Of a stretch of DNA of 64,000 nt, positions 1 to 64,000 are shown piece by piece. The translations under genes were made by a program, and so were the position numbers. Source of the stretch: Escherichia phage vB_EcoM_REC. The DNA is taken from the sequence record OM386667.1. One strand, written 5' to 3'. Each line of letters starts with the position of its first letter. Positions within the stretch are counted from its first letter, which is position 1. The notes beneath the pieces were generated by a model. It worked only from the letters and a program-made list of their open reading frames with translations, did no database searches and had not been told where the DNA came from.

Positions 1-27
1 ACATTACCGACAGAATAAGGGATCACT

Positions 28-363
28 ATGGAATTTCAAGAAGCATGGGGACTTGCAAAGGATGCAATAATCCCTTTAATCGGAGTCATCTGGTTCTTTT
101 TCAAACAAAAAATGGATAAATTCGGCTCTGATCTTGAGGAAATGGAGGAGAAAAGTCGAGAGCTAGAGAAGAAGTTGGTCTTTGTTGAATCAACTTATGC
201 AACTAAAGCCGAACTTACCCAGATGCTAAATCAAATTAACTCTACATTAATGGCAAATAATAACACTCTTGAGCAAAAAATTGAAAAGATTATGGACCTC
301 AAGAATGCGACTATCCAAATGATGCTAGATGACATAGTTAAACGTACACAGAATAAGGGGTAA
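28..363 (+). CDS. hypothetical protein, N-terminal hydrophobic segment plus coiled-coil
   Basis: 111 aa ORF ending 4 bp before the tail-fibre gene; hydrophobic N-terminus (IIPLIGVIWFFF) then charged heptad-like region. Confidence 0.4.
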   Translation: MEFQEAWGLAKDAIIPLIGVIWFFFKQKMDKFGSDLEEMEEKSRELEKKLVFVESTYATKAELTQMLNQINSTLMANNNTLEQKIEKIMDLKNATIQMMLDDIVKRTQNKG

Positions 364-366
364 TTA

Positions 367-3300
367 ATGGCAACATTCCCAACATATCCAGCAACGTCTC
401 TCGAACAGGGCGTAGACCTGGTTATTTTCTCATCTAACCAACTCCATGATGTTATTAATGGAAGTGCTACAGAGAGTATTGAAACAGAATCAGGGTTGAT
501 ACCAACCCTGAGAAAATCCCTTGTTGACAACTTTTTCTTTAAAAGCCCATTGGATTGGGCGCAAGGCACAAACGAAACAGTTTTTAACCAACTACGTTAT
601 TTTCAGAATGGGGTATTGAGCGGTTATTATTATGCTCCTAATGCTACATTGGTAAACCCAATTCCTATGCAAGGGACTCCAGTAGGAGATAACAACTGGG
701 TATTGTGGGGACTGAAGACAGAACAACTAGCAACAGAAGTCACCCCTTGGGTATATTCTGGTGCAACTGGTTATGAAACAGTAATCAGTCCTCCCTACAT
801 CTTTGATAGTGCTATTGTTACAATCAATGGTGTTATTCAGGTTCTGGGAGAAGCTTTCCGCATAGAAGATAGTAAAATCATTTTATCTGAACCTTTGGGA
901 CATGATCCTGCAACAGGACTGCCAAACAAGCTTTTTGCCTATATTGGTAAAATCGTAGCTTCCGCAGATACAGATCCTAACTTAGAAAACCGTCTTGTCA
1001 GTTTAGAAACAAAAACTGAAGAACTGACAGAAAACATGGATAAAGTACCTTTACAAACTATTGCTCGTAAATACGGTTTGTTGGATGACGAAGTAGCTTA
1101 CGCAACAGCGGGTCAATCATTAACAGGGATTAAAGCTCTGTATGATCCGGTAGCACAATCTTCCTACACATTGCCTCCTAACATCACAGGGACTTTAACA
1201 TCTTTGTCTGTTTCTGGAGTAATGACTTATTCTGGCGGATCTGTAGATCTTTCTGCATTAGCTGTTGAACGTGGACAGTTTGTTCATTTGCCTACAAGCT
1301 TTGGTAATAATGTAACTCTGACAGCTAAAAATCAGACGATTGGGCGTGGCGCTGGTCGCTATCGTTGGGCGGGAAGTTTACCAAAAAGTATTTTAGCTTC
1401 TGATACATTGGAAACAAGTGGTGGATTAGGTCCAAATGCATGGGTTCTAACTAATACAGAAGGACTGTTAACCCCTCGTGGTGGAACATACAACGATTTA
1501 TTCGATGTTGTCCGCTTATCAGAATTTGCTAACAATACAACTACCTATACCACACCAGAAGCAGCTTTCCAGGCGGCACTGTTAGCAGCAAAAGCTTCGA
1601 AAAGTAAGATTCTCGACGCTTACGGTTGTGATATGACTTTCACGACAAGCTCTTTTGATATTCAAGATATCACTTTGCGTGGGGGTGTGTTCCGTGGTCA
1701 ACGCGATTATCGTGTGCAAAATGCTACAGTAGAAGGCACAACTTTCCGTAACTCTCGTGTTATGTATTGGGGTGGTGCTGTGCGCATGTTCGATTGTTTG
1801 TGGGACGGTGCTCCTCGCGCAGGTCAAGTTGGTAGCTTGGTATTCCAAGGAAACCCAATATCAGGTACTTTTGAAATTGATAATTGTACTTTTAAAAACG
1901 GGTTATATGGCATCCTTCAACAAGGAACAGGGGAACCAGTAACACGCGGTGTCTTCCGTAACCTTACCTTCATGGACATGCAAGGTGATGCAATAGAACT
2001 GAACGTCATCAATAAACATTATGATGATGGTTGTGTGATTGAGAATATTTACCTGTCTAATATTGATGGGACTAACGCTCCTATTCCTCTGTCCAACTGG
2101 GGTATCGGTATTGGTGTGGCTGGTAAAGGACCATATGGTTACGGAATTCCTGATGATCAATATTGCAAGAATATTACAATTCGTAACGTTTTTGCAAAAC
2201 GTTGTCGTCAGATTGTCCACGTAGAAGTTGGTCGTAATATTTCTATCGAAAACATTCATGGCGATCCAGATCAAACTGTATCTGTTGGGACAGGTTTGGC
2301 AACTGGCGCAGTTGTAATGTATGGAAGTAAAGATTTTACGATTGATGGTGTTTACGGAGAGCCTAAAACAGACGGTAGCACACTTGCAAGTAATATCCGT
2401 ATGATTTATTTGGAGTGGGGAACTAACGCAGTTCTGGATGAAGAGGGCAATCCGGTAGTTCCGGCACAGGGCAGACCTTCAAACCCATGCTTTAACTATT
2501 CTGTTCGTAACATTCACACCAAAACTGGGCGTGTTTTTGCAGGAGTTTCCGCTGGGCCAGGTTATGAAAACAGAGTCAGCTTTGAGAATATCCATTGTGC
2601 TGCGTTGCAGTTGTTCGGTGTAGCTTCTTGGCTTTCAATGTCTAACATCACCTGTAATATCTTTGATTGTGTTGGTCAACCTGAATCTGGTCCAGGGACA
2701 TTTTATGATGGATTCTTCCGTAGAGAAAAATCTGTTCTTGAGATGGTTAACGTAAACTGTTACCCAGATGGCAAGACTATGGTTACTGGTCGCCCACAGT
2801 GGAGCCGTTGCCGTTACTCTGATATTCATCGTGTCAACTGTAATGTTGAAGCTAATATGTATACCAATATCGCAGGTGGTATTGGAGCTATTGTAGGGAC
2901 AACTGGCAAAGTTTATTACTTAGAGCCTAACCCTAGCCGAAACATTGATGGGATGCATTTCCCAACAGGGAAGGAGTTTGACAAAGGGGATATGATAGTC
3001 AAAGCGGATAATACGTTCTTCCTTGTAACAACAAGTGGGGCATACATTCCAGATATCCCAGCTTTCGGTATTCGAGCTACACAAGCAGGAGATACCTTCC
3101 TGACACAGAACTTGACTCCTAATGGGACAGCAACAAACGCTTCTTGGTTGTATCACTATCCTCTGTCAGCAGGAACACGTATCCGTATTCCTGGTGCTGG
3201 TGTAGGTGGAGCAGATTTGGACACAGTTATTACTCGTGCACCTTATCAAGATAATGATACGTGGACTAACCCAGTTAAAATAGACATTGCAGATCCAATT

Positions 3301-3420
3301 GTAACGCCTACGAGTGCTGGAGTTAGAATCAAAACCATACCTAACGATTCTAGTAATGTTTCTGTAGGTAATACTGCGGTTATTCGCCCAACACCAGTGG
3401 TAGATGTGCCAACAACCTAA
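367..3420 (+). CDS. tail fibre / tailspike-like protein with predicted parallel beta-helix domain
   Basis: 1017 aa ORF; central region rich in short N-x-T/S/I turns (NITIRNVF, NISIENIHG, NCTFKNG) typical of right-handed beta-helix depolymerase-type tailspikes; heads a fibre gene cluster. Confidence 0.5.
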   Translation: MATFPTYPATSLEQGVDLVIFSSNQLHDVINGSATESIETESGLIPTLRKSLVDNFFFKSPLDWAQGTNETVFNQLRYFQNGVLSGYYYAPNATLVNPIPMQGTPVGDNNWVLWGLKTEQLATEVTPWVYSGATGYETVISPPYIFDSAIVTINGVIQVLGEAFRIEDSKIILSEPLGHDPATGLPNKLFAYIGKIVASADTDPNLENRLVSLETKTEELTENMDKVPLQTIARKYGLLDDEVAYATAGQSLTGIKALYDPVAQSSYTLPPNITGTLTSLSVSGVMTYSGGSVDLSALAVERGQFVHLPTSFGNNVTLTAKNQTIGRGAGRYRWAGSLPKSILASDTLETSGGLGPNAWVLTNTEGLLTPRGGTYNDLFDVVRLSEFANNTTTYTTPEAAFQAALLAAKASKSKILDAYGCDMTFTTSSFDIQDITLRGGVFRGQRDYRVQNATVEGTTFRNSRVMYWGGAVRMFDCLWDGAPRAGQVGSLVFQGNPISGTFEIDNCTFKNGLYGILQQGTGEPVTRGVFRNLTFMDMQGDAIELNVINKHYDDGCVIENIYLSNIDGTNAPIPLSNWGIGIGVAGKGPYGYGIPDDQYCKNITIRNVFAKRCRQIVHVEVGRNISIENIHGDPDQTVSVGTGLATGAVVMYGSKDFTIDGVYGEPKTDGSTLASNIRMIYLEWGTNAVLDEEGNPVVPAQGRPSNPCFNYSVRNIHTKTGRVFAGVSAGPGYENRVSFENIHCAALQLFGVASWLSMSNITCNIFDCVGQPESGPGTFYDGFFRREKSVLEMVNVNCYPDGKTMVTGRPQWSRCRYSDIHRVNCNVEANMYTNIAGGIGAIVGTTGKVYYLEPNPSRNIDGMHFPTGKEFDKGDMIVKADNTFFLVTTSGAYIPDIPAFGIRATQAGDTFLTQNLTPNGTATNASWLYHYPLSAGTRIRIPGAGVGGADLDTVITRAPYQDNDTWTNPVKIDIADPIVTPTSAGVRIKTIPNDSSNVSVGNTAVIRPTPVVDVPTT

Positions 3421-3484
3421 TGGAAATAGAGAGGGGGATTCCCCCTCTTCTTCCAATAGAATGGTCTAATAATAGGAGAGATAA

Positions 3485-5509
3485 ATGAATTTAACAAGAC
3501 CTAATAGTGCGATAGCCGATCTAGTAGAAGCTACTTATCGAAAACGTCGCAGTTTTGAGGCAGGTTTTACATTACGTAATTCCCGTGAAGTTTTGCTGTT
3601 AGCGGCAGAAGGGAATTATTACCAATGGAAAGGAACTTTTCCTAAAGTAGTTCCAGCAAACTCTACGCCAGCCACCACAGGTGGTATTTCTTCCCTTGCA
3701 TGGCAAAGTGTTGGGACCGCTGATGATATAGCAATTATCAATGCCAAGTTTACGGCAATGCAGCAACAGATTGATGATCTGTCGGAAACAATACCTGAAG
3801 CTGGTAAATCGGCTTATCAGATCGCACTTGATAATGGTTTTGTTGGAACAGAAGCACAATGGCTTGCTTCTTTGAAAGGGGATACTGGTGCTCAACTTAA
3901 TATTAAAGGATCATTAGCAAGCACTAGTGAACTACCATCTACAGGTAACGTAGCAGGTGATGGTTATATTGTAGGAGATGTAATCTACGCTTGGGATGGG
4001 GCTGTTTGGAAACTTATCTCTTCTCTTGGGCCAGAAGGGAAATCAGCTTACGAGGTATGGTTAGCAGATGGTAATACAGGATCTGTTTATGACTTTCTTG
4101 CCTCTATAAAAGGTGATAAAGGAGACGTTGGTCCTACAGGTCCACAGGGTGCACCTGGTGTCAACGCTAATGGTTTTGATTACCGTGGAGATTTGCCTTC
4201 TACAAGTAACTTACCACAACCTAACTCTGAAAACGTAAGCCAAGCTTATTCTATTAATGGTAATCTTTATGTCTCTAATGGGACAGCTTGGGTCAACATG
4301 GGTAATATTGTTGGTCCTCAAGGTCCACAAGGTGAGGCAGGTAAAGACGGTCTAGATGGAACAGATGGAGACGAAGGGAAATCTGCATATCAAAGTTGGC
4401 TGGATGCTGGTAATGAAGGGACAGAAGTAGATTTTATTGCCTCACTTAAAGGTCCAAAAGGAGACAAGGGTGATCAAGGAGAGCGAGGTCCACAAGGTGA
4501 ACTAGGTCCACAAGGATCAGTGGGTGCAACAGGATCAGGTTTAGAGATTATCGGGGTTCTGAACAGCGAAGCTGAACTTCCTCCTACTGGAGAAGTAGGT
4601 GATGCATATAAAATTAATAATGATTTGTATGTTTGGGTTCAAGATGCTACAGAATGGATGAATGTAGGCAGTCTTGGAGGAACATCAATTACAGCTAAAG
4701 GTCATGTTCCGAACAGTGAAGCTCTCCCTGTTTATAATAACTACGGTGATGCCTATTTAACTGAAGACACTAGTAATCTTTACATCTATACCTACGATCA
4801 AGACACCAATTCCGCATCTTTTGTTGACATGGGAAGTATTAAAGGCGACAAAGGTGAAAAAGGGGATAAAGGAGATAAGGGTGATCCTGGAACAAACGGA
4901 ACCAACGGTACTGATGGGACCAACGGTAAGGACGGCGCACAGTGGTTTGTAGCAACAACTAATCCAGTCACAGGAGACGGTGTTATCAATGATTACGCCT
5001 TCAATACTACCACTGGAGCAGTATTTAAGAAAACAGATTCTTCTACGTGGACACTTATAGGAACTCTTCCTAGTATACCAGAAGCCCCTCAAGACGGCTT
5101 GACGTATGGTCGTTCTGATGGAAACTGGATCGAAATATCAGGATCAGATCCTACGGAAGCTATAACACCAACTAGAGTTACAGCAGGTTTCATGGAACTT
5201 GAAACAACTACTGCCAACTCTGGAGCATCTTGGACTCCTTCTGGAACTTCCAATATGTATGTTGTTACAGTAACTGACGCTCTGACAGTTGGAGCATGGC
5301 CTGGTGTCACTGGCTCTACAAAACCTAAAGCGTTTTCAGCAATGATTTATTTGATTCAAGATACAACGGGACACACGGTTACACTAGATGCGTCTTATGG
5401 AGCACTAAATGATACAGAAATAGCAACTACTGCTAACGCAGTAACAATTTTGCAATTAACGTATCCTGGTGTGGGTGATATCGTGGACATGGTTGTTGTA
5501 ACACGATAA
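3485..5509 (+). CDS. collagen-like tail fibre protein with phage-fibre repeats
   Basis: 674 aa; several G-X-Y runs (GPTGPQGAPG, GPQGPQGEAGKDGLDGTDGDEG, GDKGEKGDKGDKGDPGTNGTNGTDG); three copies of EGKSAYxxWLxxGNxGxxxDFxASxKG motif; terminator follows. Confidence 0.65.
   Translation: MNLTRPNSAIADLVEATYRKRRSFEAGFTLRNSREVLLLAAEGNYYQWKGTFPKVVPANSTPATTGGISSLAWQSVGTADDIAIINAKFTAMQQQIDDLSETIPEAGKSAYQIALDNGFVGTEAQWLASLKGDTGAQLNIKGSLASTSELPSTGNVAGDGYIVGDVIYAWDGAVWKLISSLGPEGKSAYEVWLADGNTGSVYDFLASIKGDKGDVGPTGPQGAPGVNANGFDYRGDLPSTSNLPQPNSENVSQAYSINGNLYVSNGTAWVNMGNIVGPQGPQGEAGKDGLDGTDGDEGKSAYQSWLDAGNEGTEVDFIASLKGPKGDKGDQGERGPQGELGPQGSVGATGSGLEIIGVLNSEAELPPTGEVGDAYKINNDLYVWVQDATEWMNVGSLGGTSITAKGHVPNSEALPVYNNYGDAYLTEDTSNLYIYTYDQDTNSASFVDMGSIKGDKGEKGDKGDKGDPGTNGTNGTDGTNGKDGAQWFVATTNPVTGDGVINDYAFNTTTGAVFKKTDSSTWTLIGTLPSIPEAPQDGLTYGRSDGNWIEISGSDPTEAITPTRVTAGFMELETTTANSGASWTPSGTSNMYVVTVTDALTVGAWPGVTGSTKPKAFSAMIYLIQDTTGHTVTLDASYGALNDTEIATTANAVTILQLTYPGVGDIVDMVVVTR
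3780..4480 (+). repeat. three in-frame protein repeats (GKSAY..WL..GN.G....F.AS.KG) inside the fibre gene
   Basis: AGKSAYQIALDNGFVGTEAQWLASLKGDTG / EGKSAYEVWLADGNTGSVYDFLASIKGDKGD / EGKSAYQSWLDAGNEGTEVDFIASLKGPKGDKGD read in the translation; coordinates approximate. Confidence 0.6.
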
Positions 5510-5512
5510 CAG

Positions 5513-5537
5513 AAGCCCCGAAAGGGGCTTTCTTTTT
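5513..5537 (+). terminator. rho-independent terminator
   Basis: AAGCCCC-gaaa-GGGGCTT hairpin followed by TCTTTTT, directly after the stop at 5509. Confidence 0.7.
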
Positions 5538-5550
5538 ATGGAGGGTTTAA

Positions 5551-8223
5551 ATGTTTCCAATTCCAATATTTACTATTATGACCAGCACTGGTGTCGTTCC
5601 TCTGCCAGCAGGTATTGTTAAAAAAGTAATCACTCTAGATTACCCAGATAATGCTGGCAATTCTAATAGCAGTTTAGCAATTTTGCTTAATGATGGTAGA
5701 TTGTTTACTCAAGGCGCAAACCTTTTTGGTGAGATTGCAGATGGAACTCGTAGTGCACGATTCAATAATTTCCACTTAGCTTCTACTGTAGTAGCGGATG
5801 TGTTTACCGCAGATCGTTGTTTTGTTATTAAAACTAACAGTGGGGGATGGCAATATTCAGGATTGACAGCAGGGTTGGTAGGATCTATAGCAGCAGGTGG
5901 TACGGATGCATGTGTAACTACTTGGACCAGCTTTCCATCTGTAATAACAGGGACTATCTCTTTAGCCAATCTTAAAGAGGTTAAGGGAGGATATAACAAC
6001 ACTCTCTGGTTGATGAATAGTGGTGTTCTTTATGGATCAGGTCAAAACACAGTAGGCAGTTTAGGTGCAAGTACTACTAACGAAGTTTCTACTCCTCGTC
6101 AGATAACAAGTGCAGCAGTTGCTTTTGATGCAGGTTACAACCAATGCTCTTATGTCAACAATGTGGGAACCTTGCGTGTTTGTGGGGCTAGTAAAGGTTT
6201 AGCAGGTAATAATAACACAACAACAGCTTTTGTCAATGCCAAGATATCCGCTACTGAAACAGTGTATGTCAAAGATTACATCAATACAGTTTCCCAGACA
6301 ATAGTTGTAGGAGATACCTCCGGTGGCACGGGTACAGTAAACTACTTATATGTTAGATCTAATACAGAAACAACCTACACTAAACTGGACACCTTTGCAG
6401 CAGGTTTCTCAACATGGAAATTTCCACCAAGCCGCCACTCTTTTTTCGTTGGGATCAATAATTCCTTGTGGGCTATTGGTAAGAACTACACTGCAAACTT
6501 AGGTTTGGGGTATGATTCTGCGAGCGGAGATCCACTCCAAGTGGGAAAACCAGTTAAACCTGAAGGAGTGGGTTCCTGGGATATAAACAAGCTCACAAGC
6601 GTTCATACACTGAATATGGATGTTACTAACCAATTAGGTTATCAAGGAACCTTTTTCGTTTATAATGGAGATATGTATTATTCAGGTATTTGGAAAGATG
6701 GGAAAGCCTCGTATCTGTTCAATAGTGGTCTAAACTATAATAAATTCACACCAATAGCAAGCTCCGTGATTACAGGGGATGTTCTGGCAACTGGCTTAAC
6801 TACAGATTCTTTAGGAATTTGTATTGTAGGTGGAACTAAACAGTTGACACATTCTGTTAGCCCAGAAGGAGGTAAACTTTTCAATATTAAATACACTTCT
6901 TCTGCCCCTGCAAACATGACAATATCATCTACTGGTTTAATGACTTTCCATGCAGAAGGTGGTTTTGATGCAGGTATGACAGCCTTAAACGCTGAAGGAA
7001 CAATTTTATCAGATACCTCTGGAGGATATGCTTCAACATTGAGTGTTTACACCCCTAGCTTATCTGCGATGGATGTAGGAACAACACAAACAATGGTAGC
7101 AGAAATAACACCAACAGGAGCAGCAAGCTTACCTGATATGGTTGTTGAGTATACAACTACAGATCCTAATGTTGCTACAGTAGATCCTACAACTGGTGTA
7201 ATAACTGGTGTTGGTGATGGTGGTTGTAGGATTGGTTGCACAGCTACGTATCAAGGTGTTGTTACCGCTTCTGATAGTTCTTATTTAACGGTGAATGCTG
7301 TTGCGGGAAAGGAGTTAGCTCCATCTCCGAGTAGTAGTTTAACGGTTCTAAACGGATATTTCAACCACTCGGCAGATGGGGCAATTACGTTCCCAACTTT
7401 ATCGGGTACTGTTACACCAGCTAACTTTGTAGTTAAGGTGGATGACGTTGTAGTTCCTTCAAGTAAAGTAATATTTAGAAACAAAGCTTTCTCTACAGTG
7501 GATAGTTATCCAGCAGGAGAATATAGACTGGCTATTGAATTTGCAAGTGCTTCAGTAGTTAATAGTGTGGAAGTGTCTATGGAAGCAAACCCAAGTCTTT
7601 TAGAACTTTGGGGCGGTAATAGAATCAGTTATTCTACAAGCCCAGCCTCACAATTCTTAAAAGGTTGTGCTAACTTAAGACGAATAACTTCTGATTGTTT
7701 TAGTAACACATCTTACACCGGAACATCTATAAGCGGTATCTTCTCTGGCTGCACAAGTTTGACAGCTATCCCTGAAGGATTATTCAGTGATGCTTTATTT
7801 CCTTCAATGACAACAATGTCAAGCACGTTTGAAGGTTGTACATCTTTAACATCTATTCCTTCAGATTTATTTAAGAATCTGTCAAAAGTTACAAGATATT
7901 CTTACACCTTTAAAGATTGCACCTCTCTTGCAGAAGTTCCAGCAGGAATGTTTGATAATATTCCAACGAAAGTGACCTCTTTAACAGCTACATTCCAAGG
8001 TTGTTTAGGACTTACAGATTTTAATAAGATCTTTAATGACAACCCAGGGTTAACTGTTTGTGGTAAACGTGGAGCATTATCTTCTTTCTTTAGTGGATGC
8101 ACAAATCTTACAGGAACAGGAACAACATTAACAAATACATTAGGCGGAGTAGCTAATAGTTACCTATTCAGGTATTGCACAAAACTTTCTGATTATAACA
8201 ACATTCCTTCCGGTTATAAATAA
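5551..8223 (+). CDS. tail fibre / adhesin-like protein with Ig-like (Big_2-type) segment and C-terminal BspA-type leucine-rich repeats
   Basis: 890 aa; segment DVGTTQTMVAEITPTGAASLPDMVVEYTTTDPNVATVDPTTGVITGVGDGG resembles bacterial Ig-like domains; C-terminus has repeated F.GCTSLT.IP..LF units. Confidence 0.5.
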   Translation: MFPIPIFTIMTSTGVVPLPAGIVKKVITLDYPDNAGNSNSSLAILLNDGRLFTQGANLFGEIADGTRSARFNNFHLASTVVADVFTADRCFVIKTNSGGWQYSGLTAGLVGSIAAGGTDACVTTWTSFPSVITGTISLANLKEVKGGYNNTLWLMNSGVLYGSGQNTVGSLGASTTNEVSTPRQITSAAVAFDAGYNQCSYVNNVGTLRVCGASKGLAGNNNTTTAFVNAKISATETVYVKDYINTVSQTIVVGDTSGGTGTVNYLYVRSNTETTYTKLDTFAAGFSTWKFPPSRHSFFVGINNSLWAIGKNYTANLGLGYDSASGDPLQVGKPVKPEGVGSWDINKLTSVHTLNMDVTNQLGYQGTFFVYNGDMYYSGIWKDGKASYLFNSGLNYNKFTPIASSVITGDVLATGLTTDSLGICIVGGTKQLTHSVSPEGGKLFNIKYTSSAPANMTISSTGLMTFHAEGGFDAGMTALNAEGTILSDTSGGYASTLSVYTPSLSAMDVGTTQTMVAEITPTGAASLPDMVVEYTTTDPNVATVDPTTGVITGVGDGGCRIGCTATYQGVVTASDSSYLTVNAVAGKELAPSPSSSLTVLNGYFNHSADGAITFPTLSGTVTPANFVVKVDDVVVPSSKVIFRNKAFSTVDSYPAGEYRLAIEFASASVVNSVEVSMEANPSLLELWGGNRISYSTSPASQFLKGCANLRRITSDCFSNTSYTGTSISGIFSGCTSLTAIPEGLFSDALFPSMTTMSSTFEGCTSLTSIPSDLFKNLSKVTRYSYTFKDCTSLAEVPAGMFDNIPTKVTSLTATFQGCLGLTDFNKIFNDNPGLTVCGKRGALSSFFSGCTNLTGTGTTLTNTLGGVANSYLFRYCTKLSDYNNIPSGYK

Positions 8224-8225
8224 GA

Positions 8226-8252
8226 AAAGGAGCCATTTGGCTCCTTTCTTTT
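8226..8252. terminator. bidirectional rho-independent terminator between convergent gene blocks
   Basis: AAAAGGAGCC-attt-GGCTCCTTTT, 9-bp stem flanked by A-run upstream and T-run downstream; lies between plus-strand stop (8223) and minus-strand stop (8280). Confidence 0.7.
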
Positions 8253-8279
8253 ATAAAAACTCTTTATAAATCAATAAGA

Positions 8280-9167
8280 TCAGAACGGAATATCATCATC
8301 GAAGTCCATCGGAGGTTCTTCTTGATTACTTGGAGTTGGTTCTGGTTGTGGTTCAGGCTTTTTAACTTCTTTCTTCTCTTCTTTCTTAGGTTGTTCTGCG
8401 GAACCACGAATGGCAGCAGCAACTTTATCAGACAGAGCCAGAACTTTACGAGCAGAATCAATCAGATCTTCTACAGATACAGTCTTAATGGTATGGTCTT
8501 TACAAGCATTAAGGATAGCGTGACCAACAGATGCCCCAAGATCATAATCATTAATATCAACGCCACGAGATTCAGCAATTTCAGATTTCAGCGTGACAGT
8601 TGCAGATTGAACAACCCCAGCGATATCGAAAGCATCGCCTTTAACACCATTACGAATCAGTTCCAGTGCACCATTTACTGCGTGACCAGTTTCCAGACCT
8701 ACAGTATCACGTTTTTTATAGGACTGTTTAGGAGCAGCATCGTTGGAACCTTTATTGCCAGAAGATTTGTTAGACTTCTGAACACCATCGGTAGACAATA
8801 CTGTAATACGAGATTTTTTAGTATTGTAGTAAGTTTTACCGCCTTTATTATCAACGCGATCAATATCAATACTTACTTCTACACCTTTTTCAATAGTGAT
8901 CCAGTTATCACCTTCTTTGACTTGCAGGTTTTCATAACCTTCTTTCAGTTCAATGTCACCAAGAGAAATCCAAACACCTTTCTCCTCTGGTTTAGCACCT
9001 TTCTCTTTCAGAACAAGAGAAGCTCGGTGAGTTGAAACAATCGTTTTTCCTTCCCAATGAAAAGTTTTAGGTTCAGCGAATTTATCCAGTTTAACGTAGT
9101 CTACGATACCAGTTGCATAAGTTACGGTTTTGCCTTTACGATCAGTTTCAGTATTAATTACGGACAT
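8280..9167 (-). CDS. single-stranded DNA-binding protein-like, with proline-rich linker and acidic C-terminal tip
   Basis: 295 aa; C-terminus ...KPEPQPEPTPSNQEEPPMDFDDDIPF is identical in its last residues to the E. coli SSB tip motif; N-terminal part is not a canonical E. coli-type OB sequence. Confidence 0.55.
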   Translation of the reverse strand: MSVINTETDRKGKTVTYATGIVDYVKLDKFAEPKTFHWEGKTIVSTHRASLVLKEKGAKPEEKGVWISLGDIELKEGYENLQVKEGDNWITIEKGVEVSIDIDRVDNKGGKTYYNTKKSRITVLSTDGVQKSNKSSGNKGSNDAAPKQSYKKRDTVGLETGHAVNGALELIRNGVKGDAFDIAGVVQSATVTLKSEIAESRGVDINDYDLGASVGHAILNACKDHTIKTVSVEDLIDSARKVLALSDKVAAAIRGSAEQPKKEEKKEVKKPEPQPEPTPSNQEEPPMDFDDDIPF

Positions 9168-9183
9168 TATTATCTCCTCTATA

Positions 9184-9576
9184 TTACATTAATTTTGCAC
9201 AGAAAGAGCGGAGTCTTTCCATATCATCTTGCTCTAACAGGTATTTACCTTTACCTATTCCAACTCCAATTTCACCGTTAGGGAAATGAACTATTTGCAC
9301 TGGAAAACCTCCGAGTTTAATTGTGGCAGCTTTGCCTTCTTCGTCTATAACGTTTCGGATTGTATCTTGCAGTGAAATGAATTCTTTGTTTGTAACAGTG
9401 GCTTCAATTATTTCAGAGGTTTCAACACGAGCCGTTAGCTTCTTGTCTCCACCTTGAATAATCAAAATTTGAAAATAAAAAGAGTTGTCAAGACCTACAA
9501 CATTTTTCTCAACTAGTGTCAAACTGGTATAATTTCCATAAACAGTTTCAACAGCTATTTTAGAACGTTCAGTCAT
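9184..9576 (-). CDS. hypothetical protein
   Basis: 130 aa ORF in the co-directional replication block, tight spacing to neighbours. Confidence 0.4.
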   Translation of the reverse strand: MTERSKIAVETVYGNYTSLTLVEKNVVGLDNSFYFQILIIQGGDKKLTARVETSEIIEATVTNKEFISLQDTIRNVIDEEGKAATIKLGGFPVQIVHFPNGEIGVGIGKGKYLLEQDDMERLRSFCAKLM

Positions 9577-9621
9577 TGAATGCTATCCTATCATAAAATG
9601 TTTAATATTGTCAAGCTTTAA

Positions 9622-10215
9622 TTACCAAGGAATATCTTCTTCTTCCAATTTGGTATCTACTTGAGGTGGACGTGGAACCTTAACCTCTTTAACAAAACGA
9701 AGATATGGAAAACGTGTAGCGATTTTAATAACATGTTTGGCATCTTCTCTAACATCTTTGTGCAAGAAGCAGATCCCTGTTTCCAAAGTTGTTTCAAAAT
9801 CTTTAGAGTAATAACAATCCTTTCCATCAAATGCAGCCTGGCAGATGGACAGATCAAACTCATTCAGAAAGGTTGTCATTACATTTGGGTCCATAATCAT
9901 AAGGTTGCAAAGCTGACCGTCACGTTCAAATTCAAAAACGTGTTTAAGACCAGTAACACCCTCGTAGTTATCAGAAGCCTCTTTGTTTCCTAGCTTACGA
10001 ACATTAGTTCCCATTAAAGCAGATGCAATTAGTTCTTGTATTTGCTCTTCTGATCGATGTGCAGGAAGTGACGTATAGAAATCCAGATCACGTCCAGCAA
10101 TATCAAGAATACGCCAATCACGAACAGCACCGCCAGCCAAGACAGAATTAGGATCAGCGATCTTTAAGACAGTAAGAATTTCTTTGGCAATGTTGATTTG
10201 TTTTGATTTAGTCAT
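9622..10215 (-). CDS. minimal nucleotidyltransferase (Pol-beta superfamily) with SSB-tip-like C-terminus
   Basis: 197 aa; GGAVRDWRILDIAGRDLDF resembles the GGxVRD...DxD head motif of CCA-adding/poly(A) polymerase-type nucleotidyltransferases; ends LEEEDIPW. Confidence 0.45.
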   Translation of the reverse strand: MTKSKQINIAKEILTVLKIADPNSVLAGGAVRDWRILDIAGRDLDFYTSLPAHRSEEQIQELIASALMGTNVRKLGNKEASDNYEGVTGLKHVFEFERDGQLCNLMIMDPNVMTTFLNEFDLSICQAAFDGKDCYYSKDFETTLETGICFLHKDVREDAKHVIKIATRFPYLRFVKEVKVPRPPQVDTKLEEEDIPW

Positions 10216-10426
10216 TGATACGCTCCACAGTTACTTTAACAATATCGTCCATATTAATCTCATCTCCCAAGACTTCAATAACACCTTCCTCATAAAGTCG
10301 AGCACATTCTTCCCATACTTCTGCTTCCGTCATTCCACCTTCAATCTTATTTGCAAGACCTTTAATAACATCTTCATTTTGTTCATCAATAAGAATTGAA
10401 ACATTAAAGCTCACTAGTTTACGCAT
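10208..10426 (-). CDS. hypothetical acidic protein
   Basis: 72 aa ORF overlapping the upstream stop by 8 bp. Confidence 0.35.
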   Translation of the reverse strand: MRKLVSFNVSILIDEQNEDVIKGLANKIEGGMTEAEVWEECARLYEEGVIEVLGDEINMDDIVKVTVERIND

Positions 10427-10603
10427 TGTTTTCTCCTTATACCTCTAAACGGAAAGTTTCTTTAGATACAAAATCGTATCCACCTTTTTCAAGCCAGTCA
10501 TTGTAAACCTCATCAGCTTGAGACTCTATCATAAAATACCGAGTGGTAATTTCGTCTCCGACAATACGCACAATTTTATAGCAAATCATGATACCATTTC
10601 CCA

Positions 10604-10795
10604 TTAATCTTCCTCCAGATCAATTTCATTATAGCAATGTATGCAGTAGCCATCGTTGTGCATATGTTGTTCATAAGACATATCTTTACCACAAGACCAA
10701 CAACGAATATCGCCATCGTCCCATTCACGTTCTTCTTCGCCTTCAAATGCATCTGGTAGGTAAGGCATACCAAGACAATCTAAATCGTAATGCAT
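10604..10795 (-). CDS. small Cys-rich (zinc-ribbon-like) protein
   Basis: start moved to the internal ATG at 10795 preceded by AGGAGGA; CWSCG...CIHC pairs; the longer track ORF would overlap the polymerase. Confidence 0.35.
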   Translation of the reverse strand: MHYDLDCLGMPYLPDAFEGEEEREWDDGDIRCWSCGKDMSYEQHMHNDGYCIHCYNEIDLEED

Positions 10796-10844
10796 ATCTC
10801 CTCCTATAAAGGGGCAGAAGCCCCTTATAAAACAATATGTTAGA

Positions 10845-13800
10845 TCAATGACAGGATGCCCAGGAATTACCCACGTCATATCCGGCAGTAAGCTGAACGT
10901 TAAGATTGTAAAATTCTCCAGCCTTAGTAACAGCTAAAGCAGCAAGTTCACCTGCCCGACTATAAGCTGTAAACCATCCACCTTTGGGAGATTCATGAAT
11001 GTTAGCCCAAATTTGCCCTGTCTCTTTTTCCTTATTATGCTTCCATTCTTCAACTTTAGCAAGGCATTCTTTATCAATTTTCTTTTGTTCTTCAGGATCG
11101 TCTACTTTCTTCCAACCTAATGATTCAGGTGAAAACCATTTGAATTCTACAAGGTTACGAGAAACTTCAAGCTGGGCTTCATCGTGGTATGCAATCATTT
11201 GTTGCACGAAGTCTTTATTCTTCCAGTCATCTTTAAAGAAGTCAACACTTAGTCCTTCTTCTTCGATCATATCGTCATAAATAACCATTGCACGTTTAGC
11301 ACAGATAACCCCACCACTTTGGAACAGAGAGTTAAGAATCGCGTGAGCAGAACGAGTAGGAACCTTACGACCGTCAATACCCAAAACATACTGTTTACCA
11401 GTCTTAACCCAGAAATCGTTTAAACGTTCTTTAAGACGCGCCAGTGGGAATGCAGCTTCCCAGAAAGCATCGAACACCAGTTGCCCTGTAAACTTATCGC
11501 TACCAATTGTTTTAGCAACCTTGTCGGCTTGTGCACCATAGGTAATACCATACTTAACAGATTTAGCAGGACTACGTTCAAATTTACGTCCAATAGTTTC
11601 AGTGATACGTTTTGCCATCATGGTATGAACATCGTTAGGCTTCTCTAACAAGAGAGCGTTACAGTATTCATGAGGCTCCGGTTCGTAGCGCCAACAGTTT
11701 CCTGTGATGGTAATGCAGTCTTTCTGACGCATGACCCACGTACCAAGTTCTGTTTGTGGACACCAAACATCCTCTACACCCCACTCTTCAATAGTCAAAC
11801 TTTGAACAGGAATGTGAGAGCGGTTAGCCAATGTTACCACTTTTACTTTCTGCTCTTTTGTATTGAAAGCTACAGAGATATTGCCTCCATGCACCAGGTA
11901 CGAGGCAGTTAAAGCTGCTTCAAAAAGTTCACCTGGGTTCTGCGCCCAACGCCAAACAGGTTTTTGTTTATGTTCATGCCAGTAACCATCTGCAATCAAG
12001 AAACCTTCCAAGAAAGCTACACGCTCGGCATGAGACATATTAACTACACGCTCTACCCACGGAACATCCCATTTACCTTGTTGAACAGAAGTTAAACTAT
12101 TTACCTGATCTTGTTCCATGTTAAATGGAGCATTACAAATAATATTATCTCCTGTGCAAAGCTCGGCAGTTGTTCTGACTTTAGGCACATAAGTATTCCC
12201 TTTACTACGGGTATTAACATACCAACGGTGATCTGCTGTTGCACGGTAAGTGTGTGATTTCCCTTTAATCTCAAACGTCTTACTATTTTTATAGAAGACC
12301 TTACCTTTTACTTTAGTCCATTCTTTCAGACCTGTTTCAGCATTGTACCCTAAAATCTCATCCCCTTCCTTCAGGTCGTGATATCCTACCCAACCTTTAC
12401 GAGTCAAAGCTTGAGCATCCATCGGCACACAGTAATGTGATTCAATTTTTGCTTCCAAAGAGTCGAAGTCGTAGCCGATCTGGAAGTATTTAGGAACCTC
12501 TACACCAAACAAGTTACGCATCTCCCATCCAAACAAAGATGTGACACGAGGAATATTAGCTACAGATCTATGTTTCATACGAGAGGTTGCAGCATCACAT
12601 GTAGCGGCTGGTGTAGGAATACGCCCATCCGCCCTTACTGCGGCTAAGAAACCTTTATCGTATTCTTGATCTTCTTCATCTTCTTCCCAATCAGCACCGC
12701 CACCTAAAATAGAGTTCCTACGATGCTTATACGTTAAGTATTCTACAATCTGTGTAGCATAAGGAAATTTCTCACCCAAAGCTTGCAGGTTAGGACAAAT
12801 TTCTTTTTCCTGACCTTTGGTAAAACATGGGTTAGTCAATACTTTAAGACCGCGACCTTTACCTTTTGCTATACGCTCTTGAATCTTCCTTTCCAAAGTT
12901 TCCGGTGTGCACTCCAGATGATCACAACGATCCTGACAAAAATTAGAAGATAGAGTTTGCTCAACGTAAGCTCTAATACCTTTCTGAAGTTCTTCCTCGC
13001 TCTTTTTAATTTTGGTGCCAGATTTAAGCGTCAAGTCTTTATCTTTATATTCAGACGGTACCCAACCTAATCCTACGAGCCAGTTTTTAATATGGGTTGT
13101 ATCGTTCAATGTTGCAGGGATGTTAGGATCACATAGAGGCTCATCTGCTGCAACTGGCAGTTTCCACTCTTTCCCCCACATAACTAACCACCAATCGCCA
13201 TCCCTCTCTTCCAAATGACCATCATGTTTCTTAGCAAAATTGATCATATGGTTAGTTGGCTCTAAGTTCTTTTTAATTTGCAACTTAGGTGGAATAAAAG
13301 CCTTAAGATAACCTTTTGTTGCTGGTTTAGGTGGCAAAATAGGCTCAACGAGTAAACGAAGACGCTCCATTTCTGCATCCAAAAAAGCAAGGTTCTCTTC
13401 TGCTTGCTTCATGTTAAAAGCAAACCCACGGTGTTCCTGGCGTGTAATAATGTCTGCTACACGTTGTTCAAGTTCAAATGGACCTTCCCATTTATCATAA
13501 TCGCCCCATTCTTCCATAAGGTAATTATATACGCTCGTATTGGCTTTGTTGTCATAGATACAGTAATAAAGCATATCCGCAGCAAAAGTCTTAAATCGAT
13601 CTTCTTCTGGAATCTCTTTACGGAAATCTATTTTTACATCACCACCTGCTTTTCGAGAAAGTGCTGCCAAGCTATGTCCTGATTTGCCCTCAATCTTTCG
13701 ATCTGGGTTTAACACTTTACTCAAAATCAAGGAGTCAATAAGTTTTACCTTATTTTTGCCCCACGTATTATATTTAACACTGTAATCTAATCCATAAAAC

Positions 13801-14177
13801 AGTTTTGTAGCCAACCAGTCGTAGTTGATACCGTTGTGAGCCACAGCCATTTCAACCAGATATTCAGGCTTGTCTTTAAAATAACCTTCATGATTAATAA
13901 AATCTGGGAAATCTTTTAGTTGAAAATGTGTGTAATCTTGCGCCACATACTCTTTAAGAACATATGTGTATTTACCATCTGACTCTTCATAAGGACGCCC
14001 ATCAAAGATGTATTTAGGGCCATCGTGGAAAGCTACTATTTCTCCTGTTTCATGGTTCTCTAAGACAATACAGTGCATTTGAAATGTGTCTTTGAGACGA
14101 TAAGGACTAGCTAAATAATCAATAGTGTCATTATTCAACAATCCGTTTGCTTCAATATCCCATGTAAACTTACTCAC
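10845..14177 (-). CDS. family A DNA polymerase (T7 gp5-like) with 3-prime to 5-prime exonuclease domain, interrupted by an intein
   Basis: 1110 aa; N-terminal FTWDIEANGLL (exo I, cf. T7 MIVSDIEANALL), DFDSLEAKI (motif A), KYGITYGAQADKVAK (motif B), C-terminal GNSWASCH (cf. T7 GPNWAICH). Confidence 0.9.
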   Translation of the reverse strand: MSKFTWDIEANGLLNNDTIDYLASPYRLKDTFQMHCIVLENHETGEIVAFHDGPKYIFDGRPYEESDGKYTYVLKEYVAQDYTHFQLKDFPDFINHEGYFKDKPEYLVEMAVAHNGINYDWLATKLFYGLDYSVKYNTWGKNKVKLIDSLILSKVLNPDRKIEGKSGHSLAALSRKAGGDVKIDFRKEIPEEDRFKTFAADMLYYCIYDNKANTSVYNYLMEEWGDYDKWEGPFELEQRVADIITRQEHRGFAFNMKQAEENLAFLDAEMERLRLLVEPILPPKPATKGYLKAFIPPKLQIKKNLEPTNHMINFAKKHDGHLEERDGDWWLVMWGKEWKLPVAADEPLCDPNIPATLNDTTHIKNWLVGLGWVPSEYKDKDLTLKSGTKIKKSEEELQKGIRAYVEQTLSSNFCQDRCDHLECTPETLERKIQERIAKGKGRGLKVLTNPCFTKGQEKEICPNLQALGEKFPYATQIVEYLTYKHRRNSILGGGADWEEDEEDQEYDKGFLAAVRADGRIPTPAATCDAATSRMKHRSVANIPRVTSLFGWEMRNLFGVEVPKYFQIGYDFDSLEAKIESHYCVPMDAQALTRKGWVGYHDLKEGDEILGYNAETGLKEWTKVKGKVFYKNSKTFEIKGKSHTYRATADHRWYVNTRSKGNTYVPKVRTTAELCTGDNIICNAPFNMEQDQVNSLTSVQQGKWDVPWVERVVNMSHAERVAFLEGFLIADGYWHEHKQKPVWRWAQNPGELFEAALTASYLVHGGNISVAFNTKEQKVKVVTLANRSHIPVQSLTIEEWGVEDVWCPQTELGTWVMRQKDCITITGNCWRYEPEPHEYCNALLLEKPNDVHTMMAKRITETIGRKFERSPAKSVKYGITYGAQADKVAKTIGSDKFTGQLVFDAFWEAAFPLARLKERLNDFWVKTGKQYVLGIDGRKVPTRSAHAILNSLFQSGGVICAKRAMVIYDDMIEEEGLSVDFFKDDWKNKDFVQQMIAYHDEAQLEVSRNLVEFKWFSPESLGWKKVDDPEEQKKIDKECLAKVEEWKHNKEKETGQIWANIHESPKGGWFTAYSRAGELAALAVTKAGEFYNLNVQLTAGYDVGNSWASCH
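11697..12431 (-). mobile_element. intein with LAGLIDADG homing-endonuclease domain inserted between polymerase motifs A and B
   Basis: residues 583-827: begins CVPMDAQAL, contains TADHRWYV (block B T..H), FLEGFLIADGYW (LAGLIDADG), ends ...CITITGN followed by Cys +1; flanking extein sequence aligns with T7 polymerase. Confidence 0.6.
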
Positions 14178-14971
14178 TATTCCTCCTTTCTAATGTTCTC
14201 CAGAACCCACTGAAGTTCTTTTAAACTTAAACTTCTTACTCCCGCAGTTTTACTAGCTTCAGCTTTAAGTAACGGGTAAGCCTCAATGATACGCGTTTTA
14301 AGATCAGAAGTCAAGGCTTTTAAAAAATAGGTAGATGCTTCAGATAAAGAATCTTCTTCTGATAACACTCTACCTGCACTTGCTCCCGCTCTCCTAACAG
14401 CTATATCGTAGTCTTTACTGTTACCTAATACGAATAGTCGATTCTCTCCTAAAACAACGGGAGAACGCTTCTCGTTGCGTTTAATCCATACCTGGAATAC
14501 ACAAGGAACATCCCAAGGTTCTCCATGAAGAATAAAAGATCCTTTTGGACATTCTTCTTCGTAAAGAAGATGCATATGGGGATTTAGTTTGTGTGCAAAA
14601 AAGATTTTTTGAAATGTGCGAGGCAAGATAAAACAAATACCACCTTCGTTATCCAGCATTTCAGCACAATGGTTAAAGAATTTAATGGCAAGACTAGCAT
14701 TTTTTCCAAATGGAGGATTACCGACAAAAGCAGTTACACTACCAACAGACTCAACAGATTGAGCTAAAAAATCTGCCTCAATACAATCTTCAAACTTAGG
14801 GTCAATATCAAAAGAAGTTATGTTTTTAAAACAAGAAGAGAAAGCTCCTTCTCCCGCAGATGGTTCTACGTAGTTAGCTTCCTCTCCAAAAATTTCTTTG
14901 ATCTTATCACATAAGAACCCCGCATAAGCGGGGTTAGTGTAATATTGATCAAGTGTGTTCAACTTGCTCAA
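14177..14971 (-). CDS. DNA methyltransferase, N6-adenine (or N4-cytosine) amino-methyltransferase type
   Basis: 264 aa; EPSAGEGAF (SAM-binding motif I-like) and GNPPFG (catalytic motif IV, NPPF variant); start overlaps polymerase stop (ATGA). Confidence 0.6.
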   Translation of the reverse strand: MSKLNTLDQYYTNPAYAGFLCDKIKEIFGEEANYVEPSAGEGAFSSCFKNITSFDIDPKFEDCIEADFLAQSVESVGSVTAFVGNPPFGKNASLAIKFFNHCAEMLDNEGGICFILPRTFQKIFFAHKLNPHMHLLYEEECPKGSFILHGEPWDVPCVFQVWIKRNEKRSPVVLGENRLFVLGNSKDYDIAVRRAGASAGRVLSEEDSLSEASTYFLKALTSDLKTRIIEAYPLLKAEASKTAGVRSLSLKELQWVLENIRKEE

Positions 14972-14980
14972 TAGTCCTCC

Positions 14981-15412
14981 TTAGTTGTTAGCGAACTCAA
15001 TAGTGAGGTCAACTTTACCATCATCAGAAATAACCATGTTTTTAGTATTTTTAAAGATGATATCTACTTTACCTTCACTTACACGACAGAATGCAACACC
15101 ATCTGCAACTTTATCGATATAATATTTGTAAGAAAGAATACCCACTTTACTACGACCAGCACCTTTTGTGAAAGAAGGGCTTACATCGAAACGGAAACCT
15201 TTAGAAGAAACAACACGGTAAGAACGTCCAGTTGGGATATGTTCAATAACAGAAACATTGTTCTCAACAACTTTTACAGCAAACTCTTCAGGATGATCCT
15301 CAACAATCATATGTGGGATGGCAAATGCCAACGCTTGTTTGTGTTTAATAACACCAGCACCCAGAGCACCAGCAGCTTTAACTTTTGCATTCAGATCGAT
15401 TGTCATACGCAT
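14981..15412 (-). CDS. hypothetical protein
   Basis: 143 aa ORF with its own near-consensus promoter upstream. Confidence 0.45.
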   Translation of the reverse strand: MRMTIDLNAKVKAAGALGAGVIKHKQALAFAIPHMIVEDHPEEFAVKVVENNVSVIEHIPTGRSYRVVSSKGFRFDVSPSFTKGAGRSKVGILSYKYYIDKVADGVAFCRVSEGKVDIIFKNTKNMVISDDGKVDLTIEFANN

Positions 15413-15446
15413 TTTTTACTTCTCCTCTTGTTTGGTTGATGAGACA

Positions 15447-15475
15447 AGTATAAGCCTCTGCCGTAAAGTTGTCAA
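15447..15475 (-). promoter_or_regulatory. sigma70-like promoter (TTGACA-17-TATACT) for the 14981-15412 gene
   Basis: minus-strand TTGACA at 15475-15470, 17-nt spacer, TATACT at 15452-15447, then AGAGGAG RBS and ATG. Confidence 0.55.
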
Positions 15476-15477
15476 CA

Positions 15478-15507
15478 GGTATTTTTAATAAAAGGGCCGA
15501 AGCCCTT
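15478..15507 (-). terminator. putative terminator after primase-helicase
   Basis: AAGGGC-cgaa-GCCCTT hairpin overlapping the stop codon, followed on the minus strand by UUAUUAAAAAU. Confidence 0.45.
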
Positions 15508-17284
15508 AATAGTTGCTATCCGTAGGCAAATTAGCAGGATTGTTGAAATACTGCTCTTTGTCATGCAGAGTTGCAGTTCTAATGTCATAGTAAAACTGCC
15601 CTGCCGGACCAGTTTCCGAGAACTCACGGTTTTTTAGGATAAAGCAATGAGTCGTATTGCGTTCTACAGGGTCTTCAGCGGCTTTATCTCGTTCCAAAGC
15701 CAAGGTAATACCAGCACCTTTAGCCAAGAAACTACTACCCATTGCATCGTCCTCTGTTAAGTGTTCATTGCCACCATTAGCCGATTTCTTAACGTGTGAG
15801 ATGACGATAATAGTTATAGCATACTCTTTCATAATGCGCTTCAACCATGTTGCTAACTCTTCTTGGGCTTGAACATCCATACCAGAAAGCAAATCAGAAT
15901 AAGGGTCGATAACAAGAATTGTTACTCCAAAATAGATGATCATCTCCAAAACTTTTTCTTTGATAGACTCCACATCTGCTCCACGATCATCACATACATA
16001 AAAACGTGGTGATCCATCTTCTCTTTCGTAAAAATCTAGGATTTTTTCTTTATTCTCTTCCAAGATTTGAAATTTCTCTTCCGGTGTTTTCCTGTGTAGA
16101 GGAATATGCAGGAACGAGGACAACAGGTTACGAGAATATTTCTTATAAGTTGCTTCCAAGGACAGGATACCTAGGGTATGTTCTGGGTGCGCAACAATAA
16201 TATGTTTGGTGATCTCGTTCACCATCAAAGTTTTACCGATACTGGTCTTTGCCAGGATGACTGTAATCTCTTCCTCTACTAAACCACCACCCAGCATGTT
16301 TGCAGCTACACGCATAAAAGGAGGCAAGGTAATCATCTTGGATTCCAAGCATTCTAATGCAGCTTCATACAAGACATTAGAAGCATAAACACCTGCTGGG
16401 GTGTATAGACGAGCACTCCAAAAAGCTTTTACGAAATCTTTTGCACGACCTTCTTCCAGATACTGATTGGCATCCTTAAGATCCATCTGCATACGGTAGA
16501 CTTTGTTACGAGGCAGCACCTTAACAATATTTTCAAATGCCTCATTACCTGCTTTATCATTATCCATGCAAACAATAATCTTCTTAAATTTTTCAAAGAA
16601 AGGATATTGTGCCTGAACTTGTTTATACATACTGGTTTCACCAGTTGTGCCACTAACTACTGCTGGAAGTTCATACTTGTTGTCCAAGTTTTCAGATAGC
16701 ATTTGATAAGCTGCCAGAGCATCGTGTTCACCACCTGTAATTACCACAGTATGAGAACGGTCTGCAAAACGAATTTGTCCAAAAAGATCTACATCTTTAC
16801 CTACTTGACCAATAGGTTTACTGAAATCTTTAGGATGAATACGACGCTTAAAACCAACCAATTCTTTACCGATAGTAGTCGGATATAAACAACTTTCTAC
16901 TACCATCTGATCCCCTTCCTGACGGTATTCATAACGAACACCATAGAAAGATGAAACTTTTTCTTTAATGCCTCGATAACCACGTGGGTTGGTTGATGTT
17001 TCTTGAACAATTTTACGATGAATCTGTTTATTAAATTCCGAACCCACAATCTCCTCCTCTTCTTCTAAAACTTCACCATTTTCTCGTAACCATTCTACGC
17101 TAGGAATAGTGTATTCACACGCAAAGCACTTAGCACCTTTATGCTCTCCATTAGAATCTAATCCATAAACCATCAGGTTATTACGAGAGCGATCCTTGCC
17201 ATTTTTCATGCAGCGCGGACAACCTGTATGCCCTTCCTTGCTAAGATCAACATCAAATCCATATTTAGTTATAATGTGCGACAC
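15506..17284 (-). CDS. bifunctional primase-helicase (T7 gp4-like)
   Basis: 592 aa; N-terminal Cys4 zinc ribbon (CPRC...CFAC), central TOPRIM-like region (VVITGGEHDALAAY), C-terminal P-loop helicase region (ILAKTSIGKTLMVNE). Confidence 0.8.
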   Translation of the reverse strand: MSHIITKYGFDVDLSKEGHTGCPRCMKNGKDRSRNNLMVYGLDSNGEHKGAKCFACEYTIPSVEWLRENGEVLEEEEEIVGSEFNKQIHRKIVQETSTNPRGYRGIKEKVSSFYGVRYEYRQEGDQMVVESCLYPTTIGKELVGFKRRIHPKDFSKPIGQVGKDVDLFGQIRFADRSHTVVITGGEHDALAAYQMLSENLDNKYELPAVVSGTTGETSMYKQVQAQYPFFEKFKKIIVCMDNDKAGNEAFENIVKVLPRNKVYRMQMDLKDANQYLEEGRAKDFVKAFWSARLYTPAGVYASNVLYEAALECLESKMITLPPFMRVAANMLGGGLVEEEITVILAKTSIGKTLMVNEITKHIIVAHPEHTLGILSLEATYKKYSRNLLSSFLHIPLHRKTPEEKFQILEENKEKILDFYEREDGSPRFYVCDDRGADVESIKEKVLEMIIYFGVTILVIDPYSDLLSGMDVQAQEELATWLKRIMKEYAITIIVISHVKKSANGGNEHLTEDDAMGSSFLAKGAGITLALERDKAAEDPVERNTTHCFILKNREFSETGPAGQFYYDIRTATLHDKEQYFNNPANLPTDSNY

Positions 17285-17296
17285 TTTGTTCTCCTG

Positions 17297-17575
17297 TTAA
17301 AATGGTTCGTTAGTCTCCATCATATATTCTGCTTCTAGTTCTTCCATATGCTTTCTAAATTGGAAAGCAATTTCTGCTACAGTTACATTTAAATCTTTTT
17401 CAAAAACTTCTGTAGAGCCTTCATAAAAACGAATACCGTCAATTAAAAGCCCTCCGTGGTAATCCCAATCACTTTCACGAGAAAGCGGGTTAGGCTCTTC
17501 ATAATAGTAATCCACCTCCACAACTAAGGCTTTCCCGTTACGAGTGATGTATTCAAAATCAAAAGTGTTAATCAT
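17297..17575 (-). CDS. hypothetical protein
   Basis: 92 aa ORF. Confidence 0.4.
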   Translation of the reverse strand: MINTFDFEYITRNGKALVVEVDYYYEEPNPLSRESDWDYHGGLLIDGIRFYEGSTEVFEKDLNVTVAEIAFQFRKHMEELEAEYMMETNEPF

Positions 17576-18519
17576 TATAGCTCCTCAAATAAAAGTCTAC
17601 GACGCTCATTCAACACATCAATGTGATAATGAGTCCTGACATACTTAGCTAATGCTAATCCTTTCTCCATGCAAACATCGGGAGCACTTAATAAGTATTC
17701 CGTAATATCTTTCCACTCGGAAGGTGTTTCAGCAAAGAATAACAAATCTTTAAACTCTTGTGTATGATAATTCTCACGAGGAGAACAGATCAAAGGTAAA
17801 CCCTTAGCACCTGCCTCAAGAATTTTAAGATTGCTTTTTGCATTATTAAACACGTTATCAATCAATGGCGCAAGACTGATTTGATGACCATCGTAAGATT
17901 CCATGTAGTTGGCATATGGTCTTACACCTTCATAAACACAAGTTGGTGCTACATTTTCTCTGATTACAGACCATTCACGACTACTTAAAACTTCAGAATC
18001 CCTACGAAAACCACATATTGTAAGATCTTTACCAAAATCGGGCAAGATAGCCAAATCTTGTTTATGTGTTTCACTTCCAGCCCAGACTAATGGAGTTTTG
18101 GAGTAGCGATCACGGGTCAACACAAATTGACCTTCATCATAAGGAAGTCCATTAGGGATTATGTGCACATTATCATTGTATTGTGAAAGTTCAACTTGCA
18201 AGGCAGGTGTCGTAGTTGTAACAAGATCACTGTGCTCTAAAAACCATTTTAAATGTTCACGAATACCTGATTCAAAAATACCTTCTAACATGTGTCCTTT
18301 TGGAATAACTAAAGAGTCATCCAAATCCATAACCATTTTAAAGCCTAGGTTTTTAAGGGCTAAAAAGCCCTCTTTACCTTTTGTTGGCACTCCGTTAAAA
18401 ACGAAAACGTTGTATTTAGGTTGTGAAGAGAACTGCCTTGAGTAAGGCAGCACTACCCTATGGAAATCGCAGACACTATAATTGATTCCGTTACGATTGT
18501 CAAGAATTATTTGTCCCAT
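17575..18519 (-). CDS. putative glycosyltransferase (GT-B-like), paralog 1
   Basis: 314 aa; KSNLKILEAGAKGLPLICS resembles the E..EA.A.G.P.I.S donor-binding motif of GT-B glycosyltransferases; paralogous to the next gene (DFHRVVLPY / DYHRIVMPF, VMDLDD / VVDLDD). Confidence 0.45.
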   Translation of the reverse strand: MGQIILDNRNGINYSVCDFHRVVLPYSRQFSSQPKYNVFVFNGVPTKGKEGFLALKNLGFKMVMDLDDSLVIPKGHMLEGIFESGIREHLKWFLEHSDLVTTTTPALQVELSQYNDNVHIIPNGLPYDEGQFVLTRDRYSKTPLVWAGSETHKQDLAILPDFGKDLTICGFRRDSEVLSSREWSVIRENVAPTCVYEGVRPYANYMESYDGHQISLAPLIDNVFNNAKSNLKILEAGAKGLPLICSPRENYHTQEFKDLLFFAETPSEWKDITEYLLSAPDVCMEKGLALAKYVRTHYHIDVLNERRRLLFEEL

Positions 18520-18526
18520 ACTTCAC

Positions 18527-19474
18527 CTACAAACTTTCAATAACCTGGCGTCGCAACTCGTTTGCATCTGCCAGATTATAATGTGTTCGAACATGTTCAG
18601 CCAAGAACAAGCCACGATCTTCCCGATAGTTTGGATTGCGAAGAAGCTTAACAATTTCGTAATGCCATTCTGCTTTATTCTCTGCGTAAGCAACAGCGCG
18701 AGCATCTACAGGGTTAAAATAAGGTAATACCTTAGAACAAACAATCGGAATACCTTTTGCTCCAGCTTCCAGGATTTTGAGATTACTTTTACAATTATTA
18801 AAATCATTGTCTACCAAAGGAGCTATAGCAATAGCATGACTTTCGTAAACACTCATGTAATTATCTAAATCTTTTACAGCAGCTTTATATTTGGCATTTG
18901 GTAAATTTCTGCGAATCTTAATCCACTCTTGTCCCGTGATGCTTTGTGATGCTTCATATCCCGCAATAGTAAGAAGTTCATCATCGAAAGTATTAGAGAC
19001 TAGTCGTAAATCTGGTTCGTGACTAGCACCGCCAGCCCATACAACAGGGGTACCGGATGAACGATCATTTGACAAAGTGAATTGTCCGCTATCAAAAGGA
19101 AGTGCATTTCGGATCACAACGACATTTCTATTTAAGTGACGGATCTTATATGCCAAATATTCTGTAGTCACAATAACCACATCAGCAAGCTTAACCATAG
19201 CTACAATAGCATGAGTGTTTGACTCGTATAGACTTGCTAAATAATGCTCTGGATTAAGTTGGTAAAAATCATCTAAATCTACAACAACCTTAACACCTTG
19301 ACGTTTCAAAGATAAAACGTATTCTGCACCTTTAGAGTGGATACGGTTAAACACAACAATATCTTTCTTAGGTTGAAAATTATTGTTGTTAAATGGCATA
19401 ACAATACGATGATAGTCACAACCGCTATGAGGTTTTGCATCAATTTTTAGTTTAGACCATTTTTTATTTGACAT
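18527..19474 (-). CDS. putative glycosyltransferase (GT-B-like), paralog 2
   Basis: shares KSNLKILEAGAKGIPIVCS and other blocks with paralog 1; start moved to the internal ATG (19474) that aligns with paralog 1 and avoids a 50-bp overlap; longest ORF would start at 19513. Confidence 0.45.
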   Translation of the reverse strand: MSNKKWSKLKIDAKPHSGCDYHRIVMPFNNNNFQPKKDIVVFNRIHSKGAEYVLSLKRQGVKVVVDLDDFYQLNPEHYLASLYESNTHAIVAMVKLADVVIVTTEYLAYKIRHLNRNVVVIRNALPFDSGQFTLSNDRSSGTPVVWAGGASHEPDLRLVSNTFDDELLTIAGYEASQSITGQEWIKIRRNLPNAKYKAAVKDLDNYMSVYESHAIAIAPLVDNDFNNCKSNLKILEAGAKGIPIVCSKVLPYFNPVDARAVAYAENKAEWHYEIVKLLRNPNYREDRGLFLAEHVRTHYNLADANELRRQVIESL

Positions 19475-20147
19475 GTGCCAGTGCCTCCTCATAGGAAATT
19501 CGGATTTTCCCATTTTTAATATCCTCTAAAGATGCTTTATATTCTTCCCAGTTAATCCCGATAGCAGCTTCTTTCTCTTCTTTTGTCAGATTAGCAAAAG
19601 GCATAGGGTTGTTTCCAAAAACATCGTCTGGGTGGATATAAGCCATGATACGAAGTGGACAAGGTGTTGCCTGAATACCATGATTCAAACCAGCAGCTTG
19701 CAAACGGTGTCCCCATTCAGCATCTTCAAAACCATAGCCGTGAGTGTAAGGACGGAAATAACCCATCTTCTCAACAACGGCACGAGAATACATTGCAAAT
19801 TGACACATTGCAAGTTCCCAGAGAATAACTTCTCCTTTGCTTCCAACAACTTTATCTTTGAAATACTCCGGCATACCAAAGAAATCCCATCCTCCAGAGA
19901 CAGCTTGATCTACAAAGTATGTTTCCCATCCCTCCATGACTGGGTAGCAATCGTCGTCAAAAATAAACCAATAATCATAACCTTCTTCATAAAACTGGTG
20001 CATAAGTTCATTCCTGGCATAAGCTACACCTTTACGATCTGGATCGTTGAATACTCGAAAATCTGCACGTGGATCTGTTACAAGGTAGTCTTTAAGTGGA
20101 CGGACACCTACAGTGATAACACCCACTCCAATTTTAATATTTTCCAT
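19464..20147 (-). CDS. putative glycosyltransferase, GT-A fold (family 2-like)
   Basis: 227 aa; N-terminal GVGVITVGVRP, KGVAYARNELM, and FIFDDDCYP (DxD-type metal/nucleotide-sugar motif). Confidence 0.45.
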   Translation of the reverse strand: MENIKIGVGVITVGVRPLKDYLVTDPRADFRVFNDPDRKGVAYARNELMHQFYEEGYDYWFIFDDDCYPVMEGWETYFVDQAVSGGWDFFGMPEYFKDKVVGSKGEVILWELAMCQFAMYSRAVVEKMGYFRPYTHGYGFEDAEWGHRLQAAGLNHGIQATPCPLRIMAYIHPDDVFGNNPMPFANLTKEEKEAAIGINWEEYKASLEDIKNGKIRISYEEALAHVK

Positions 20148-20155
20148 TTTCTCTC

Positions 20156-20719
20156 CTAAATAGTTTTACTGTGATCATGACAGTGTAATAAATGATGTAT
20201 AGACCGTTGAGGATTTGTTTGACCTAATCTGTAAATGTGAAACAGATACATTCCCCGCATCAATCCTAACCTCTTTCCTTTTTCATGTAAAGTGCGAGAG
20301 AAAATTAAGTCGAATTGGATAGATTTTTCTTCGAAAGGAATTTCATTCCACAATGATTTTCTAAAAAGCAAGAAGAAACCTGCCAGAGGTGTTCCGAAAG
20401 GAACTTCTTCAACACTCACTTTATGATATTCTCTTGCAATCTTAGCATATTCTATATGGTTTAGAATATCTGGATCATCGTTAATTTGGTTAGAGAAAAG
20501 CTGATAACCACTGCCTAACCTGTTACAAGTTGCACCTATTACATCAAAAGGCGGGTTTGACATAACAAGCTCTTCAAGCATAGATGGTTGATCAGGTAGG
20601 AGGAACATTGTATCGGTATCTCTTAAACACACCCAACTATCATCTGGAAGAACGGCAATGGCTTTATTGATAGCCTTGCCGATATTTCCTGTCAGATAGG
20701 GAGTAATATAATAAATCAT
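20156..20719 (-). CDS. putative nucleotide-sugar transferase-like protein (GT-A-like, weak)
   Basis: 187 aa; IYYITPY...LPDDSWVCLRDTDTMF with acidic DTD motif. Confidence 0.3.
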   Translation of the reverse strand: MIYYITPYLTGNIGKAINKAIAVLPDDSWVCLRDTDTMFLLPDQPSMLEELVMSNPPFDVIGATCNRLGSGYQLFSNQINDDPDILNHIEYAKIAREYHKVSVEEVPFGTPLAGFFLLFRKSLWNEIPFEEKSIQFDLIFSRTLHEKGKRLGLMRGMYLFHIYRLGQTNPQRSIHHLLHCHDHSKTI

Positions 20720-20735
20720 TCTCCCCTCCGTTATA

Positions 20736-20927
20736 TTAACTGTCAGCTACAATCCCACGTTTAATCATTTCTTGTTGAATCTGGATCACACGATCTCGTG
20801 CTTCCATATATTCTTTAAAAGATTCTTGGAGATGGTCACGAGCTACATCCCGTAGTTTAATCAGCTTGTCGTTTGTCACTTCTTGAAGAGAGATTTCGCC
20901 AGTTTCATTGGTCCCAAGCGTTTTCAT
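20736..20927 (-). CDS. hypothetical protein
   Basis: 63 aa ORF. Confidence 0.3.
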   Translation of the reverse strand: MKTLGTNETGEISLQEVTNDKLIKLRDVARDHLQESFKEYMEARDRVIQIQQEMIKRGIVADS

Positions 20928-21183
20928 TTACAACCTCCTTAATAGCTACTGCACAGTTCTTACAAATACATTGACCTTTGTTCTTAGAAATTTCAATGTA
21001 AGGTTCATTTTCGTTTTCTCCGCGTCGTGAGTCGTATATTACTGTATTGAAGCAGACAACGCAAATGTTTTTAATAACGACATATTTTTGCACTTTCTGT
21101 TTAGTGCGAAAATTGACTTCAATGACTTCTCCCATCAATGAATCTCCCCTAAAATGTTGTTTTGAGACATTACTGCGGAGCAT
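20905..21183 (-). CDS. small zinc-ribbon-like protein
   Basis: 92 aa; CVVCFN...CICKNC Cys pairs. Confidence 0.3.
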   Translation of the reverse strand: MLRSNVSKQHFRGDSLMGEVIEVNFRTKQKVQKYVVIKNICVVCFNTVIYDSRRGENENEPYIEISKNKGQCICKNCAVAIKEVVNENAWDQ

Positions 21184-21419
21184 TCTACAGCATCATGAGT
21201 CCTTGCAAAACGCTCCCACAACACAGCATCTACTTTAAGAACCATACAAGGATAAATACTGTCGTTGATCATATCAATGCTATATTTATCTACATCCTTT
21301 TCATCTTCCATAAACAAAGTAGCGTATGCTTCCAAATGCTTACGGGTGTAGTATACGTCCTCTTCGGTAAGACCGACAACCAGGTAACTTGCTACAACAA
21401 CAGTATTATCTTCTTGCAT
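21135..21419 (-). CDS. hypothetical protein
   Basis: start moved to the internal ATG at 21419 (RBS AAGGGGAG) abutting the downstream gene. Confidence 0.3.
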   Translation of the reverse strand: MQEDNTVVVASYLVVGLTEEDVYYTRKHLEAYATLFMEDEKDVDKYSIDMINDSIYPCMVLKVDAVLWERFARTHDAVECSAVMSQNNILGEIH

Positions 21420-21420
21420 T

Positions 21421-21942
21421 TTAACTCCCCTTTGGTAGATAGAAACCATGCACTTTATCTCGATAAACAAGACGCATATCACGTTCCCAGTGTGTCCTTA
21501 TATTCCGTTTCTTGAAGTATAGAGCACCTTTAGTAACATCTAAAACAGACCGCAATTCAGGAAAATGTTTCTCTAAATAAAGTAAACGCTCCGCTATTGC
21601 TTTTGCTTCCTGCCACTTATCTTTCTCTGTTACGTTAAAAGTTTTCGCATATGAGAATTGTCCTTTCTGGAACAAGACTCCTCTGACTGTGTTAGGGAAG
21701 TAGGTATCATTTCTTCTGTTGATTACCACATTCCCAACGGCATTCATTCCTTTTTTACCCAGACCGCGACCTTCTGCGTAAATTGCACAAGCTAATAGAA
21801 TTTTATCATTATATTGCTTTGTACATTTGTGAACTACTTTAGCGGTTTTTACGTTTGCAGCTTCGGCTTTCGCCACAACAGGTGTAAATGTAAAAGCAGT
21901 TAAGGATAGTAACGCAACTGTTACAAAGTTTTTTATCAGCAA
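21421..21942 (-). CDS. secreted cell-wall hydrolase, SleB-like
   Basis: 173 aa; N-terminal signal peptide (LLSLTAFTFTPVVAKA); core LLACAIYAEGRGLGKKGMNAVGNVVINRRNDTYFPNTVRGVLFQKGQFS resembles the SleB-type hydrolase signature. Confidence 0.55.
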   Translation of the reverse strand: MLIKNFVTVALLSLTAFTFTPVVAKAEAANVKTAKVVHKCTKQYNDKILLACAIYAEGRGLGKKGMNAVGNVVINRRNDTYFPNTVRGVLFQKGQFSYAKTFNVTEKDKWQEAKAIAERLLYLEKHFPELRSVLDVTKGALYFKKRNIRTHWERDMRLVYRDKVHGFYLPKGS

Positions 21943-22041
21943 ATTTTGCCTCCTTTTTAAGTTAACGAATTTCTAGTATAACACGATAGAGGCTTTATTG
22001 CAAGAGGGGGATTTCTCCCCCTCAAAATCATTTGTTAATTA

Positions 22042-22644
22042 TTATGGACATTCATACCATTCTTTTTTACCACCGAAGGCCATCACCACATCACAAATAT
22101 CCAGACCAGCTTTACCTACACCATATGCTTTCAGCTTCCATTCCCCATCTTCACGAACCAAGGAAGCCACGTGGCAGATTGTGTTGCCAGCTACTTCAGG
22201 AGCCAGGAAGTCAAAATCCAGAATTTCCACATTGCGCTCGGAGTCGAAGATTTTAAGCATACCTTCAGAAGCATGACCAAAACGTTTCAGACCTGTATCA
22301 TCATCAATGGTCAGAACAAAGGCAATCTCTTGTGCATCAGGAGAGATTTTAGCCAAAGTAATATCAATCTGCTCCATGCTGCCAGTTCCATCACGAACAT
22401 CGTCACCAGCGAAGGTAGAACGTTCAGGATCAAACTTGTTAGCATAGCAAACCAGATGACGTGCAGACAGCATTTCAGGATTACCAGCGGCATTGTGACG
22501 ACAAACCAGTGCACTTACATCCAGATCCAGTTTAGAATCAGATTTCCAAGAGAATTCCAGGCGCAGTTCTTTCAGAGCCGGAGCAACTTTCTTCAGGGAA
22601 ATTTTTTCGCTAGAGCCTTTTTTCAGGGAAATTTTATCAGTCAT
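22042..22644 (-). CDS. terD: TerD-family protein (tellurite-resistance TerD domain)
   Basis: 200 aa; N-terminal doubled ISLKKG/ISLKKV strand, DLDVSAL, GDDVRDGTGSMEQI, IAFVLTIDD, GEWKLKAYGVGKAG follow the bacterial TerD pattern closely. Confidence 0.85.
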   Translation of the reverse strand: MTDKISLKKGSSEKISLKKVAPALKELRLEFSWKSDSKLDLDVSALVCRHNAAGNPEMLSARHLVCYANKFDPERSTFAGDDVRDGTGSMEQIDITLAKISPDAQEIAFVLTIDDDTGLKRFGHASEGMLKIFDSERNVEILDFDFLAPEVAGNTICHVASLVREDGEWKLKAYGVGKAGLDICDVVMAFGGKKEWYECP

Positions 22645-22659
22645 CTTTTGTCTCCTCTA

Positions 22660-22929
22660 TTATTTAAGTGTAATACCAGTTACAGTCAATTCTACTTCCA
22701 AAAGCTTAGATGTGTTTTGGATTGATACTAATTGTGCATGATGGTTTAGTTCTACAGCAGAATAATCATTTTCCCCATCATCTACTTTTAAATAAACAAT
22801 GATTTCACTAAGGTCTAAACCATTTTCGTCAAATGCATTTTCATAGACGAAAGTATCTCCTACATCCAAATCTTTAATGGTAAGGCATCGTTTATTTACT
22901 TTTTGCTCATCAATTTCGAAGTTTAACAC
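22660..22929 (-). CDS. small protein, paralog of 23951-24229
   Basis: 89 aa; shares DLDVG.TF.Y..A..E.GLD ... E.TVT.ITLK with the ORF upstream of the vWA gene. Confidence 0.4.
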   Translation of the reverse strand: MLNFEIDEQKVNKRCLTIKDLDVGDTFVYENAFDENGLDLSEIIVYLKVDDGENDYSAVELNHHAQLVSIQNTSKLLEVELTVTGITLK

Positions 22930-23158
22930 TTCTTCCTCCTAATGTTATCTCCGGTTTGTATATACGAAGAATTATAGCATTTTCATTTTCTTTGTCAACC
23001 CATTCTTCATAATCGGGCCATACATGAATCTCCACTCTACTTACAATATCTTCCATTCGCACAGTCCCAATGAAATACTCTTTGAGACTGCGCATAATGA
23101 AAGCTTCTCTCTCGCGCCAATAATTTTCTATGACTTGAGAGGCAAGCTCGTCGATCAT
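22910..23158 (-). CDS. hypothetical protein
   Basis: 82 aa ORF. Confidence 0.35.
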   Translation of the reverse strand: MIDELASQVIENYWREREAFIMRSLKEYFIGTVRMEDIVSRVEIHVWPDYEEWVDKENENAIILRIYKPEITLGGRSVKLRN

Positions 23159-23949
23159 TTTTTAGCACCTACTTTAACAACCCACTCTCCGAACTCTTCA
23201 GATAAGAGTTTGTCATAAAGCTCTGAATCTGTCAAGTCTAAATCTTTAATGCCAATAAAACCAACATTATCATAAGCATTTGCCAGTTCTTTCAGGAACC
23301 CAAACTTCTCATTACCAACGCCAACCATGAACCAATAAATAGGTTTATTCTTATTCTCTTCAATAAGACGACGAACAGCACTAGGATCACCATTCTCACC
23401 ATCCGTCTGGAAGAATACAACACCAGGGGTAACGTCAGCACCTGGTTCAGATACAGCTACAACTTTTTCACGCTCTACAGACACTGTTTCAGTTTTACCA
23501 AGCAGACGATTAAAGAAGCCTTTCTTTGGAGCCTCCTCTTGTACCACTTGTTTAGTGGTAATATATTTGGTAACAGTGCCAAAATACTCACCGTAGATAT
23601 CTGCCATTACAGGGGCGTAATTTGTTCCACCTCCGATACGAACATTACGCATACATTTACCAACATAGTCATCGTAAACGTCTGCTGTTGCTGGAGTAAG
23701 CTCTTGGGAACTCGTATTGAAGGCCCACATATCAATTTGTTGATTATCGTCGAACAGCATACCAAAAGGAAGCAGTTTACCTACAAAATCACTCACTACC
23801 CCACTAGAATATAGACCATGCATACTACCAGAAATATCTAGAGCACATGCTACACGAAGAACAATCTTACCTTCATTCAGGTTCTTATTCTTTTTCAGAG
23901 AGAAAGCAAGGTTTTCTTGACGTTTTTTCAGGCTGATTTTCTCGGACAT
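23155..23949 (-). CDS. von Willebrand factor A (vWA) domain protein with TerD-like N-terminal strand
   Basis: 264 aa; MIDAS motif DISGSM, later FFQTDGENGD; N-terminus MSEKISLKK...AFSLKK echoes the TerD N-terminal motif. Confidence 0.65.
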   Translation of the reverse strand: MSEKISLKKRQENLAFSLKKNKNLNEGKIVLRVACALDISGSMHGLYSSGVVSDFVGKLLPFGMLFDDNQQIDMWAFNTSSQELTPATADVYDDYVGKCMRNVRIGGGTNYAPVMADIYGEYFGTVTKYITTKQVVQEEAPKKGFFNRLLGKTETVSVEREKVVAVSEPGADVTPGVVFFQTDGENGDPSAVRRLIEENKNKPIYWFMVGVGNEKFGFLKELANAYDNVGFIGIKDLDLTDSELYDKLLSEEFGEWVVKVGAKK

Positions 23950-23950
23950 A

Positions 23951-24229
23951 TTATTTCTCCTTCTTAAGTGTAATATTGGTAACTTCTAAATCTACTTCCA
24001 CCATATTTGTATCTGGTGGGATGCAATGAGTATAGCCTCGTTGTGCTAGTGATCCATTAATACAAATCGCACTGTTTGTGGAATTTTTAATGAACACCAA
24101 GTTACGGTAGGTATCCAACCCTGCGTCTTCATAGGCATCATAATACATGAATGTTGCCCCTACGTCAAGATCTTCGAAAGCAATAGGTAAATCTTGACTT
24201 TTTTCTTCTTGAATATTGAATCTAAACAC
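23951..24229 (-). CDS. small protein, paralog of 22660-22929
   Basis: start placed at the GTG (24229) preceded by AGGAGG at 6-nt spacing, which removes a 74-bp overlap of the longest ORF. Confidence 0.4.
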   Translation of the reverse strand: MFRFNIQEEKSQDLPIAFEDLDVGATFMYYDAYEDAGLDTYRNLVFIKNSTNSAICINGSLAQRGYTHCIPPDTNMVEVDLEVTNITLKKEK

Positions 24230-24785
24230 GCATACCTCCTCTACCAATTTTGAAGCCCAAATCGTAAGCTTCCTTAGTGATCTTTTGTAACTCACTTATA
24301 GGAAGTGTTACAAGAGGATCATCTTCTTCAATTTCCATCTTGTCATCTTCTGTTTCAATGAGAGTATTATGCACTTTGTGATAAGGGTTGTCAACACGTT
24401 TAAACTTATTCTTTTCTGTGCTGAAAAAACAATCTGGATCTTCTTCACCATCACCCCAACCTTGGTTAGGATCTCCGTCAGATTGTTCTGTAGGGATTTC
24501 ACCTGTAAAGTACTCTTCCAGCACCATAGCGATACCGTCCCTTGGATTTGAGGAATGCATCAAATCACAAACCTTACTCCAATCCATAGCCCATTCAAAT
24601 CGTTCACGAACACCATTTTCATCCTCCTTTCCAGAGAAAACACAACCATAACTATCATAGTTCCCATACATCTCTTCAATAACAACACCGTCCTTCAAAA
24701 GAAAGAGGTAGCAAGGTGATCCGTCGAAAGAAGTAGAAAGGGCAGCTTTGCCCGATTCTTTGCACAAAAAGCTAAAACAACCCAT
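24222..24785 (-). CDS. hypothetical acidic protein
   Basis: 187 aa ORF. Confidence 0.4.
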   Translation of the reverse strand: MGCFSFLCKESGKAALSTSFDGSPCYLFLLKDGVVIEEMYGNYDSYGCVFSGKEDENGVRERFEWAMDWSKVCDLMHSSNPRDGIAMVLEEYFTGEIPTEQSDGDPNQGWGDGEEDPDCFFSTEKNKFKRVDNPYHKVHNTLIETEDDKMEIEEDDPLVTLPISELQKITKEAYDLGFKIGRGGMRV

Positions 24786-25183
24786 TACAAACCCTCCTTC
24801 AGATTATCAAGAGCTACAGTGGTTTCACAAAATTCTCCATAAGCTTTATGATGTTCCAGAAAAGCTTCGGGTCCACCCCAGTCATTATCTTGTGTATTCC
24901 AGCCATCAATAAAAGCATCTTCAATGATTGTGATCAGTTCCTGTCGAGTCAGCGTAATGGTATCAGGTTTCTGCGTAGTTTCCACACGGAACCCTGGTTC
25001 TTCATAAAAACCTTTAGTTACAATGGACTCTAACTCTTCTGCATCACAGAGGAAGTAGCCACAAAGATAACACCAACCGTCACCATCTTTCATTACTTCA
25101 TAAACTTCACCACTTGCTAACTTAGTGAAAAGAGTAGGGTCTGTTACTGTAAGTTTTAAAAGAATACCTGTTGGATTATACAT
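24785..25183 (-). CDS. hypothetical protein
   Basis: 132 aa ORF. Confidence 0.4.
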   Translation of the reverse strand: MYNPTGILLKLTVTDPTLFTKLASGEVYEVMKDGDGWCYLCGYFLCDAEELESIVTKGFYEEPGFRVETTQKPDTITLTRQELITIIEDAFIDGWNTQDNDWGGPEAFLEHHKAYGEFCETTVALDNLKEGL

Positions 25184-25349
25184 CTTCTTCCTCCTCTAAA
25201 ATATGGAACCCGTAATTACAATAATCCTGAAAGGTTTCGTGTGCAAGATCTTCTATATCCTCTTGAGACATATCATCTTCAATTTCGATATCCACAACCT
25301 CATTGCATCCACACCAAGCAGTTTCAATATTCACTCGTAATATTTTCAT
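25176..25349 (-). CDS. small acidic Cys-containing protein (57 aa), not in ORF track
   Basis: ATG overlaps upstream stop (TAATG); fills an otherwise empty 165-bp gap. Confidence 0.25.
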   Translation of the reverse strand: MKILRVNIETAWCGCNEVVDIEIEDDMSQEDIEDLAHETFQDYCNYGFHILEEEEDV

Positions 25350-25549
25350 TACTCCTCCTCCTCCTCATTGAAGTCAATATCTGCAAGGAGTTCGAATTTA
25401 CGGAAGTTACGACAACCTTCATAAATATAACAATCACGACAAACTGCTAGAACACTTGGGGGATATATGCCTCCCATCGGTGCGAATCGTTTTTCGTCAT
25501 CATAACGGACACCAATGTCTTCATCAATTATATAGATACGGATTCTCAT
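25349..25549 (-). CDS. hypothetical small protein with acidic tail
   Basis: 66 aa ORF ending EEEEE. Confidence 0.3.
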   Translation of the reverse strand: MRIRIYIIDEDIGVRYDDEKRFAPMGGIYPPSVLAVCRDCYIYEGCRNFRKFELLADIDFNEEEEE

Positions 25550-26658
25550 TTACCAAGCCCTCGTTTCACAGCAGCTACCATCCCGTCTTCCAGAGATTGA
25601 ACTTCATTAATATAATCAACACGAGCAGCACGGGCTTCCGTATTGATGCGGTTAGTTTCTTCCAACATCTTAACCAAGTTTTCCTGATCGTGACGCAGAG
25701 TTTCAATATCCAACACTTGACGGTTAGCCAGTGCTGCTGCTTCGATCTGATTCTGTGTGGCAAGATCGCTACCCAGTTTAATTGCCAGGTTAAATTCATC
25801 AAGAACGTTATTCTGCGTCTCTGCTGCTTTCATTTGACGTAAGCTCTCGATATACATTGAGAAGTTAGCAGAGTAAGCAGGAATAACATTATTTACTATG
25901 TTACGCGCAGATCGCATTAAGCTTGCAGAAACTTTTTGCATACCTTGTACACGCGGTCCCATTTGGACACACAGTAGGCGCAATGCTTTTAAATCTGCAA
26001 TACGAATCTCCAGAAGATCCAAAGTATCTCGGATCACTTGTCGCTGTTCTACTGCATCTTCTGGAAGAGCAGCCAAAGCTTGTTCTTCTTTTTCATAGGT
26101 TGCTGTTAGAAGCTGCATATCTCGGTTCAAACTTGCAGCATATTGTCCAATAGCTTGATGTAGCTTTTCAAGATATACCAAGGAATCTTCTTCTTTGCGA
26201 ATATCCATTTGAAGGTTCTTTACCAACTCTTCAATACGGTTATTAACATTATCAAACTCCCCGAACAGGTCTTCTTTCATACCCATAACTTTTTTAATGA
26301 GTTTAGTAATACCCTTACTTTGTTTAATAGAGTTTGGATCAAGTTGTTTTGCCTGTTTAATCAAAGCTGTGAGTCGTTCACTCATCTGATCGCCTTGATT
26401 ACTACGTTGATGTTTTAACACCTCGGCATTCAAGGAACGCAAGGTTGTTCCTGCCTCTGCCCCAATCTCTTCAATCTCTTGTCGGGTCATAGAAGGCAAA
26501 ACTGGAACTTCTTGCGGTGCCGCTGGTGCATAAACAGGACTGGCATCTAACACGCTTGGAGCGAATACAGATTTACTTGCATCTGTTGTTGCAGCAAATA
26601 CGCTCATTTCAGGCTTCTTCTGACCACCAGTAGCTGCTTTTAAAAATGGACTTGTCAT
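25546..26658 (-). CDS. TelA/KlaA-like coiled-coil protein (toxic-anion-resistance family), tentative
   Basis: 370 aa, predominantly helical/coiled-coil; size and composition fit TelA; the call rests largely on the Ter-gene neighbourhood. Confidence 0.35.
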   Translation of the reverse strand: MTSPFLKAATGGQKKPEMSVFAATTDASKSVFAPSVLDASPVYAPAAPQEVPVLPSMTRQEIEEIGAEAGTTLRSLNAEVLKHQRSNQGDQMSERLTALIKQAKQLDPNSIKQSKGITKLIKKVMGMKEDLFGEFDNVNNRIEELVKNLQMDIRKEEDSLVYLEKLHQAIGQYAASLNRDMQLLTATYEKEEQALAALPEDAVEQRQVIRDTLDLLEIRIADLKALRLLCVQMGPRVQGMQKVSASLMRSARNIVNNVIPAYSANFSMYIESLRQMKAAETQNNVLDEFNLAIKLGSDLATQNQIEAAALANRQVLDIETLRHDQENLVKMLEETNRINTEARAARVDYINEVQSLEDGMVAAVKRGLGK

Positions 26659-27245
26659 TCTTCATTCTCCTCTTCTGCATCTCTTATATATGGTGAAACA
26701 CCGTACTCTTTAGCTACTTTAACCCAATCGTCCCATTTATACAACCATAATTTTCCTTCGGTCCCTTCTTTATCTGATTTCAACCACATATTAGGTTGCT
26801 TACCTGGGTACATGCGATTAGGTTTACGATTATAACCTCTAACACATCTTGTCGCAAACCTATCTACCAGAACAAGAACATATTTATATTCGTGGTTCAA
26901 CGGCTCTTTGGAAGTGGCTTTAGGATTAGCCCCTAATTCTGCTGCCAGTTTTTGCCAATGAGCACCGTGCCTACTAAACTTACCCATACAACCATCAATA
27001 GCATGAGCAATTTCGTGCTTCATTGTATCCACGATCATATCTCTTGTGGAGTTCTTATGCAAGTGCCAATTTACAACAACAATTTTATCTCGGTAGTTGC
27101 ACCAACCGAAAGAGTTATTCACTTTGTTTCTAACACAAGCTTTATATCCTGCTTCACGTAACATGTTGTAGTAAACAGGAAAATCTTCTTTTATTTCCTG
27201 CATCACTTCCCACCACAAGAGTTGCAAGTCTCTCTCGGTATGCAT
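26655..27245 (-). CDS. SprT-like zinc metalloprotease domain protein
   Basis: 196 aa; HEIAHAIDGCMGKFSRHGAHW contains HExxH followed by GHxxxW as in SprT-like domains. Confidence 0.5.
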   Translation of the reverse strand: MHTERDLQLLWWEVMQEIKEDFPVYYNMLREAGYKACVRNKVNNSFGWCNYRDKIVVVNWHLHKNSTRDMIVDTMKHEIAHAIDGCMGKFSRHGAHWQKLAAELGANPKATSKEPLNHEYKYVLVLVDRFATRCVRGYNRKPNRMYPGKQPNMWLKSDKEGTEGKLWLYKWDDWVKVAKEYGVSPYIRDAEEENEE

Positions 27246-27248
27246 AAC

Positions 27249-27842
27249 TTACACCTTAAAAGCGAAATGCGTGGTCGTGGCTTCAAAATCAGGGCCAGAT
27301 AAACTTGCACTGAAATCTGAAATATTTGTAATTAAAAAGCTTTTATGCATACCTAACACAGCCACGCTTTCAATATCTTCTACTAACATTTCAATCATGT
27401 TAGAAACATGGCTGAACGTATAGTTTTGTTTTTTGATGGTGTAGAAAGAAAGACTCCCACCTGCTGTATAAGATACCTCTTCAAAATCTTTAATCGTATA
27501 TTGTGTGCCATCAGTAAAGAAAATGGTAGCTTTATTAGTAGCACGTTTCTTGTTTTTTGGTCCTTTTTTACGTTTACTGCGAGTAGGCAAACCGTTTGGG
27601 AACACCATAGCTACAAATTCTTCAGGAGAAACCTCCTTACCGAAATCATAACCGTAAGAAACAGCGTCTATAAACTCGTCGTCTTCATTTTTAAAATAAT
27701 GAAAATAGGGCCAATTTGAGAGATTATCGAGCATCTTATGCTCATCCACAGCAGAGAACGTATCCCTCAAAGCACGTGTGATTTGCAAAGCATTAGGCAA
27801 ACTTTTAACACCTGTAATGGAAGTACGAATAGAAATTGTCAT
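27249..27842 (-). CDS. hypothetical protein
   Basis: 197 aa ORF. Confidence 0.4.
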   Translation of the reverse strand: MTISIRTSITGVKSLPNALQITRALRDTFSAVDEHKMLDNLSNWPYFHYFKNEDDEFIDAVSYGYDFGKEVSPEEFVAMVFPNGLPTRSKRKKGPKNKKRATNKATIFFTDGTQYTIKDFEEVSYTAGGSLSFYTIKKQNYTFSHVSNMIEMLVEDIESVAVLGMHKSFLITNISDFSASLSGPDFEATTTHFAFKV

Positions 27843-27856
27843 TGTTTTTCTCCTTA

Positions 27857-28294
27857 TTAACGTCGCTTGCTACGAGATGAACTCTTTTTACTTAAAGGGC
27901 TATTGTAAGATTTACGAGTTGTATAGCTACTATTTGTTTTAAAAGTTTGTCTCGGCTTTTCATAAGTTTTTATCTCTTGTTTAGGCTTACCATAAAAATT
28001 AGTTTTCGGTTTAGGTGTATTATAATGCTTATTAATAATCGTTCTGTTATCGTTATAATCCCCACTGCTACGATTACTACCGCCACTCATCATATGCCCT
28101 AACAACATACCTGTAGCAAACTCACCAACACCGCTACTACTAGAACCGCCACCATTGTTGATAATAGTTGTATCTCCGTCAGATCCTTGTTGAGCGTATT
28201 GTTGAGGAGGTTGTTGGTATTGTGCAGGATTTGTTTCATCCTCGCAAGCTGTTAAAAAGATACAACCAATTAAAATCAGGGCTAGTTTTTTCAT
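27857..28294 (-). CDS. lipoprotein, Gly/Ser-rich with basic C-terminus
   Basis: start placed at MKKLALILIGCIFLTAC (lipobox LTAC) preceded by GAGGAAA RBS; C-terminus SKKSSSRSKRR. Confidence 0.5.
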   Translation of the reverse strand: MKKLALILIGCIFLTACEDETNPAQYQQPPQQYAQQGSDGDTTIINNGGGSSSSGVGEFATGMLLGHMMSGGSNRSSGDYNDNRTIINKHYNTPKPKTNFYGKPKQEIKTYEKPRQTFKTNSSYTTRKSYNSPLSKKSSSRSKRR

Positions 28295-28481
28295 ATTTGC
28301 TTTCCTCGTTTTGGCTATTAATACATCTGTGTTTGAAATCTCCAGAGAAGCAATAAAGTTGCTCTCCATCTCGGTATAAACTCACTTTACTGCCGTTGAT
28401 TACGCTTGTCAATACAAAAATTACAACAAACAACCCTATTGCAAAACAGATATTTTCAAACACAACCAACAAGTATTTCAT
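28236..28481 (-). CDS. small membrane protein (uncertain)
   Basis: 81 aa with hydrophobic N-terminus; overlaps the lipoprotein start region, so one of the two calls may be wrong. Confidence 0.25.
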   Translation of the reverse strand: MKYLLVVFENICFAIGLFVVIFVLTSVINGSKVSLYRDGEQLYCFSGDFKHRCINSQNEESKYEKTSPDFNWLYLFNSLRG

Positions 28482-28828
28482 TTTAAAAACACCTCATCAT
28501 CAGTCTCATTATCCCAGAAGAACAAATCCCAACCATTTGGATCATTCCATTTGGCTGCTGGAGAAGTCCATATTTGCTCAATATCAATATTCAAAACTTC
28601 ACCGTTTCGTTTTGAAACAGCTTTAGTTAATTCCCAACGAGATACAGGCTCTACTTCTCCTGAACCACTTCCACAACAAGCTACAACATTAGGAGGCAAA
28701 TTAATTGGATCTTTGGTCACAATCATAACGCTTACCCCAGGGTAAACTTTTGAAAGATAATCTGAAATGTAATCCACATCACCAGATAAATCCCAAACAA
28801 GTTCTTGAATTTCATCAAAATTACTCAT
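28478..28828 (-). CDS. hypothetical protein
   Basis: 116 aa ORF with AGGAGAG RBS. Confidence 0.4.
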   Translation of the reverse strand: MSNFDEIQELVWDLSGDVDYISDYLSKVYPGVSVMIVTKDPINLPPNVVACCGSGSGEVEPVSRWELTKAVSKRNGEVLNIDIEQIWTSPAAKWNDPNGWDLFFWDNETDDEVFLK

Positions 28829-28870
28829 AAGTCTCTCCTATAAAATAGCCTCCCGAAGGAGGCTCATTTA

Positions 28871-29845
28871 TTAAACAGTAGCTTCTTCTTTTTCAGGGAA
28901 GATAAAGCTTGCAATAACACCAAGAGCTAATGTGCCCAGGACAATATACATACTAATAGTTGGATCAATGTGCGCTGGCAGGAAGCTCATTTTTTCATGT
29001 AACGTTTCTGCAAACGGGTGATACATTAGTTTAACACCTACAAACACCAGAACCACAATAACTGCTTTCTCCAAGTGAACCAGATACTTCAGTGCAACAC
29101 TAAGAACAAAGAACAGAGCACGTAGACCTAAGATTGCACATAACATCGAAGAGAATACAAGCAGAGGTTCTTGTGTTACTGCGATCACTGCCGGAACAGA
29201 ATCTACTGCAAAGATTACATCAACCATTTCCATCACGAATACGCAAACCAAAGCTGGAGTTGCTACACGAACACCATTTTCGATTGTGAAGAACTTCTCC
29301 CCATCCATTTTATTAGATACAGGGAACAGTTTACGAACAATACGGGTAGCCCAGTGTTTAGAGTAATCAACTTCTGCGTCATTATTTCCAGCAAATACCA
29401 TTTTAGCTGCACAGAAAAGGATGACCGCACCGAAGAAGATATTAACATACCAGCCCAAACTTAACAAGTAAGTGCCTACTGCTACAAACACACCTCGGAA
29501 GACAATCGCACCTGCAATACCCCAAAGTAGAATCTTGTGCTGCAAGTGTGTGCTTTTAATACCAAAACTTGCGAATACTGCTACAAATACTACCAAGTTA
29601 TCTACCGACAAAGATTTTTCCAACACATATCCACTTAAAAACAAGTTAGCAAAATCGGCACCATGTTGGAAGTATACAAAACCATAATAAGCTAATGATA
29701 CACCAATCCAAAAGATCGACCAACCAACTGCGGATTTGAATGAAATTTCTTTATTTTCTTTGTGACCAAAGAAATCAATACCAATAGACAATGCTAAAAT
29801 ACCAACTAAAACAACTACATCAATAATTGGGAAACCAAGTTGCAT
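28871..29845 (-). CDS. terC: TerC-family integral membrane protein
   Basis: 324 aa, multiple TM helices; FGHKENKEISFKSAVGWSIFWIGVSLAY and LEKSLSVDNLVVFVAVF match the TerC/Alx signature. Confidence 0.85.
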   Translation of the reverse strand: MQLGFPIIDVVVLVGILALSIGIDFFGHKENKEISFKSAVGWSIFWIGVSLAYYGFVYFQHGADFANLFLSGYVLEKSLSVDNLVVFVAVFASFGIKSTHLQHKILLWGIAGAIVFRGVFVAVGTYLLSLGWYVNIFFGAVILFCAAKMVFAGNNDAEVDYSKHWATRIVRKLFPVSNKMDGEKFFTIENGVRVATPALVCVFVMEMVDVIFAVDSVPAVIAVTQEPLLVFSSMLCAILGLRALFFVLSVALKYLVHLEKAVIVVLVFVGVKLMYHPFAETLHEKMSFLPAHIDPTISMYIVLGTLALGVIASFIFPEKEEATV

Positions 29846-29924
29846 TCTTTTCTCCTCTCTTTGCGGGGAACTATTCCCCGCTTCATGTGATATATCTTAC
29901 TCTTTTTAAGAACTATGTCAACAC

Positions 29925-30146
29925 TTATTTTGTTGAATGAGAGGAAAAGATTCCTCGTAATACAGCCAGAATAAACGAAACACAAACCACGGTCCAGAAG
30001 GTTACTGGGACAGTGATATCTGCATGACCCATAACTTCAGCAACATAGTTGTAAGCCAGCAACAGTAACCAAGCTGGAATCAAACTAAGCATAAAAGCAA
30101 TAACAAAAAAGCTTACCACTGCAACAATACCTGCAAAAACACCCAT
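29925..30146 (-). CDS. small membrane protein (two predicted TM helices)
   Basis: 73 aa hydrophobic ORF. Confidence 0.4.
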   Translation of the reverse strand: MGVFAGIVAVVSFFVIAFMLSLIPAWLLLLAYNYVAEVMGHADITVPVTFWTVVCVSFILAVLRGIFSSHSTK

Positions 30147-30158
30147 ACTAATCTCCTC

Positions 30159-30632
30159 TTAAAGTTTATAAATAGTCACATCGTGACCTGTTTTTACTAA
30201 AGTTTCTTCAATCATCACTTGGATGATAGCCCAATTACCTCCAGCATATCCAGCGCCAATCATAGGTAAGCCGATCTTACATTTTTGGTCACGGAGAAGC
30301 AAATCGTTAGCCATAGCTATTAGTGCATCGTAAAGTGCATCATAGTCCAACTGACGACCTTTAGCATTGTATCCGTAACGGTATTGCCCGTATAGATTAT
30401 ATACCAAAGGGTCTGATTGTTCGTCTGGCACCCCTAAACTAAAACAACCTAGTTTACTTTGATCACCAGCCGTTGTGTCTAAGTCTGCTGCATATGCGTA
30501 AGGAAATGCTTGTTTGATTTGTGGGGCAATACCTGCCCCCATATTACACATACAGTTGCAACAATGAGCAATAACAGTTACTTCACCTGCTTTAGCGGCA
30601 TCAATAAGATTACCTGTTTTCATTTTAAGCAT
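30159..30632 (-). CDS. macro-domain-like protein (ADP-ribose / Appr-1-p processing family), tentative
   Basis: start placed at the internal ATG (30632) with AAGGAG RBS just after the upstream stop; VTVIAHCCNCMCNMGAGIAPQIKQAF and IGLPMIGAGYAGGNW resemble macro-domain nucleotide-binding loops. Confidence 0.4.
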   Translation of the reverse strand: MLKMKTGNLIDAAKAGEVTVIAHCCNCMCNMGAGIAPQIKQAFPYAYAADLDTTAGDQSKLGCFSLGVPDEQSDPLVYNLYGQYRYGYNAKGRQLDYDALYDALIAMANDLLLRDQKCKIGLPMIGAGYAGGNWAIIQVMIEETLVKTGHDVTIYKL

Positions 30633-30645
30633 TTTTAGCTCCTTA

Positions 30646-31473
30646 TTACAGAATGTGTTGTTTTGTGTAACGATCCAAGAATTCAAAGTTTTCAGCATAC
30701 TTTGAAATTCGGTTGTAACCTTCTCCCAAGCATCCAAAGAAAAGTTGCTCTACATAGTAATGTGGCAATTGGCTAAGAATGATTTTGAAGTCTTCATGAT
30801 TTTGGCCCATAAGATACTTAATAGGACGAACAAGACACTGTGCATCACGTTCTTCACTAATCATTTTAACAAACGCTTCTGGTGTATTAATGTAGTTAAA
30901 ATTCAGTTTAGCTTCGGTATCTGCTTGATTACCTTCGTATTTTGCAAAATACAAGAAGTAAACATCATTTTTAACTTGATTTTCATCAAGGATCTCAATC
31001 AGTTTGTCTTCATGCGTTCCAGTGATATTTACATCATCAATGAATACAAGCTTCTTATCACCCCAGAATTCTTTGTTGCAGTAGAATGTATCACCATCAA
31101 TAAGTTTCTTACGACTAGCTTTATCCAAGAAACCATAATCGTTGATATAGCTAACTTTACGATGAATAATGTCCAGTTCTGCTGAACGACCTTGATCATA
31201 TTGTGATTGCAACATATTAAAATAATTAATAAAATGATCTGTCATCATTGTTGCAGCATTATGCACATGGTTATAAGGAGAAGGAATGATAACAAATTGT
31301 TCCCCAATATGTTTCATTGCCACTTGAGCAAAAAACTGAAGTGCCAATTCTTTACCCATACGACGCGCAGCTTGGTTACTACCAAATTTCAATTTTGAAT
31401 AATCTTGGATATCAAAAGTAGCAGTTTCCAGGTCATCAAATTTATTTGCAAAAATTTGAGTTTGATTACGCAT
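30646..31473 (-). CDS. phosphoribosyltransferase (PRTase type I)-like protein
   Basis: 275 aa; KLVFIDDVNITGTHEDKL matches the PRPP-binding loop pattern (hydrophobic run, DD, then TG-T). Confidence 0.5.
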   Translation of the reverse strand: MRNQTQIFANKFDDLETATFDIQDYSKLKFGSNQAARRMGKELALQFFAQVAMKHIGEQFVIIPSPYNHVHNAATMMTDHFINYFNMLQSQYDQGRSAELDIIHRKVSYINDYGFLDKASRKKLIDGDTFYCNKEFWGDKKLVFIDDVNITGTHEDKLIEILDENQVKNDVYFLYFAKYEGNQADTEAKLNFNYINTPEAFVKMISEERDAQCLVRPIKYLMGQNHEDFKIILSQLPHYYVEQLFFGCLGEGYNRISKYAENFEFLDRYTKQHIL

Positions 31474-32122
31474 TTACAATTTCTCCTCTTTTAAGTTTCT
31501 CTAGTAAGTCGTTAGGGTTCTTAATATGACAGAAGTTAAATCCTAAGTCAACACATTTTCCATCATATTCTTCACTATCGCCTACGTGCAACACTTCGTG
31601 CCCTAACAGAGGGATCGGAGAATACGTGAGCGTGCGAGCAAAGAATCGCGGATCTGGTTTACAAAGTAAAGCTTCATCCGAGAAATGGGTGAACTCAAAA
31701 CAATTCCAACTATCAAACTTACAAGCACGACGCAGGATATCCCCTGATATGAAGTTGGTATTGCTCTTAATACTCAAATCATAACGCCCCGAAAGATACA
31801 GCAAGTACATCGGCAGATCCACGGCTACGTGTGGTGGAAACTTAAGGAACCACTGTTCACACTCGAAACGAAGCTTTGCAGACTTCCAAGGCGTTATCCC
31901 AAGTTCAGAACCAAGTCTTTCCCAGGCGTATGCTGCACACTCGGCTTTGCCTTGAAGTGCTGCATTATCCAGTTCCTTTTTGATCTTCTTATAAGCTGCT
32001 CTTGCTTCCACTTCCGTAATATCTCCATATTTTGCGATAGTCCAGGCTCGCATGTCTGCGTAATTGGAGTTTGCTGTGATCAGTGTGTTCCATACATCAA
32101 AAGAGATATGTTTAATAGTCAT
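31466..32122 (-). CDS. HAD-superfamily hydrolase (phosphatase)
   Basis: 218 aa; motif I ISFDVWNTL (D-x-W-x-T variant), motif III LCKPDP, motif IV HVGDSEEYD. Confidence 0.6.
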   Translation of the reverse strand: MTIKHISFDVWNTLITANSNYADMRAWTIAKYGDITEVEARAAYKKIKKELDNAALQGKAECAAYAWERLGSELGITPWKSAKLRFECEQWFLKFPPHVAVDLPMYLLYLSGRYDLSIKSNTNFISGDILRRACKFDSWNCFEFTHFSDEALLCKPDPRFFARTLTYSPIPLLGHEVLHVGDSEEYDGKCVDLGFNFCHIKNPNDLLEKLKRGEIVNA

Positions 32123-32123
32123 A

Positions 32124-32729
32124 TTAAGCCCACCATGCGTCTAAGTTAAGATTACTGTCTACCACAACTTGTTCTATGTGGTAGCCTTTTATCTGTATCC
32201 CACTGTTCAAGAGCATATCATACGCTTCATTGAAACGCAACTTATCTTCTGCGGAATATAAGCGAGCATTATAAAATCGGTAATCAATTTCTTCAGCATT
32301 AGAAGAAATACGGAAGAAGTTTGTTTCTACTTCGGGATCACTTGCTGAAGTCTTAATGTGAACTTCTCCATAATTTTCTTTACTTAGATCCATGAAAAGA
32401 ACACAGGCAACATGTTTAAACATTCGTTCCAGTTTGTAACGAACAACATTGAAACCTGCATTCTCAAGTTTTTCTACACACTGCAACATTAAAGTAGTGT
32501 CGAGATCGCTTTGATACTTTGTTAACATACGATCACGTTGAGACTTTGTATCCCGATGTAAATCAATTGTTGTGCATTTGGCACCAATAATCTTAGCTGC
32601 TTTCATCAACTCTTCAGAACTAACGTTAGATAAAGTAAGATGAAAATGGGCTTTCCACACTTTTTTAGCAGGGACACCAAAAGATTTATCCCCACTATTC
32701 GGCATGTTGACTACTACACTATGTTGCAT
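32124..32729 (-). CDS. hypothetical protein (one H-x-T-x motif; possible 2H-phosphoesterase relative, unproven)
   Basis: 201 aa; KAHFHLTLSN contains a single H-x-T-x tetrapeptide; a second clear motif was not found. Confidence 0.35.
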   Translation of the reverse strand: MQHSVVVNMPNSGDKSFGVPAKKVWKAHFHLTLSNVSSEELMKAAKIIGAKCTTIDLHRDTKSQRDRMLTKYQSDLDTTLMLQCVEKLENAGFNVVRYKLERMFKHVACVLFMDLSKENYGEVHIKTSASDPEVETNFFRISSNAEEIDYRFYNARLYSAEDKLRFNEAYDMLLNSGIQIKGYHIEQVVVDSNLNLDAWWA

Positions 32730-32744
32730 TACTTATCTCCTCAC

Positions 32745-32936
32745 TTAAAATGGAAGTCTTTGAAGTTCATCTCCTCCGATATCAAGTAATTTAGCAACAT
32801 CTCGATCAGAAAGCAACTCTTTTCTTTGTAAAATATCCACAAGGGTTGCAAGAATGTCCTTAACGTCCCGATCACTGTTCTTCAAAAGTTCTCCTGCCGT
32901 CCCTACTCTATCTCCTACAGCAAAATATGTAACCAT
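32745..32936 (-). CDS. hypothetical small protein
   Basis: start moved to the internal ATG at 32936 with AGGAGG RBS overlapping the end of nrdG. Confidence 0.35.
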   Translation of the reverse strand: MVTYFAVGDRVGTAGELLKNSDRDVKDILATLVDILQRKELLSDRDVAKLLDIGGDELQRLPF

Positions 32937-32949
32937 GAAACCTCCTAAG

Positions 32950-33420
32950 TTAATCTGATTGCCAACCACTTGCCGTTTTGGTCCATAATCTTTGATTATC
33001 TGACCCTCTGAAAGGTTTTGTAGTTGGATTGTTTATTTCATACTTTCCGTCTACAATAATGTCAACAAGATTTTTAATATACAAAGGCACTTCCTCAAAA
33101 GTATATCCTGTATACACCATTATATCTTTGCTTGACCCATAAACGTCTCTAACCTTTTCTATAAGGTTTTTAACATTGTAAATATTCTGCGGATCTAATG
33201 GCTCTCCTCCTAAAATTGTTAAACCTTTTACAAACGGTCTTGACAAATCTTTTAAAACTTGCTCTACATTTTCGTGAGTAAACGGTTTCCCATAAGAATA
33301 AGACCAGGCTTTTTGGTTAAAACAGCCACGACAACCGTGGCTACAACCACTAACCCAGAGGGAGCACCTAACTCCCTCACCATTAATAAGATCTACAGGT
33401 TCATATCCTGCAAAATTCAA
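32950..33420 (-). CDS. nrdG: anaerobic ribonucleotide reductase activating protein (radical SAM)
   Basis: 156 aa; CSHGCRGC cluster near the N-terminus; directly downstream of and overlapping nrdD. Confidence 0.85.
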   Translation of the reverse strand: MNFAGYEPVDLINGEGVRCSLWVSGCSHGCRGCFNQKAWSYSYGKPFTHENVEQVLKDLSRPFVKGLTILGGEPLDPQNIYNVKNLIEKVRDVYGSSKDIMVYTGYTFEEVPLYIKNLVDIIVDGKYEINNPTTKPFRGSDNQRLWTKTASGWQSD

Positions 33421-35282
33421 AGATGTTTCTCCCTTTGCAAAACTTCCTGCATTTTACCTTTGTTGTAAGGCCGTGAATTAGGGGCAGAAAGATACCCTGA
33501 TACACGTCTAACTACAGAAATAGTTTCTTCTTCATGGTTGCCACAATCAGGACACTCAAACCCTTTAGCCGTTGCCTTAAATTCTCCATGAAAACCACAC
33601 TTAAAGCATTGATCCACGGGCTGATTAATACCAAAATAGTGAATATGTTCATAAGCGTAGTCTACTAAAGTCTCCAAAGCTTCTAAGTTATTCTTTAAGT
33701 TTGGTGTTTCGACATAACTTATGTTACCACCATTACTAATCTGTGCAAAACCTGCTTCATAATCCCATTTTTCAAAAGGATTTGTTACCAACCATACAGG
33801 TTGATGAAAAGAGTTAGTAAGATAGTCTCTTTCTACCAAACTTGGGTATTTTTCATTTAAAGCTGTTGCAAACTTATAGCACAAAGATTCTGCTGGAGTT
33901 CCATAGAGACTAAACGCCAGCTTAGATCGTTCTTTAAACACAGCACACACATCTTTCATATGTTGCAGAATGCTTTTACCAAGTTCCTTTTTATCTTTTT
34001 CTTCTGGATAAAGGATTTCCAAAGCTTCGGCAAGACCTACATAACCAATACTAATAGAAGCATAACCACCTTCAAACAAAACACCAATTTCATCATTGGC
34101 ATTTAAACGCGCTAAAGCCCCTTCCATGAAAAGAATAGGGTTTTCAGATGCTTTGGTATGTCTGATACGGTTTACACGTAGCATGTGAGCATCGTAGGCT
34201 ATCTCCATATGTTTATTAAGAAGATCGGTGAAAGATTCTCCTTTACTTCTCGCTTCCGCAGCGATCAGAGGTAAGTTGATAGAAACTACTCCAAGGTTGA
34301 ATCGTCCATCGTATTTTTCTCCTTGTTCGGTGGCATAGTACGACAAAAAGGAACGACAACCCATACTCGTAACAGTACCATCTGCTGATCCCGTAACTTC
34401 TTTGTTCAAAGGAACAGAAATAAAATCTGGATAAATACGATCAGCACAACATGCCAAAGCTTGTTGCTTAAGGTCATAGTTAGGATCACTAGGTTTCATG
34501 TTAACACCTTCTTGTAAAAAGAAAATAACTTTAGGGAATACAGGCGTTACATGATCTTTGCCTAGACCGTTACTATGCACTTTAAGATAGTTAGCTGTAA
34601 TCATTCTGCCAAAAACAGAGGTATCCAGACCCATACTGATTGTAATAAAAGGAGATTGTCCATTAACACTCATTAAAGTATTAACCTGATACAAGAGAGT
34701 TTGCATAGCATCGTATACATCTTGTTCGGTCATTTCTAGGGCTTCTTTCCTTGCATAACAACCGTAGCGACGTTTGGTTATCTCCATGTTTTTAAGGAAA
34801 CTAGCTTCAACATAAGGACTAAGACCTTTATCAATGTGCGCACACGTGAAACTAGCTTCAACATAAGGACTAAGACCTTTATCAATGTGCGCACACGTCT
34901 GACCTCCATACTGACTGGAGGCAACAGCTTGGATAATTTGAGTTAGCACTGTGGTAGCTACCCCAATAGATTTTGGTTTTTCTATCTGTGCGGCTCCGAT
35001 CTTAAAACCATTCTCTAACATATCTTGATAATTAACAAGACAACAGTTTGTAAGAGGAGAGAGTAGATAATCCAAGTCGTGAATATGTCCAAAACCTTCT
35101 GTATGCCACTCTGACAAGTTTTTTGGCAGTATCTGTGTCATTGCCATATGTTTGCTTAAAATCCCCGCCAAGAGATCCCTATGCGTGTTAACGAGGTGGG
35201 AAGGTTTGTTTGCATTCTCTCTAGTGTATGTTTCTGAAGTGCGATCTAAAAAAGAAAAAACATCTTGGTACAAATCTTTCAT
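33417..35282 (-). CDS. nrdD: anaerobic ribonucleoside-triphosphate reductase
   Basis: 621 aa; C-terminal zinc ribbon CFKCG...CPDCG followed by glycyl-radical motif RVSGYL; carries a 17-aa in-frame tandem duplication. Confidence 0.9.
   Translation of the reverse strand: MKDLYQDVFSFLDRTSETYTRENANKPSHLVNTHRDLLAGILSKHMAMTQILPKNLSEWHTEGFGHIHDLDYLLSPLTNCCLVNYQDMLENGFKIGAAQIEKPKSIGVATTVLTQIIQAVASSQYGGQTCAHIDKGLSPYVEASFTCAHIDKGLSPYVEASFLKNMEITKRRYGCYARKEALEMTEQDVYDAMQTLLYQVNTLMSVNGQSPFITISMGLDTSVFGRMITANYLKVHSNGLGKDHVTPVFPKVIFFLQEGVNMKPSDPNYDLKQQALACCADRIYPDFISVPLNKEVTGSADGTVTSMGCRSFLSYYATEQGEKYDGRFNLGVVSINLPLIAAEARSKGESFTDLLNKHMEIAYDAHMLRVNRIRHTKASENPILFMEGALARLNANDEIGVLFEGGYASISIGYVGLAEALEILYPEEKDKKELGKSILQHMKDVCAVFKERSKLAFSLYGTPAESLCYKFATALNEKYPSLVERDYLTNSFHQPVWLVTNPFEKWDYEAGFAQISNGGNISYVETPNLKNNLEALETLVDYAYEHIHYFGINQPVDQCFKCGFHGEFKATAKGFECPDCGNHEEETISVVRRVSGYLSAPNSRPYNKGKMQEVLQREKHL
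34797..34898. repeat. perfect 51-bp tandem duplication (2 copies) inside nrdD
   Basis: GAAACTAGCTTCAACATAAGGACTAAGACCTTTATCAATGTGCGCACACGT at 34797-34847 and again at 34848-34898; encodes TCAHIDKGLSPYVEASF twice. Confidence 0.9.
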
Positions 35283-35349
35283 TATTAATCCTTATTTTGT
35301 GAGTAGAACTATTATTCTACCTCTTCCAACCGAAAAAAGCTTTGAGGAA

Positions 35350-35378
35350 AATCAAAAAAAGGCGCAAAGTGCGCCTTT
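35350..35378 (-). terminator. rho-independent terminator downstream of the 448-aa gene
   Basis: GGCGC-aaagt-GCGCC hairpin with flanking A7 on plus strand (U-run on minus transcript). Confidence 0.6.
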
Positions 35379-35383
35379 AAGTT

Positions 35384-36730
35384 TTATCGTTTGGAGAGGA
35401 ATTGTCTTCCCATGATCTTACCGTTCTTTACAGCGGTCCCATCGTGTCCATTATAATCCCAAGTTCCATCAATATTACGCAAGAAGCTATCACGAACAGT
35501 GTAGGCTTTACCGTTCTCTACTTTACTTTCTTCCACAATGATTGCCATAACAAGCTTATTTTCAATTTCGGTAGTAACCGATTCTTTGATACCCTCTGTA
35601 ACTTCACGGTCATATTGGATATAAACTCGCTCCTCGGTTACTTGCACGTCTACCACATTTTTAAATGTGTAGGTCTGTTGTGTAGTGTAGAGGACACGAA
35701 CGACACTCTTCTTACCTACTGGCGGCTTCTGACGACGTTTGCGGTAACGTGGAGATGGGTTAAGTTTAATATAACCTACAATATCTGATCCATCTCCAGA
35801 GTGGCTCCAATAAAATGTCTCTGCCAAACCTTTTCCTTGGTCCCCATTTCGAAAAAGAACATTAACAGGACCATCACAAGGGCGTCTACCTCCGATGTGT
35901 GCTTGGTATTTTGCTGTTCTTGGGAGAACAAAATATTCTTCAATCTGCCATTCACTATCGTATTTCTCCCATTCGAAGTGGTTGGCTTTACATACTTCTA
36001 AAACACCATTTTTGTAACGGACTTGAACAAAGTCTTCACAAGGTTGAATACCTGTATTAGGAATATAGGTAGGCTCTGTGTCTTCTGGTTCAAAAGTCTC
36101 TTTTTGTTGTTCCACATCTTCCACTTTTCTTACATGCTTAGTATAAAACATATCTTTAAACTCCTGCGCTTCAACCTCAACTGCAAATTCATGTTCTCTG
36201 ACAGCCGGAGGCACAAGGCTTCCACACTCAAGATGCAGCGCATCCAGACCTGCCATTTTATCGTAAAAGATAACTTTTCGATACTTCTTACCGTCTTCTG
36301 GAATAGCAGGGTCTACTCGTTTAAGACGGGAAGCATCGCTTTTAGTCCAAAAACTCTTCCCTGTTGTATTATTGAAAGTAGTAATCATTTCTTCAATTTC
36401 TTCTTCAGAAAGGTTACTAGTGTCTGTGTAAACATCTTCAATTTTTAGCATTTTAGTTTTCTTAAGAATTAAATCTAGCATTGCATCTCCTGTAAAACGT
36501 AGCTCATTATCTCCTACTGTCGGCTCTCCAGAAAATTCATTGGTCCCGACTGTATGACAGATGTATGGAAAATTTGTGCAACCGTGTAAAAGAGCATATT
36601 GTCCTGTAAGTTTAGGATCTGTCTCTTTAGTCCAACCATATGCAATTTCAATAGCTTTGCAAAGCCTATCGAACAAGCCCCGATTGTTTGCCGCTGTTAC
36701 CAAATCTTGCTTATGTGTATATACATTCAT
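35384..36730 (-). CDS. hypothetical protein (448 aa)
   Basis: long ORF with RBS; no motif recognised by eye. Confidence 0.5.
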   Translation of the reverse strand: MNVYTHKQDLVTAANNRGLFDRLCKAIEIAYGWTKETDPKLTGQYALLHGCTNFPYICHTVGTNEFSGEPTVGDNELRFTGDAMLDLILKKTKMLKIEDVYTDTSNLSEEEIEEMITTFNNTTGKSFWTKSDASRLKRVDPAIPEDGKKYRKVIFYDKMAGLDALHLECGSLVPPAVREHEFAVEVEAQEFKDMFYTKHVRKVEDVEQQKETFEPEDTEPTYIPNTGIQPCEDFVQVRYKNGVLEVCKANHFEWEKYDSEWQIEEYFVLPRTAKYQAHIGGRRPCDGPVNVLFRNGDQGKGLAETFYWSHSGDGSDIVGYIKLNPSPRYRKRRQKPPVGKKSVVRVLYTTQQTYTFKNVVDVQVTEERVYIQYDREVTEGIKESVTTEIENKLVMAIIVEESKVENGKAYTVRDSFLRNIDGTWDYNGHDGTAVKNGKIMGRQFLSKR

Positions 36731-37281
36731 AATAACCCTCCTCGTTTTATTGCAATAGATGCCCTAGGCTCTGCGATACCAGTGGCGTATAAATACGGAT
36801 GACCTTGTGGAGAAGTTCTCATCCCAAACGAACCTAATTCTAACCCATACATATCTTCCACGTCAAGACCAATATCTGTCTCTATGATTTGAGTTTGAAC
36901 TTTGTAATACGTCCAAAAGAAATAGCGCATAGTTTCGGCATATTCTTTGATGGATGCTCCTGGATAAAACTCAATAATTTCCAACTTCAAGAAAATGTTA
37001 AAATGAACATCATCTAACTCTTCTTCTGTTCGGTAGCAAGGTGTTAGAGCCATATAAGGATGATCTGTTGAAAATTCAAACCCGTCTTTCTCCATCTGGA
37101 GGAAAGACTGCTCTGCACTGGCTACGTAGAACTTACCATTAGGATGCCCCAAGGGGCAATCCTCTTTACCTTCTGGTAATGTATATGCAAGGATATCCGC
37201 ATCTACAAGATAAGGGACTTCCAACATCTCCGCAAATCGCCCATAGTAATCAATAGCTTGAGCAATAACAGCTACGTTCAT
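36727..37281 (-). CDS. hypothetical protein
   Basis: 184 aa ORF. Confidence 0.45.
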   Translation of the reverse strand: MNVAVIAQAIDYYGRFAEMLEVPYLVDADILAYTLPEGKEDCPLGHPNGKFYVASAEQSFLQMEKDGFEFSTDHPYMALTPCYRTEEELDDVHFNIFLKLEIIEFYPGASIKEYAETMRYFFWTYYKVQTQIIETDIGLDVEDMYGLELGSFGMRTSPQGHPYLYATGIAEPRASIAIKRGGLL

Positions 37282-37529
37282 GATCTTCCTCCTGTGCGGA
37301 AAGCACGTTTAGTAATGTTGGACATAACGATTAAATCTTGTAAAGTCATGTCTGGGAACTGTTGTTCTAAAACTCCCTCAACAGCACCTATAATATCTGA
37401 CAATTCAACAAGTTGCATTATTTTGCAATCCTGCTCAACAGCATCAAAAAGTTCTTCTACTTCCTCTTTAATCTTTTCTATGCTGCCATAAGGTTGTTTC
37501 TTAATGTCTGTTATGTGATACCCTGCCAT
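37278..37529 (-). CDS. MazG/HisE-like all-alpha nucleotide pyrophosphohydrolase, tentative
   Basis: 83 aa; KIKEEVEELFDAV (EExxE) and ELSDIIGAVEGVLEQ (ExxD) resemble the metal-binding helices of small MazG-like NTP pyrophosphatases. Confidence 0.35.
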   Translation of the reverse strand: MAGYHITDIKKQPYGSIEKIKEEVEELFDAVEQDCKIMQLVELSDIIGAVEGVLEQQFPDMTLQDLIVMSNITKRAFRTGGRS

Positions 37530-39122
37530 TTAACGATCCTCTCTGATTTGATTAATCTTACGAGCAAGGGCAGCTATAAGCTTATCTTCTTCAGATACAG
37601 GAGCCGTGCTCTTACCTAAACGATGCATGTCTAGAATCTCTTGAACAGTCCGGTTCCATTGTAGACATTTAATACAACGTGTATGTGCAACATACAGAAG
37701 ATTTCGTTCTGATTCTTCAAGACCTACCCACTCACCCTTCTTATCATAATTAGAAGGAAAGTCATTTGCAACAATAACCTGATCCCATTCCAAACCTTTT
37801 GATTTGTGGGCTGTAGTTAAAGTAACTTTAGCCGTTGGAGAGTTACGGTGCATACGTAAAGTGTATGCAATATTATTAGCTTTACCAGAAACAACGATGT
37901 TTAAAAGTCGTTTTGCATCAGGATCTGATTCTGCACACTCTACAAATTCTTCCCAAGAAGTGTAAGGTAGGACTGTCTCATGCTTAACTTTGTCCAAATC
38001 ACCTCTACGTAAAGCATTAACACTATCCACCATAGAAATGAAATCTTTGGTATCTACGTTAATAATAATCTCTTCTCCGTTAGCGATTCGGTCCATAGCT
38101 TCGAGCAACAGAGTCAAATTCTTACGGAAAATAATGGTGTAAGGTTTACTATAATCTACCACATCAGAATGAAAACTTCCAGTGACAGTATCATAACCTT
38201 TGCCTACCAGCGGATGCTTCAGAGGTGAGCGATCAGAAAGGATCGCATTAGCAATGTCCGCAACTTTAGGACCAAAGCGAAAACAAGCTGTCAGAGGCAA
38301 CTCAACCCCATATGTAGCCGTTTGCTTCATCATGTTCTGGCTTCCACGGAACTGATAAATACTCTGAAATTCATCACCCACAACAACAATACGTTTAGCC
38401 GATTTAGCATTGCGAAGGATAGACAGGAATGCAGGGTTAACATCCTGGAATTCATCTCCAAAAATAATATCATATCCTAAGTCTTCTTTGCTCAATTCAA
38501 AGAGTTTCACATAGGTGTCATGAGTCATAATGGTTTCTGATTTAGGATCAATACGCTCACGCCAAAGTTGCTTCGCATATTTAACAACTTCGTTAATAAG
38601 TTTTTGTTCGTTGATGTTCTTACGTTTAAGATCTGACATATGCACTTTAGGAAAATGTTTATGTCCAATATGTTCATCGTCAGAAAACTCATATTTAGCT
38701 AAAGTTTGTTTTACCATTAACCCGATCATTGCACGAGTCAGTAGCACTTTACCATTCTTATCAATCAAATTCTGAATCTTGAATTTTTTGGCAATCTCAC
38801 TACCAGTTCCAGCTACGTTAACATATTGACCTTCTGGACGAGACAATTTGTGTCGAAGGTTTTGTGGAAGACGCTGGTAACAGATTGAATGTAGCGTTCG
38901 GCACATAACGTTAGGCGGCATTTTACGTCGAGCTTCCTCTGCCATACTTTTGTTAAACGCCAAATATAGAATACTATCATTTGTGCCATTAGCCAACATA
39001 TACAGTGTTGACGTTTTACCTGATCCAGATTTAGCTTGAATTGTAACGAAACGATTTTCTTGATACCCACTTTCAATAGCGTATTGTTCGTCGGTAGGTG
39101 TAAAACTCAATTGTGTAGACAC
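37530..39122 (-). CDS. superfamily 1 DNA helicase (UvrD/Rep-like)
   Basis: 530 aa; AKSGSGKTST (Walker A), RTLHSICYQ, IIFGDEFQDVN (motif II), VVVGDEFQSIYQFRG (motif III), LTTAHKSKGLEWDQV, LLYVAHTRCIKCL. Confidence 0.8.
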   Translation of the reverse strand: MSTQLSFTPTDEQYAIESGYQENRFVTIQAKSGSGKTSTLYMLANGTNDSILYLAFNKSMAEEARRKMPPNVMCRTLHSICYQRLPQNLRHKLSRPEGQYVNVAGTGSEIAKKFKIQNLIDKNGKVLLTRAMIGLMVKQTLAKYEFSDDEHIGHKHFPKVHMSDLKRKNINEQKLINEVVKYAKQLWRERIDPKSETIMTHDTYVKLFELSKEDLGYDIIFGDEFQDVNPAFLSILRNAKSAKRIVVVGDEFQSIYQFRGSQNMMKQTATYGVELPLTACFRFGPKVADIANAILSDRSPLKHPLVGKGYDTVTGSFHSDVVDYSKPYTIIFRKNLTLLLEAMDRIANGEEIIINVDTKDFISMVDSVNALRRGDLDKVKHETVLPYTSWEEFVECAESDPDAKRLLNIVVSGKANNIAYTLRMHRNSPTAKVTLTTAHKSKGLEWDQVIVANDFPSNYDKKGEWVGLEESERNLLYVAHTRCIKCLQWNRTVQEILDMHRLGKSTAPVSEEDKLIAALARKINQIREDR

Positions 39123-39136
39123 GTATTTCTCCTCTC

Positions 39137-39652
39137 TTAATAAAAACTCTTGACAATCCTCATCATTTCCTTAGCTCTGCTGGCATAAGGTTCTTTTAGA
39201 TTAGGTGGCAAATGTGCATTAATGTATCCCATTTGTTTTTCCCATGTCCACTTATCTTTAAATCTTGGCATGGTATCTCCTGCTAAACTGTTTTCTTTTC
39301 GTGTTTGAATAATCCAATTACATGGAAAATGCACACCACCTTTACGGAAGGGAATATAATGTCCCAATGTGAATGCCTTATTGTTCTTTAAACGTCCAGC
39401 TAAATTAAGATTAACAATAAGACTACGAAACACATAGTATTGATAAAGATTGTCAACAGTATATACAGAGTAGTATGCTCTAAGTGCATTATCTCTACTA
39501 AGATTACCAACATCCAAACTGCACCAGTTTAAATTACTTGGATCATAGTTGTGATTATCAATCCATTCTTCTCTTTCCTCAAATTCTGCATTAACAGCAG
39601 ATTGCCCTGCTGTAGATACAAAAAGAGAATTTGCATCAAAGAACATACACAC
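39137..39652 (-). CDS. hypothetical protein
   Basis: 171 aa ORF. Confidence 0.4.
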   Translation of the reverse strand: MCMFFDANSLFVSTAGQSAVNAEFEEREEWIDNHNYDPSNLNWCSLDVGNLSRDNALRAYYSVYTVDNLYQYYVFRSLIVNLNLAGRLKNNKAFTLGHYIPFRKGGVHFPCNWIIQTRKENSLAGDTMPRFKDKWTWEKQMGYINAHLPPNLKEPYASRAKEMMRIVKSFY

Positions 39653-39660
39653 TCCCTCCT

Positions 39661-40014
39661 TTAGTTTACATCGTTTAGAGCATTACCAATCTTTAAGATA
39701 ATAACATCGTTAAGGGCTTCTTCTCCATTAAGGCCAGAGAAAGCAGGAGTAACGAAAGTTACCATATAATAATGGTCTTCTTGTAGGATTGCGATAACGC
39801 CGTCTAGTTTAACATCTCCTGTGAAACGAAAAACTTTCAACTTTTGTTCTAAAGGAAGATCTCCTTCAACATTTAAAACCATATCTCCAACACCAAACTT
39901 TTCTGCCCCGATGTAGATGTAAGCTTGGTCCTCTTTTTTATGATAATACAGTGTTGCTTGTTTGTCTTGTAGTGTTGTGATACCAAACACATCTACATCA
40001 ATAATATTTTTCAA
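39661..40014 (-). CDS. hypothetical protein
   Basis: start placed at a TTG 5-6 nt after GGAGGAG to avoid a 61-bp overlap; start uncertain. Confidence 0.3.
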   Translation of the reverse strand: MKNIIDVDVFGITTLQDKQATLYYHKKEDQAYIYIGAEKFGVGDMVLNVEGDLPLEQKLKVFRFTGDVKLDGVIAILQEDHYYMVTFVTPAFSGLNGEEALNDVIILKIGNALNDVN

Positions 40015-40379
40015 AAATTCTCCTCCCAAATCCAATAATTGTCTACATAAGTAGGATGCCTTTTGTCCCACTCTTTTCTAGCCCAAGCCACGGCTGCTAT
40101 CAATACATCTCCATGACAAGGTTGAGGGGAGCAGAAGCAAACTAAATCTTTCCCTTCTAGCTCTAATAAATCTTCAAGAGTGATCTTACCACAACGAATT
40201 TGCTCCCACAACCACTCTTTATACCTTTGTATAGTTGATCCTCGTGGTTCATCATCTTTTAACTTAAAAGGGTTTGCAAACTTGGAGGCTTTTAGTCCCA
40301 TGTGTGGCATTGCTCTACCAATATAAACAGCACCTTCTGGGATTGTTTTGCCTAAATGGTAAAAGTTTAATACCTTCAT
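40011..40379 (-). CDS. DUF4326-like phage protein
   Basis: 122 aa; GRAMPHMGLKASKFANPF...YKEWL...GKDLVCFCSPQPCHGDVL follows the conserved pattern of this phage/plasmid family. Confidence 0.5.
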   Translation of the reverse strand: MKVLNFYHLGKTIPEGAVYIGRAMPHMGLKASKFANPFKLKDDEPRGSTIQRYKEWLWEQIRCGKITLEDLLELEGKDLVCFCSPQPCHGDVLIAAVAWARKEWDKRHPTYVDNYWIWEENF

Positions 40380-40380
40380 A

Positions 40381-40743
40381 TTAACCTAAACACATACGTG
40401 CGATCAGACCTTGAATTAGTTTATCTGCTTCTTCTCGATCATAGTCGGTATCTTCTATACCACCATCTTCGTCACGATAAACTTTACCTTCCAAGTACCC
40501 AGCATCGATCAAACCAATAATCAAATCGAACTGCCAACAAGAATTACCGAAAGGACGTTTTCCACTGAAACTGTCTTCTTCTTCCCAAAGTGTAGAGAGC
40601 AGTCGTCTGAAATATTCACGCACAGTAACAGTGCCAAGATCATCGTCTTCAAAAACAACATCTAAAGCATCTGGTTCAGCTTTATCTACAACAGGCACAT
40701 AACGTTGACCATTAATAACAACATCTACAATCGTTTCTCTCAT
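40381..40743 (-). CDS. hypothetical protein
   Basis: 120 aa ORF. Confidence 0.4.
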   Translation of the reverse strand: MRETIVDVVINGQRYVPVVDKAEPDALDVVFEDDDLGTVTVREYFRRLLSTLWEEEDSFSGKRPFGNSCWQFDLIIGLIDAGYLEGKVYRDEDGGIEDTDYDREEADKLIQGLIARMCLG

Positions 40744-41102
40744 TTTTCCTCCTTCTTGTATTCTAAGAACATGTCAACTTCATAAGCTGCCCGTTCATTA
40801 AATTTACTAGGATCTACTAAAATAAAAAGTTGTTTATTTATATCTTGAAACTCTTTTACTACAATGTAAAGGTGTTTCTTACAAGAGAAGCCTGTTGCTT
40901 GATAAGCATCGCCCCAATCATCCACACCTTTTAATGTTTCTACATACTTACATTTTATTTTATCTTTACCGTCTTGGTAAAGTGCTTCACCTCCGAACCA
41001 TGTGAAGAATTTAGTGCGATCTGCCCCAACCTTAAAGCCGTCACGAGCAAAAACACCAGTAGAGGCTAATAACAGCAAGGCAAACAGCACTTTTCTCATC
41101 AC
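40740..41102 (-). CDS. secreted hypothetical protein
   Basis: 120 aa; N-terminal signal peptide MMRKVLFALLLLASTGVFA. Confidence 0.4.
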   Translation of the reverse strand: MMRKVLFALLLLASTGVFARDGFKVGADRTKFFTWFGGEALYQDGKDKIKCKYVETLKGVDDWGDAYQATGFSCKKHLYIVVKEFQDINKQLFILVDPSKFNERAAYEVDMFLEYKKEEK

Positions 41103-41407
41103 ATCTCCTCGTCGGACTTCAAGGCTTTAGAGAATACTACATTAAACATTTCACCGCAACCATTATTAACATAATACATGATGTAATTATCATCTTCGTC
41201 TACAGGCGCACGATACTCCAATTCATAACTATACAGATTAGAATTACTTGTGCAACCTTGTGGATACCAAAAGTAAAGTTCACCACAAGATTCTACCCAT
41301 TTAAGACCAGTCCGATCTTCAAACACCAATGTAGAAGGGTTTTCTGAATCTTTCACAGCTTCTTCATACTGTTGATGTACCATAACTGCTAATGATAATG
41401 TACTCAT
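41099..41407 (-). CDS. hypothetical protein
   Basis: ORF with ATG at 41407 (track start 41410 is the in-frame GTG). Confidence 0.4.
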   Translation of the reverse strand: MSTLSLAVMVHQQYEEAVKDSENPSTLVFEDRTGLKWVESCGELYFWYPQGCTSNSNLYSYELEYRAPVDEDDNYIMYYVNNGCGEMFNVVFSKALKSDEEM

Positions 41408-41580
41408 CACGCCTCCAAATAGTGTTTACAAATGACAAAACGCCATGTTTGTTTATAATAGTCTCTTTTTTCAAGAGCCTCTTTGTAAGAGGGTATACGT
41501 TGCGACAGAAGCATCCATTCACAATCTGCACCCATTCTTCCATAAAGCGCGTAACGGATGTTACTTTGTTTATCTCCCAT
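41407..41580 (-). CDS. small hypothetical protein (about 58 aa), not in ORF track
   Basis: ATG at 41580 preceded by AAGGAGGCA; stop overlaps next start (TGATG). Confidence 0.3.
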   Translation of the reverse strand: MGDKQSNIRYALYGRMGADCEWMLLSQRIPSYKEALEKRDYYKQTWRFVICKHYLEA

Positions 41581-41623
41581 AAATGCCTCCTTAATCTTGT
41601 TTACAAGTATACCCTCTAATTAG

Positions 41624-41821
41624 TTACACTTTTTCCCAAGTACCAAAAGCACAGGAAGGGTAGATTCCAACTTGAGGGTTTCCGTTATCATCTTTGAAAG
41701 TAAAACTGTTGTTGTCTTTATCAAGAACTGTAGAATAAATCTTACCAACAGTAACGCAGTTGGAAGCTTGACCCAGTTCAGTAAGAGTAAGACATTTCAT
41801 TTTCTGTTTCTTTGTAGCCAT
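41624..41821 (-). CDS. hypothetical protein
   Basis: 65 aa ORF. Confidence 0.3.
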   Translation of the reverse strand: MATKKQKMKCLTLTELGQASNCVTVGKIYSTVLDKDNNSFTFKDDNGNPQVGIYPSCAFGTWEKV

Positions 41822-41903
41822 TTATAAAGTCTCCTTAGTAAGTGAATCTTTATTCTACACAAAGAGCTTTGCACATGTCAAGTAACTCTTTGTGAGATTA
41901 ATC

Positions 41904-42173
41904 TTAATGATTGATGATGTTGATGACGATCTTAGTTTCAACCTTAGCCCAACAGGAATCTGCTTCATTAAAACGACTATTTGCAATGTATTCTCCTGCA
42001 CGAGAACCTGTTAAGCAAACTGCACCTGTATCTGTAGCTAAGTAGTAGTCCCGTTCTTGTTCATTTACTTCTGAGTTGTAGTAATAGAAAACAGACATAG
42101 GTTCAATTTCAGATAAACGGTATAACTTTGGAACAGGGGATTTCTCGATAAACTCAACAGAAGTTTTACTCAT
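41904..42173 (-). CDS. hypothetical protein
   Basis: 89 aa ORF. Confidence 0.35.
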   Translation of the reverse strand: MSKTSVEFIEKSPVPKLYRLSEIEPMSVFYYYNSEVNEQERDYYLATDTGAVCLTGSRAGEYIANSRFNEADSCWAKVETKIVINIINH

Positions 42174-42406
42174 TTGTTTTCTCCTAGATCTAAACTAATT
42201 AAGAAGTCACGAAGGATGATCATTTGTTCTGTAGACAATGATAATACACCTTCTCCATAAATATCACCAGACCATTCAGCAGTTAGATCTAGTGTACCAG
42301 TACCAGGAAACCAATCAATAGTGATCTGATTACCATTAGAGTCAGGTAGTATTTCACTGACTAACATAACACACTCTCCTATTATTGTTCTTGATCTTAC
42401 GATCAT
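42170..42406 (-). CDS. hypothetical protein
   Basis: 78 aa ORF. Confidence 0.35.
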   Translation of the reverse strand: MIVRSRTIIGECVMLVSEILPDSNGNQITIDWFPGTGTLDLTAEWSGDIYGEGVLSLSTEQMIILRDFLISLDLGENK

Positions 42407-42536
42407 CTACCGATAAGAACAAGTACTTAAATCTCTGTTCTTCGAACATCTAACGATAGAGATTAATCTATTACATAATCTATACTCGCTATCGCTCGAC
42501 CCTTCGGGGTTAGGGTAGCATATTTTTTGAAAAAAG

Positions 42537-42893
42537 TCAACACTTATTTTTGGTAAGTAGATAAATCAATTGTTCACCTGCTTCTGGTGCATATAGTGCT
42601 TTAGTATCGAAGTCAAAGAAGTGAGTGACTCCTGTTACTTTGGATGCCTGAATAGATAATCGTGCAAGCTTAAGCAGATTATCCATTTCTGCAATCTTTG
42701 CACGAAACACTGCACGTGTAGCGTCAAAAGCTGCATGTGGCATGTATTTACGATTTAGACTACTACGTTTAAATTTACGATAATCTGCAATGATCTTGTT
42801 ACGTTCTTTGTTCAAGTGCTTTACCAGTGCAGTGTATACATGTGGTTCTTTGTTAGCCATTGTTAATCTCCTCTTCATATGTTGGTAGTGCAT
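42537..42893 (-). CDS. hypothetical protein
   Basis: 118 aa ORF. Confidence 0.4.
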   Translation of the reverse strand: MHYQHMKRRLTMANKEPHVYTALVKHLNKERNKIIADYRKFKRSSLNRKYMPHAAFDATRAVFRAKIAEMDNLLKLARLSIQASKVTGVTHFFDFDTKALYAPEAGEQLIYLLTKNKC

Positions 42894-43065
42894 GGTATGC
42901 GATCACAGGTGCCAAGTCAAAATAAAAATGACCATTGATAACAGCTATCGTGCCATTGCGTGTTTTGTTAACTTCACAGAATCCCTTCTTGCCGTTTGCC
43001 ATGATTACAAGCCACTCTCCGATAGGAACATCCTCGGTACCAGATACTTTAATCCATCCACTCAC
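42853..43065 (-). CDS. hypothetical protein
   Basis: 70 aa ORF, GTG start, overlaps upstream gene by 41 bp; start uncertain. Confidence 0.3.
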   Translation of the reverse strand: MSGWIKVSGTEDVPIGEWLVIMANGKKGFCEVNKTRNGTIAVINGHFYFDLAPVIAYHALPTYEEEINNG

Positions 43066-43319
43066 TTTACTTCCCCTTTGTAATCGGACACTATACCAGG
43101 TCTTACTTTTGCCTTAAGATGTTTCAACTCTACCATAGGAGTTGCCACTTGTATAGGGCTAACTTCAACCTTGTAGATAGTATATTCATAAGTCGCATAT
43201 TTACCGATGGAATGCAAATACTTAATTGCGTGTTCAGGGGAATCTGCTTCAACATACCCTAAATCTTTCGTAGTACGACCTTCGGTATCGCCTTCAGTGG
43301 TTACGTGATAAAGTGTCAT
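43062..43319 (-). CDS. hypothetical protein
   Basis: 85 aa ORF. Confidence 0.35.
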   Translation of the reverse strand: MTLYHVTTEGDTEGRTTKDLGYVEADSPEHAIKYLHSIGKYATYEYTIYKVEVSPIQVATPMVELKHLKAKVRPGIVSDYKGEVK

Positions 43320-43639
43320 AAAACCTCCTTCTGGTTGGCTGCTTCAATCATAACGTTAAGAGTCTCCATACCGCTTTCAACTGCTTGAGCAATCTCTTGG
43401 AACACTGTTTTCTTAAAGATGTATAAAGATCCTGCCTGTAAGCGTTGCACACAGCATAAGAGGGTTTGGTGATCCATAACAAAGTCTCCATAAGCACAAT
43501 CAATTTTCCCTGTGATTGGGTTGTCTCGTGAGCGAGGATCGTATTCTAATGTGATATGCGTTACACCAGGTAAAGTAACAAACTGACAACGGATGTTGAC
43601 ACGTGGTGCAATTGACACGCTAAACAAACTGTTTGACAT
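43316..43639 (-). CDS. hypothetical protein
   Basis: 107 aa ORF. Confidence 0.35.
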   Translation of the reverse strand: MSNSLFSVSIAPRVNIRCQFVTLPGVTHITLEYDPRSRDNPITGKIDCAYGDFVMDHQTLLCCVQRLQAGSLYIFKKTVFQEIAQAVESGMETLNVMIEAANQKEVL

Positions 43640-43782
43640 TTAAACCTCCTCGTAGTAAGGCAAAGCTTTGATCAGCTGTTCTGAAGTGCCATTCTCTGTC
43701 CATGTAACCCCGTTGTCAAGAGAAACATACCCTTTCTTATCGATAAATTTACGGAGACAACCAGTGAACTTGTTTTTGTAGA

Positions 43783-44217
43783 TCATTTCTTCTTTCCTTT
43801 CTTTAATTTGTTGTGACCTTTACCCTTATAAAGCTTGTGATTACGAGCAGATGGGTTATTTTGGTTCTCCAGTCGGCTAACAGGTGTATTCCAAAGATTT
43901 CCTGCTACAAAAGATGCTGCCACAAGTTCTTCCAGGTATACAAAATCCAAAGCAGGTATCTTTGTTTCCCTCATCTTGCGTTCTACATTAGACAACACGC
44001 CTTCTTCCTTACTGTCTTCTTTTTCAATTACAGACCAACCCTCTTCCTGCCAAGCTTCCCCTCTGAACCAAGTTTCCATGTTATAACCTTGTTCGTCGAG
44101 AATAACACCATCTCGCATCTCAAACCATTCACCACCGCAAAAATAACTGTGCTCAACACGTCTACCTTCCTTCATTGCTTCTTTAGCTTCGGTCCAAGTC
44201 AGTTTGATGTTTTGCAT
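43783..44217 (-). CDS. hypothetical protein with basic C-terminus, first gene of the leftward transcription unit
   Basis: 144 aa; RBS AAGAGGAGAAAA; promoter immediately upstream. Confidence 0.4.
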   Translation of the reverse strand: MQNIKLTWTEAKEAMKEGRRVEHSYFCGGEWFEMRDGVILDEQGYNMETWFRGEAWQEEGWSVIEKEDSKEEGVLSNVERKMRETKIPALDFVYLEELVAASFVAGNLWNTPVSRLENQNNPSARNHKLYKGKGHNKLKKGKKK

Positions 44218-44247
44218 TTGTTTTCTCCTCTTGTTTTGTATGAGTTG

Positions 44248-44275
44248 ATCTTAACAGGACTAAAAAGCATGTCAA
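44248..44275 (-). promoter_or_regulatory. sigma70-like promoter (TTGACA-16-TAAGAT), leftward
   Basis: minus-strand TTGACA 44275-44270 and TAAGAT 44253-44248; same -10 variant as the early-region promoters. Confidence 0.5.
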
Positions 44276-44278
44276 TAC

Positions 44279-44306
44279 TTGATCTGAAATTATTTTCAGG
44301 TATCAT
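44279..44306 (+). promoter_or_regulatory. sigma70-like promoter (TTGATC-16-TATCAT), rightward
   Basis: TTGATC 44279-44284 and TATCAT 44301-44306, then AAGAGAGG RBS and ATG at 44332. Confidence 0.4.
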
Positions 44307-44331
44307 ATATGAACATTAACAAGAGAGGTAG

Positions 44332-44625
44332 ATGATGAACATTACTTTAGCAACTAAGAATATTTCTGAGACAATTAACGGTTTTGGTGTCATTGTAGCC
44401 TTACACGGTAACAACGAGAAATGGTTGGCTTCTTTTGAAGAGGATCGTCAGCACAACATTATTTTAGATGCTCCTATAAAAGTTATGCATATCGTTGGTG
44501 AAAGCAAAGTGCTCACTTCCTCCCGTTCAAAAGAACAAATTACAAATGAATTAGTAAAACTGCTTGACAATGTTCTTAACATGTTTGATAATGCACCCAT
44601 CGATACAAAACGTGTCTTAATGTGA
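44332..44625 (+). CDS. hypothetical protein
   Basis: 97 aa ORF with RBS. Confidence 0.4.
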   Translation: MMNITLATKNISETINGFGVIVALHGNNEKWLASFEEDRQHNIILDAPIKVMHIVGESKVLTSSRSKEQITNELVKLLDNVLNMFDNAPIDTKRVLM

Positions 44626-44637
44626 GAGGAGAACCAA

Positions 44638-44925
44638 ATGTATTATTCACAAAATGAAGTAGCAAACATTAAACTGGCAGTTGGCGATCTTATTGTGTCA
44701 CCTAACTACCATTGGGATAACACAGACTTGGTTGAAGTAGTAACTCATGTTGGGTTTGAGGGTGTTGTGCTCTACACCCTGGGTGGAGGTGTTGTTGGGG
44801 AAATGGAACGTTATACAACGACCAAGAAACTGGTAAGTTCTTATCGTATGTTCTTGCATCAAGGCTCAGAAGAGTATGCAACCTTCTTGTTGAAATTGGA
44901 CGCAGATCGGGAGAAGGCACGATGA
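44638..44925 (+). CDS. hypothetical protein
   Basis: 95 aa ORF, RBS GAGAGGAG. Confidence 0.4.
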   Translation: MYYSQNEVANIKLAVGDLIVSPNYHWDNTDLVEVVTHVGFEGVVLYTLGGGVVGEMERYTTTKKLVSSYRMFLHQGSEEYATFLLKLDADREKAR

Positions 44926-45278
44926 AAATTGTACACGATGAAATTCAAATAGAAGAAAGTGACCTGATGGATTTGGATGCAGCTCTGGGGAAGGTAATCT
45001 ATGCAGGAATTAAAGCCTTCCGTGAGAAGGCAAACAATAGCACGTTTGTCATGATCCCCACTAAACTGATGCGTGTTTTGTATCCAAATAGAAGTGCGCC
45101 GTATACAGATGAAGAAGAGGAGACAGGTAGAAGAGAGTGGTTAAATATTTTAGAAAAGATGGAGAATGCTTTTATTGATAGTGGTAATCCAGAAATCGTG
45201 TATGCTGAAGATCAAAGGAAGGCACGGTTAGAGGGCCGTCTTTTATTCGCTAGTTATTTTGATAATCTTTGGAGCTAA
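44922..45278 (+). CDS. hypothetical protein
   Basis: 118 aa ORF. Confidence 0.4.
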   Translation: MKIVHDEIQIEESDLMDLDAALGKVIYAGIKAFREKANNSTFVMIPTKLMRVLYPNRSAPYTDEEEETGRREWLNILEKMENAFIDSGNPEIVYAEDQRKARLEGRLLFASYFDNLWS

Positions 45279-45457
45279 ATATGTCTGAATTCTTCACAAT
45301 GGCTTTCTTAGGGATCTATCTGATTATTAGTGCTGTTGGCTTAATCATGTCTCTAATAGAGGAAATGGGAATTAAGTGGAATTGTGCATTCGGTATAGCT
45401 CTTATGCTCACTCCGGTTTGGATCTACATCTGCAAAGCAGTTGAACTCATTGGTTAA
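45269..45457 (+). CDS. small membrane protein
   Basis: 62 aa, hydrophobic. Confidence 0.35.
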   Translation: MELNMSEFFTMAFLGIYLIISAVGLIMSLIEEMGIKWNCAFGIALMLTPVWIYICKAVELIG

Positions 45458-45467
45458 TGGAGGTAAT

Positions 45468-45806
45468 ATGTTTAGTAAAGAAATGAGAGAGGTGATCGCT
45501 ACTCTGGTAGTAGATCATGGTGTTGAAGTTGAGCGTCACGTTTGGAAAGATGAGCCTCCTTTCTTTGATTTGGCATCACGGGCTAAAAGTCACATGTATC
45601 TCCTTGAAGATGATAAGGATTTTATTCTGCGTATGCGTTATGATCGAGAGTTTAGAATTCCTCTTGACACAGATCCTGATGATGTAGTATTGTGGTTGGC
45701 AGAGCATTTCGCATTTAACGCTCTACATGGAAGAAGTTTTGGTAATGAACGTTGGGATACCATTTGTCGTAAACATAATATTGAACCAGAATACGGGAGT
45801 ATGTAA
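45468..45806 (+). CDS. hypothetical protein
   Basis: ATG at 45468 preceded by GGAGGTAAT; track ORF begins upstream at a TTG. Confidence 0.4.
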   Translation: MFSKEMREVIATLVVDHGVEVERHVWKDEPPFFDLASRAKSHMYLLEDDKDFILRMRYDREFRIPLDTDPDDVVLWLAEHFAFNALHGRSFGNERWDTICRKHNIEPEYGSM

Positions 45807-46057
45807 TGTTAAGTATCAAACCTAAAATGATTACTGAAGATCAAAAAGATTACATTTATAAATGTGGTCGGGTGTGGAAAGAATACACTAAAGGTAATGA
45901 AGTTATTGTAGTTACGGAACATGCTATTTCTTTATCAGATCTTTTTGGTGATTATTTGCAAGTCATTAAAATTGGTATTGACAGAGGTTTGGTGCAGGTG
46001 TTAACATTATCCCAAGTTGAAGCAGAACACTTAGACAAAATCATTGTCGAGTTCTAA
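45806..46057 (+). CDS. hypothetical protein
   Basis: 83 aa ORF. Confidence 0.4.
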   Translation: MLSIKPKMITEDQKDYIYKCGRVWKEYTKGNEVIVVTEHAISLSDLFGDYLQVIKIGIDRGLVQVLTLSQVEAEHLDKIIVEF

Positions 46058-46070
46058 GAGGAGAAAGAAT

Positions 46071-46235
46071 ATGATCTCTTTAGAATCAATAGCTTTTAAG
46101 AAGGGGTATACCGCAGGGTTCAAGTTTGGTATGTTTAATAAAGTAAATCCATATTGTCCAATGACACACAAAAAGGAATTCGAAGAATGGGAAGATGGAT
46201 TTTCTAAAGGCTATCAGGCAAAAGGTTGGTTGTAA
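46071..46235 (+). CDS. hypothetical small protein
   Basis: ATG at 46071 preceded by AAGAGGAGAAAG. Confidence 0.35.
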   Translation: MISLESIAFKKGYTAGFKFGMFNKVNPYCPMTHKKEFEEWEDGFSKGYQAKGWL

Positions 46236-46244
46236 GGAGAGAAT

Positions 46245-46409
46245 ATGATTTTAAACTTCATCATCAACTTGTGTTTGACATTGGGGTTACTCTGTGCAAT
46301 AGTATCCCCTTTGGTTGGTGAATATTGTTCTGAACTGGCGATGTTTATAGTTCTTGGTGCGGCTATTGCTAATATGTTTGTCGCTGCGATTTGTATGTTG
46401 TGGGAATAG
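46245..46409 (+). CDS. small membrane protein (54 aa), not in ORF track
   Basis: ATG after AAGGAGAGA RBS; hydrophobic. Confidence 0.3.
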   Translation: MILNFIINLCLTLGLLCAIVSPLVGEYCSELAMFIVLGAAIANMFVAAICMLWE

Positions 46410-46420
46410 GAGGGAAGTTT

Positions 46421-46777
46421 ATGAAAAAACTAATCTTAGCCACATTGCTGGCTACCGTAAGCTTCACCACTTACGCTCAAAAATTTGTAGCAGTTAAAAC
46501 AGATATTGGTAAAGATGTTGTGATCACAGGCAACAAGTTTTACTATACACCTGGGAATGGTGTTCTAGAAGAGTGTAAAGATGTTGAGGCATATACGGGA
46601 AAAGAAGATAACACGGAACGTCCTTTTTATTCGATTATAGCTACTTGCAAAAATGAAATAGTAGCTATTAAACAATACAAAGATGCCCCTGGAGGAGAAT
46701 ACTTATTAGTCAAGAATATTAAGAGTGAAAAAACTGCAAAGTTTACAGTAATTATTTTAAAAGGAGAAACGTTCTAA
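46421..46777 (+). CDS. secreted hypothetical protein
   Basis: start at MKKLILATLLATVSFTTYA (signal peptide) preceded by GGAGGGAAG. Confidence 0.45.
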   Translation: MKKLILATLLATVSFTTYAQKFVAVKTDIGKDVVITGNKFYYTPGNGVLEECKDVEAYTGKEDNTERPFYSIIATCKNEIVAIKQYKDAPGGEYLLVKNIKSEKTAKFTVIILKGETF

Positions 46778-47916
46778 TGAAATACACTATTTTTGGAGAT
46801 GTAGCTGTTGTAAATAAGGAATATGGCGTTGAAGCTAATAAACTTCCTGCTGGAGTTTGGGTTGTCAACTGCGATCCGCACGGTAACTACTCTTTAGTGC
46901 GTGGTGAAAGTTTCTCTCTTCCGAACACTCTTTATGGGGAAACTAAAGATCGCGCCGCACATGTTATTAAAACATTTGCTCGTCGTAGTAAAGAAGGTAA
47001 AAATACTGGGGTGTTACTGACAGGGACAAAAGGCAGTGGTAAGACGATGTTAGCTAAACTAATTAGCATGTCTCTAATGTCCACAGAAGGTTTAGGTATT
47101 CCAACCATTTTGGTTACACAGCCTTACACAGATGCTGGCTTCTTAGAATTTATGAGTAAAATTACAGATCGTGCTGTTGTTTTATTTGACGAATTTGATA
47201 AAGTGTACGCTAAGAAAGAAGATCAGGAAGCACTGTTGACCTTGTTGGATGGAACAGGAAGTGGGAATAAACTTTACATCCTCACTAAAAATAGTGGTTA
47301 TATCTCGGAATATTTTGTAAACCGTCCTAGTCGTATCTACTACAGTTTCAATTACGATAAACTGTCTAGTGAAACTATGTTAGATTACTTGGATAAGAAC
47401 TTGGTAAATAAAAAGCACGTAGATAACTTCCAACGTTTATGGGATGTTAGCACAGAGTTGTCTTTCGATGTTATTCAAGGCATTGTAGAAGAATTGAATT
47501 TCTATCCAAAAATGACTTTTAAAGAATGTCTTGAAATGATGGGTATTTCTTTAGGGAACGATGCTAAATGGAATGTGGCTTCTATCGTAGCTAATGGCAA
47601 AACCTTGAAGGTGAATTGGATCAATAACTGGCACGACTTCACCCCTACTAAGTTTTTGTCGGGTGCTTGTTCCCTGAACATCTATCTACAAAGTTTGAAA
47701 GATGATGAAGTGGAAGCAATGGAAACCAACAGTTATGTTATCCTGGATGAAGATGGTGATCCACATATTGATCTATGTGCAACGGCTGATGGTCTAACTT
47801 GTGATCTGATTGAAGGTGGTAAGATTCTGGTTATGAGCACTACACCAGGAAACACTTTGCGAGTGGTGCTGGAGCCTGTAACACAACGTTCCACTACACT
47901 TGGTAGCGTGTTCTAA
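46777..47916 (+). CDS. P-loop ATPase (AAA-like)
   Basis: 379 aa; GVLLTGTKGSGKTMLAK (Walker A) and AVVLFDEFDKV (Walker B). Confidence 0.55.
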   Translation: MKYTIFGDVAVVNKEYGVEANKLPAGVWVVNCDPHGNYSLVRGESFSLPNTLYGETKDRAAHVIKTFARRSKEGKNTGVLLTGTKGSGKTMLAKLISMSLMSTEGLGIPTILVTQPYTDAGFLEFMSKITDRAVVLFDEFDKVYAKKEDQEALLTLLDGTGSGNKLYILTKNSGYISEYFVNRPSRIYYSFNYDKLSSETMLDYLDKNLVNKKHVDNFQRLWDVSTELSFDVIQGIVEELNFYPKMTFKECLEMMGISLGNDAKWNVASIVANGKTLKVNWINNWHDFTPTKFLSGACSLNIYLQSLKDDEVEAMETNSYVILDEDGDPHIDLCATADGLTCDLIEGGKILVMSTTPGNTLRVVLEPVTQRSTTLGSVF

Positions 47917-47921
47917 TAAAG

Positions 47922-47944
47922 ATGCCCCGCAAGGGGCATTTGTT
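47922..47944 (+). terminator. rho-independent terminator
   Basis: ATGCCCC-gcaa-GGGGCAT then TTGTT, right after the stop at 47916. Confidence 0.65.
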
Positions 47945-48004
47945 ATGGAGGGATTTTAGTTATTCTTTTGTTGTAGGCTCGCACTAATAGCTAAAGGGGG
48001 AGGT

Positions 48005-49465
48005 GTGCCAAAAATAGTCACTTGGGAACAATATAAAACAGATATAAAACAAGCTTATCAAGGTAAGTCTTGGACTGTTGTAGATTATATTGAGCCGTGG
48101 AACGGCAATAAAACTAAACTTAGATGCATCTGTGCTCTGCATGGAGAATGGAAAACAACAAGCATAAATACCGCTAAACTAGGGAGGGGTTGTCCAGAAT
48201 GCGGTAGGGAGATTATAAGTAAAGCAGTATCTATAAACAAATCAAAAACCTGGGAGCAATATAAAGAAGAAGTGCAAACCACTTACAATCAGGCAGGTAA
48301 GTTTTGGACTGTTACAGGATGGCACGGAGAATGGAAAGGATGGAATACTAAACTGGTTTGTTGTTGTGCTTTACATGGGGAGTGGAGGTCTACTTCTATA
48401 TCTTCTGCGAAAAACGGGAGTGGATGCAGGAAGTGTATGGGAGAAGCAAACAGAGAAAGAACATCGATTGCATGGGAGAAACATAAAGAAGAAGTAGAAG
48501 AAGCTTATAAAGAAAAACCCTGGATTGTTAGAGGCTATGTGGAACCGTGGAACGGTTCCCGCACTAAGTTGATTTGTGAGTGTAAGGTTCATGGTCAATG
48601 GTGCACTACCACTGTAAACAGTGCTAAACAAGGGACTGGATGCTACAGTTGTCAAAGAGAAATGACGAAACAAAGGAATACAATGGAGGATAAACAACAT
48701 GTTGAAGATTTTATAAAAGCTTGTCCTGATAATGTAGAGCGTAAATATTATCGTAGCGATAGAGTAGATAGATTAGGTCGTCAGGTTTACTGGATTGTAG
48801 AATGTCCTATATGTGCAGAGGATGATTATTGTAAAGAAGGCTTATGCGATAATAAATTTGAGATGAAGATGAGTCATTTGAAAAGGGGTGGCCTTCCTTG
48901 CCGTTGTTCTAAATATTATCATTACACTCCTGAACAATGGGCCTACCGTATGACCAAAGCTTGCCAGGAACGAGGGGATCAATTTATAGGATTCATTGAT
49001 AAGGTAAGCAATAACAGCAAGTTTAAATATCTATGTAGGGAGCATGGAGAGCAAACGATCACACCTACCGATTATCTCAATGGGAAAGGTTGTCCAGGCT
49101 GTAAGAACAGAAATATGCAAGAATTTTACATCAATATTATTCTTGATGAGTACGGAGAAGACACGGGAGCTTACAAGTTGGGGATTGCAAAGGACAGTGA
49201 TATCAGGATCAAAGGGCAGAATGCAAACAACAATTACTCTATGCGCCGTATAGCATTGTTCGATCTGCCGTCCTACCAAGCTTGCAGGGCGTTAGAGAGT
49301 AAGCTAAAGTCTAAGACTGATCAGATTCTACCGTCTATTGGCTGTGTAGAACGCTTGCACATGAAAGATGGTCATAGTGAAACCTTCCTGCGCGAGGATT
49401 TGGCTATCGTCTTAAGTGCTATCAACCAAGCAGGTGGAATAATGAGAGAGGAGGAAACATGTTAG
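48005..49465 (+). CDS. zinc-ribbon-repeat protein with C-terminal T5orf172 (GIY-YIG-like) domain, possible homing-endonuclease-type element
   Basis: 486 aa, GTG start; three tandem units of W.G..TKL.C.C..HG.W..T.I..AK.G.GC..C plus a fourth Cys-rich unit; C-terminus FYINIILDEYGEDTGAYKLGIAKDSDIR...FDLPSYQACRALESKLK resembles T5orf172. Confidence 0.45.
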   Translation: MPKIVTWEQYKTDIKQAYQGKSWTVVDYIEPWNGNKTKLRCICALHGEWKTTSINTAKLGRGCPECGREIISKAVSINKSKTWEQYKEEVQTTYNQAGKFWTVTGWHGEWKGWNTKLVCCCALHGEWRSTSISSAKNGSGCRKCMGEANRERTSIAWEKHKEEVEEAYKEKPWIVRGYVEPWNGSRTKLICECKVHGQWCTTTVNSAKQGTGCYSCQREMTKQRNTMEDKQHVEDFIKACPDNVERKYYRSDRVDRLGRQVYWIVECPICAEDDYCKEGLCDNKFEMKMSHLKRGGLPCRCSKYYHYTPEQWAYRMTKACQERGDQFIGFIDKVSNNSKFKYLCREHGEQTITPTDYLNGKGCPGCKNRNMQEFYINIILDEYGEDTGAYKLGIAKDSDIRIKGQNANNNYSMRRIALFDLPSYQACRALESKLKSKTDQILPSIGCVERLHMKDGHSETFLREDLAIVLSAINQAGGIMREEETC

Positions 49466-49824
49466 TTGACGTTCAAATTATGCGCAACGAAAGAATGGAC
49501 TTCTTTGAAGCAGTAGAGAAACATCTGATCAGATGGGACTATGAATTTGTTCCTGCTGGATGTGGACCAGTAGAGCATTTAGCGGAAGACGACGATGTAT
49601 ACATGATCATTCGTCAAGTGTACCAGACAGACCAGTGTGAAGAAACTCCCGAACTGATTTTGTTTGAGTGTAAAGATCTTGCAAAATATTTTGACTATGG
49701 CGGAAAAGAGGGTCATAATCTCTCCAGATACAATAAACGTCTACTTATCTTAGACTACATGCGGAACAACAAACACAAACTCATCGACGCAGACGCAGTT
49801 TATGGCTACTGGTGGATGGACTAA
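49459..49824 (+). CDS. hypothetical protein
   Basis: 121 aa ORF, RBS GAGAGGAGG. Confidence 0.4.
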   Translation: MLVDVQIMRNERMDFFEAVEKHLIRWDYEFVPAGCGPVEHLAEDDDVYMIIRQVYQTDQCEETPELILFECKDLAKYFDYGGKEGHNLSRYNKRLLILDYMRNNKHKLIDADAVYGYWWMD

Positions 49825-49837
49825 CAAAGGAGAAACT

Positions 49838-50017
49838 ATGGCACGTTTAGCAGATCATGAAATCTTTAAACCTATTCTGAACCACTATGATGAACTTAAA
49901 GCAGTGTTGGATTGTTATAGAGAGGATGAAGAACGTTTGGAAGTCAATCTTAAGATAGTTCTGATGAAAGCTTTTCAAGACGGGCAAGCTAAAGTTTTAG
50001 AAGGCATGAAAAAATGA
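49838..50017 (+). CDS. hypothetical small protein
   Basis: ATG at 49838 preceded by AAAGGAGAAACT. Confidence 0.35.
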   Translation: MARLADHEIFKPILNHYDELKAVLDCYREDEERLEVNLKIVLMKAFQDGQAKVLEGMKK

Positions 50018-50556
50018 GAATAACTGATGAATATGTATTCTTCTTTTCACATAAAGATGTGTTTAGTAATTGGTATATTGCACCCTTTACAGAAACTGAA
50101 CCAGGTTACAATGAGACTTTCTGTTGTGTTGAGCAATATATGATGTGGCGTAAGGCTTTGCTGTTCAAGGATCATGCGATTGCAGCAGCTATCCTTGATC
50201 ACTCAACTATACGTGACAACGAGAGGAAACAAGCATACTACAAACGTATGGGTCGAGCGGTATCTGGTTTTAATAATGATATGTGGGAAGAGAACCGTGA
50301 GCGTATTGTTATGCGAGGCTTATGCTTGAAATATGTACAGAATCCAGATTTGTATGCAGACTTACACCTTTACCAATACAAAACGTTTGTTGAAGCAAGT
50401 CCTTACGATAAGGTTTACGGTATTGGAATGGGAATGTATGAACCAGGGGTGCTAAACCCTGCTACCTGGAAAGGGCAGAATCTTTTAGGCAAATATCATA
50501 ATAAACTGATCGAAATACTTTTCCCAGACAAAATACCGCAAAGACGATATTTGTGA
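50014..50556 (+). CDS. NADAR-domain protein (YbiA/DUF1768 family)
   Basis: 180 aa; FSNWYIAPFT, CVEQYMMWRKALLF, KYVQNPDLYADL, YDKVYGIGMG and GQNLLGKYHNKL follow the conserved NADAR blocks. Confidence 0.7.
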   Translation: MRITDEYVFFFSHKDVFSNWYIAPFTETEPGYNETFCCVEQYMMWRKALLFKDHAIAAAILDHSTIRDNERKQAYYKRMGRAVSGFNNDMWEENRERIVMRGLCLKYVQNPDLYADLHLYQYKTFVEASPYDKVYGIGMGMYEPGVLNPATWKGQNLLGKYHNKLIEILFPDKIPQRRYL

Positions 50557-50611
50557 TATTTTAACTTTTTTCATTTTTAGAACAAAGGCGTCACTTTGTA
50601 GCACAGAAATA

Positions 50612-50650
50612 AGGCTCCTACAGCACCGTAGAGAGCCTGTTATTTTGTCC
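50612..50650 (+). terminator. rho-independent terminator ending the 44.3-50.6 kb unit
   Basis: AGGCTCCTAC-agcacc-GTAGAGAGCCT (one bulge) followed by GTTATTTTG. Confidence 0.6.
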
Positions 50651-50798
50651 TATACAAACCCTTGTCTTTTTCAGTTTGCATCACTAGGATTCGATCTGAG
50701 TGGGTTCCTGAAGGTTTACCAATAAGATTAAAGGTTATATCAAATTCCCACTATCTTTTATCTCAAAAATCCCTCAAATTATTTAAACTTTTTAAGAA

Positions 50799-50984
50799 TT
50801 TACAAAAGTGAAAGTTGAAAACCAAAATTTAAAGTTTAGGAAAATTATCTTAAAATGTTAGATACAAAACAAAACTCAAAAGTCAAGGAAAATTTTAAAA
50901 ATTTTGCGCGCCCACAGTATTTAAAGTTTTTTTGCTTTTACAAAAATGAAAGTACAAAAGCAAAATTTAAAGTTTACAAAAATT
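50799..50984. repeat. AT-rich region with two 48-bp imperfect direct repeats and AAAGTT-type submotifs
   Basis: 50799-50846 TTTACAAAAGTGAAAGTTGAAAACCAAAATTTAAAGTTTAGGAAAATT versus 50937-50984 TTTACAAAAATGAAAGTACAAAAGCAAAATTTAAAGTTTACAAAAATT. Confidence 0.7.
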
Positions 50985-51000
50985 TTTATGCAGGTGAAAA

Positions 51001-51114
51001 TGAGAAGAGTTCTCATATGGAAATGCAAATGATAATGATTCGCATTTAAGTTTATAAATGAGATTGATTCTTATTTAATAAGGTAAATGACAATCATTCT
51101 CATTTAGAGAATGA
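51001..51114. promoter_or_regulatory. two palindromes (candidate protein-binding sites)
   Basis: TGAGAA-gag-TTCTCA at 51001-51015 and TCATTCTC-attta-GAGAATGA at 51094-51114. Confidence 0.4.
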
Positions 51115-51364
51115 CGCGCAGGGGTGGTGTTTGTCTCGCGCTCCCGTGTCCCCTCGCCATGTAATAAGAATAACAGATCCAACCAGGAAAGCAAGCGATT
51201 ATTTTATCTTTACATTTCTTTACAAATATATAGCACCCAGCCTACCGGCGATCAACCTTCCAACCAGTGCCCCCTGGTATGTTAGCCCCGCCTTTACGCC
51301 GTGGGGTGGCGCTTCCTCTTCTGTATGTAAAACAGTATAAGCCCGATCCCTGGGCTTGTCAAGA

Positions 51365-51631
51365 TTATTTTTTGTTTTCTTGCCAGGATAGGACACCTAA
51401 CCAAAAATACATATCGCCCCGCGCCCCTGGTGGTATCTTGCTTTCCCCGCCGCCACTGCAAGCCCATAGATAACCATTTGCGAACGTATCAAAATGATCT
51501 ATCTCTTCCACCTTATGATCGCCCAGGTTGAGAACGGTTTCAACCTTTAAGCCTGTTGCGCTTGCTACCTGGTGGACCGTGCCGCCTTGCCAGCCCAATG
51601 AGTGCATAAGGTGTAATGTAGTATTTGTCAT
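51365..51631 (-). CDS. hypothetical protein encoded in a GC-rich island, opposite orientation to the early genes
   Basis: 88 aa ORF with ATG at 51631 preceded by AAAGGG; local GC content clearly higher than flanks; weak support. Confidence 0.25.
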   Translation of the reverse strand: MTNTTLHLMHSLGWQGGTVHQVASATGLKVETVLNLGDHKVEEIDHFDTFANGYLWACSGGGESKIPPGARGDMYFWLGVLSWQENKK

Positions 51632-51739
51632 GATATCGCCCTTTCTTTGTTGTGCGCCCTGGTTGGCGCGGTAGAAAGATAATAGCCCTTTTCTTTATAT
51701 ATAGCAAGCAAAAAGAAAATAAAAAAGATTGAAAAATGG

Positions 51740-51796
51740 TTGACGTTAACCAGGCGGCGGCGTAGTATTCATCTTGTAGGGCGGCAATGGTGCCGC
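51740..51796 (+). promoter_or_regulatory. early promoter-leader module (TTGACG-17-TAGTAT plus hairpin GCGGCA-atgg-TGCCGC)
   Basis: -35 51740-51745, -10 51763-51768, hairpin 51781-51796, ATG at 51818. Confidence 0.6.
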
Positions 51797-51817
51797 TCAC
51801 TATTTGGAGTTAAGATC

Positions 51818-52015
51818 ATGGCAACATTGCACATTGTGGCGAAAGCTGGACAAATCAACGTAGTGGTAAACGGTTTTACTGAGTTCAGTCACCCCCAGGA
51901 TGATCATGAAACGGTTTTATCTTTCATTGATTCCCTGTTAGAAATGGGAGTCATTACAGAAGACCAGCACGCTACAAAATGCAAGCGCGTTAATCAAATC
52001 GCAGGAATAGAATAA
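51818..52015 (+). CDS. early small protein
   Basis: 66 aa from ATG 51818 after RBS GGAG; the track ORF starts at a TTG that is the -35 box. Confidence 0.5.
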   Translation: MATLHIVAKAGQINVVVNGFTEFSHPQDDHETVLSFIDSLLEMGVITEDQHATKCKRVNQIAGIE

Positions 52016-52021
52016 AAACTA

Positions 52022-52080
52022 TTGACAACAAACAACAACCTGATAAGATGTATCACATAGGGCGGGAAGTGGTTTCCCGC
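52022..52080 (+). promoter_or_regulatory. early promoter-leader module (TTGACA-16-TAAGAT plus hairpin GCGGGAA...TTCCCGC)
   Basis: -35 52022-52027, -10 52044-52049, hairpin 52062-52080. Confidence 0.6.
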
Positions 52081-52105
52081 TCGTAACAGAAGAGAGATTA
52101 TCATC

Positions 52106-52378
52106 ATGGCATCATATAGCGCAACAATGATCGTAGCTGGCACAACTGGTAAACCTATGAGCGGTGGCGGATCTTTCGCTAATATCAATATTGACGGGCG
52201 TTTATCCCTGGACGCAGCGATCGCTATTGCACGGGAAACATTTAAGAAAGAATGTAATTTCAACAAGCAAGATTATCTCGGTTTCGCTATTGAAAAAACC
52301 GCGCGCTTTGTTGATTATAAAAGCCCGAAAATGGTTGATACTACACTAAAAGCGCAAGATGTAGCGTTTTTGCTTTAA
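52106..52378 (+). CDS. early small protein
   Basis: 90 aa; RBS AGAGAGA. Confidence 0.5.
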   Translation: MASYSATMIVAGTTGKPMSGGGSFANINIDGRLSLDAAIAIARETFKKECNFNKQDYLGFAIEKTARFVDYKSPKMVDTTLKAQDVAFLL

Positions 52379-52381
52379 GGC

Positions 52382-52436
52382 TTGACATTAACGAATAATT
52401 TGTTAATATGTTACATAAAGCGGGAATAGTTCCCGC
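52382..52436 (+). promoter_or_regulatory. early promoter-leader module (TTGACA-16-TAATAT plus hairpin GCGGGAA-tag-TTCCCGC)
   Basis: -35 52382-52387, -10 52404-52409, hairpin 52420-52436. Confidence 0.6.
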
Positions 52437-52454
52437 TATTTGTAAGGTGGTAGA

Positions 52455-52712
52455 ATGTTTTACATCAAATTAAAAGGTCACGTGATCGCGTTCAAAGATA
52501 ACGCTTTTTACAGATTAGCAAAATATGCGTTAATACATCCCCACTATGTTTATATAAGGGGGCGTGATGAAATAAATATCTTTGATCAAACAACATGCGA
52601 GAACATCGAGATCCGCAAGGTTGGCGTACGTGATTATCGTACATCTTTCTACCCTTGCAAGGATTCAGCAAGTCTTTTTAAAGTATGCCAATTGTTGAAA
52701 AAAGGTGGTTAA
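52455..52712 (+). CDS. early small protein
   Basis: 85 aa; RBS AAGGTGG. Confidence 0.5.
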   Translation: MFYIKLKGHVIAFKDNAFYRLAKYALIHPHYVYIRGRDEINIFDQTTCENIEIRKVGVRDYRTSFYPCKDSASLFKVCQLLKKGG

Positions 52713-52713
52713 T

Positions 52714-53271
52714 ATGGGCCGCGAATATGTGATCCAGTCTTGGGTAAAACATGAAGCAGATGATCCGCGCATCATTCCCGATCATCTTATCGATGAATCC
52801 ACGGGATATAGCGGTGAGCAAATAGGTAACAGATTAGCACGTAGTAACGGCAACGTAAAAGCGCGTTATGTGCGCCCTGGCTGGCTGGCAAATGGTAACG
52901 CTGATTTATCCAGTGCGGAAGATGCGAGCGACGGCGCGAAAGATAATCCTTTGTACAAAGTTGATCCGGCTTTTCGTGTCCTGGATGAATACCCCAGCAA
53001 GATAGCGGCGCTCGATCAGGCCCTGGAAAGTAAGCGCATCACCTGGACCGCTTACAACATGGCAAAAAACGTACTTGATGGTAAATTGATTCAAGCTGAA
53101 AGAAAATTAGCCAAAATTGCAGCCATAGCCCAGGAGGAAGACGAGGAGACAACGGAAGAGGAAGAGTACGAAGAGATCCCGCCGTTGTTGTGTGTTGATG
53201 CTTTTCCTGATTATCAGCCGACAGAGGAAGAAAAAAGGATCGCACTAGAAAACTTTGAAAATAGTCTTTGA
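52714..53271 (+). CDS. early protein with acidic C-terminal region
   Basis: ATG 52714 after AAAGGTGG; acidic stretch EEDEETTEEEEYEE. Confidence 0.5.
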   Translation: MGREYVIQSWVKHEADDPRIIPDHLIDESTGYSGEQIGNRLARSNGNVKARYVRPGWLANGNADLSSAEDASDGAKDNPLYKVDPAFRVLDEYPSKIAALDQALESKRITWTAYNMAKNVLDGKLIQAERKLAKIAAIAQEEDEETTEEEEYEEIPPLLCVDAFPDYQPTEEEKRIALENFENSL

Positions 53272-53324
53272 CATATCGCCGCCACTGGCATAATATTTAC
53301 CACGTAGGGCGGCAATGGTGCCGC
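53268..53324 (+). promoter_or_regulatory. early promoter-leader module (TTGACA-17-TAATAT plus hairpin GCGGCA-atgg-TGCCGC)
   Basis: -35 53268-53273 overlapping the upstream stop, -10 53291-53296, hairpin 53309-53324. Confidence 0.6.
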
Positions 53325-53353
53325 TCATAGTGAAATTATGCAAGAGGCTTACA

Positions 53354-53449
53354 ATGATTAATAAAGAAAATAGCTTGACGGTTGGAACGATTAACGCTAT
53401 CATTCTAGCCGTTCCATTTTGGATTGTAGTAGCGGCTATTATTTTCTAA
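53354..53449 (+). CDS. 31-aa hydrophobic peptide (putative)
   Basis: ATG 53354 after CAAGAGGCT; sits between two promoter modules. Confidence 0.25.
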   Translation: MINKENSLTVGTINAIILAVPFWIVVAAIIF

Positions 53450-53457
53450 AAATATTC

Positions 53458-53517
53458 TTGACAACGTTTTTTAATCTGATAAGATGTATCACATAGGGCG
53501 GCGGAATACTTCCCCGC
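53458..53517 (+). promoter_or_regulatory. early promoter-leader module (TTGACA-16-TAAGAT plus bulged hairpin GCGGCGGAA-tac-TTCCCCGC)
   Basis: -35 53458-53463, -10 53480-53485, hairpin 53498-53517. Confidence 0.55.
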
Positions 53518-53539
53518 CAAAACAAAAAAGGGTAACACA

Positions 53540-53902
53540 ATGAGCAAGCAAATCAATACTATCATGTTAAACCTGGTATCCTTCCGTGATGATATGAAAA
53601 ATTTACCACGTGAAACGGTTGATATTCATGTTTCAGCTTATCGCGCCCTTATTGACATGTTACCGCTAAAACGTGATCAACATGCCGCTAACATGATGCT
53701 TAATGCTATGCTTAAAAAGATGATTCAAACGGATCTCATCCTGGCGTATGAGTATCAAGGGCGCTTATATGCTACTTACAACAAGGCGGTACCTGGTCTG
53801 GGAAGTACCGAAGAGTTGCACGGCTTAAACCTGGATCAGAACACTTGGGATAGTATGCGCCGCGTTATGGTATGGGCCGAAAGCGGTAAAATTTACGAAT
53901 AA
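53540..53902 (+). CDS. early small protein
   Basis: 120 aa. Confidence 0.5.
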   Translation: MSKQINTIMLNLVSFRDDMKNLPRETVDIHVSAYRALIDMLPLKRDQHAANMMLNAMLKKMIQTDLILAYEYQGRLYATYNKAVPGLGSTEELHGLNLDQNTWDSMRRVMVWAESGKIYE

Positions 53903-53907
53903 AACGG

Positions 53908-53963
53908 TTGACACTGTTTAAAATTCTGGTATAGTTTATCACGTAGGGCGGCAATGGTGCCGC
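53908..53963 (+). promoter_or_regulatory. early promoter-leader module (TTGACA-16-TATAGT plus hairpin GCGGCA-atgg-TGCCGC)
   Basis: -35 53908-53913, -10 53930-53935, hairpin 53948-53963. Confidence 0.6.
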
Positions 53964-53984
53964 CAACAATAAAAGGTTAACATC

Positions 53985-54164
53985 ATGACTATCATTGCAA
54001 AAACTGAGATTATAGGTTTAGATTCGATCCTCCTGGTTTATGAGGAAACTTTAAAAATGTATGTAGTGACCTATGGTGATTATGTGCGTGAATACGAATA
54101 CATTGATCTTGCTTTCGAATGTTACATTCGCCAGGTCAATAAAGCTTATAACGATTATCGTTAA
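53985..54164 (+). CDS. early small protein (59 aa), not in ORF track
   Basis: ATG 53985 after AAAAGGTTAA; follows a promoter module. Confidence 0.4.
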   Translation: MTIIAKTEIIGLDSILLVYEETLKMYVVTYGDYVREYEYIDLAFECYIRQVNKAYNDYR

Positions 54165-54183
54165 AAGTTTTAGTCTTATACTA

Positions 54184-54235
54184 TTGACAATGAGTGATAG
54201 TATAAGCATAATAACTTTTATCGGGAATACTTCCC
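54184..54235 (+). promoter_or_regulatory. early promoter-leader module, diverged (TTGACA, hairpin GGGAA-tac-TTCCC)
   Basis: -35 54184-54189, hairpin 54223-54235; -10 less clear. Confidence 0.45.
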
Positions 54236-54261
54236 ACTAACCAAAAAAAGAGAGTAATATC

Positions 54262-54627
54262 ATGGCTATTAATATCAATGTTTCCTCTTATGCTACCCTG
54301 GCTGACACGGCTAAAATTGAATTATCCAGCATTGAGGCGGTGCATATTAGCGCCCGTCGTTGGTTTCAACAGTCCTACGGTAACACATATTTTTCTTTAA
54401 TGGTTGACGTTGAGATCGGCGGTAAACTGATCGAGGTGGTTAACGTTCCGTTTCAATATGGTTATGGTGATCATTTTGATACCGTCGCCCTGGAAGAATT
54501 TAGCAAGGTTATTAATATGGAAGGTAAAGAGTTTTCACGCGGCGCGTATCTTTCCCGTTTTTGCCGTGACAATGGGATCACTGTATACAGTCATGCAAGC
54601 GATGTTAAACGTAAAAAAGATTTATAA
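54262..54627 (+). CDS. early small protein
   Basis: 121 aa; RBS AAGAGAG. Confidence 0.5.
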   Translation: MAININVSSYATLADTAKIELSSIEAVHISARRWFQQSYGNTYFSLMVDVEIGGKLIEVVNVPFQYGYGDHFDTVALEEFSKVINMEGKEFSRGAYLSRFCRDNGITVYSHASDVKRKKDL

Positions 54628-54633
54628 AAAGCA

Positions 54634-54692
54634 TTGACAGCACGAATAAAAAGAGTAAACTGTATTACATAGAGAGCGGGAACACTTCCCGC
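54634..54692 (+). promoter_or_regulatory. early promoter-leader module (TTGACA-16-TAAACT plus hairpin GCGGGAA-cac-TTCCCGC)
   Basis: -35 54634-54639, -10 54656-54661, hairpin 54676-54692. Confidence 0.6.
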
Positions 54693-54716
54693 CTCACTGA
54701 AAAAGAGATTAACATC

Positions 54717-54956
54717 ATGGCTAAATCAAAAATGTTCTTAGGTCACAAAAATAAAACTCATTGGAATGTAAGCCTTTGGATTAATAACGACGAATCATTA
54801 TATCGGTTGGCGAAAGAATTTATCGCCGCTAATACTAATCGTAATGATGCTGCCCGTGATATGATGTTATTCCTGGAACAAACTGGACAAGATAAAACTC
54901 CAGACGGTTTCAAGTATAGTAAAACTGCAATCCGTGCCGCGATGGTTGGAATGTAA
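54717..54956 (+). CDS. early small protein
   Basis: 79 aa. Confidence 0.5.
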   Translation: MAKSKMFLGHKNKTHWNVSLWINNDESLYRLAKEFIAANTNRNDAARDMMLFLEQTGQDKTPDGFKYSKTAIRAAMVGM

Positions 54957-54965
54957 TAAAAACAG

Positions 54966-55024
54966 TTGACAACGTTTAAAATTAGTGTAAGATGTATCAC
55001 ATAGGGCGGGAAATGGTTTCCCGC
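54966..55024 (+). promoter_or_regulatory. early promoter-leader module (TTGACA-16-TAAGAT plus hairpin GCGGGAA...TTCCCGC)
   Basis: -35 54966-54971, -10 54988-54993, hairpin 55006-55024. Confidence 0.6.
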
Positions 55025-55047
55025 TCACAACAGAGAGATTAAAGATT

Positions 55048-55275
55048 ATGGCTATCAATATTGTTCGCGTATCCGGCACCGTTGGCTATTCCCAGGTTGT
55101 AGCAGTTGTAACAAACAAAAAGATTAATGATGTATGTGAGATCTTGAATAAGTGGGCTATTGCTAATTTTGGAGAATATGCAAGCGTCGAGTACATCGAA
55201 TCCTACCAGGTGCCGACCATCAGCCTAACCGATCTCAACGTTGATCGCCTGTTATGCCTGGATGAATTAAACTAA
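55048..55275 (+). CDS. early small protein
   Basis: 75 aa. Confidence 0.5.
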   Translation: MAINIVRVSGTVGYSQVVAVVTNKKINDVCEILNKWAIANFGEYASVEYIESYQVPTISLTDLNVDRLLCLDELN

Positions 55276-55283
55276 AAATAATA

Positions 55284-55339
55284 TTGACAAGATAACTAAA
55301 ATCAGTAAAATGTAATGCATAGGGCGGCAATAGTGCCGC
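55284..55339 (+). promoter_or_regulatory. early promoter-leader module (TTGACA-16-TAAAAT plus hairpin GCGGCA-atag-TGCCGC)
   Basis: -35 55284-55289, -10 55306-55311, hairpin 55324-55339. Confidence 0.6.
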
Positions 55340-55362
55340 TCATAGTAAGAGGGATTATCAAA

Positions 55363-55578
55363 ATGGCTAATATCCGCACACTGTTAAAAAATGCAAGTCA
55401 AGTTTTATTTTCAGATGACGAGTATTTCAATAAAGACATTACAGGCGTGAAAAATTTAAAAGACGTTAAGGATGTAATAGGTATTCGAGGATCTTTACGT
55501 AAAGGTGACTACTACGGCAATAAAGTACAATATAAATTAAATCAGTCTTATGATTTTACTTTGACAATTATTTCATAA
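55363..55578 (+). CDS. early small protein
   Basis: 71 aa from ATG 55363 after AGAGGGA; track ORF starts upstream inside the hairpin. Confidence 0.5.
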   Translation: MANIRTLLKNASQVLFSDDEYFNKDITGVKNLKDVKDVIGIRGSLRKGDYYGNKVQYKLNQSYDFTLTIIS

Positions 55579-55584
55579 AACCGC

Positions 55585-55646
55585 TTGCAATCTTAATAAA
55601 ATAAAGTAAACTGTATTACATCAAGGCGGCGGAATGGTCCACCGCC
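55585..55646 (+). promoter_or_regulatory. early promoter-leader module (TTGCAA-16-TAAACT plus hairpin GGCGGCGGA-atgg-TCCACCGCC)
   Basis: -35 55585-55590, -10 55607-55612, hairpin 55625-55646. Confidence 0.55.
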
Positions 55647-55670
55647 TAACAAAGAGAAGAGGAAAACATC

Positions 55671-55838
55671 ATGATCACTTTCGCTACCCGTGAAGCCGCT
55701 CGCAACGTTGCCCGTAAAGTTAACGCCGCCAACCTGGGCGCTACGCTTAAAGCCCCTGTAAAAGATGAATCAGGAAAATGGATCTTCCCTGGTCTGCGTC
55801 ATGCTGACAAGTTAGGTACTTTAAGCCTTAAAAAATAA
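55671..55838 (+). CDS. early small protein (55 aa), not in ORF track
   Basis: ATG 55671 after AGAGGAAAAC; N-terminus MITFA shared with the next gene. Confidence 0.4.
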   Translation: MITFATREAARNVARKVNAANLGATLKAPVKDESGKWIFPGLRHADKLGTLSLKK

Positions 55839-55841
55839 TCG

Positions 55842-55879
55842 TTGACTTTTCGTTATAGCGCCTTATAATGGGCGCTATA
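55842..55879 (+). promoter_or_regulatory. early promoter (TTGACT-16-TATAAT) with the -10 box inside the loop of hairpin TATAGCGCC...GGCGCTATA
   Basis: -35 55842-55847, -10 55864-55869, inverted repeat 55854-55879. Confidence 0.55.
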
Positions 55880-55912
55880 GAGAAGAGAAACCACTACTAA
55901 CAAGGAAACATC

Positions 55913-56134
55913 ATGATCACTTTCGCTATTGTCGCCGTTGTCGCTGGTCAGGTTTACATAAACGATACATTCACCACAGAAGACAAGGCCGCAGGAGACA
56001 TAACCGCCGTTTACAATGAGTGCAAGGCAGTAGAAAGGATGTTAGCGCCTTGTATGCTAATGAGTGAACGCCAGGACGGGATAACAGTATTTACTAACAT
56101 TGAAACAGGGTACCAAATGGTAGTAACAAAATAA
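55913..56134 (+). CDS. early small protein
   Basis: 73 aa; N-terminus MITFAIVAVVAG. Confidence 0.5.
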   Translation: MITFAIVAVVAGQVYINDTFTTEDKAAGDITAVYNECKAVERMLAPCMLMSERQDGITVFTNIETGYQMVVTK

Positions 56135-56137
56135 AGC

Positions 56138-56194
56138 TTGACACGGATTTAATTTTTAGTAAACTGTTACACGTAGGGCGGGAATAGTTCCCGC
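56138..56194 (+). promoter_or_regulatory. early promoter-leader module (TTGACA-16-TAAACT plus hairpin GCGGGAA-tag-TTCCCGC)
   Basis: -35 56138-56143, -10 56160-56165, hairpin 56178-56194. Confidence 0.6.
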
Positions 56195-56213
56195 TCAAAA
56201 AGAGAGAAAGACC

Positions 56214-56567
56214 ATGAAAGCACAAAATGCAATTAAAGAGTACATCCTTGCCGCTATCGATTTTAATGATTACGGTATTACAACCGAAAAAGAGAAGATC
56301 GCGGAATTGATGCGCCGTTTTAATTCCGAGTACTGGTACCCTGATAACCAATCACGTTTTAATTATAGTATTGTTAAAGCACTTGCATCATGGTTACAAG
56401 GCTTGCCATCAGATATCAATATCGCTTTCGAATATTGGGAAATTGATCGCCTGTTAACATCCTGGGGATACATTAAAGAGAATAGCAGCGATGATAAAAT
56501 CCAACGAGAAAGGGAAAATTATTGGCTTTATATTGCAGGCGTGATCCTTGCTTGCTCTTATGAATGA
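56214..56567 (+). CDS. early small protein
   Basis: 117 aa. Confidence 0.5.
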   Translation: MKAQNAIKEYILAAIDFNDYGITTEKEKIAELMRRFNSEYWYPDNQSRFNYSIVKALASWLQGLPSDINIAFEYWEIDRLLTSWGYIKENSSDDKIQRERENYWLYIAGVILACSYE

Positions 56568-56573
56568 TAAACC

Positions 56574-56626
56574 TTGACAATTTTACAAAACAGTTTAAAT
56601 TAACAATATAGCGGCAATGGTGCCGC
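56574..56626 (+). promoter_or_regulatory. early promoter-leader module (TTGACA, hairpin GCGGCA-atgg-TGCCGC)
   Basis: -35 56574-56579, hairpin 56611-56626; -10 probably TTAAAT around 56595. Confidence 0.5.
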
Positions 56627-56646
56627 TCATATGAAGAGGAAACAAA

Positions 56647-56793
56647 ATGAATACATCTAATCGCGCAGAAAAAATTCAATCTTCCAAGATCCGCAAGGCC
56701 TGGAACGAGGAAGTGATCCGCAAAGGCGACAAGCGCAATAAAACAAAGCGCGGGAAGAGTGACAAATATAATTGGATGGATTTAGAGGATTAA
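56647..56793 (+). CDS. early small basic protein (48 aa), not in ORF track
   Basis: ATG 56647 after GAAGAGGAAAC; Lys/Arg-rich. Confidence 0.4.
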   Translation: MNTSNRAEKIQSSKIRKAWNEEVIRKGDKRNKTKRGKSDKYNWMDLED

Positions 56794-56799
56794 CATAAC

Positions 56800-56829
56800 A
56801 AGGGGCGCACCAAGCGCCCTTTCTTTTTA
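56800..56829 (+). terminator. rho-independent terminator
   Basis: GGGCGC-accaa-GCGCCC followed by TTTCTTTTT. Confidence 0.7.
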
Positions 56830-56849
56830 CATGTAGAGGATAAACAAAG

Positions 56850-57035
56850 ATGACTTTAAGCGAGCTTAAAACAGCCTACAACGCAACGTTAAAAATAGCC
56901 GTGCGTTACCGTGACGAATACGGTTTTATTGCGCAGGGCGTGATCCTGGGCTTTTCTGACGATGGTTTGATCTATGTTGATGCACATCACAATAAGGTTA
57001 AACCTGAAAACGTCATTAGCATAAAATATCTTTAA
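56850..57035 (+). CDS. early small protein
   Basis: 61 aa; no promoter module of its own, lies just after a terminator. Confidence 0.45.
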   Translation: MTLSELKTAYNATLKIAVRYRDEYGFIAQGVILGFSDDGLIYVDAHHNKVKPENVISIKYL

Positions 57036-57041
57036 AAGTGG

Positions 57042-57097
57042 TTGACACCATAACCGGACCTGTTAAACTGTATTACATCAGGCGGGGAATAGTTCCC
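57042..57097 (+). promoter_or_regulatory. early promoter-leader module (TTGACA-16-TAAACT plus hairpin GGGAA-tag-TTCCC)
   Basis: -35 57042-57047, -10 57064-57069, hairpin 57085-57097. Confidence 0.55.
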
Positions 57098-57119
57098 ACC
57101 ATACAAAAAGGTAAATATT

Positions 57120-57326
57120 ATGATCACCGCAAAACAAGAAAAAATCATTATCGACGTTGCAGCCGTTGCCGCTATTGCTATTATTGGATCTTATTATGAC
57201 ACCGCGCGTCCTTCCTCCTTGCATGAGGTCGCCGCCGTTGCATCAGTTGGCGTACTGTTTTACGTTGGTAAACGCTATTTATCACCAATGATTAACAAGC
57301 TGACACCGTGGAAAAATAAAGGTTGA
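57120..57326 (+). CDS. early small membrane protein
   Basis: 68 aa; hydrophobic AAVAAIAIIGS. Confidence 0.5.
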   Translation: MITAKQEKIIIDVAAVAAIAIIGSYYDTARPSSLHEVAAVASVGVLFYVGKRYLSPMINKLTPWKNKG

Positions 57327-57377
57327 TCCTGTTTTATATTGTGTTATAGTTATCGTGTAGGGCGGCAATGGTGCCGC
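57323..57377 (+). promoter_or_regulatory. early promoter-leader module (TTGATC-16-TATAGT plus hairpin GCGGCA-atgg-TGCCGC)
   Basis: -35 57323-57328 overlapping the upstream stop, -10 57345-57350, hairpin 57362-57377. Confidence 0.55.
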
Positions 57378-57397
57378 GCCCTTTTGAGGATGCAATC

Positions 57398-57682
57398 ATG
57401 AGTAAAGCTAACACCGTGCTAATGTTTTCCCTGATTAATGATTCCGCTTACTTGTCCAACATGACGCAGGAGGGTAACACATTAACGGCAACATTCACCA
57501 ATAAGCTTGACCGGGTGATCATCGTCTCACTGAAAACAGTTAGTAAAGGCTTTTACTCGTTAGCTTATCATTGGATCACCGATACCGATGAGACAAGCCA
57601 GGACTATAGCACCCCTTTCCCTGAATCAATGGCACGGGAGGTCATCGCCGCCGTTGTAAATGATGGTTTGTTTACTGCATAA
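57398..57682 (+). CDS. early small protein
   Basis: 94 aa from ATG 57398; track ORF starts at the ATG inside the hairpin loop. Confidence 0.5.
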   Translation: MSKANTVLMFSLINDSAYLSNMTQEGNTLTATFTNKLDRVIIVSLKTVSKGFYSLAYHWITDTDETSQDYSTPFPESMAREVIAAVVNDGLFTA

Positions 57683-57700
57683 AATAATTTAGAAAAAGGC

Positions 57701-57757
57701 TTGCAATCATTTTGAGATAGTGTATATTTAATTCATAGGGCGGCGGGAATAGTTCCC
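57701..57757 (+). promoter_or_regulatory. early promoter-leader module (TTGCAA-16-TATATT plus hairpin GGGAA-tag-TTCCC)
   Basis: -35 57701-57706, -10 57723-57728, hairpin 57745-57757. Confidence 0.5.
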
Positions 57758-57780
57758 AAAGCAAACGAGAGGATTACACG

Positions 57781-57900
57781 ATGAGCAAGTACACAGTAGA
57801 ATACACGGTAGAGAATCCGGCAGTATCCGAAGGTAAAAAGATGACATTTGCCATCAGTATAATCGCTTTCGTTGTCACTATCTTATCAATCATCTTATAA
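57781..57900 (+). CDS. early small membrane peptide (39 aa), not in ORF track
   Basis: ATG 57781 after ACGAGAGGA; hydrophobic C-terminal half. Confidence 0.35.
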   Translation: MSKYTVEYTVENPAVSEGKKMTFAISIIAFVVTILSIIL

Positions 57901-57910
57901 GGTGCACACC

Positions 57911-58072
57911 ATGAAAACAACAGATATTATCAAAGAGATCGCCCTTGCCGCTGACGTTGAGATCGAGGAAGTGATCGCGCTCAATCTTACAGAAAACGAT
58001 CTGCGCAACTATGAAGCGGAAAGCGTGAAAGCAAGTGGCGCGGTCCTGGCATATAATCCGGCTAACAAATAG
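57911..58072 (+). CDS. early small protein
   Basis: 53 aa from ATG 57911; longer track ORF overlaps the previous peptide. Confidence 0.4.
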   Translation: MKTTDIIKEIALAADVEIEEVIALNLTENDLRNYEAESVKASGAVLAYNPANK

Positions 58073-58073
58073 T

Positions 58074-58128
58074 TTGACAAGCTGAATCAACCTGATAAGA
58101 TGTATCACATAGGGGCGACAAGCGCCCC
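58074..58128 (+). promoter_or_regulatory. early promoter-leader module (TTGACA-16-TAAGAT plus hairpin GGGGCG-acaag-CGCCCC)
   Basis: -35 58074-58079, -10 58096-58101, hairpin 58112-58128. Confidence 0.6.
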
Positions 58129-58152
58129 GCCTAACAGAAGAGAGAAAAAATC

Positions 58153-58431
58153 ATGACCATCGTTAAATTAACAACCGAAGAAATGAAAACAATGTTAACC
58201 ACTAATTTACAAAATTGGAAAATTGGTGTTGACGTTGAAACAGTGTGCAAATTGAACGACAAACTAACACCGGACGACATTGAAACGATCATCCGTGCAG
58301 ATTTCTATGATGCTTTATACGATGATTCCACAGTCCTTGAAACGATGTTGGATAACGCTTGGATCAATCCCGATTTGGCGGCTTATGGTCATCTTGCCTT
58401 TGAAGCCATCCATAATGTTTATAATCGTTAA
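58153..58431 (+). CDS. early small protein
   Basis: 92 aa. Confidence 0.5.
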   Translation: MTIVKLTTEEMKTMLTTNLQNWKIGVDVETVCKLNDKLTPDDIETIIRADFYDALYDDSTVLETMLDNAWINPDLAAYGHLAFEAIHNVYNR

Positions 58432-58441
58432 GGGGGATAAC

Positions 58442-58558
58442 ATGAATCCGAAAGATATGCAAGCATGGAAAGGGTACGACGATCTAAGCGCCTTGCGCAA
58501 TAAGTCAAGCCGTAACCTTAGACGGTTGGAAGCAAAGAAAAAGAAAAAAATAGTTTGA
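58442..58558 (+). CDS. early small basic peptide (38 aa)
   Basis: ATG 58442 after AAGGGGGATAAC. Confidence 0.35.
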   Translation: MNPKDMQAWKGYDDLSALRNKSSRNLRRLEAKKKKKIV

Positions 58559-58610
58559 CAAGTCCGCCTAGTCTGATAATATGTATCTTGTAGGGCGGCA
58601 ATGGTGCCGC
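58555..58610 (+). promoter_or_regulatory. early promoter-leader module (TTGACA-16-TAATAT plus hairpin GCGGCA-atgg-TGCCGC)
   Basis: -35 58555-58560 overlapping the upstream stop, -10 58577-58582, hairpin 58595-58610. Confidence 0.6.
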
Positions 58611-58631
58611 TCACAAGAAGAGAGAAAAATC

Positions 58632-58916
58632 ATGAAAATCACAAAAAGCCTGACTAATTATGCAGCACGTCGCGGATTATGTTTAACCGTTGAAAACTTA
58701 GGGAAAGAAGACTTTTTGTGTTTTTGGGAGCTTGAAAATGATTGCGAGTGGATGTTTTCTTATTCTATCTGCGAAGATCAAAACGGTTGTTTGTTAACCT
58801 GGCGCGGTAATATCTATTTACCGGAAGAAATTAAAGAAGAGTTACCAGGTACGATCATGACAGAGAGACAGCTTAAGGAAGTGATCAATTTTGTAGGGCA
58901 AAACATTAAAAAATAA
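58632..58916 (+). CDS. early small Cys-containing protein
   Basis: 94 aa from ATG 58632; track ORF starts inside the promoter. Confidence 0.5.
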   Translation: MKITKSLTNYAARRGLCLTVENLGKEDFLCFWELENDCEWMFSYSICEDQNGCLLTWRGNIYLPEEIKEELPGTIMTERQLKEVINFVGQNIKK

Positions 58917-58917
58917 T

Positions 58918-58978
58918 TTGACAGTAGGCAAACAACGTAGTAAAGTTTATTACATAGGGCGGCGGAATGGTCCACCGC
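58918..58978 (+). promoter_or_regulatory. early promoter-leader module (TTGACA-17-TAAAGT plus hairpin GCGGCGGA-atgg-TCCACCGC)
   Basis: -35 58918-58923, -10 58941-58946, hairpin 58959-58978. Confidence 0.55.
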
Positions 58979-59001
58979 TCACAACAGAAGAGAAACAAAT
59001 C

Positions 59002-59172
59002 ATGATCCCGACTATGTTTTATGTATCGCGCAAAGGTCACAATATTTTTTGGTCTGAAGATTTAAATGAAGCCATGACGTTTGCCCGTGATCGTGTCGCT
59101 ATCGGTGGCGTTAACATCACCGTAACCGATGAAAACGGCATTGAATACTATAACGGCAACGATGAAGAGTAA
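59002..59172 (+). CDS. early small protein
   Basis: 56 aa from ATG 59002; track ORF starts at the TTG of the -35 box. Confidence 0.45.
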   Translation: MIPTMFYVSRKGHNIFWSEDLNEAMTFARDRVAIGGVNITVTDENGIEYYNGNDEE

Positions 59173-59178
59173 TCAACA

Positions 59179-59198
59179 AGGCGGGATTAATCCCGCCT
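59179..59198 (+). other. intergenic stem-loop without U-tract (candidate RNA processing or stability element)
   Basis: AGGCGGGA-ttaa-TCCCGCCT, 8-bp perfect stem, not followed by a T-run; similar U-less GC hairpins at about 60541-60558 and 60823-60842. Confidence 0.4.
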
Positions 59199-59216
59199 GT
59201 ATTAAAGGGTAATATA

Positions 59217-59363
59217 ATGAAAACTTTCAACGCAACAGCCTCGACAATTGGTTATATTATTACAGTGCAAGCCGTGGATCTGGTAGCAGCAACAAACAAG
59301 ATTAAAAGAATGATCCCGATAGGCAGTGAATTTTCCGTTTGGGAAGTAAAAAATAAATCTTGA
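59217..59363 (+). CDS. early small protein (48 aa)
   Basis: ATG 59217 after AAAGGGTAAT; stop overlaps the next -35 box. Confidence 0.35.
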   Translation: MKTFNATASTIGYIITVQAVDLVAATNKIKRMIPIGSEFSVWEVKNKS

Positions 59364-59421
59364 CGATAATTTGTTATCTGATAGAATGTATTTCGTAGGG
59401 CGGGGCAATAAGGCAACGCCC
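59360..59421 (+). promoter_or_regulatory. early promoter-leader module (TTGACG-16-TAGAAT plus imperfect hairpin GGGCG...CGCCC)
   Basis: -35 59360-59365, -10 59382-59387, hairpin about 59398-59421. Confidence 0.5.
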
Positions 59422-59439
59422 ATTAATGAGGGTAGAATC

Positions 59440-59544
59440 ATGTTAGAGAAAATTTTCACGGTTGTAGTAGTTGGCCTGGCGTTATCGGTTGGAGTGGTTG
59501 CAACTATGGCTAACATGATCCTATCTTCCCACGGTATCGGTTAA
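59440..59544 (+). CDS. early small membrane peptide (34 aa)
   Basis: ATG 59440 after GAGGGTAGAATC; hydrophobic. Confidence 0.3.
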   Translation: MLEKIFTVVVVGLALSVGVVATMANMILSSHGIG

Positions 59545-59554
59545 GGTGAAACAA

Positions 59555-59770
59555 ATGATCACGAACAAAACAGGCAAAACGGAATTTTTACGCGGCTTAC
59601 AAGTTGGTAAGCCTGAGATCTGGCATTGCACGAAGTCCGCGCATAATGAAATGAAAGATTTCACCGCTACTTTACAACGTGTTAAAATATCTATCACACA
59701 GAAAAAAGCCTTGTTGGTAGTAGAAAACGAGATCCCGCAAACTATTATTATTGTCGAGCGTACAGCATGA
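59555..59770 (+). CDS. early small protein
   Basis: 71 aa from ATG 59555 after AAGGTGA. Confidence 0.45.
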   Translation: MITNKTGKTEFLRGLQVGKPEIWHCTKSAHNEMKDFTATLQRVKISITQKKALLVVENEIPQTIIIVERTA

Positions 59771-60153
59771 AAACAGAAATCATTATTGAAATCATCAACG
59801 GCTATAAAGAAGCCTTTATTTTTGCTGAATCAGCAAGGGATCATGAAGGTAATTTTATTGATAACTTAGACGATTATGATTTTTCTCCTAGCGCGGACGA
59901 ACGGATCGCCCAGGATGTAACAGCCTTTATTAATGCTAATCTTGCCGCTATCTCTGAGGCAATGAGCGACGGCGCAACAGCCAACCAGATCGGGAATGAT
60001 TTACATTTTACCCGTAACAGTCACGGCGTAGGCTTTTGGGATCGCCCTGAAATATACACCACTAACACGGCGAACCGCCTAACCAATGCAGCTAAGTTTA
60101 TGCCGAACGTGTCGGCTTACATTGGTGAAGATAATTTGATTTATATTGAATAA
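59767..60153 (+). CDS. early protein
   Basis: 128 aa, start overlaps the upstream stop. Confidence 0.5.
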   Translation: MKTEIIIEIINGYKEAFIFAESARDHEGNFIDNLDDYDFSPSADERIAQDVTAFINANLAAISEAMSDGATANQIGNDLHFTRNSHGVGFWDRPEIYTTNTANRLTNAAKFMPNVSAYIGEDNLIYIE

Positions 60154-60159
60154 AAAGTA

Positions 60160-60215
60160 TTGACACAGATCGCCAGTGTGCTAATATTTACCACGTAGGG
60201 CGGCAATGGTGCCGC
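60160..60215 (+). promoter_or_regulatory. early promoter-leader module (TTGACA-16-TAATAT plus hairpin GCGGCA-atgg-TGCCGC)
   Basis: -35 60160-60165, -10 60182-60187, hairpin 60200-60215. Confidence 0.6.
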
Positions 60216-60234
60216 CGATAATGAGGAAAGTAAA

Positions 60235-60534
60235 ATGGAAACTATCGCTATTGTTACCGTAGAAAAACTGGTTGTTGGTGATGTATTCGCGTTAATGGTG
60301 CCTAACAGCAGCAAACTGGGTGCTTATGAAGTAATGGATCATAAAAATGAATCATTTGGCGACGGTTGCACAATGGCGGTAAAATCTTTAAAGGATGGAA
60401 TCATCCGCCAGGCTAACTGGCACAAAGGGAATCAAGTCGGTTTAATATCAGCTAATTTCTTGCCAGAAGAGCAAACGTTAGACCAACTATCAGGCGGTAA
60501 GACGTTAGCCGAACTACTGGAAACAGCGATCTAA
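60235..60534 (+). CDS. early small protein
   Basis: 99 aa. Confidence 0.5.
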   Translation: METIAIVTVEKLVVGDVFALMVPNSSKLGAYEVMDHKNESFGDGCTMAVKSLKDGIIRQANWHKGNQVGLISANFLPEEQTLDQLSGGKTLAELLETAI

Positions 60535-60578
60535 TCAACAAAGGGGCGGCAACGCCCCACATCAGAAAGGAAAAGATT

Positions 60579-60815
60579 ATGAGTATTGCAACAGTATTAA
60601 ACGCCGTTAAAACCGCTGAATCATCCGGCTTGCATGTTGAGCTTATAGATCAACCAGGTGGCGATCTCCTTGTCCAGGTTTACCCGCCGAAAGTAGGGGA
60701 TGATTATTATTGGGCTTATTCTGATACGTTCGAACAAGTAGACACGAAAGCGATCACGGCTTTTATTTTAAAAGCTATTGAAGAAAATAACTTTCATCAT
60801 AACATCAATCAATAA
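60579..60815 (+). CDS. early small protein
   Basis: 78 aa; preceded by a U-less GC hairpin. Confidence 0.5.
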   Translation: MSIATVLNAVKTAESSGLHVELIDQPGGDLLVQVYPPKVGDDYYWAYSDTFEQVDTKAITAFILKAIEENNFHHNINQ

Positions 60816-60869
60816 ACCATAAGCGGGGCGGTAACGCCCCATTAAACGCAATAGGAAGAGGATAGACGC

Positions 60870-61154
60870 ATGAAAAAGATGATCGCAGTAGTTGCCCTGG
60901 TTGTTGGTATTAACGCGCCTGTAATGGCGAAAGAGTTGCCAGAATCCATCACGTTAACCGATATTAACGCAGTGAACCGGATCGGCGTTAATTATCGCCT
61001 ATGCCTTGCCGCTAAAACTTTCCAGGACGGCACAACAGAGTACTACGGATTCGAGGGTGTCCGGTGCGGTGAGCTTGCACGCGACCTTAAGGAAGATCCA
61101 GACCTTGAGGCCATACCGATGACCGTAAACGGTAAAGCCCAGGTAAACCGCTAA
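60870..61154 (+). CDS. early secreted small protein
   Basis: 94 aa; signal peptide MKKMIAVVALVVGINAPVMA. Confidence 0.5.
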   Translation: MKKMIAVVALVVGINAPVMAKELPESITLTDINAVNRIGVNYRLCLAAKTFQDGTTEYYGFEGVRCGELARDLKEDPDLEAIPMTVNGKAQVNR

Positions 61155-61156
61155 CC

Positions 61157-61291
61157 ATGAGAAAGGTAATCATCACAATGGGGATCGTAGTAGCAACGCT
61201 GGCGCTTATCCCCTTCATGGTTGAATATGTGCTGATTAATGTTGTCCTGGTAGTCAGTGACCTATTGGAAACGGTTGGCACCTGGTTTTAA
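61157..61291 (+). CDS. early small membrane peptide (44 aa)
   Basis: ATG 61157 immediately after the upstream stop; hydrophobic. Confidence 0.3.
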   Translation: MRKVIITMGIVVATLALIPFMVEYVLINVVLVVSDLLETVGTWF

Positions 61292-61303
61292 GGAGTAATA
61301 AAA

Positions 61304-61423
61304 ATGAATGCAGAACAAGTTAGAAAGGTATTAGCAGCGTTGCGGTATCACAACCATAGCAAGGTAAAAAATGATCCTGATTATGTGGATCAAGCCTGGA
61401 AGAAGACACATTGCAAGCTATAA
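61304..61423 (+). CDS. early small peptide (39 aa)
   Basis: ATG 61304 after AAGGAGTAATAA. Confidence 0.3.
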   Translation: MNAEQVRKVLAALRYHNHSKVKNDPDYVDQAWKKTHCKL

Positions 61424-61504
61424 GCCATATGCAAGAATTGTTTAAGCGTATGACAGAGAAAAACAGATCTGATTATATAGGTGACGAGATCTAATCTTTA
61501 CAAA

Positions 61505-61535
61505 AACAGGGCTTGCTTTTGTCCTGTTTTTTGTT
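61505..61535 (+). terminator. possible terminator
   Basis: AAACAGG-gcttgcttttgt-CCTGTTTTTTG; long loop, low confidence. Confidence 0.3.
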
Positions 61536-61671
61536 ATGCTTATTGAACGGGCGGCACTTGGGAGCAGGGGAAGATAATCACCGGAAGACCCCGCTATATA
61601 TTGATAGCTAATACCTATCAAACAACAAAACATCAAAGAGATAAACTATCAAATCTTTACAATCCCACCTA

Positions 61672-61729
61672 TTGACACCGGATCACGCTTACATTATTAT
61701 TTATCACGTAGGGCGGGAATGTTTCCCAC
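61672..61729 (+). promoter_or_regulatory. early promoter-leader module (TTGACA-17-TATTAT plus hairpin GCGGGAA-tgt-TTCCCAC)
   Basis: -35 61672-61677, -10 61695-61700, hairpin 61713-61729. Confidence 0.55.
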
Positions 61730-61748
61730 CTGATTTAGGAGTCATATC

Positions 61749-61982
61749 ATGATCGAACAAATTAAAAGCACTACACCAAATGTTAACGGTAATGTTTCTC
61801 ACTTTATCGGGGATAATGAAAGAGGTACACCGTACGCCGCCGTAACCGTTCAACCTAACGGGGATTATTGGTTTACCGTGTACGGATCTTACTCTTTTGG
61901 ACGTTCGGCACATGATAAGATCTTGCAAGTGGTTAAGCCTACTGGGAAGAATATCACAGCAGAAAAATTTTATAAAAAATAA
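61749..61982 (+). CDS. early small protein
   Basis: 77 aa; RBS TTAGGAG. Confidence 0.5.
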   Translation: MIEQIKSTTPNVNGNVSHFIGDNERGTPYAAVTVQPNGDYWFTVYGSYSFGRSAHDKILQVVKPTGKNITAEKFYKK

Positions 61983-61983
61983 C

Positions 61984-62012
61984 TTGCTTTATAGCTCCTG
62001 TTAACTTATAGT
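61984..62012 (+). promoter_or_regulatory. weak promoter candidate (TTGCTT-17-TATAGT)
   Basis: -35 61984-61989, -10 62007-62012; followed by a different GC element rather than the canonical hairpin. Confidence 0.35.
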
Positions 62013-62060
62013 TATTGCGTAGGGCGAGCAATACAGCAAGCCCACAAAGAGGAAAATAAA

Positions 62061-62429
62061 ATGAGCAAATCAGCAATTAAAGCACTTGAAAAAGCACAAG
62101 AAGTGATCGCAACGTCAACCACTGGCGCAAAGGTTAATCTCGTTGGTTATCTGACAGATGAAACTATCCGTAAAAATTGGCGTAATGCTGATTTACTCGC
62201 TTGCTTATTGATTAATAGTGTCGCTAATGCTTTCCAGTGTGAAACAGCCGAGAGCCTGGAGGAAAACTTGTTTGATAATATGGATCAAGCCATTGAAACC
62301 TATATACAATCAAACCTGGATAGCTGGAACAGTAAAACATGGCCCGACAATTTACGCGATACAACTGATCAACTGATCCGCCTTGCCCTGATGGTTGAAC
62401 GCGATAACGTTCACAACCGCACAAAGTAA
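62061..62429 (+). CDS. early protein
   Basis: 122 aa; RBS AAGAGGAAAA. Confidence 0.5.
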   Translation: MSKSAIKALEKAQEVIATSTTGAKVNLVGYLTDETIRKNWRNADLLACLLINSVANAFQCETAESLEENLFDNMDQAIETYIQSNLDSWNSKTWPDNLRDTTDQLIRLALMVERDNVHNRTK

Positions 62430-62439
62430 GATTATACAA

Positions 62440-62460
62440 GGGGCGCACTAAGCGCCCTTT
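62440..62460 (+). terminator. weak terminator or stem-loop
   Basis: GGGCGC-actaa-GCGCCC followed by TTT only. Confidence 0.4.
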
Positions 62461-62495
62461 AACGTAAAGAAATGTAAATAATGCGCTATCCCCTA

Positions 62496-62524
62496 TTGAC
62501 AGGGGATCGGCGTTATATTATATT
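62496..62524 (+). promoter_or_regulatory. promoter (TTGACA-17-TATATT), no leader hairpin
   Basis: -35 62496-62501 embedded in palindrome CCCCT-attgac-AGGGG, -10 62519-62524. Confidence 0.45.
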
Positions 62525-62564
62525 TAACTCACTGGCAGCAAACAACGAAACAAAGGACAACACC

Positions 62565-62984
62565 ATGAACATTAAATCAAATAATCCAGCTTACTCCTTC
62601 GATAACGCTTTTTGTCACGGTAGCGCCGCCAAAGGCTTCGAAATCGATGGTAAATTGGTTATCGTGAACGTTGACGGGGAAGAGGTTGCAGTATATCCGG
62701 TAAACGATGTTAAAAGCCGTTTACAATGCCGCATGGATGTTACCGCATATCAGCTTGATCCGATCCGTGTAGTTGCCCTGGTATTAGAGGAAGAGATCAA
62801 AGCAATGCATCACAGTAATAAGTTTATTGGTGACGCGCAGGATAATATGAACGTTTGCCGCCATAAAGTTAATGAAGCACTGAAAGAATGCGGTTTTAAG
62901 GATCTGATGATCAAACGTGATGAAAAATTCCGCTTTCGTAATGACCTGGCAAACCGGATCTACTCAATCTATGAAGCGTTATAA
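62565..62984 (+). CDS. early protein
   Basis: 139 aa from ATG 62565; track ORF starts at an ATG upstream of the promoter. Confidence 0.5.
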   Translation: MNIKSNNPAYSFDNAFCHGSAAKGFEIDGKLVIVNVDGEEVAVYPVNDVKSRLQCRMDVTAYQLDPIRVVALVLEEEIKAMHHSNKFIGDAQDNMNVCRHKVNEALKECGFKDLMIKRDEKFRFRNDLANRIYSIYEAL

Positions 62985-62999
62985 TTGACAACAAAACAA

Positions 63000-63026
63000 G
63001 GGGCGCACCAAGCGCCCTTTCTTTTT
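63000..63026 (+). terminator. rho-independent terminator closing the early array
   Basis: GGGCGC-accaa-GCGCCC followed by TTTCTTTTTG. Confidence 0.7.
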
Positions 63027-63119
63027 GCCCGAACAATGTTGATAGCTTTCGCCTATGAAAAACCGACACAGAACAAAATTGAATAAATCGCGGTATCGAG
63101 CTAATCAACCATTAAACGA

Positions 63120-63560
63120 ATAACCATACCTCCCAGGGTAACAGGCTGTTAGAGAGCCATTTATAACGGTTAAAATCGATCAACAACCAACAACAAACCA
63201 TCAAAAACACCCTTTTACCTCCTTTCTAGTGCAATGATAACCATTATCATCTATACATGATTATATATGCAATATAAGCGCATAACTATAATGTTGATAA
63301 CAGTTCGCAACAACTAACTAACCAACAACCTAAAACAATAAGCAAACTAATCATAATCAAAGGAATAATAGCAAGATGATTGATAACGACAAACAATCAA
63401 ACCATGATGAATACTAAGCAAGATAACGATAACACGACAAAACAACCAACTAACGAACAATAACAAACGAAACCATTAAAATAATAACTATTGCCATAAT
63501 AGTGACTGAATGAAATCATTACAAAACGAATCATTCCCAGGATCATCATTAGCACGCTAT
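63120..63560. other. non-coding A/C-rich, G-depleted tract (CAA/AAC-rich on the plus strand)
   Basis: runs such as AACAACCAACAACAAACCATCAAAAACACC and AAACAACCAACTAACGAACAATAACAAACGAAACC; no ORF of 60 aa or more on the plus strand from 62985 to the window end. Confidence 0.6.
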
Positions 63561-64000
63561 GCCGGACACATAGCGAGCTAATAATAAGCCAACTACACCC
63601 CAACAATCATAACCATCGGTGATGGTTATTTCTTGTTACTGCGTAGCTTGCAATAATTGCAAGCGTAATGACGCTTACACTTATTGCGCTGGCTTATTAT
63701 TAGCATTATATGTAATTACCAAGATCATAACATTAGCGCAATAACAATAATCATTGTAATAATTACAATATGAAATCATTAGCAAGATGAATAATTGCAC
63801 GTAGCAACATGAGCGAATAGCGACAGGTTGCATAGTGTGCACATAGATGTACACGTAGTGTATAAACATACAAGAAAATAAAGGCTAATCTTTTGGGGGC
63901 GAATACTATCGCGTAGCGATATGTTGAGCACCTTCTCTTAAACGTAAATAAAATCAGAAAATTCTTGATTTATTTTAGTTTTTATGTTAATAAACGTTTA

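Follow-up and report, generated by a model that had tools for sequence, protein, structure and literature searches.

The gene at 30159-30632 of the stretch of DNA analysed here (64,000 nucleotides, hereafter the window) raises the question of whether its product is a macro domain, on what it would act, and whether it works together with the phosphoribosyltransferase (PRTase) and HAD hydrolase genes next to it, since the preliminary description had joined the three into a single ribose-phosphate or ADP-ribose processing pathway. The window comes from a Phapecoctavirus (phAPEC8-like coliphage, Stephanstirmvirinae), and over positions 28800-32800 it shares 100% identity with Escherichia phage vB_EcoM_ESCO37 and 98-99.6% with many other coliphages. 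The features of the locus and of the related genes in the window are the following:

22045-22647, minus strand: TerD
23158-23952, minus strand: vWA-TerF-like gene
25546-26658, minus strand: TelA
26655-27245, minus strand: SprT-like gene
28847-28864, minus strand: terminator-like GC hairpin just after TerC
28871-29845, minus strand: TerC/Alx-family membrane protein (PF03741, E 9.5e-39; TIGR03718, E 4e-95)
29925-30146, minus strand: 73-aa predicted membrane protein with a GAGGAG ribosome-binding site, directly downstream of the macro gene
30159-30632, minus strand: macro-domain gene, 157 aa, predicted to be Adpp-like and of the ALC1/TARG1-like class (PHROG 335 'phosphatase', E 1.5e-53)
30639-30644, minus strand: Shine-Dalgarno sequence AAGGAG, read from the sequence, right after the PRTase stop
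30646-31473, minus strand: PRTase_3, a ComF-like type I PRTase (PF15610, E 9.6e-42) with a conserved PRPP-loop-like motif, DDVxITGTHE
31466-32122, minus strand: HAD family IA hydrolase, the conserved partner of PRTase_3 (weak PF00702 and TIGR02252 matches; phrog_14393)
32124-32729, minus strand: 201-aa protein, phrog_22504, a lineage-specific neighbour
35358-35378, minus strand: second terminator-like hairpin, upstream of nrdD
50014-50556, plus strand: NADAR-family gene at a separate locus (TIGR02464, E 3.8e-33; PADLOC PDC-M42C, E 3.6e-35)

The mechanical ORF of the macro gene covers 30159-30737 on the minus strand and begins with a TTG, but it contains an internal ATG at 30632, from which a protein of 157 aa is read, MLKMKTGNLIDAAKAGEVTVIAHCCNCMCNMGAGIA...IGLPMIGAGYAGGNW...TIYKL. 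This ATG is the likely translation start, because the AAGGAG box is located 6 nt upstream of it, nearly all homologues start at the same alignment column, and a start at the TTG would make the gene run into that of the PRTase, whose end is at 30646. Both macro-like motifs quoted in the preliminary description are contained in the 157-aa protein, and the gene lies directly downstream of the PRTase gene as had been stated, at a distance of 13 nt. The gene joins a known and very common phage family and is already so annotated in public records, where it is labelled 'putative phosphatase (Macro_Poa1p_like)', 'phosphatase' or 'macro domain protein'.

HMM and structure comparisons identified the product of 30159-30632 as a macro domain, which bears out the assignment made earlier from the letters alone. 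The Pfam Macro model PF01661 was missed marginally (E 2.9e-4, 21.2 bits vs the gathering threshold of 22), while many homologues having 45-55% identity to the protein do carry PF01661. When the single sequence was compared with the PDB, SCO6735 (3.9e-12), BT1257 (1.4e-8) and TARG1 (3.8e-6) were found, followed by the weaker matches of T. aquaticus DarG (1.1e-5) and Poa1p (2e-3). With a profile of 37 family sequences the E-values of macrodomains ranged from 2e-21 to 4e-10 overall, with BT1257 at 2.3e-21, SCO6735 at 1.2e-19 and TARG1 at 3.5e-18. The AlphaFold2 model of the protein (pLDDT 94.3, pTM 0.90) gave 213 Foldseek matches at E<=0.001, with a probability of 1.00 to many macro structures, that is, to the three-layer alpha/beta/alpha fold. 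TARG1, BT1257, DarG, Poa1p and SCO6735 were matched with E-values of about 1e-11 to 1e-8 and TM scores of 0.76-0.87 (TARG1: E 2.5e-11, TM 0.78/0.87). The glycine-rich ADP-ribose-binding loops are present as MGAGIA (31-36) and IGAGYAGG (125-132), and they align with the loops MGAGIA and IGCGLDRL of TARG1 and also with those of SCO6735. The predicted structure places the protein in the ALC1/TARG1-like class of macro domains.

The catalytic dyad of TARG1/OARD1, Lys84-Asp125, is absent from the phage protein, where Q83 and A130 occupy the aligned positions. In SCO6735 and BT1257 (PDB 5E3B and 2FG1), as in the phage protein, a Gln replaces the catalytic Lys of TARG1 and DarG and an Asn positions this Gln, and the GxGLAGGxW loop and a long mobile loop after the Gln are also common to them; these two are the best PDB sequence matches, yet they share only ~27% identity with the phage protein. 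N26 and Q83, which are invariant in the 37-sequence family alignment, correspond to N27 and Q85 of SCO6735, an enzyme that de-ADP-ribosylates thymidine in DNA as well as proteins and requires both residues for its activity on ADPr-thymidine (PMC9411070). The mobile loop after Q83 aligns with that of SCO6735 without gaps and at equal length and carries R85, K91 and R93. The equivalents of Gln85 and Asn27 and the extended mobile loop, taken as marks of the SCO6735-type ALC1-like subclass, are all found in the phage protein. On the other hand, the segment AD..T..GD..KLG occurs only in the phage family and is missing from SCO6735, BT1257 and TARG1, Val25 of SCO6735 is Cys24 in the phage protein, and SCO6735 is basic (pI ~9.7 for the aligned part) whereas the phage protein is acidic (predicted pI 5.2). 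The pI is uninformative as a proxy of DNA binding, because the DNA-acting phage macro protein AdfM is equally acidic. The top structural matches, TARG1/OARD1 (PDB 4J5S) and Poa1p (PDB 6LFR), reach TM scores of 0.78-0.87 at 20-27% identity, and the His of the AHC motif is common to them and the phage protein (H23 in Poa1p). Poa1p differs at S30 and F152 (numbering compared with mutant names), where the phage protein has N30 and A130.

Among characterised proteins, the nearest relative is Adpp of Vibrio phage Gary (KNV71_gp137), with 40% identity (E 3e-35) between residues 1-157 of the phage protein and 1-158 of Adpp. Purified Gary Adpp turns ADP-ribose-1''-phosphate into ADP-ribose (Osterman et al., preprint, bioRxiv 10.64898/2026.01.28.702374). 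It is needed, together with Adps and Namat, to beat the defence by aRES, a RES-domain NAD+ phosphorylase whose homologues in E. coli, Klebsiella and Enterobacter have been cloned; Adpp alone was insufficient against aRES and worked only alongside the other two enzymes (bioRxiv 10.64898/2026.01.28.702374). Gary Adpp retains 18 of the 20 residues that are invariant in the 37-sequence alignment, among them every active-site and loop residue (H23, N26, G34, A36, D50, T53, G56, K60, G62, N79, Y81, Q83, Y97, P123, G126, G128, G132 and W134), and the other two, L9 and I39, are conservatively replaced by M and L, respectively. The motifs AHxCNC, MGxGIAP, AD..T..GD.SKLG, N.YGQY and GLP.IG.G.AGG.W are common to both proteins, which are also alike in being phage-encoded, stand-alone and of the same size. 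With the Adpp of phage Thalassa as the query, the best matches outside Vibrio phages were the macro proteins of Stephanstirmvirinae, Certrevirus and Klebsiella phages, the Stephanstirmvirinae group being retrieved at E<=1e-20. Judged by these alignments, the protein and Adpp are members of one phage family. Unlike Adpp, its gene is not flanked by Adps and Namat: it is inserted between the Ter-type PRTase_3 gene and the genes of the small membrane protein and TerC, which differs from the NARP1-borne position of Adpp.

Members of the macro family (PHROG 335) were detected by tblastn in 2,979 of 50,697 phage records (~6%), among them T4-like phages, Felixounavirus, Vequintavirinae, Ackermannviridae, Pakpunavirus-like phages and others. 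In the Thalassaviruses Thalassa and Gary the member is located between Adps and Namat, in the NARP1 operon, and in Pseudomonas phage Boevelstad it lies a few genes from Adps/Namat. About 130 family members sit in NARP1 operons, where the function was shown (estimate from bioRxiv 10.64898/2026.01.28.702374). A conserved island with macro, Nudix, Nampt, NADAR, HAD_SAK_2, SIR2, Prs and Thg1 genes is shared by three phage contigs of ~330 kb (L006, L007 and L009), while in Certrevirus CR8 and another 150-kb phage the macro gene stands alone. The island of the three contigs brings together NARP2-type NAD+ synthesis, ADP-ribose processing and RNA-repair-type genes. Since the family recurs in NARP1 operons and jumbo-phage islands, it is repeatedly linked to NAD/ADP-ribose metabolism.

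Partner genes of this kind were sought by local tblastn in the window and in a complete genome, that of Escherichia phage tuntematon (98.7% identity in the region). The Adps and Namat of Gary gave nothing below E 0.2 in either sequence, and Adps, Namat, jumbo-phage Nampt, Nudix-NMNAT and Prs taken together gave nothing below E 0.01. In the annotation of tuntematon, no gene of full length is given as Adps/Prs, Namat or Nampt; its sole label of this sort belongs to a 70-aa ORF, 'phosphoribosylpyrophosphate synthetase'. The only counterparts of the jumbo-phage island were the NADAR (50014-50520 in the window) and, beyond the window, tuntematon gp208, which is Sir2-like. As the near-identical genome is without Adps/Namat (NARP1) and Nampt/NMNAT (NARP2), the macro gene is an orphan Adpp-like gene. 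The third such pathway considered, NARP3 (PnuC and NadR; PMC13464706), is unrelated to the macro locus.

The genes follow each other on the minus strand in the order nrdD, nrdG, a small ORF, the 201-aa gene, HAD, PRTase_3, macro, the 73-aa membrane protein gene and TerC, with the HAD gene overlapping the start of PRTase_3 by 8 nt. TerC is the last gene of the apparent transcription unit. The hairpins at 35358-35378 and 28847-28864 bracket the whole series from nrdD to TerC, within which no terminator-like hairpin was found. Given the tight junctions and the presence of terminator-like hairpins only at both ends, macro is likely to be co-transcribed with PRTase_3 and HAD.

Twenty-eight PRTase_3 loci (16 viral and 12 bacterial), collected through a PRTase_3 alignment and annotated with local HMMs, were compared. 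In 27 of them HAD directly precedes PRTase_3, but macro adjoins PRTase_3 only in the six close, Stephanstirmvirinae-like loci, in which the 73-aa membrane protein gene is also kept downstream of macro. By the same HMMs an adjacent macro was found in none of the 22 more distant HAD-PRTase_3 loci (11 viral, 11 bacterial), and a single one (L028) has a macro at all, ~6 kb away. Phage records with the PRTase number 156, so that the macro family, with its 2,979 records, is ~19 times more widespread. The junction of the two genes is variable as well: in a relative whose macro protein is 53% identical (L003), a 184-aa gene is inserted between PRTase and macro (L003:7457-8011), and Justusliebigvirus BME3, which lacks the 201-aa gene, has a macro ORF whose annotation adds ~85 aa at the N-terminus (L017:4734-5450). 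Neither macro-PRTase nor macro-HAD fusions were seen among the homologues. Several distant phages carry Ter genes (TelA, vWA-TerF, TerD, TerC) along with HAD-PRTase_3. The PRTase and HAD 'signal biosynthesis' genes of Ter systems were reportedly also named by Anantharaman et al. in 2012. The HAD-PRTase pair is the proposed biosynthesis pair for a 'nucleoside-like signal' of Ter systems and was noted in phages before (Iyer et al. 2021, PMC7824862), and the surrounding cluster of HAD-PRTase_3, TerC, TelA, vWA-TerF and TerD matches the phage-borne Ter systems described there. In contrast, a macro domain is neither a described nor a conserved component of phage Ter systems and appears here as a lineage-specific insertion. 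The variable junction, the difference in record numbers and the lack of an adjacent macro in the 22 distant loci speak against the earlier proposal of a common pathway for PRTase, HAD and macro; on gene-neighbourhood grounds, their link looks like a shared position in one phage lineage rather than a shared pathway. In a sequence search against solved structures PRTase_3 gave only a marginal match to the PRPP loop of HGPRT (E 0.27), thus no base specificity can be deduced for it. As a separate observation, Nampt and/or Nudix-NMNAT-like genes are found within 8 kb of HAD-PRTase_3 in three of the 11 distant viral loci (L029, L032 and L033), which may reflect the accidental grouping of auxiliary genes or point to a connection of the Ter PRTase module with NAD metabolism.

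Considering these results, we lean with modest confidence towards an Adpp-like function, that is, an ADP-ribose-1''-phosphate phosphatase that would serve as an accessory counter-defence or metabolite clean-up gene. The macro hydrolase would bind an ADP-ribose derivative and cleave the group on C1'' of the distal ribose, and its preferred substrate would probably be ADP-ribose-1''-phosphate, converted to ADP-ribose and phosphate. This substrate might be supplied by host RES-domain NAD+ phosphorylases such as aRES, known from the literature, which occurs in E. coli, Klebsiella and Enterobacter (bioRxiv 10.64898/2026.01.28.702374). Alternatively, it might be a by-product of NAD-dependent RNA repair, in which ADP-ribose-1''-phosphate may arise (PMC9503650). 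The gene would be an accessory one placed inside a phage Ter-like cluster, co-transcribed with PRTase_3 and HAD but forming no pathway with them. Because the phage is without NARP1 and NARP2, the ADP-ribose could, speculatively, be recycled by host enzymes, or the removal of the phosphorylated product could be the benefit itself. The fold and class of the protein, the 40% full-length identity to Adpp, the occurrence of the family in NARP1 operons and NAD islands, and the independence from PRTase/HAD argue for this function. Nevertheless, 40% identity does not fix substrate specificity, the active-site set of H23, N26, Q83 and GxGxAGGxW is also found in SCO6735, and Adpp worked only with Adps and Namat, whereas neither is detectable in the near-identical Phapecoctavirus genome. 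The tight spacing with PRTase and HAD, which is conserved across Phapecoctavirus, Justusliebigvirus and the 53%-identical relative, also makes a functional link specific to this lineage conceivable.

Since the active-site set is shared with SCO6735, a different substrate has to be weighed, and it is possible but unlikely that the protein is a DNA (or RNA or protein) ADP-ribosyl glycohydrolase acting as an orphan antitoxin. The macro protein would then reverse DarT2-type thymidine ADP-ribosylation of phage DNA, and the NADAR would handle the DarT1-type guanine modification. SCO6735 is the best PDB sequence match, its two essential residues have invariant equivalents, and its mobile loop has the same length; moreover, the sole defence-related matches of the protein are DarG models (PADLOC E 2.8e-10, NCBIfam 1.4e-8), jumbo phages have NADAR and macro genes side by side, and the phage macro protein AdfM is a proven anti-DarT2 factor (PMC13309987). 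However, the match to the DarG antitoxin model NF048014 reached 34.4 bits vs a cut-off of 250 and covers profile positions 2-147 of 338, and where DarG has its catalytic Lys and a C-terminal DarT-binding domain, the phage protein has Gln and ends at 157 aa. AdfM resembles the phage protein in its macro fold, its similar size and its being encoded by a phage as a stand-alone protein, but their pairwise sequence similarity is essentially nil: an AdfM-type (phiKZ gp104) identity was rejected on a BLASTP E-value of 0.005 over 23 residues and 15.5% identity in the multiple alignment. The far closer relative, Adpp, has a demonstrated small-molecule substrate. We regard it as highly unlikely that the protein is an O-acetyl-ADP-ribose deacetylase acting on the product of a phage Sir2-like enzyme. 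In favour of it, TARG1/OARD1 ranks high among the structural matches, macro and SIR2 genes occur together in the jumbo-phage islands, and Phapecoctavirus encodes a Sir2-like protein (tuntematon gp208) with 33% identity to the jumbo-phage SIR2 near macro; on the other side, this gene lies ~97 kb from the macro gene in the tuntematon genome, the Lys/Asp dyad of TARG1 is absent, and the closest tested relative is a phosphatase.

The neighbouring genes suggest an alternative of another kind, namely that macro, PRTase_3, HAD and possibly the 201-aa protein do constitute one pathway, either for tailoring or recycling the 'nucleoside-like' metabolite of Ter systems or as a new NAD+/ADP-ribose salvage route replacing Adps-Namat. 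The 8-nt and 13-nt junctions without an internal terminator and the HAD-PRTase-macro order, kept in Phapecoctavirus, Justusliebigvirus and the relative with 53% macro identity, are consistent with this, as are the resemblance of the layout to Adps-Adpp-Namat, where a PRTase-fold enzyme flanks macro, the Nampt or Nudix genes near three distant HAD-PRTase_3 pairs, and the lack of NARP1/2 in the phage. We nevertheless consider it improbable, as all 11 bacterial loci are among the 22 in which macro is not adjacent, the macro family is far more widespread in phages than the PRTase, other genes sit between PRTase and macro in relatives, and a HAD nucleotidase step would be ill-suited to the rebuilding of NAD+. 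A more specific form of it, which we hold to be quite improbable, is that an Adpp-like macro was recruited to HAD-PRTase_3 in Stephanstirmvirinae and formed with it an undescribed pathway that stands in for Adps-Namat. In it, macro would release ADP-ribose or ribose-phosphate from a defence-generated NAD product, and the PRTase-fold enzyme would re-attach a base, giving a pyridine nucleotide or a nucleoside-like signal; if true, this would be the first biochemical handle on the products of Ter-system PRTases.

Under the preferred Adpp-like reading, the coliphage offers a clean example of an orphan Adpp-like gene without a NAD+ rebuilding pathway. Such a gene bears on whether the removal of ADP-ribose-1''-phosphate is useful alone, whether host salvage completes the route, or whether the substrates are broader and include DarT2-modified DNA. 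We propose the annotation Adpp-like macro-domain ADP-ribose-1''-phosphate phosphatase (putative) for the macro gene, and the PRTase/HAD pair is better filed under the phage Ter-like system than under ADP-ribose metabolism.

The NADAR gene at 50014-50556, which the preliminary description had invoked as a companion of the macro gene, is real according to its TIGR02464 match. It is 33% identical to the NADAR of the jumbo-phage NAD islands and has homologues in 718 phage records. Phage NADARs (AdfN), one of them from Vequintavirinae, are proven anti-DarT1 enzymes (PMC11825919). Because of the macro domain, its Adpp relative and these proven NADARs, the suggestion that the phage handles NAD-derived products or reverses ADP-ribosylation-based defences is reasonable, while the three-gene pathway attached to it is not retained. 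Nothing in the results points specifically to Thoeris or to the degradation of signals.

The 201-aa protein encoded upstream of HAD matched nothing in Pfam or NCBIfam and no fold decisively, and guesses of a 2H or a CYTH fold were not borne out. Its whole length is matched by the PADLOC 'AbiEi' models (E 4.7e-13). Its distant homologues were found directly upstream of an Acb1 gene with a NADAR nearby (L047/L048) and near DUF4326 and SIR2 (L049), in contexts without PRTase/HAD. From these matches and contexts, it is a candidate for an orphan gene of antitoxin-like or counter-defence function, and it looks like another mobile accessory gene, which fits the picture of counter-defence genes inserted into the operon of the macro gene.

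Two further observations concern the surroundings of the unit. The minus-strand region 22045-29845 of the window carries a near-complete Ter-like gene set, to which the HAD-PRTase_3 pair is added; phage Ter systems were proposed to act in superinfection exclusion (PMC7824862). The nrdD gene (33417-35282, minus strand) contains a direct repeat of ~19 residues, in which TCAHIDKGLSPYVEASF occurs twice, and is longer than its SKA64 homologue; this repeat could have come from a tandem duplication or from an error of the assembly.

Follow-up and report, generated by a model that had tools for sequence, protein, structure and literature searches.

The perfect 51-bp tandem duplication within nrdD of Escherichia phage vB_EcoM_REC is very probably an artefact of the assembly and re-orientation of the deposited genome, in which a terminal k-mer overlap was kept. 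We favor this reading because the parent phage ESCO37 is 100% identical and yet single-copy at the site, because the relatives are single-copy as well, and because the annotation of the gene is 5'-truncated just after the repeat. The real REC phage most likely carries an ordinary 604-aa NrdD. The sequence analyzed, here called the window, is a stretch of 64,000 nt from the REC record (OM386667), and the features needed to follow the repeat are these:

32950..33420, minus strand: nrdG, encoding the radical-SAM activase for NrdD; it overlaps the stop codon of nrdD (Fer4_12 E=3.3e-42, Radical_SAM E=2.4e-9)

33417..35282, minus strand: nrdD open reading frame (ORF) as it stands in the window, 621 aa plus stop, with the Pfam domains NRDD and Gly_radical

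34797..34847, no strand assigned: 51-bp copy 1, the downstream copy in gene orientation, encoding aa 146-162 of the 621-aa ORF

34848..34898, no strand assigned: 51-bp copy 2, the upstream copy in gene orientation, encoding aa 129-145 and the same as copy 1

The duplicate can be read directly from the sequence, as 34797-34847 and 34848-34898 hold the same 51-mer (GAAACTAGCTTCAACATAAGGACTAAGACCTTTATCAATGTGCGCACACGT) back to back with 0 mismatches. The initial annotation had described a perfect 51-bp in-frame tandem duplication, and this was borne out both by Tandem Repeats Finder (period 51, 2.0 copies, 100% matches, score 204) and by our own scan of periods 6-1999, in which it was the one perfect tandem duplication of the whole window. 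Chance is excluded as its origin by an expectation of about 6e4 x 4^-51. The repeat reads in frame within the minus-strand nrdD ORF, and NrdD residues 129-145 (TCAHIDKGLSPYVEASF) recur as residues 146-162 to give a 17-residue repeat; the gene and the duplicated peptide had thus been named correctly, as judged from Pfam and from these residue positions. That the repeat falls in frame is a one-in-three coincidence, and one of the two copies is redundant.

The repeat is flanked on the left by ...TTTTTAAG and on the right by CTGACC..., and the number of bases shared at its boundaries is 0. Microhomology was sought at both boundaries and none was found: the unit starts with GAAACT vs CTGACC after copy 2, and it ends with CACGT vs TTAAG before copy 1. 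The junction between copy 1 and copy 2 reads …ATCAATGTGCGCACACGT / GAAACTAGCTTCAAC… (also written …GCGCACACGT / GAAACTAGCT…).

The gene that contains the repeat is clearly recognizable. The 621-aa ORF covers profile positions 1-562 of 562 in the NRDD profile PF13597 (E=7.3e-163) and matches PF01228 (Gly_radical) at residues 501-601 (E=1.9e-27). A Cys4 zinc ribbon (CFKCG...CPDCG) precedes the C-terminal glycyl-radical domain, and the motif RRVSGYL is also present. Judged from its sequence by the profile, the glycyl-radical domain and the neighboring NrdG, the predicted product is the large subunit of a class III anaerobic ribonucleotide reductase, and the nrdD-nrdG operon is otherwise intact. 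Removal of one repeat copy gives a 604-aa NrdD that is identical to UPW38903.1 of ESCO37. The true start of nrdD is preceded, at 7 nt, by an AAGGA ribosome-binding site. A single-sequence AlphaFold2 model of the 621-aa ORF (mean pLDDT 35, pTM 0.25) was too poor to place the repeat. Directly upstream of nrdD, at 35384-36730 on the minus strand, lies a gene for a 448-aa protein with no Pfam match (UPW38904.1 in ESCO37 and UPW40325.1 in REC). In some records this protein is labelled 'ribonucleotide reductase', which is probably an annotation carry-over from its nrdD neighbor.

REC (156,300 bp) arose in the laboratory by recombination between ESCO5 and ESCO37; after co-infection it was picked from a plaque chosen for its altered morphology, and its genome is about 7 kb larger than that of either parent (PMC10269720). 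By megablast, the region falls in the genus Phapecoctavirus. Positions 1-12437 of the window equal ESCO5 (KX664695.3) save for one difference at position 4517, while 12429-64000 shows 0 substitutions over 51.5 kb vs ESCO37 (OM386659.1). In the latter interval the two sequences differ only by the extra 51 bp of the window and by a 55-bp duplicate in ESCO37. The REC nrdD segment was inherited from ESCO37, in which the counterpart of the 51-bp unit is a single copy at record positions 119808-119858.

Absence from the parent and the relatives is equally expected of a brand-new mutation, and the repeat could accordingly be a true in-frame tandem duplication of very recent date that arose by replication slippage or illegitimate recombination in the REC lineage, during the few passages that followed co-infection with ESCO5 and ESCO37 in the laboratory. 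The ORF remains open and in frame, new mutations are conceivable in a fresh laboratory recombinant from an altered-morphology plaque, and aerobic laboratory culture does not require nrdD, so that selection would not act against the duplication; it would be tolerated where the anaerobic reductase is unneeded, as in aerated culture. We nevertheless regard this origin as improbable. No other mutation is present in the 51.5 kb, and the boundaries lack microhomology, whereas replication slippage normally acts between short direct repeats. The annotation of the REC gene and the sibling records, described below, also speak against it.

The copy number in relatives was compared directly. Among the phage relatives listed (about 60 records), nrdD spans 1815 bp vs the 1866-bp query, i.e., one copy of the unit, with the single exception of a genome that carries an unrelated insertion elsewhere in nrdD. 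In 12 further public contigs (ENA, Logan, NCBI), NrdD is called at 604 aa, at 608 aa from an alternative start, or in pieces separated by a mobile ORF, and wherever the 51-mer is exactly conserved it is present once. A 40-nt junction probe spanning 34848 gave 0 exact matches in viral, genome and metagenome contig collections, and the 621-aa NrdD was absent when looked up among about 15 billion public proteins. An old, tolerated duplication common to relatives is rejected, as each relative is single-copy at the site; a diverged duplicate in related phages had been named as the observation that would count against a recent origin, and the comparison turned up none. Length variation at the repeat site was sought among the relatives and none was found. 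With neither microhomology nor such variation, the earlier suggestions of a slippage-prone site and of an altered enzyme are left unsupported.

Near residue 293, the nrdD of some phapecoctaviruses contains an interrupting ORF whose I-HmuI-like (NUMOD) match is weak. In the contig from Logan SRR6474917 (3418-6004) the interrupted gene reads as 293 aa + 169 aa + 314 aa, and in phage 536P1 (OZ035728.1 64758-67343) it spans 2586 bp. These interrupted genes recall the group I intron in T4 nrdD, and the insertion near residue 293 is unrelated to the 51-bp repeat site.

The decisive evidence comes from the annotation that was deposited for the REC gene, which an exact-sequence look-up identified as follows:

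33417..34787, minus strand: annotated REC NrdD, UPW40324.1 'anaerobic ribonucleoside-triphosphate reductase', 456 aa, 5'-truncated

This protein begins MEITKRRYG… at the first ATG after the repeat, 10 nt downstream of it, and its accession adjoins UPW40325.1, the product of the neighboring 448-aa gene. A Shine-Dalgarno sequence was sought upstream of this ATG (gctagtttccttaaaaacATG) and none was found. By the same exact-sequence look-up, the only accession found for the 604-aa NrdD belongs to ESCO37, and the full 604-aa gene was called in ESCO37 by the same SPAdes/Prokka pipeline. We also looked up the N-terminal 145-aa fragment together with nine C-terminal fragments from successive in-frame start codons, the set being the predicted output of a closed-end gene caller if the contig began at the 51-mer. 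Exactly one of these predicted fragments is on record, namely the 456 aa from the first ATG after the repeat, and neither the N-terminal 145-aa fragment nor an intact REC NrdD of 604 or 621 aa was found on record.

An in-frame insertion of 51 bp would not make a gene caller drop a good start. Since the caller took an ATG without a ribosome-binding site and not the start with AAGGA, the upstream DNA must have been absent at annotation, and the 456-aa call therefore implies that the 51-mer was the start of the contig at annotation. In the deposited sequence the repeat is tens of kilobases away from either record end; therefore, the sequence was rotated after annotation. This evidence, indirect but specific, indicates that the repeat represents the ends of the contig as originally assembled and annotated. 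A genuine duplication leaves the 456-aa annotation unexplained, as it would give no reason for choosing an ATG without a ribosome-binding site when the full gene was called in ESCO37. We also considered that the repeat had been introduced into the window and was absent from GenBank. This is unsupported, as the REC NrdD on record is neither 604 nor 621 aa and the fragment starts after the repeat.

Values of 55 and 127 are typical for the final k of SPAdes, and the k of a de Bruijn assembler must be odd. SPAdes and Prokka formed the pipeline of the study from which the REC record comes, and each genome was a single SPAdes contig (PMC10269720). In the ESCO37 record the locus tags decrease as far as ESCO37_00001 (ending at 136975), after which ESCO37_00290 (starting at 137121) comes next, and from this jump it follows that the record was re-oriented once it had been annotated. 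Positions 136995-137104 of OM386659.1, exactly between these two tags, hold a perfect 55-bp tandem duplicate, and REC is single-copy at the homologous site (window 52034-52088). This duplicate is a SPAdes overlap (k=55) that was left untrimmed when the record was rotated, and it is located at the original contig junction. In ESCO25 (OM386656.1), positions 1-127 equal 148947-149073, i.e., the first 127 nt match the last 127 nt; the record was not rotated, with tag 00001 at position 12, and the match is an untrimmed k=127 assembler overlap in a record deposited as a complete genome. The ESCO37 and ESCO25 overlaps, of 55 bp and 127 nt, therefore demonstrate untrimmed end overlaps for this record set, with a length that varies by record. 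An end overlap was also sought at the record ends of ESCO3, ESCO45 and ESCO58 and none was found, so the habit is not universal. Perfect repeats of this kind at proven contig junctions in sibling records further reduce the probability that the REC repeat is a genuine duplication.

The length of the REC repeat, 51, is odd and is not a default SPAdes k, and the published description lists no k values (PMC10269720). As 51 fits neither these defaults nor the 55- and 127-bp overlaps of the siblings, a different error might be considered, such as a mistake in contig joining, manual editing or scaffold merging, or a change after deposition, and not specifically a k-mer end overlap. The size of REC (156,300 bp, about 7 kb more than its parents) could likewise mean that its record was assembled or edited differently. 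Against this stand the statement of a single SPAdes contig per genome (PMC10269720) and the annotation that starts immediately after the repeat, which fits a contig end at the exact 51-mer; we consider such an error very unlikely, even more so than a genuine duplication. The exactly 2.0 copies, their odd length and the lack of bases shared with the flanks fit a k-mer overlap.

The retained end overlap very probably became an internal repeat in the following way. As the genome assembles as a circle, a de Bruijn-graph assembler would emit a linear contig whose first 51 bases are the same as its last 51 bases. The arbitrary break point of the contig would have fallen inside nrdD, with copy 1 being the contig start and copy 2 the contig end. 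The contig would have been annotated while open; the N-terminal part of the gene, running off the end, would have remained uncalled, and the C-terminal part would have been called from its first ATG to give the 456-aa NrdD. On rotation to match related genomes, the end would then have been joined to the start with the overlap untrimmed, leaving an internal perfect 51-bp duplicate. From the above we infer both the order of the steps, i.e., annotation followed by rotation, and the k of 51. The initial annotation had left the choice between a very recent event and an assembly artefact; the parent, the relatives and the annotation of the gene favor the artefact, and the recent event loses ground accordingly.

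The biological significance of the repeat is very small, as the NrdD of the phage is almost certainly an ordinary T4-like one, and the repeat has no bearing on NrdD function. It matters more for curation. In the REC record (OM386667), 51 bp appear to be spurious and nrdD appears in truncated form in the annotation, when it should be 1815 nt (604 aa); the ESCO37 record (OM386659) has a spurious 55 bp, and the ESCO25 record (OM386656) a redundant 127-bp end. Where overlaps of this kind go untrimmed, records show duplications and gene truncations that are false, genome lengths are inflated, and the overlaps will continue to be picked up in scans for recent duplications. An odd-length perfect tandem repeat together with a gene annotation truncated beside it is a signature by which such overlaps can be filtered out. 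If the duplication were true, a de novo insertion of 17 residues after QYGG would be a natural experiment on insertion tolerance in a glycyl-radical enzyme, or alternatively a marker of error-prone recombination during co-infection.

A more interesting lead than the nrdD repeat is found at the crossover from ESCO5 to ESCO37, which in REC lies within window 12429-12437. The gene for a family-A DNA polymerase (ORF 10845..14177) contains a 245-aa in-frame insert at 11697-12431 on the minus strand, which is present in ESCO5 and absent in ESCO37. The insert reads CVPMDAQ…ITITGN and is followed by C, and it has weak Pfam matches to Intein_splicing (E=0.009) and LAGLIDADG_3 (E=0.14); on these features it is a probable intein. 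The REC crossover is flush with the upstream edge of the insert, within 9 bp, which suggests that the recombination that formed REC may have been initiated at the homing site of the intein, through a double-strand break or by a homing endonuclease. In print, the crossover is placed in regions identical between the parents, with nothing further said (PMC10269720).

An intein is also indicated in a UvrD-type helicase of some relatives, and not in that of the window (gene at about 37530-39122): in the relative from Logan SRR6474917 (1-1171) the protein has 876 aa with Hint/Intein_splicing matches, vs 530 aa. Other repeats in the window are of a different kind. At 4278-4926, in the tail-fibre/tail-spike region, there are several arrays with periods of 9 and 18 bp (e.g., 4475-4516 and 4840-4926) that are consistent with collagen-like Gly-X-Y repeats; the sole difference between the window and ESCO5, at position 4517, lies at the edge of one such array. 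Positions 51027-51111, among short early genes, hold an imperfect tandem array with a 29-bp period (2.9 copies, 73% matches).

Among known systems, the protein can be compared with NrdD of T4 (605 aa; PDB 1H78, E=3.9e-168), for which the structures 1H78/1H79/1H7A/1H7B/1HK8 are available. The de-duplicated 604-aa protein aligns with it end to end, with gaps of at most a few residues. Residues 128-144 of T4 NrdD (TFANVDKVLSPYVKRTY) align without gaps to residues 129-145 of the window NrdD, right after the conserved QYGG motif. The segment is single-copy in T4 NrdD and relatives, and the 17-residue repeat occurs only in the window NrdD.

Genuine tandem duplications in phage genes resemble the REC repeat in being head-to-tail and in frame, and perfect copies are expected just after the event. 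They differ in that short direct repeats are typical of them and there are none at the 51-bp repeat. Furthermore, a genuine duplication would leave an intact 621-aa ORF to be called, whereas the deposited annotation is a 456-aa fragment. From rotated k-mer end-overlap artefacts the repeat differs in its length, as 51 is outside the default k values of SPAdes. It is like them in its perfect copies, its odd length, its lack of microhomology, the arbitrary position of the break and the truncated annotation; it is like them also in its absence from parent and relatives, and the siblings ESCO37 and ESCO25 show the same phenomenon.

Follow-up and report, generated by a model that had tools for sequence, protein, structure and literature searches.

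Escherichia phage vB_EcoM_REC (OM386667.1), a phAPEC8-like E. coli myovirus of the genus Phapecoctavirus, carries a gene that is labeled GTP cyclohydrolase II in GenBank, and that a sequence-only reading had taken for a NADAR-domain protein, a candidate reverser of nucleic-acid ADP-ribosylation. The locus raises the question of what the product of this gene is and which ADP-ribosylating defense, if any, it may counter. The analysis covered a 64,000-nucleotide stretch of the phage DNA (the window), whose features are collected in Table 1.

Table 1. Coordinates in the window of the NADAR gene, its functional codons and the companion macrodomain gene.
Feature	Position	Strand	Details and basis
NADAR-family ADP-ribosylglycohydrolase gene (predicted)	50014..50556	+	180 aa, ATG start; ORF listing, homology
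NADAR translation start region	50000..50017	+	GAAGG 50000-50004, 9-nt spacer, ATG; read off sequence
Codons E40-K47 (EQYMMWRK)	50131..50154	+	catalytic Glu and Lys; alignment to 8BAU
Codons E127-A-S-P-Y-D132	50392..50409	+	second acidic catalytic position (PnNADAR E125) and D130-equivalent
Stand-alone macrodomain gene, candidate thymidine-ADPr hydrolase	30159..30632	-	157 aa, ATG at 30632; homology

Family, fold and annotation of the gene product

The open reading frame (ORF) proposed at 50014-50556 was confirmed in position, strand and length, and the three blocks that had been quoted as NADAR signatures are all encoded in it: FSNWYIAPFT (residues 17-26), CVEQYMMWRKALLF (residues 38-51) and GQNLLGKYHNKL (residues 154-165). 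The resemblance of its product to the NADAR family is far above chance. The protein matched the Pfam NADAR profile PF08719 (DUF1768) with E = 3.4e-35 and 122.1 bits, over profile positions 3-154 of 163 (the curated gathering cutoff is 35.1 bits), as well as PHROG 1017 (E = 3.8e-51), and its best sequence match in the PDB was the Phytophthora nicotianae NADAR (PnNADAR; 8BAU, E = 1.2e-12). A collection of 5.8 billion proteins contained 725 homologs at E <= 1e-5, PF08719 being carried by 120/120 homologs among the matches listed.

The AlphaFold (AF2) model (pLDDT 95.5, pTM 0.89) has the YbiA-like fold, defined by an alpha-helical core between two small beta-sheets, and its sole significant Foldseek matches in the PDB were 8BAU (E = 1.7e-9, TM 0.79/0.75) and E. 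coli YbiA (2B3W, TM 0.66/0.70). Both the profile search and the structure prediction thus came out in favor of the sequence-only reading. Taking the HMM match, the fold and the active-site residues together, the protein is a genuine, single-domain, stand-alone NADAR protein.

The Pfam scan returned no second family at E <= 1, so the protein has no RibA/GTP_cyclohydro2 domain, and the GenBank label "GTP cyclohydrolase II" was rejected, NADAR being the only family at this threshold; the label is a carry-over from COG3236 fusion proteins, the RibA-fused members of the family. About 70 Phapecoctavirus genomes bear the incorrect labels "GTP cyclohydrolase II" or "hypothetical protein", and correcting them is of modest practical value.

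The GenBank labels, which also include "COG3236" and "putative YbiA-like N-glycosidase", and the TIGR02464 score of 114.9 bits (NCBIfam cutoff 73.7) would fit a housekeeping N-glycosidase of the YbiA kind, destroying reactive intermediates of riboflavin biosynthesis, and YbiA has the core fold (TM 0.66-0.70), the Glu-type site and the TIGR02464 pass in common with the phage protein. We nevertheless regard this function as extremely unlikely. Identity to E. coli YbiA is 29% over 96 aa, about half of the protein (E = 3e-6), against 44-49% to stand-alone bacterial non-YbiA NADARs, which are the closest relatives, and TIGR02464 scores YbiA at 169.5 bits and AdfN^Bas60, the NADAR of Escherichia phage PaulScherrer, at 109.4 bits; since AdfN^Bas60 is an anti-DarT1 protein, passing this model is not discriminating. 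The 180-aa protein has a single domain, with no RibA/GTP_cyclohydro2 partner, rib genes (RibA/RibD) were not found among the window proteins scanned, riboflavin damage control has no obvious use in a lytic phage, and YbiA, unlike the phage NADAR, is the product of a chromosomal SOS-operon housekeeping gene. The passing of this N-glycosidase cutoff, which AdfN^Bas60 also passes, was counted against the anti-DarT1 reading.

Membership in the NCBIfam family DS32_2 ("NADAR family anti-phage protein") was rejected (15.4 bits, cutoff 240), as was a remote NADAR relationship of the DUF4326 protein encoded at 40011-40379 on the - strand (hhalign probability 0.3%); the window encodes no further NADAR or macro paralog. 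A paper on NAD+ rebuilding by NARP3 that mentions NADAR was set aside, its PnuC/NadR pair being unrelated to the window.

Active site and relationship to other NADAR proteins

The catalytic Glu/Lys pair is present as E40 and K47, which correspond to E43/K50 in PnNADAR, E36/K43 in AdfN^T4 (gp30.3) and E88/K95 in the DarG1 of E. coli C7, and is kept even in T4 gp30.3 and YbiA; the mutational evidence for the pair comes from the literature on other NADARs. The second acidic position, E127, is a glutamate as in YbiA and stand-alone NADARs, the equivalent residue being an aspartate in DarG1 and a histidine in T4-type AdfN. Mapping on 8BAU identified the complete set of catalytic and ADPr-contacting residues E40, K47, K77, R81, W91, R95, E127 and D132, with two ligand contacts replaced (Y84 by F86 and W133 by Y135). 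Across the homologs, E40, K47, G80, W91, E127 and D132 do not vary (83/83), and 81/83 retain K77 and R81. Two residues of the ligand shell belong to a minority, N87 (Asp in 65/83 homologs) and Y135 (Trp in 65/83); together with the 43% divergence from the tested AdfN^Bas60, they were counted against the anti-DarT1 reading.

A complete ADPr-binding pocket would also suit a non-catalytic, ADP-ribose-binding inhibitor of a NAD+-hydrolyzing defense effector, in the manner of U56, the T5 NADAR protein that, in a 2024 study of Retron-Eco1, reportedly binds ADPr and inhibits the retron. This role is very improbable here, since E40, K47 and E127 are without exception conserved among the homologs, which argues for selection on catalysis and not on binding alone. 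Furthermore, U56 comes from a T5-like phage, the T5-like NADARs (AdfN^Bas32) belong to another, archaeal-like clade, and T5-like phages were absent among 718 tblastn hits.

The nearest characterized relative is AdfN^Bas60 (bas60_0111, QXV83846.1), with 57% identity over 172 aa (E = 9e-68). PaulScherrer belongs to Justusliebigvirus, in the same subfamily, Stephanstirmvirinae, as the phage studied here, and the two proteins share the PF08719, TIGR02464 and PADLOC PDC-M42C matches and the Glu-type active site. The Phapecoctavirus protein differs in 43% of its residues and in its C-terminal tail, and a 6-residue insertion following residue 33 is missing from it. Phapecoctavirus (PHB05) and PaulScherrer have a gene order in common, namely AAA-ATPase, CapR-domain protein, NADAR and a gap of approximately 0.8 kb, except that in Phapecoctavirus the CapR-domain and NADAR genes are separated by two further short ORFs, of 121 aa and of 59/71 aa. 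The NADAR gene of the window and AdfN^Bas60 of the sister genus are therefore positional (syntenic) orthologs. It was found in 70 Phapecoctavirus records, at 86-100% nucleotide identity. The AdfN^Bas60 clade thereby gains a second genus, and structure-function work a diverged natural variant, at 57% identity.

The subfamily placement used YbiA, T4 gp30.3, Bas60, PnNADAR, and metagenomic and bacterial homologs; the sigma70-operon-linked E. coli NADAR was not part of the set, because no NADAR gene is present at the rpsU-dnaG-rpoD locus of E. coli O157:H7 Sakai (tblastn over 50 kb, 0 matches). PnNADAR, solved in complex with ADPr (Schuller et al., Mol Cell 2023), is the closest structure both by sequence and by fold; it is eukaryotic and 28% identical to the phage protein, in which its contact and catalytic residues are either retained or exchanged for similar ones, and both are stand-alone and not linked to DarT. 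AdfN^T4 belongs to the same superfamily and has the same proposed role, that of an orphan phage "antitoxin" clearing G-ADPr against DarTG1. However, membership in the T4-type (gp30.3) clade was rejected, as the BLASTP match was not significant (E = 4.1) and E127 stands in place of the histidine. AdfN^T4 is related to DarG1 and the Bas60 clade to the stand-alone NADARs of bacteria, an indication that the two were acquired independently; AdfN^T4 is most effective on T-even (modified) DNA, and AdfN^Bas60 shows no phage specificity.

The NADAR antitoxin DarG1, which belongs to the DarTG1 system (BC4488 family; G. lovleyi 8BAT and E. coli C7), has the fold and, as predicted from sequence, probably the reaction and the lesion in common with the phage protein. 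DarG1-type membership was rejected, because the phage gene has no adjoining darT1, the protein has no N-terminal beta1-beta2-alpha1 extension, and its second acidic residue is Glu and not Asp (D171 in C7). The PF08719 match starts at residue 11 (profile position 3) and in the model the core helix is preceded by only one short strand. Among the upstream + strand neighbors (CapR-domain protein, 121-aa ORF and 59/71-aa ORF), there was no ART or DUF4433 match that would indicate darT1. Similarly, no ADP-ribosyltransferase partner was found near the closest bacterial homologs, some of which lie in prophage-like neighborhoods (the Burkholderia copies are prophage-like, the Kofleriaceae copy is alone).

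The start codon of the NADAR gene shares nucleotides with the stop codon (TGA) of the 59/71-aa ORF before it (ATGA, 50014-50017), so that the gene may be co-transcribed with, or translationally coupled to, the + strand genes that precede it; on the 3' side, 0.8 kb are devoid of genes. A promoter and terminator scan of the region 43.5-53.5 kb counted 35 sites resembling promoters where shuffled sequence would give 27.8 +/- 4.7, and because these sites are not above the shuffled expectation, no claim of early or late expression is justified for the region. No RNA genes were detected by Rfam (gathering mode, whole window; E-value mode, 50.5-52.1 kb) or by ARAGORN.

Predicted role against nucleic-acid ADP-ribosylation

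The gene probably encodes a stand-alone NADAR ADP-ribosylglycohydrolase, the Phapecoctavirus ortholog of AdfN^Bas60, that guards phage DNA against DarTG1. By homology, it would have the activity of AdfN^Bas60 and would serve this purpose when the phage itself infects its host. AdfN^Bas60 neutralizes DarT1 without phage being present and lets three phages that are sensitive to DarTG1 plate several logs better, shown as sufficiency on ectopic expression only, and has no effect on DarTG2, nor does it rescue a DarTG2-blocked phage (Johannesman et al., Nat Commun 2025; PMC11257639 / PMC11825919). G-ADPr is removed by every NADAR subtype tested, and T-ADPr by none. Activity on G-ADPr in vitro is nevertheless no guarantee of protection in cells, because YbiA and T4 gp30.3 hydrolyze G-ADPr and yet failed to relieve uninfected E. 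coli of DarT1 toxicity.

In the proposed mechanism, when E. coli carrying DarTG1 is infected, DarT1 would link ADP-ribose, via C1'', to the N2 amino group of guanine in single-stranded phage DNA, and these lesions would block replication. The phage NADAR would grip the ADP-ribose with K77 and R81 on the pyrophosphate and F86 stacked on the adenine, W91, R95, D132 and Y135 being placed around the riboses, and E40, K47 and E127 would catalyze hydrolysis of the N-glycosidic bond between ribose and guanine, so that guanine would be regenerated and replication could proceed. Since the protein would target the lesion and not the toxin, it should counter any guanine-N2 ADP-ribosyltransferase.

It may also be asked whether DarT1 is the real selective target, or the only one. 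A broader eraser could act on C-ADPr as well as G-ADPr, on DNA or RNA, against other, perhaps undiscovered, ADP-ribosylating defenses, or on soluble ADPr-derived signals or toxins. This is compatible with the anti-DarT1 reading, the two not being mutually exclusive, and several observations point in its direction: the Glu-type site, the proximity to stand-alone bacterial NADARs and PnNADAR and not to DarG1 or T4-type AdfN, and the removal of C-ADPr from DNA and RNA by the stand-alone "NADAR" and YbiA families (YbiA strips both G- and C-ADPr in vitro), which DarG1 and the T4 NADAR do not perform. Moreover, the top defense-database match was PADLOC PDC-M42C (E = 3.6e-35), part of an uncharacterized candidate system. 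Against it, the sole functional data on the clade, those on AdfN^Bas60, concern DarT1/DarTG1, no cytidine- or RNA-targeting defense ART is known as a target in E. coli, and no literature was found on PDC-M42. We thus consider it unlikely. Somewhat more doubtful still is the specific proposal that the Stephanstirmvirinae NADAR clade is the orphan "antitoxin" of another, uncharacterized ADP-ribosylating defense (e.g., PDC-M42), erasing G- and C-ADPr on DNA and RNA and not being primarily anti-DarT1; if this were true, such an orphan antitoxin and an AdfM-like macrodomain would together give near-complete cover against nucleic-acid ADP-ribosylation.

Protection from DarT1 is accordingly the reading that we retain. 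The finding is correct but not new, because AdfN^Bas60, 57% identical, has already been shown to act so, and no new question is raised, since the mechanism, the phage role and the pairing of NADAR with a macrodomain have been published (2022-2025). What is new is a further NADAR of a known type and the corrected annotation.

A companion macrodomain protein

The sequence-only reading had proposed that a phage encoding both a NADAR and a macro domain would be equipped against DarT-type toxins. Both genes are indeed in the window, the macrodomain gene being located 20 kb from the NADAR gene, on the opposite strand and in no operon with it, and the anti-DarT reading finds support in homology, as AdfN^Bas60 acts on DarT1/DarTG1 and Tk.4, a T4 protein 36% identical to the macro protein (E = 7e-21), on DarTG2. 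T4 itself carries both AdfN and AdfM, and large phages encoding NADAR together with Macro have been described (Iyer et al. 2022).

The Pfam Macro score of the protein, 20.6 bits, is just below the cutoff of 22. Its PDB sequence matches were led by SCO6735 (5e3b, E = 5e-12) and included TARG1 and the DarG macrodomain, and its AF2 model (pLDDT 94.3) matched TARG1 (E = 3e-11), Taq DarG (5m3e, E = 1.7e-9), Mtb DarG and SCO6735 by Foldseek; the PADLOC DarG profile was also matched (E = 2.8e-10). Residues H23, N26 and Q83, invariant in 70/70 homologs, form a His/Asn/Gln site equivalent to H24, N27 and Q85 of SCO6735, a thymidine-ADPr hydrolase in which Q85 is essential. By model and sequence, the protein is thus predicted to have a macro fold of the DarG/TARG1/SCO6735 (ALC1-like) class with a SCO6735-type site, and probably performs the equivalent repair on thymidine-ADPr made by DarT2. 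Phapecoctavirus phages, several of which are under consideration for therapeutic use against avian and uropathogenic E. coli, would then be predicted, from their sequences, to have intrinsic resistance to DarTG1 as well as DarTG2.

In contrast to DarG, the 157-residue protein lacks a C-terminal DarT-binding domain, and it covers only positions 2-147 of the 338 in the NCBIfam DarG model (34 bits, cutoff 250). With Tk.4/AdfM, the anti-DarTG2 factor of T4, it shares the NLYxQ motif and the status of an orphan; its gene lies within a Ter/PRTase/HAD cluster and not beside tk.

NADAR family and active site

The sequence-only reading had placed a NADAR-domain protein at 50014-50556, and this ORF was in fact recovered by ORF calling (ATG start, 180 aa), with the three sequence blocks quoted for it at residues 17-26, 38-51 and 154-165; its ATG overlaps, as ATGA, the stop codon TGA of the small ORF just before it, and GAAGG stands 9 nt upstream. 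The domain assignment, far beyond chance, was borne out by an HMM search in which Pfam PF08719 covered nearly the full length of the protein (E=3.4e-35; 122 bits, cutoff 35), and the protein also matched PHROG 1017 (E=3.8e-51) and, by sequence, the NADAR protein of PDB chain 8BAU (E=1.2e-12). We retrieved 725 homologs at E<=1e-5, PF08719 being present on all 120 of the matches listed. The region is 99-100% identical to genomes of Phapecoctavirus, the phAPEC8-like E. coli myoviruses of the Stephanstirmvirinae (e.g., ESCO37, phAPEC8_ev052 and nieznany), where GenBank labels the gene "GTP cyclohydrolase II", "Uncharacterized domain COG3236 / GTP cyclohydrolase II" or "hypothetical protein". The cyclohydrolase label is a carry-over from RibA-fused family members, and this identity was rejected, since the window protein is a single NADAR domain with no other Pfam family at E<=1.

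The NADAR fold, on which the proposal had been made to depend, is present in the confident AlphaFold2 model (mean pLDDT 95.5, pTM 0.89). Against the PDB, Foldseek gave only two significant matches for this model: 8BAU, the NADAR of P. nicotianae in complex with ADP-ribose (E=1.7e-9, TM 0.79/0.75), and 2B3W, the YbiA of E. coli (TM 0.66/0.70). Using a HMMER alignment to 8BAU (chain numbering is paper numbering +2) and the residue roles described by Schuller et al. (2023), we mapped the ADP-ribose contacts of PnNADAR onto the window protein (E43 to E40, K50 to K47, K75 to K77, R79 to R81, Y84 to F86, W89 to W91, R93 to R95, E125 to E127, D130 to D132 and W133 to Y135). E40, K47, G80, W91, E127 and D132 are invariant in an alignment of 83 homologs, and K77 and R81 are kept in 81 of them. 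Replacement of the equivalent glutamate and lysine in AdfN^T4 (E36A, K43A) abolishes function, and the corresponding catalytic residues of E. coli C7 DarG1 are E88, K95 and D171. A glutamate at position 127 marks a NADAR as belonging to the YbiA/stand-alone type, whereas aspartate is found there in DarT1-linked NADARs and histidine in T4-type phage NADARs. A non-catalytic ADP-ribose binder, as T5 U56 reportedly is against Retron-Eco1, seems very improbable, since the catalytic residues are strictly conserved and U56 belongs to a different clade.

Orthology and proposed target

T4 gp30.3 (AdfN) strips ADP-ribose from DNA and defeats DarTG1 (Johannesman, Carlson & LeRoux, bioRxiv 2024, Nat Commun 2025), and the same work describes AdfN^Bas32 and AdfN^Bas60, two further, unrelated NADARs from phages, which neutralise DarT1 in the absence of infection and improve, by several logs, the plating of three phages sensitive to DarTG1, with no rescue of a DarTG2-blocked phage. 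Bas60-62 are phi92-like phages, now Justusliebigvirus, the sister genus of Phapecoctavirus within Stephanstirmvirinae, and we located the Bas60 gene as bas60_0111 (MZ501100.1, 82014-82565), annotated "putative YbiA-like N-glycosidase". Since the window protein and AdfN^Bas60 share 57% identity over 172 aa (E=9e-68) and the two genomes have a common gene order (ATPase, CapR-domain protein, NADAR, then a gap of ~0.8 kb), the window gene is, judged by sequence and position, the positional ortholog of the AdfN^Bas60 gene. Stand-alone bacterial NADARs are 44-49% identical to the window protein, and BLASTP similarity to T4 gp30.3 is not significant (E=4.1). The window protein passes the NCBIfam model "riboflavin intermediates N-glycosidase" (114.9 bits, cutoff 73.7), but so does the experimentally anti-DarT1 AdfN^Bas60 (109.4 bits), so that this match does not favour a riboflavin role; with E. 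coli YbiA only 29% identical, over 96 aa, there is scarcely any likelihood of a YbiA-like riboflavin housekeeping enzyme.

DarT1 joins C1'' of ADP-ribose to the guanine N2 amino group in ssDNA, a bond that NADARs hydrolyse, and all NADAR families tested removed G-ADPr and none T-ADPr. The window protein is probably a lesion-directed eraser, which would act on ADP-ribosylated guanines of replicating phage DNA and, by restoring them, would neutralise DarTG1; this activity, shown for the ortholog only, is predicted here by homology, and we infer the same role in the phage's own infection. Glu-type stand-alone and YbiA NADARs also clear cytidine-ADPr from DNA and RNA, Iyer et al. preferred soluble ADPr derivatives as NADAR targets, and the best defence-database match of the window protein is the PADLOC candidate PDC-M42C; a broader or different target as the primary role, although compatible with guanine erasure, is rather unlikely. 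PDC-M42C, a component of a multi-gene candidate defence system (our search found no literature on PDC-M42), is matched at E~1e-35 by both Stephanstirmvirinae NADARs, that of the window and that at 5001-5552 of L005 (the Bas60 locus), and could be a sign of an ADP-ribosylating defence system distinct from DarTG1.

Among phages, NADAR homologs are present in 718 records, chiefly of large myoviruses (Stephanstirmvirinae, PVP-SE1 and 4MG relatives, Lak megaphages, and Herelleviridae infecting Staphylococcus, Listeria, Enterococcus and Bacillus), a distribution that agrees with the survey by Iyer et al. (2022). The closest named 'bacterial' homologs, from the Burkholderia pseudomallei group (42-44% identity; 5001-5480 of contigs L010-L012), are flanked by Gp3-like, DUF7696 and bactofilin-domain genes, a prophage-like neighbourhood, and some members of the 'stand-alone bacterial NADAR' clade may therefore be carried by phages.

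The companion macro domain

The sequence-only reading was also correct that the phage encodes a macro domain besides NADAR. The most probable start of its gene is the ATG at position 30632, as annotated in ESCO37 (157 aa). Pfam Macro is sub-threshold (20.6 bits, cutoff 22), PDB sequence matches are SCO6735 (5e3b, E=5e-12), TARG1 and DarG macrodomains, and the model (pLDDT 94.3) has TARG1, BT1257, Taq and Mtb DarG and SCO6735 as top fold matches; in DarG models, the macro half alone is matched by the window protein and T4 AdfM. AdfM is Tk.4, needed by T4 to resist DarTG2 (2025 HIDEN-SEQ preprint), and is 36% identical to the window protein (E=7e-21). SCO6735 and the window protein have a glutamine (NLYGQ; Q83) where DarG and TARG1 carry the catalytic lysine. 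Q83, H23 and N26 are invariant in 70 homologs, and SCO6735, in which Q85 is essential, cleaves thymidine-ADPr and protects against DarT.

By megablast, the macro and NADAR genes are each found in 70 phage records with identical organism breakdown, which suggests co-occurrence across the genus. The macro gene lies 20 kb away from the NADAR gene, on the opposite strand, inside a Ter/PRTase/HAD cluster. The two do not form a module, and any partnership between them would be functional only. The cluster resembles Ter-associated 'nucleoside-like metabolite' gene sets reportedly described by Anantharaman, Iyer and Aravind, and the macrodomain's function may belong within it.

The observation made from sequence is confirmed, and its interpretation, a phage equipped against DarT-type toxins, is supported by fold, residues and orthology. 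The underlying biology is already published: the joint presence of NADAR and Macro in large phages since 2022 (Iyer et al., 2022), NADAR as guanine-ADPr eraser since 2023, phage NADARs as anti-DarTG1 factors, sister-genus ortholog included, since 2024-25, and AdfN plus AdfM in T4 since 2025. Added here are the placement of the Phapecoctavirus gene in the AdfN^Bas60 clade, its corrected annotation and the AdfM-like macro protein of the same genome.

Genome setting and further observations

The NADAR gene closes a plus-strand block that begins at a divergent intergenic region at ~44.3 kb, with no ADP-ribosyltransferase among its neighbours. The CapR-repeat protein, conserved beside NADAR in both genera, is two genes upstream in the window, with two small ORFs in between.

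Features of the window discussed in the text
Feature	Position	Strand	Details
Family-A DNA polymerase	10845-14177	-	
Three consecutive genes	17575-20147	-	weak glycosyltransferase matches (GT1/GT4-like; TET-associated TAGT sub-threshold)
Ter-type stress or metabolite cluster	22042-32729	-	TerD-like ('general stress protein 16U'), vWA-TerF-like (PF10138, E=4e-37), TelA-like, SprT-like metallopeptidase, integral membrane protein, macrodomain, ComF-like PRTase (PF15610, E=1e-41), HAD hydrolase
Macro gene	30159-30632	-	ORF 30159-30737
DUF4326 protein	40011-40379	-	PF14216, E=1e-21
AAA-ATPase	46777-47916	+	upstream of NADAR gene
CapR-repeat protein	48005-49465	+	486 aa, five CapR-homology (zinc-ribbon-like) repeats (PF21817, E=1e-28); annotated 'endonuclease' (PHROG 681)
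NADAR gene	50014-50556	+	
AT-rich tract	50700-51100		24-26% GC
Direct repeat, 72 nt	50775-50846 / 50913-50984		in AT-rich tract
Conserved part of gene-free stretch	50893-51799		~910 bp
Imperfect palindromes	50998, 51027, 51056, 51085		29-nt spacing

The gene-free stretch 3' of the NADAR gene is unusually well conserved, sharing ~85% nucleotide identity over ~910 bp with Justusliebigvirus phages, whereas the adjacent NADAR coding sequences of the two groups are only 57% identical in amino acids. A segment of 48-52% GC comes after the four palindromes (AAATGAgA-N6-TcTCATTT), and no Rfam match was found in 50700-51800. Palindromes and tract resemble an array of iterons or operators next to an unwinding region, and the stretch may thus be an origin of replication or a hub of regulation.

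Compared with ESCO37, which is otherwise near-identical, the polymerase ORF has an extra 735 nt (245 aa), so that the window is a mosaic and not ESCO37 itself; the long form is present in 33 phage records and, as Pfam detects neither an intein nor a homing-endonuclease domain there, the difference is an in-frame length polymorphism. The DUF4326 protein, ruled out as a NADAR relative by profile comparison, is labelled 'putative ribonucleoside-diphosphate reductase 1 alpha subunit' in ESCO37, likely a mis-annotation. The three genes with glycosyltransferase matches may form a DNA or surface glycosylation module, which could affect recognition of the phage DNA by ADP-ribosyl erasers.
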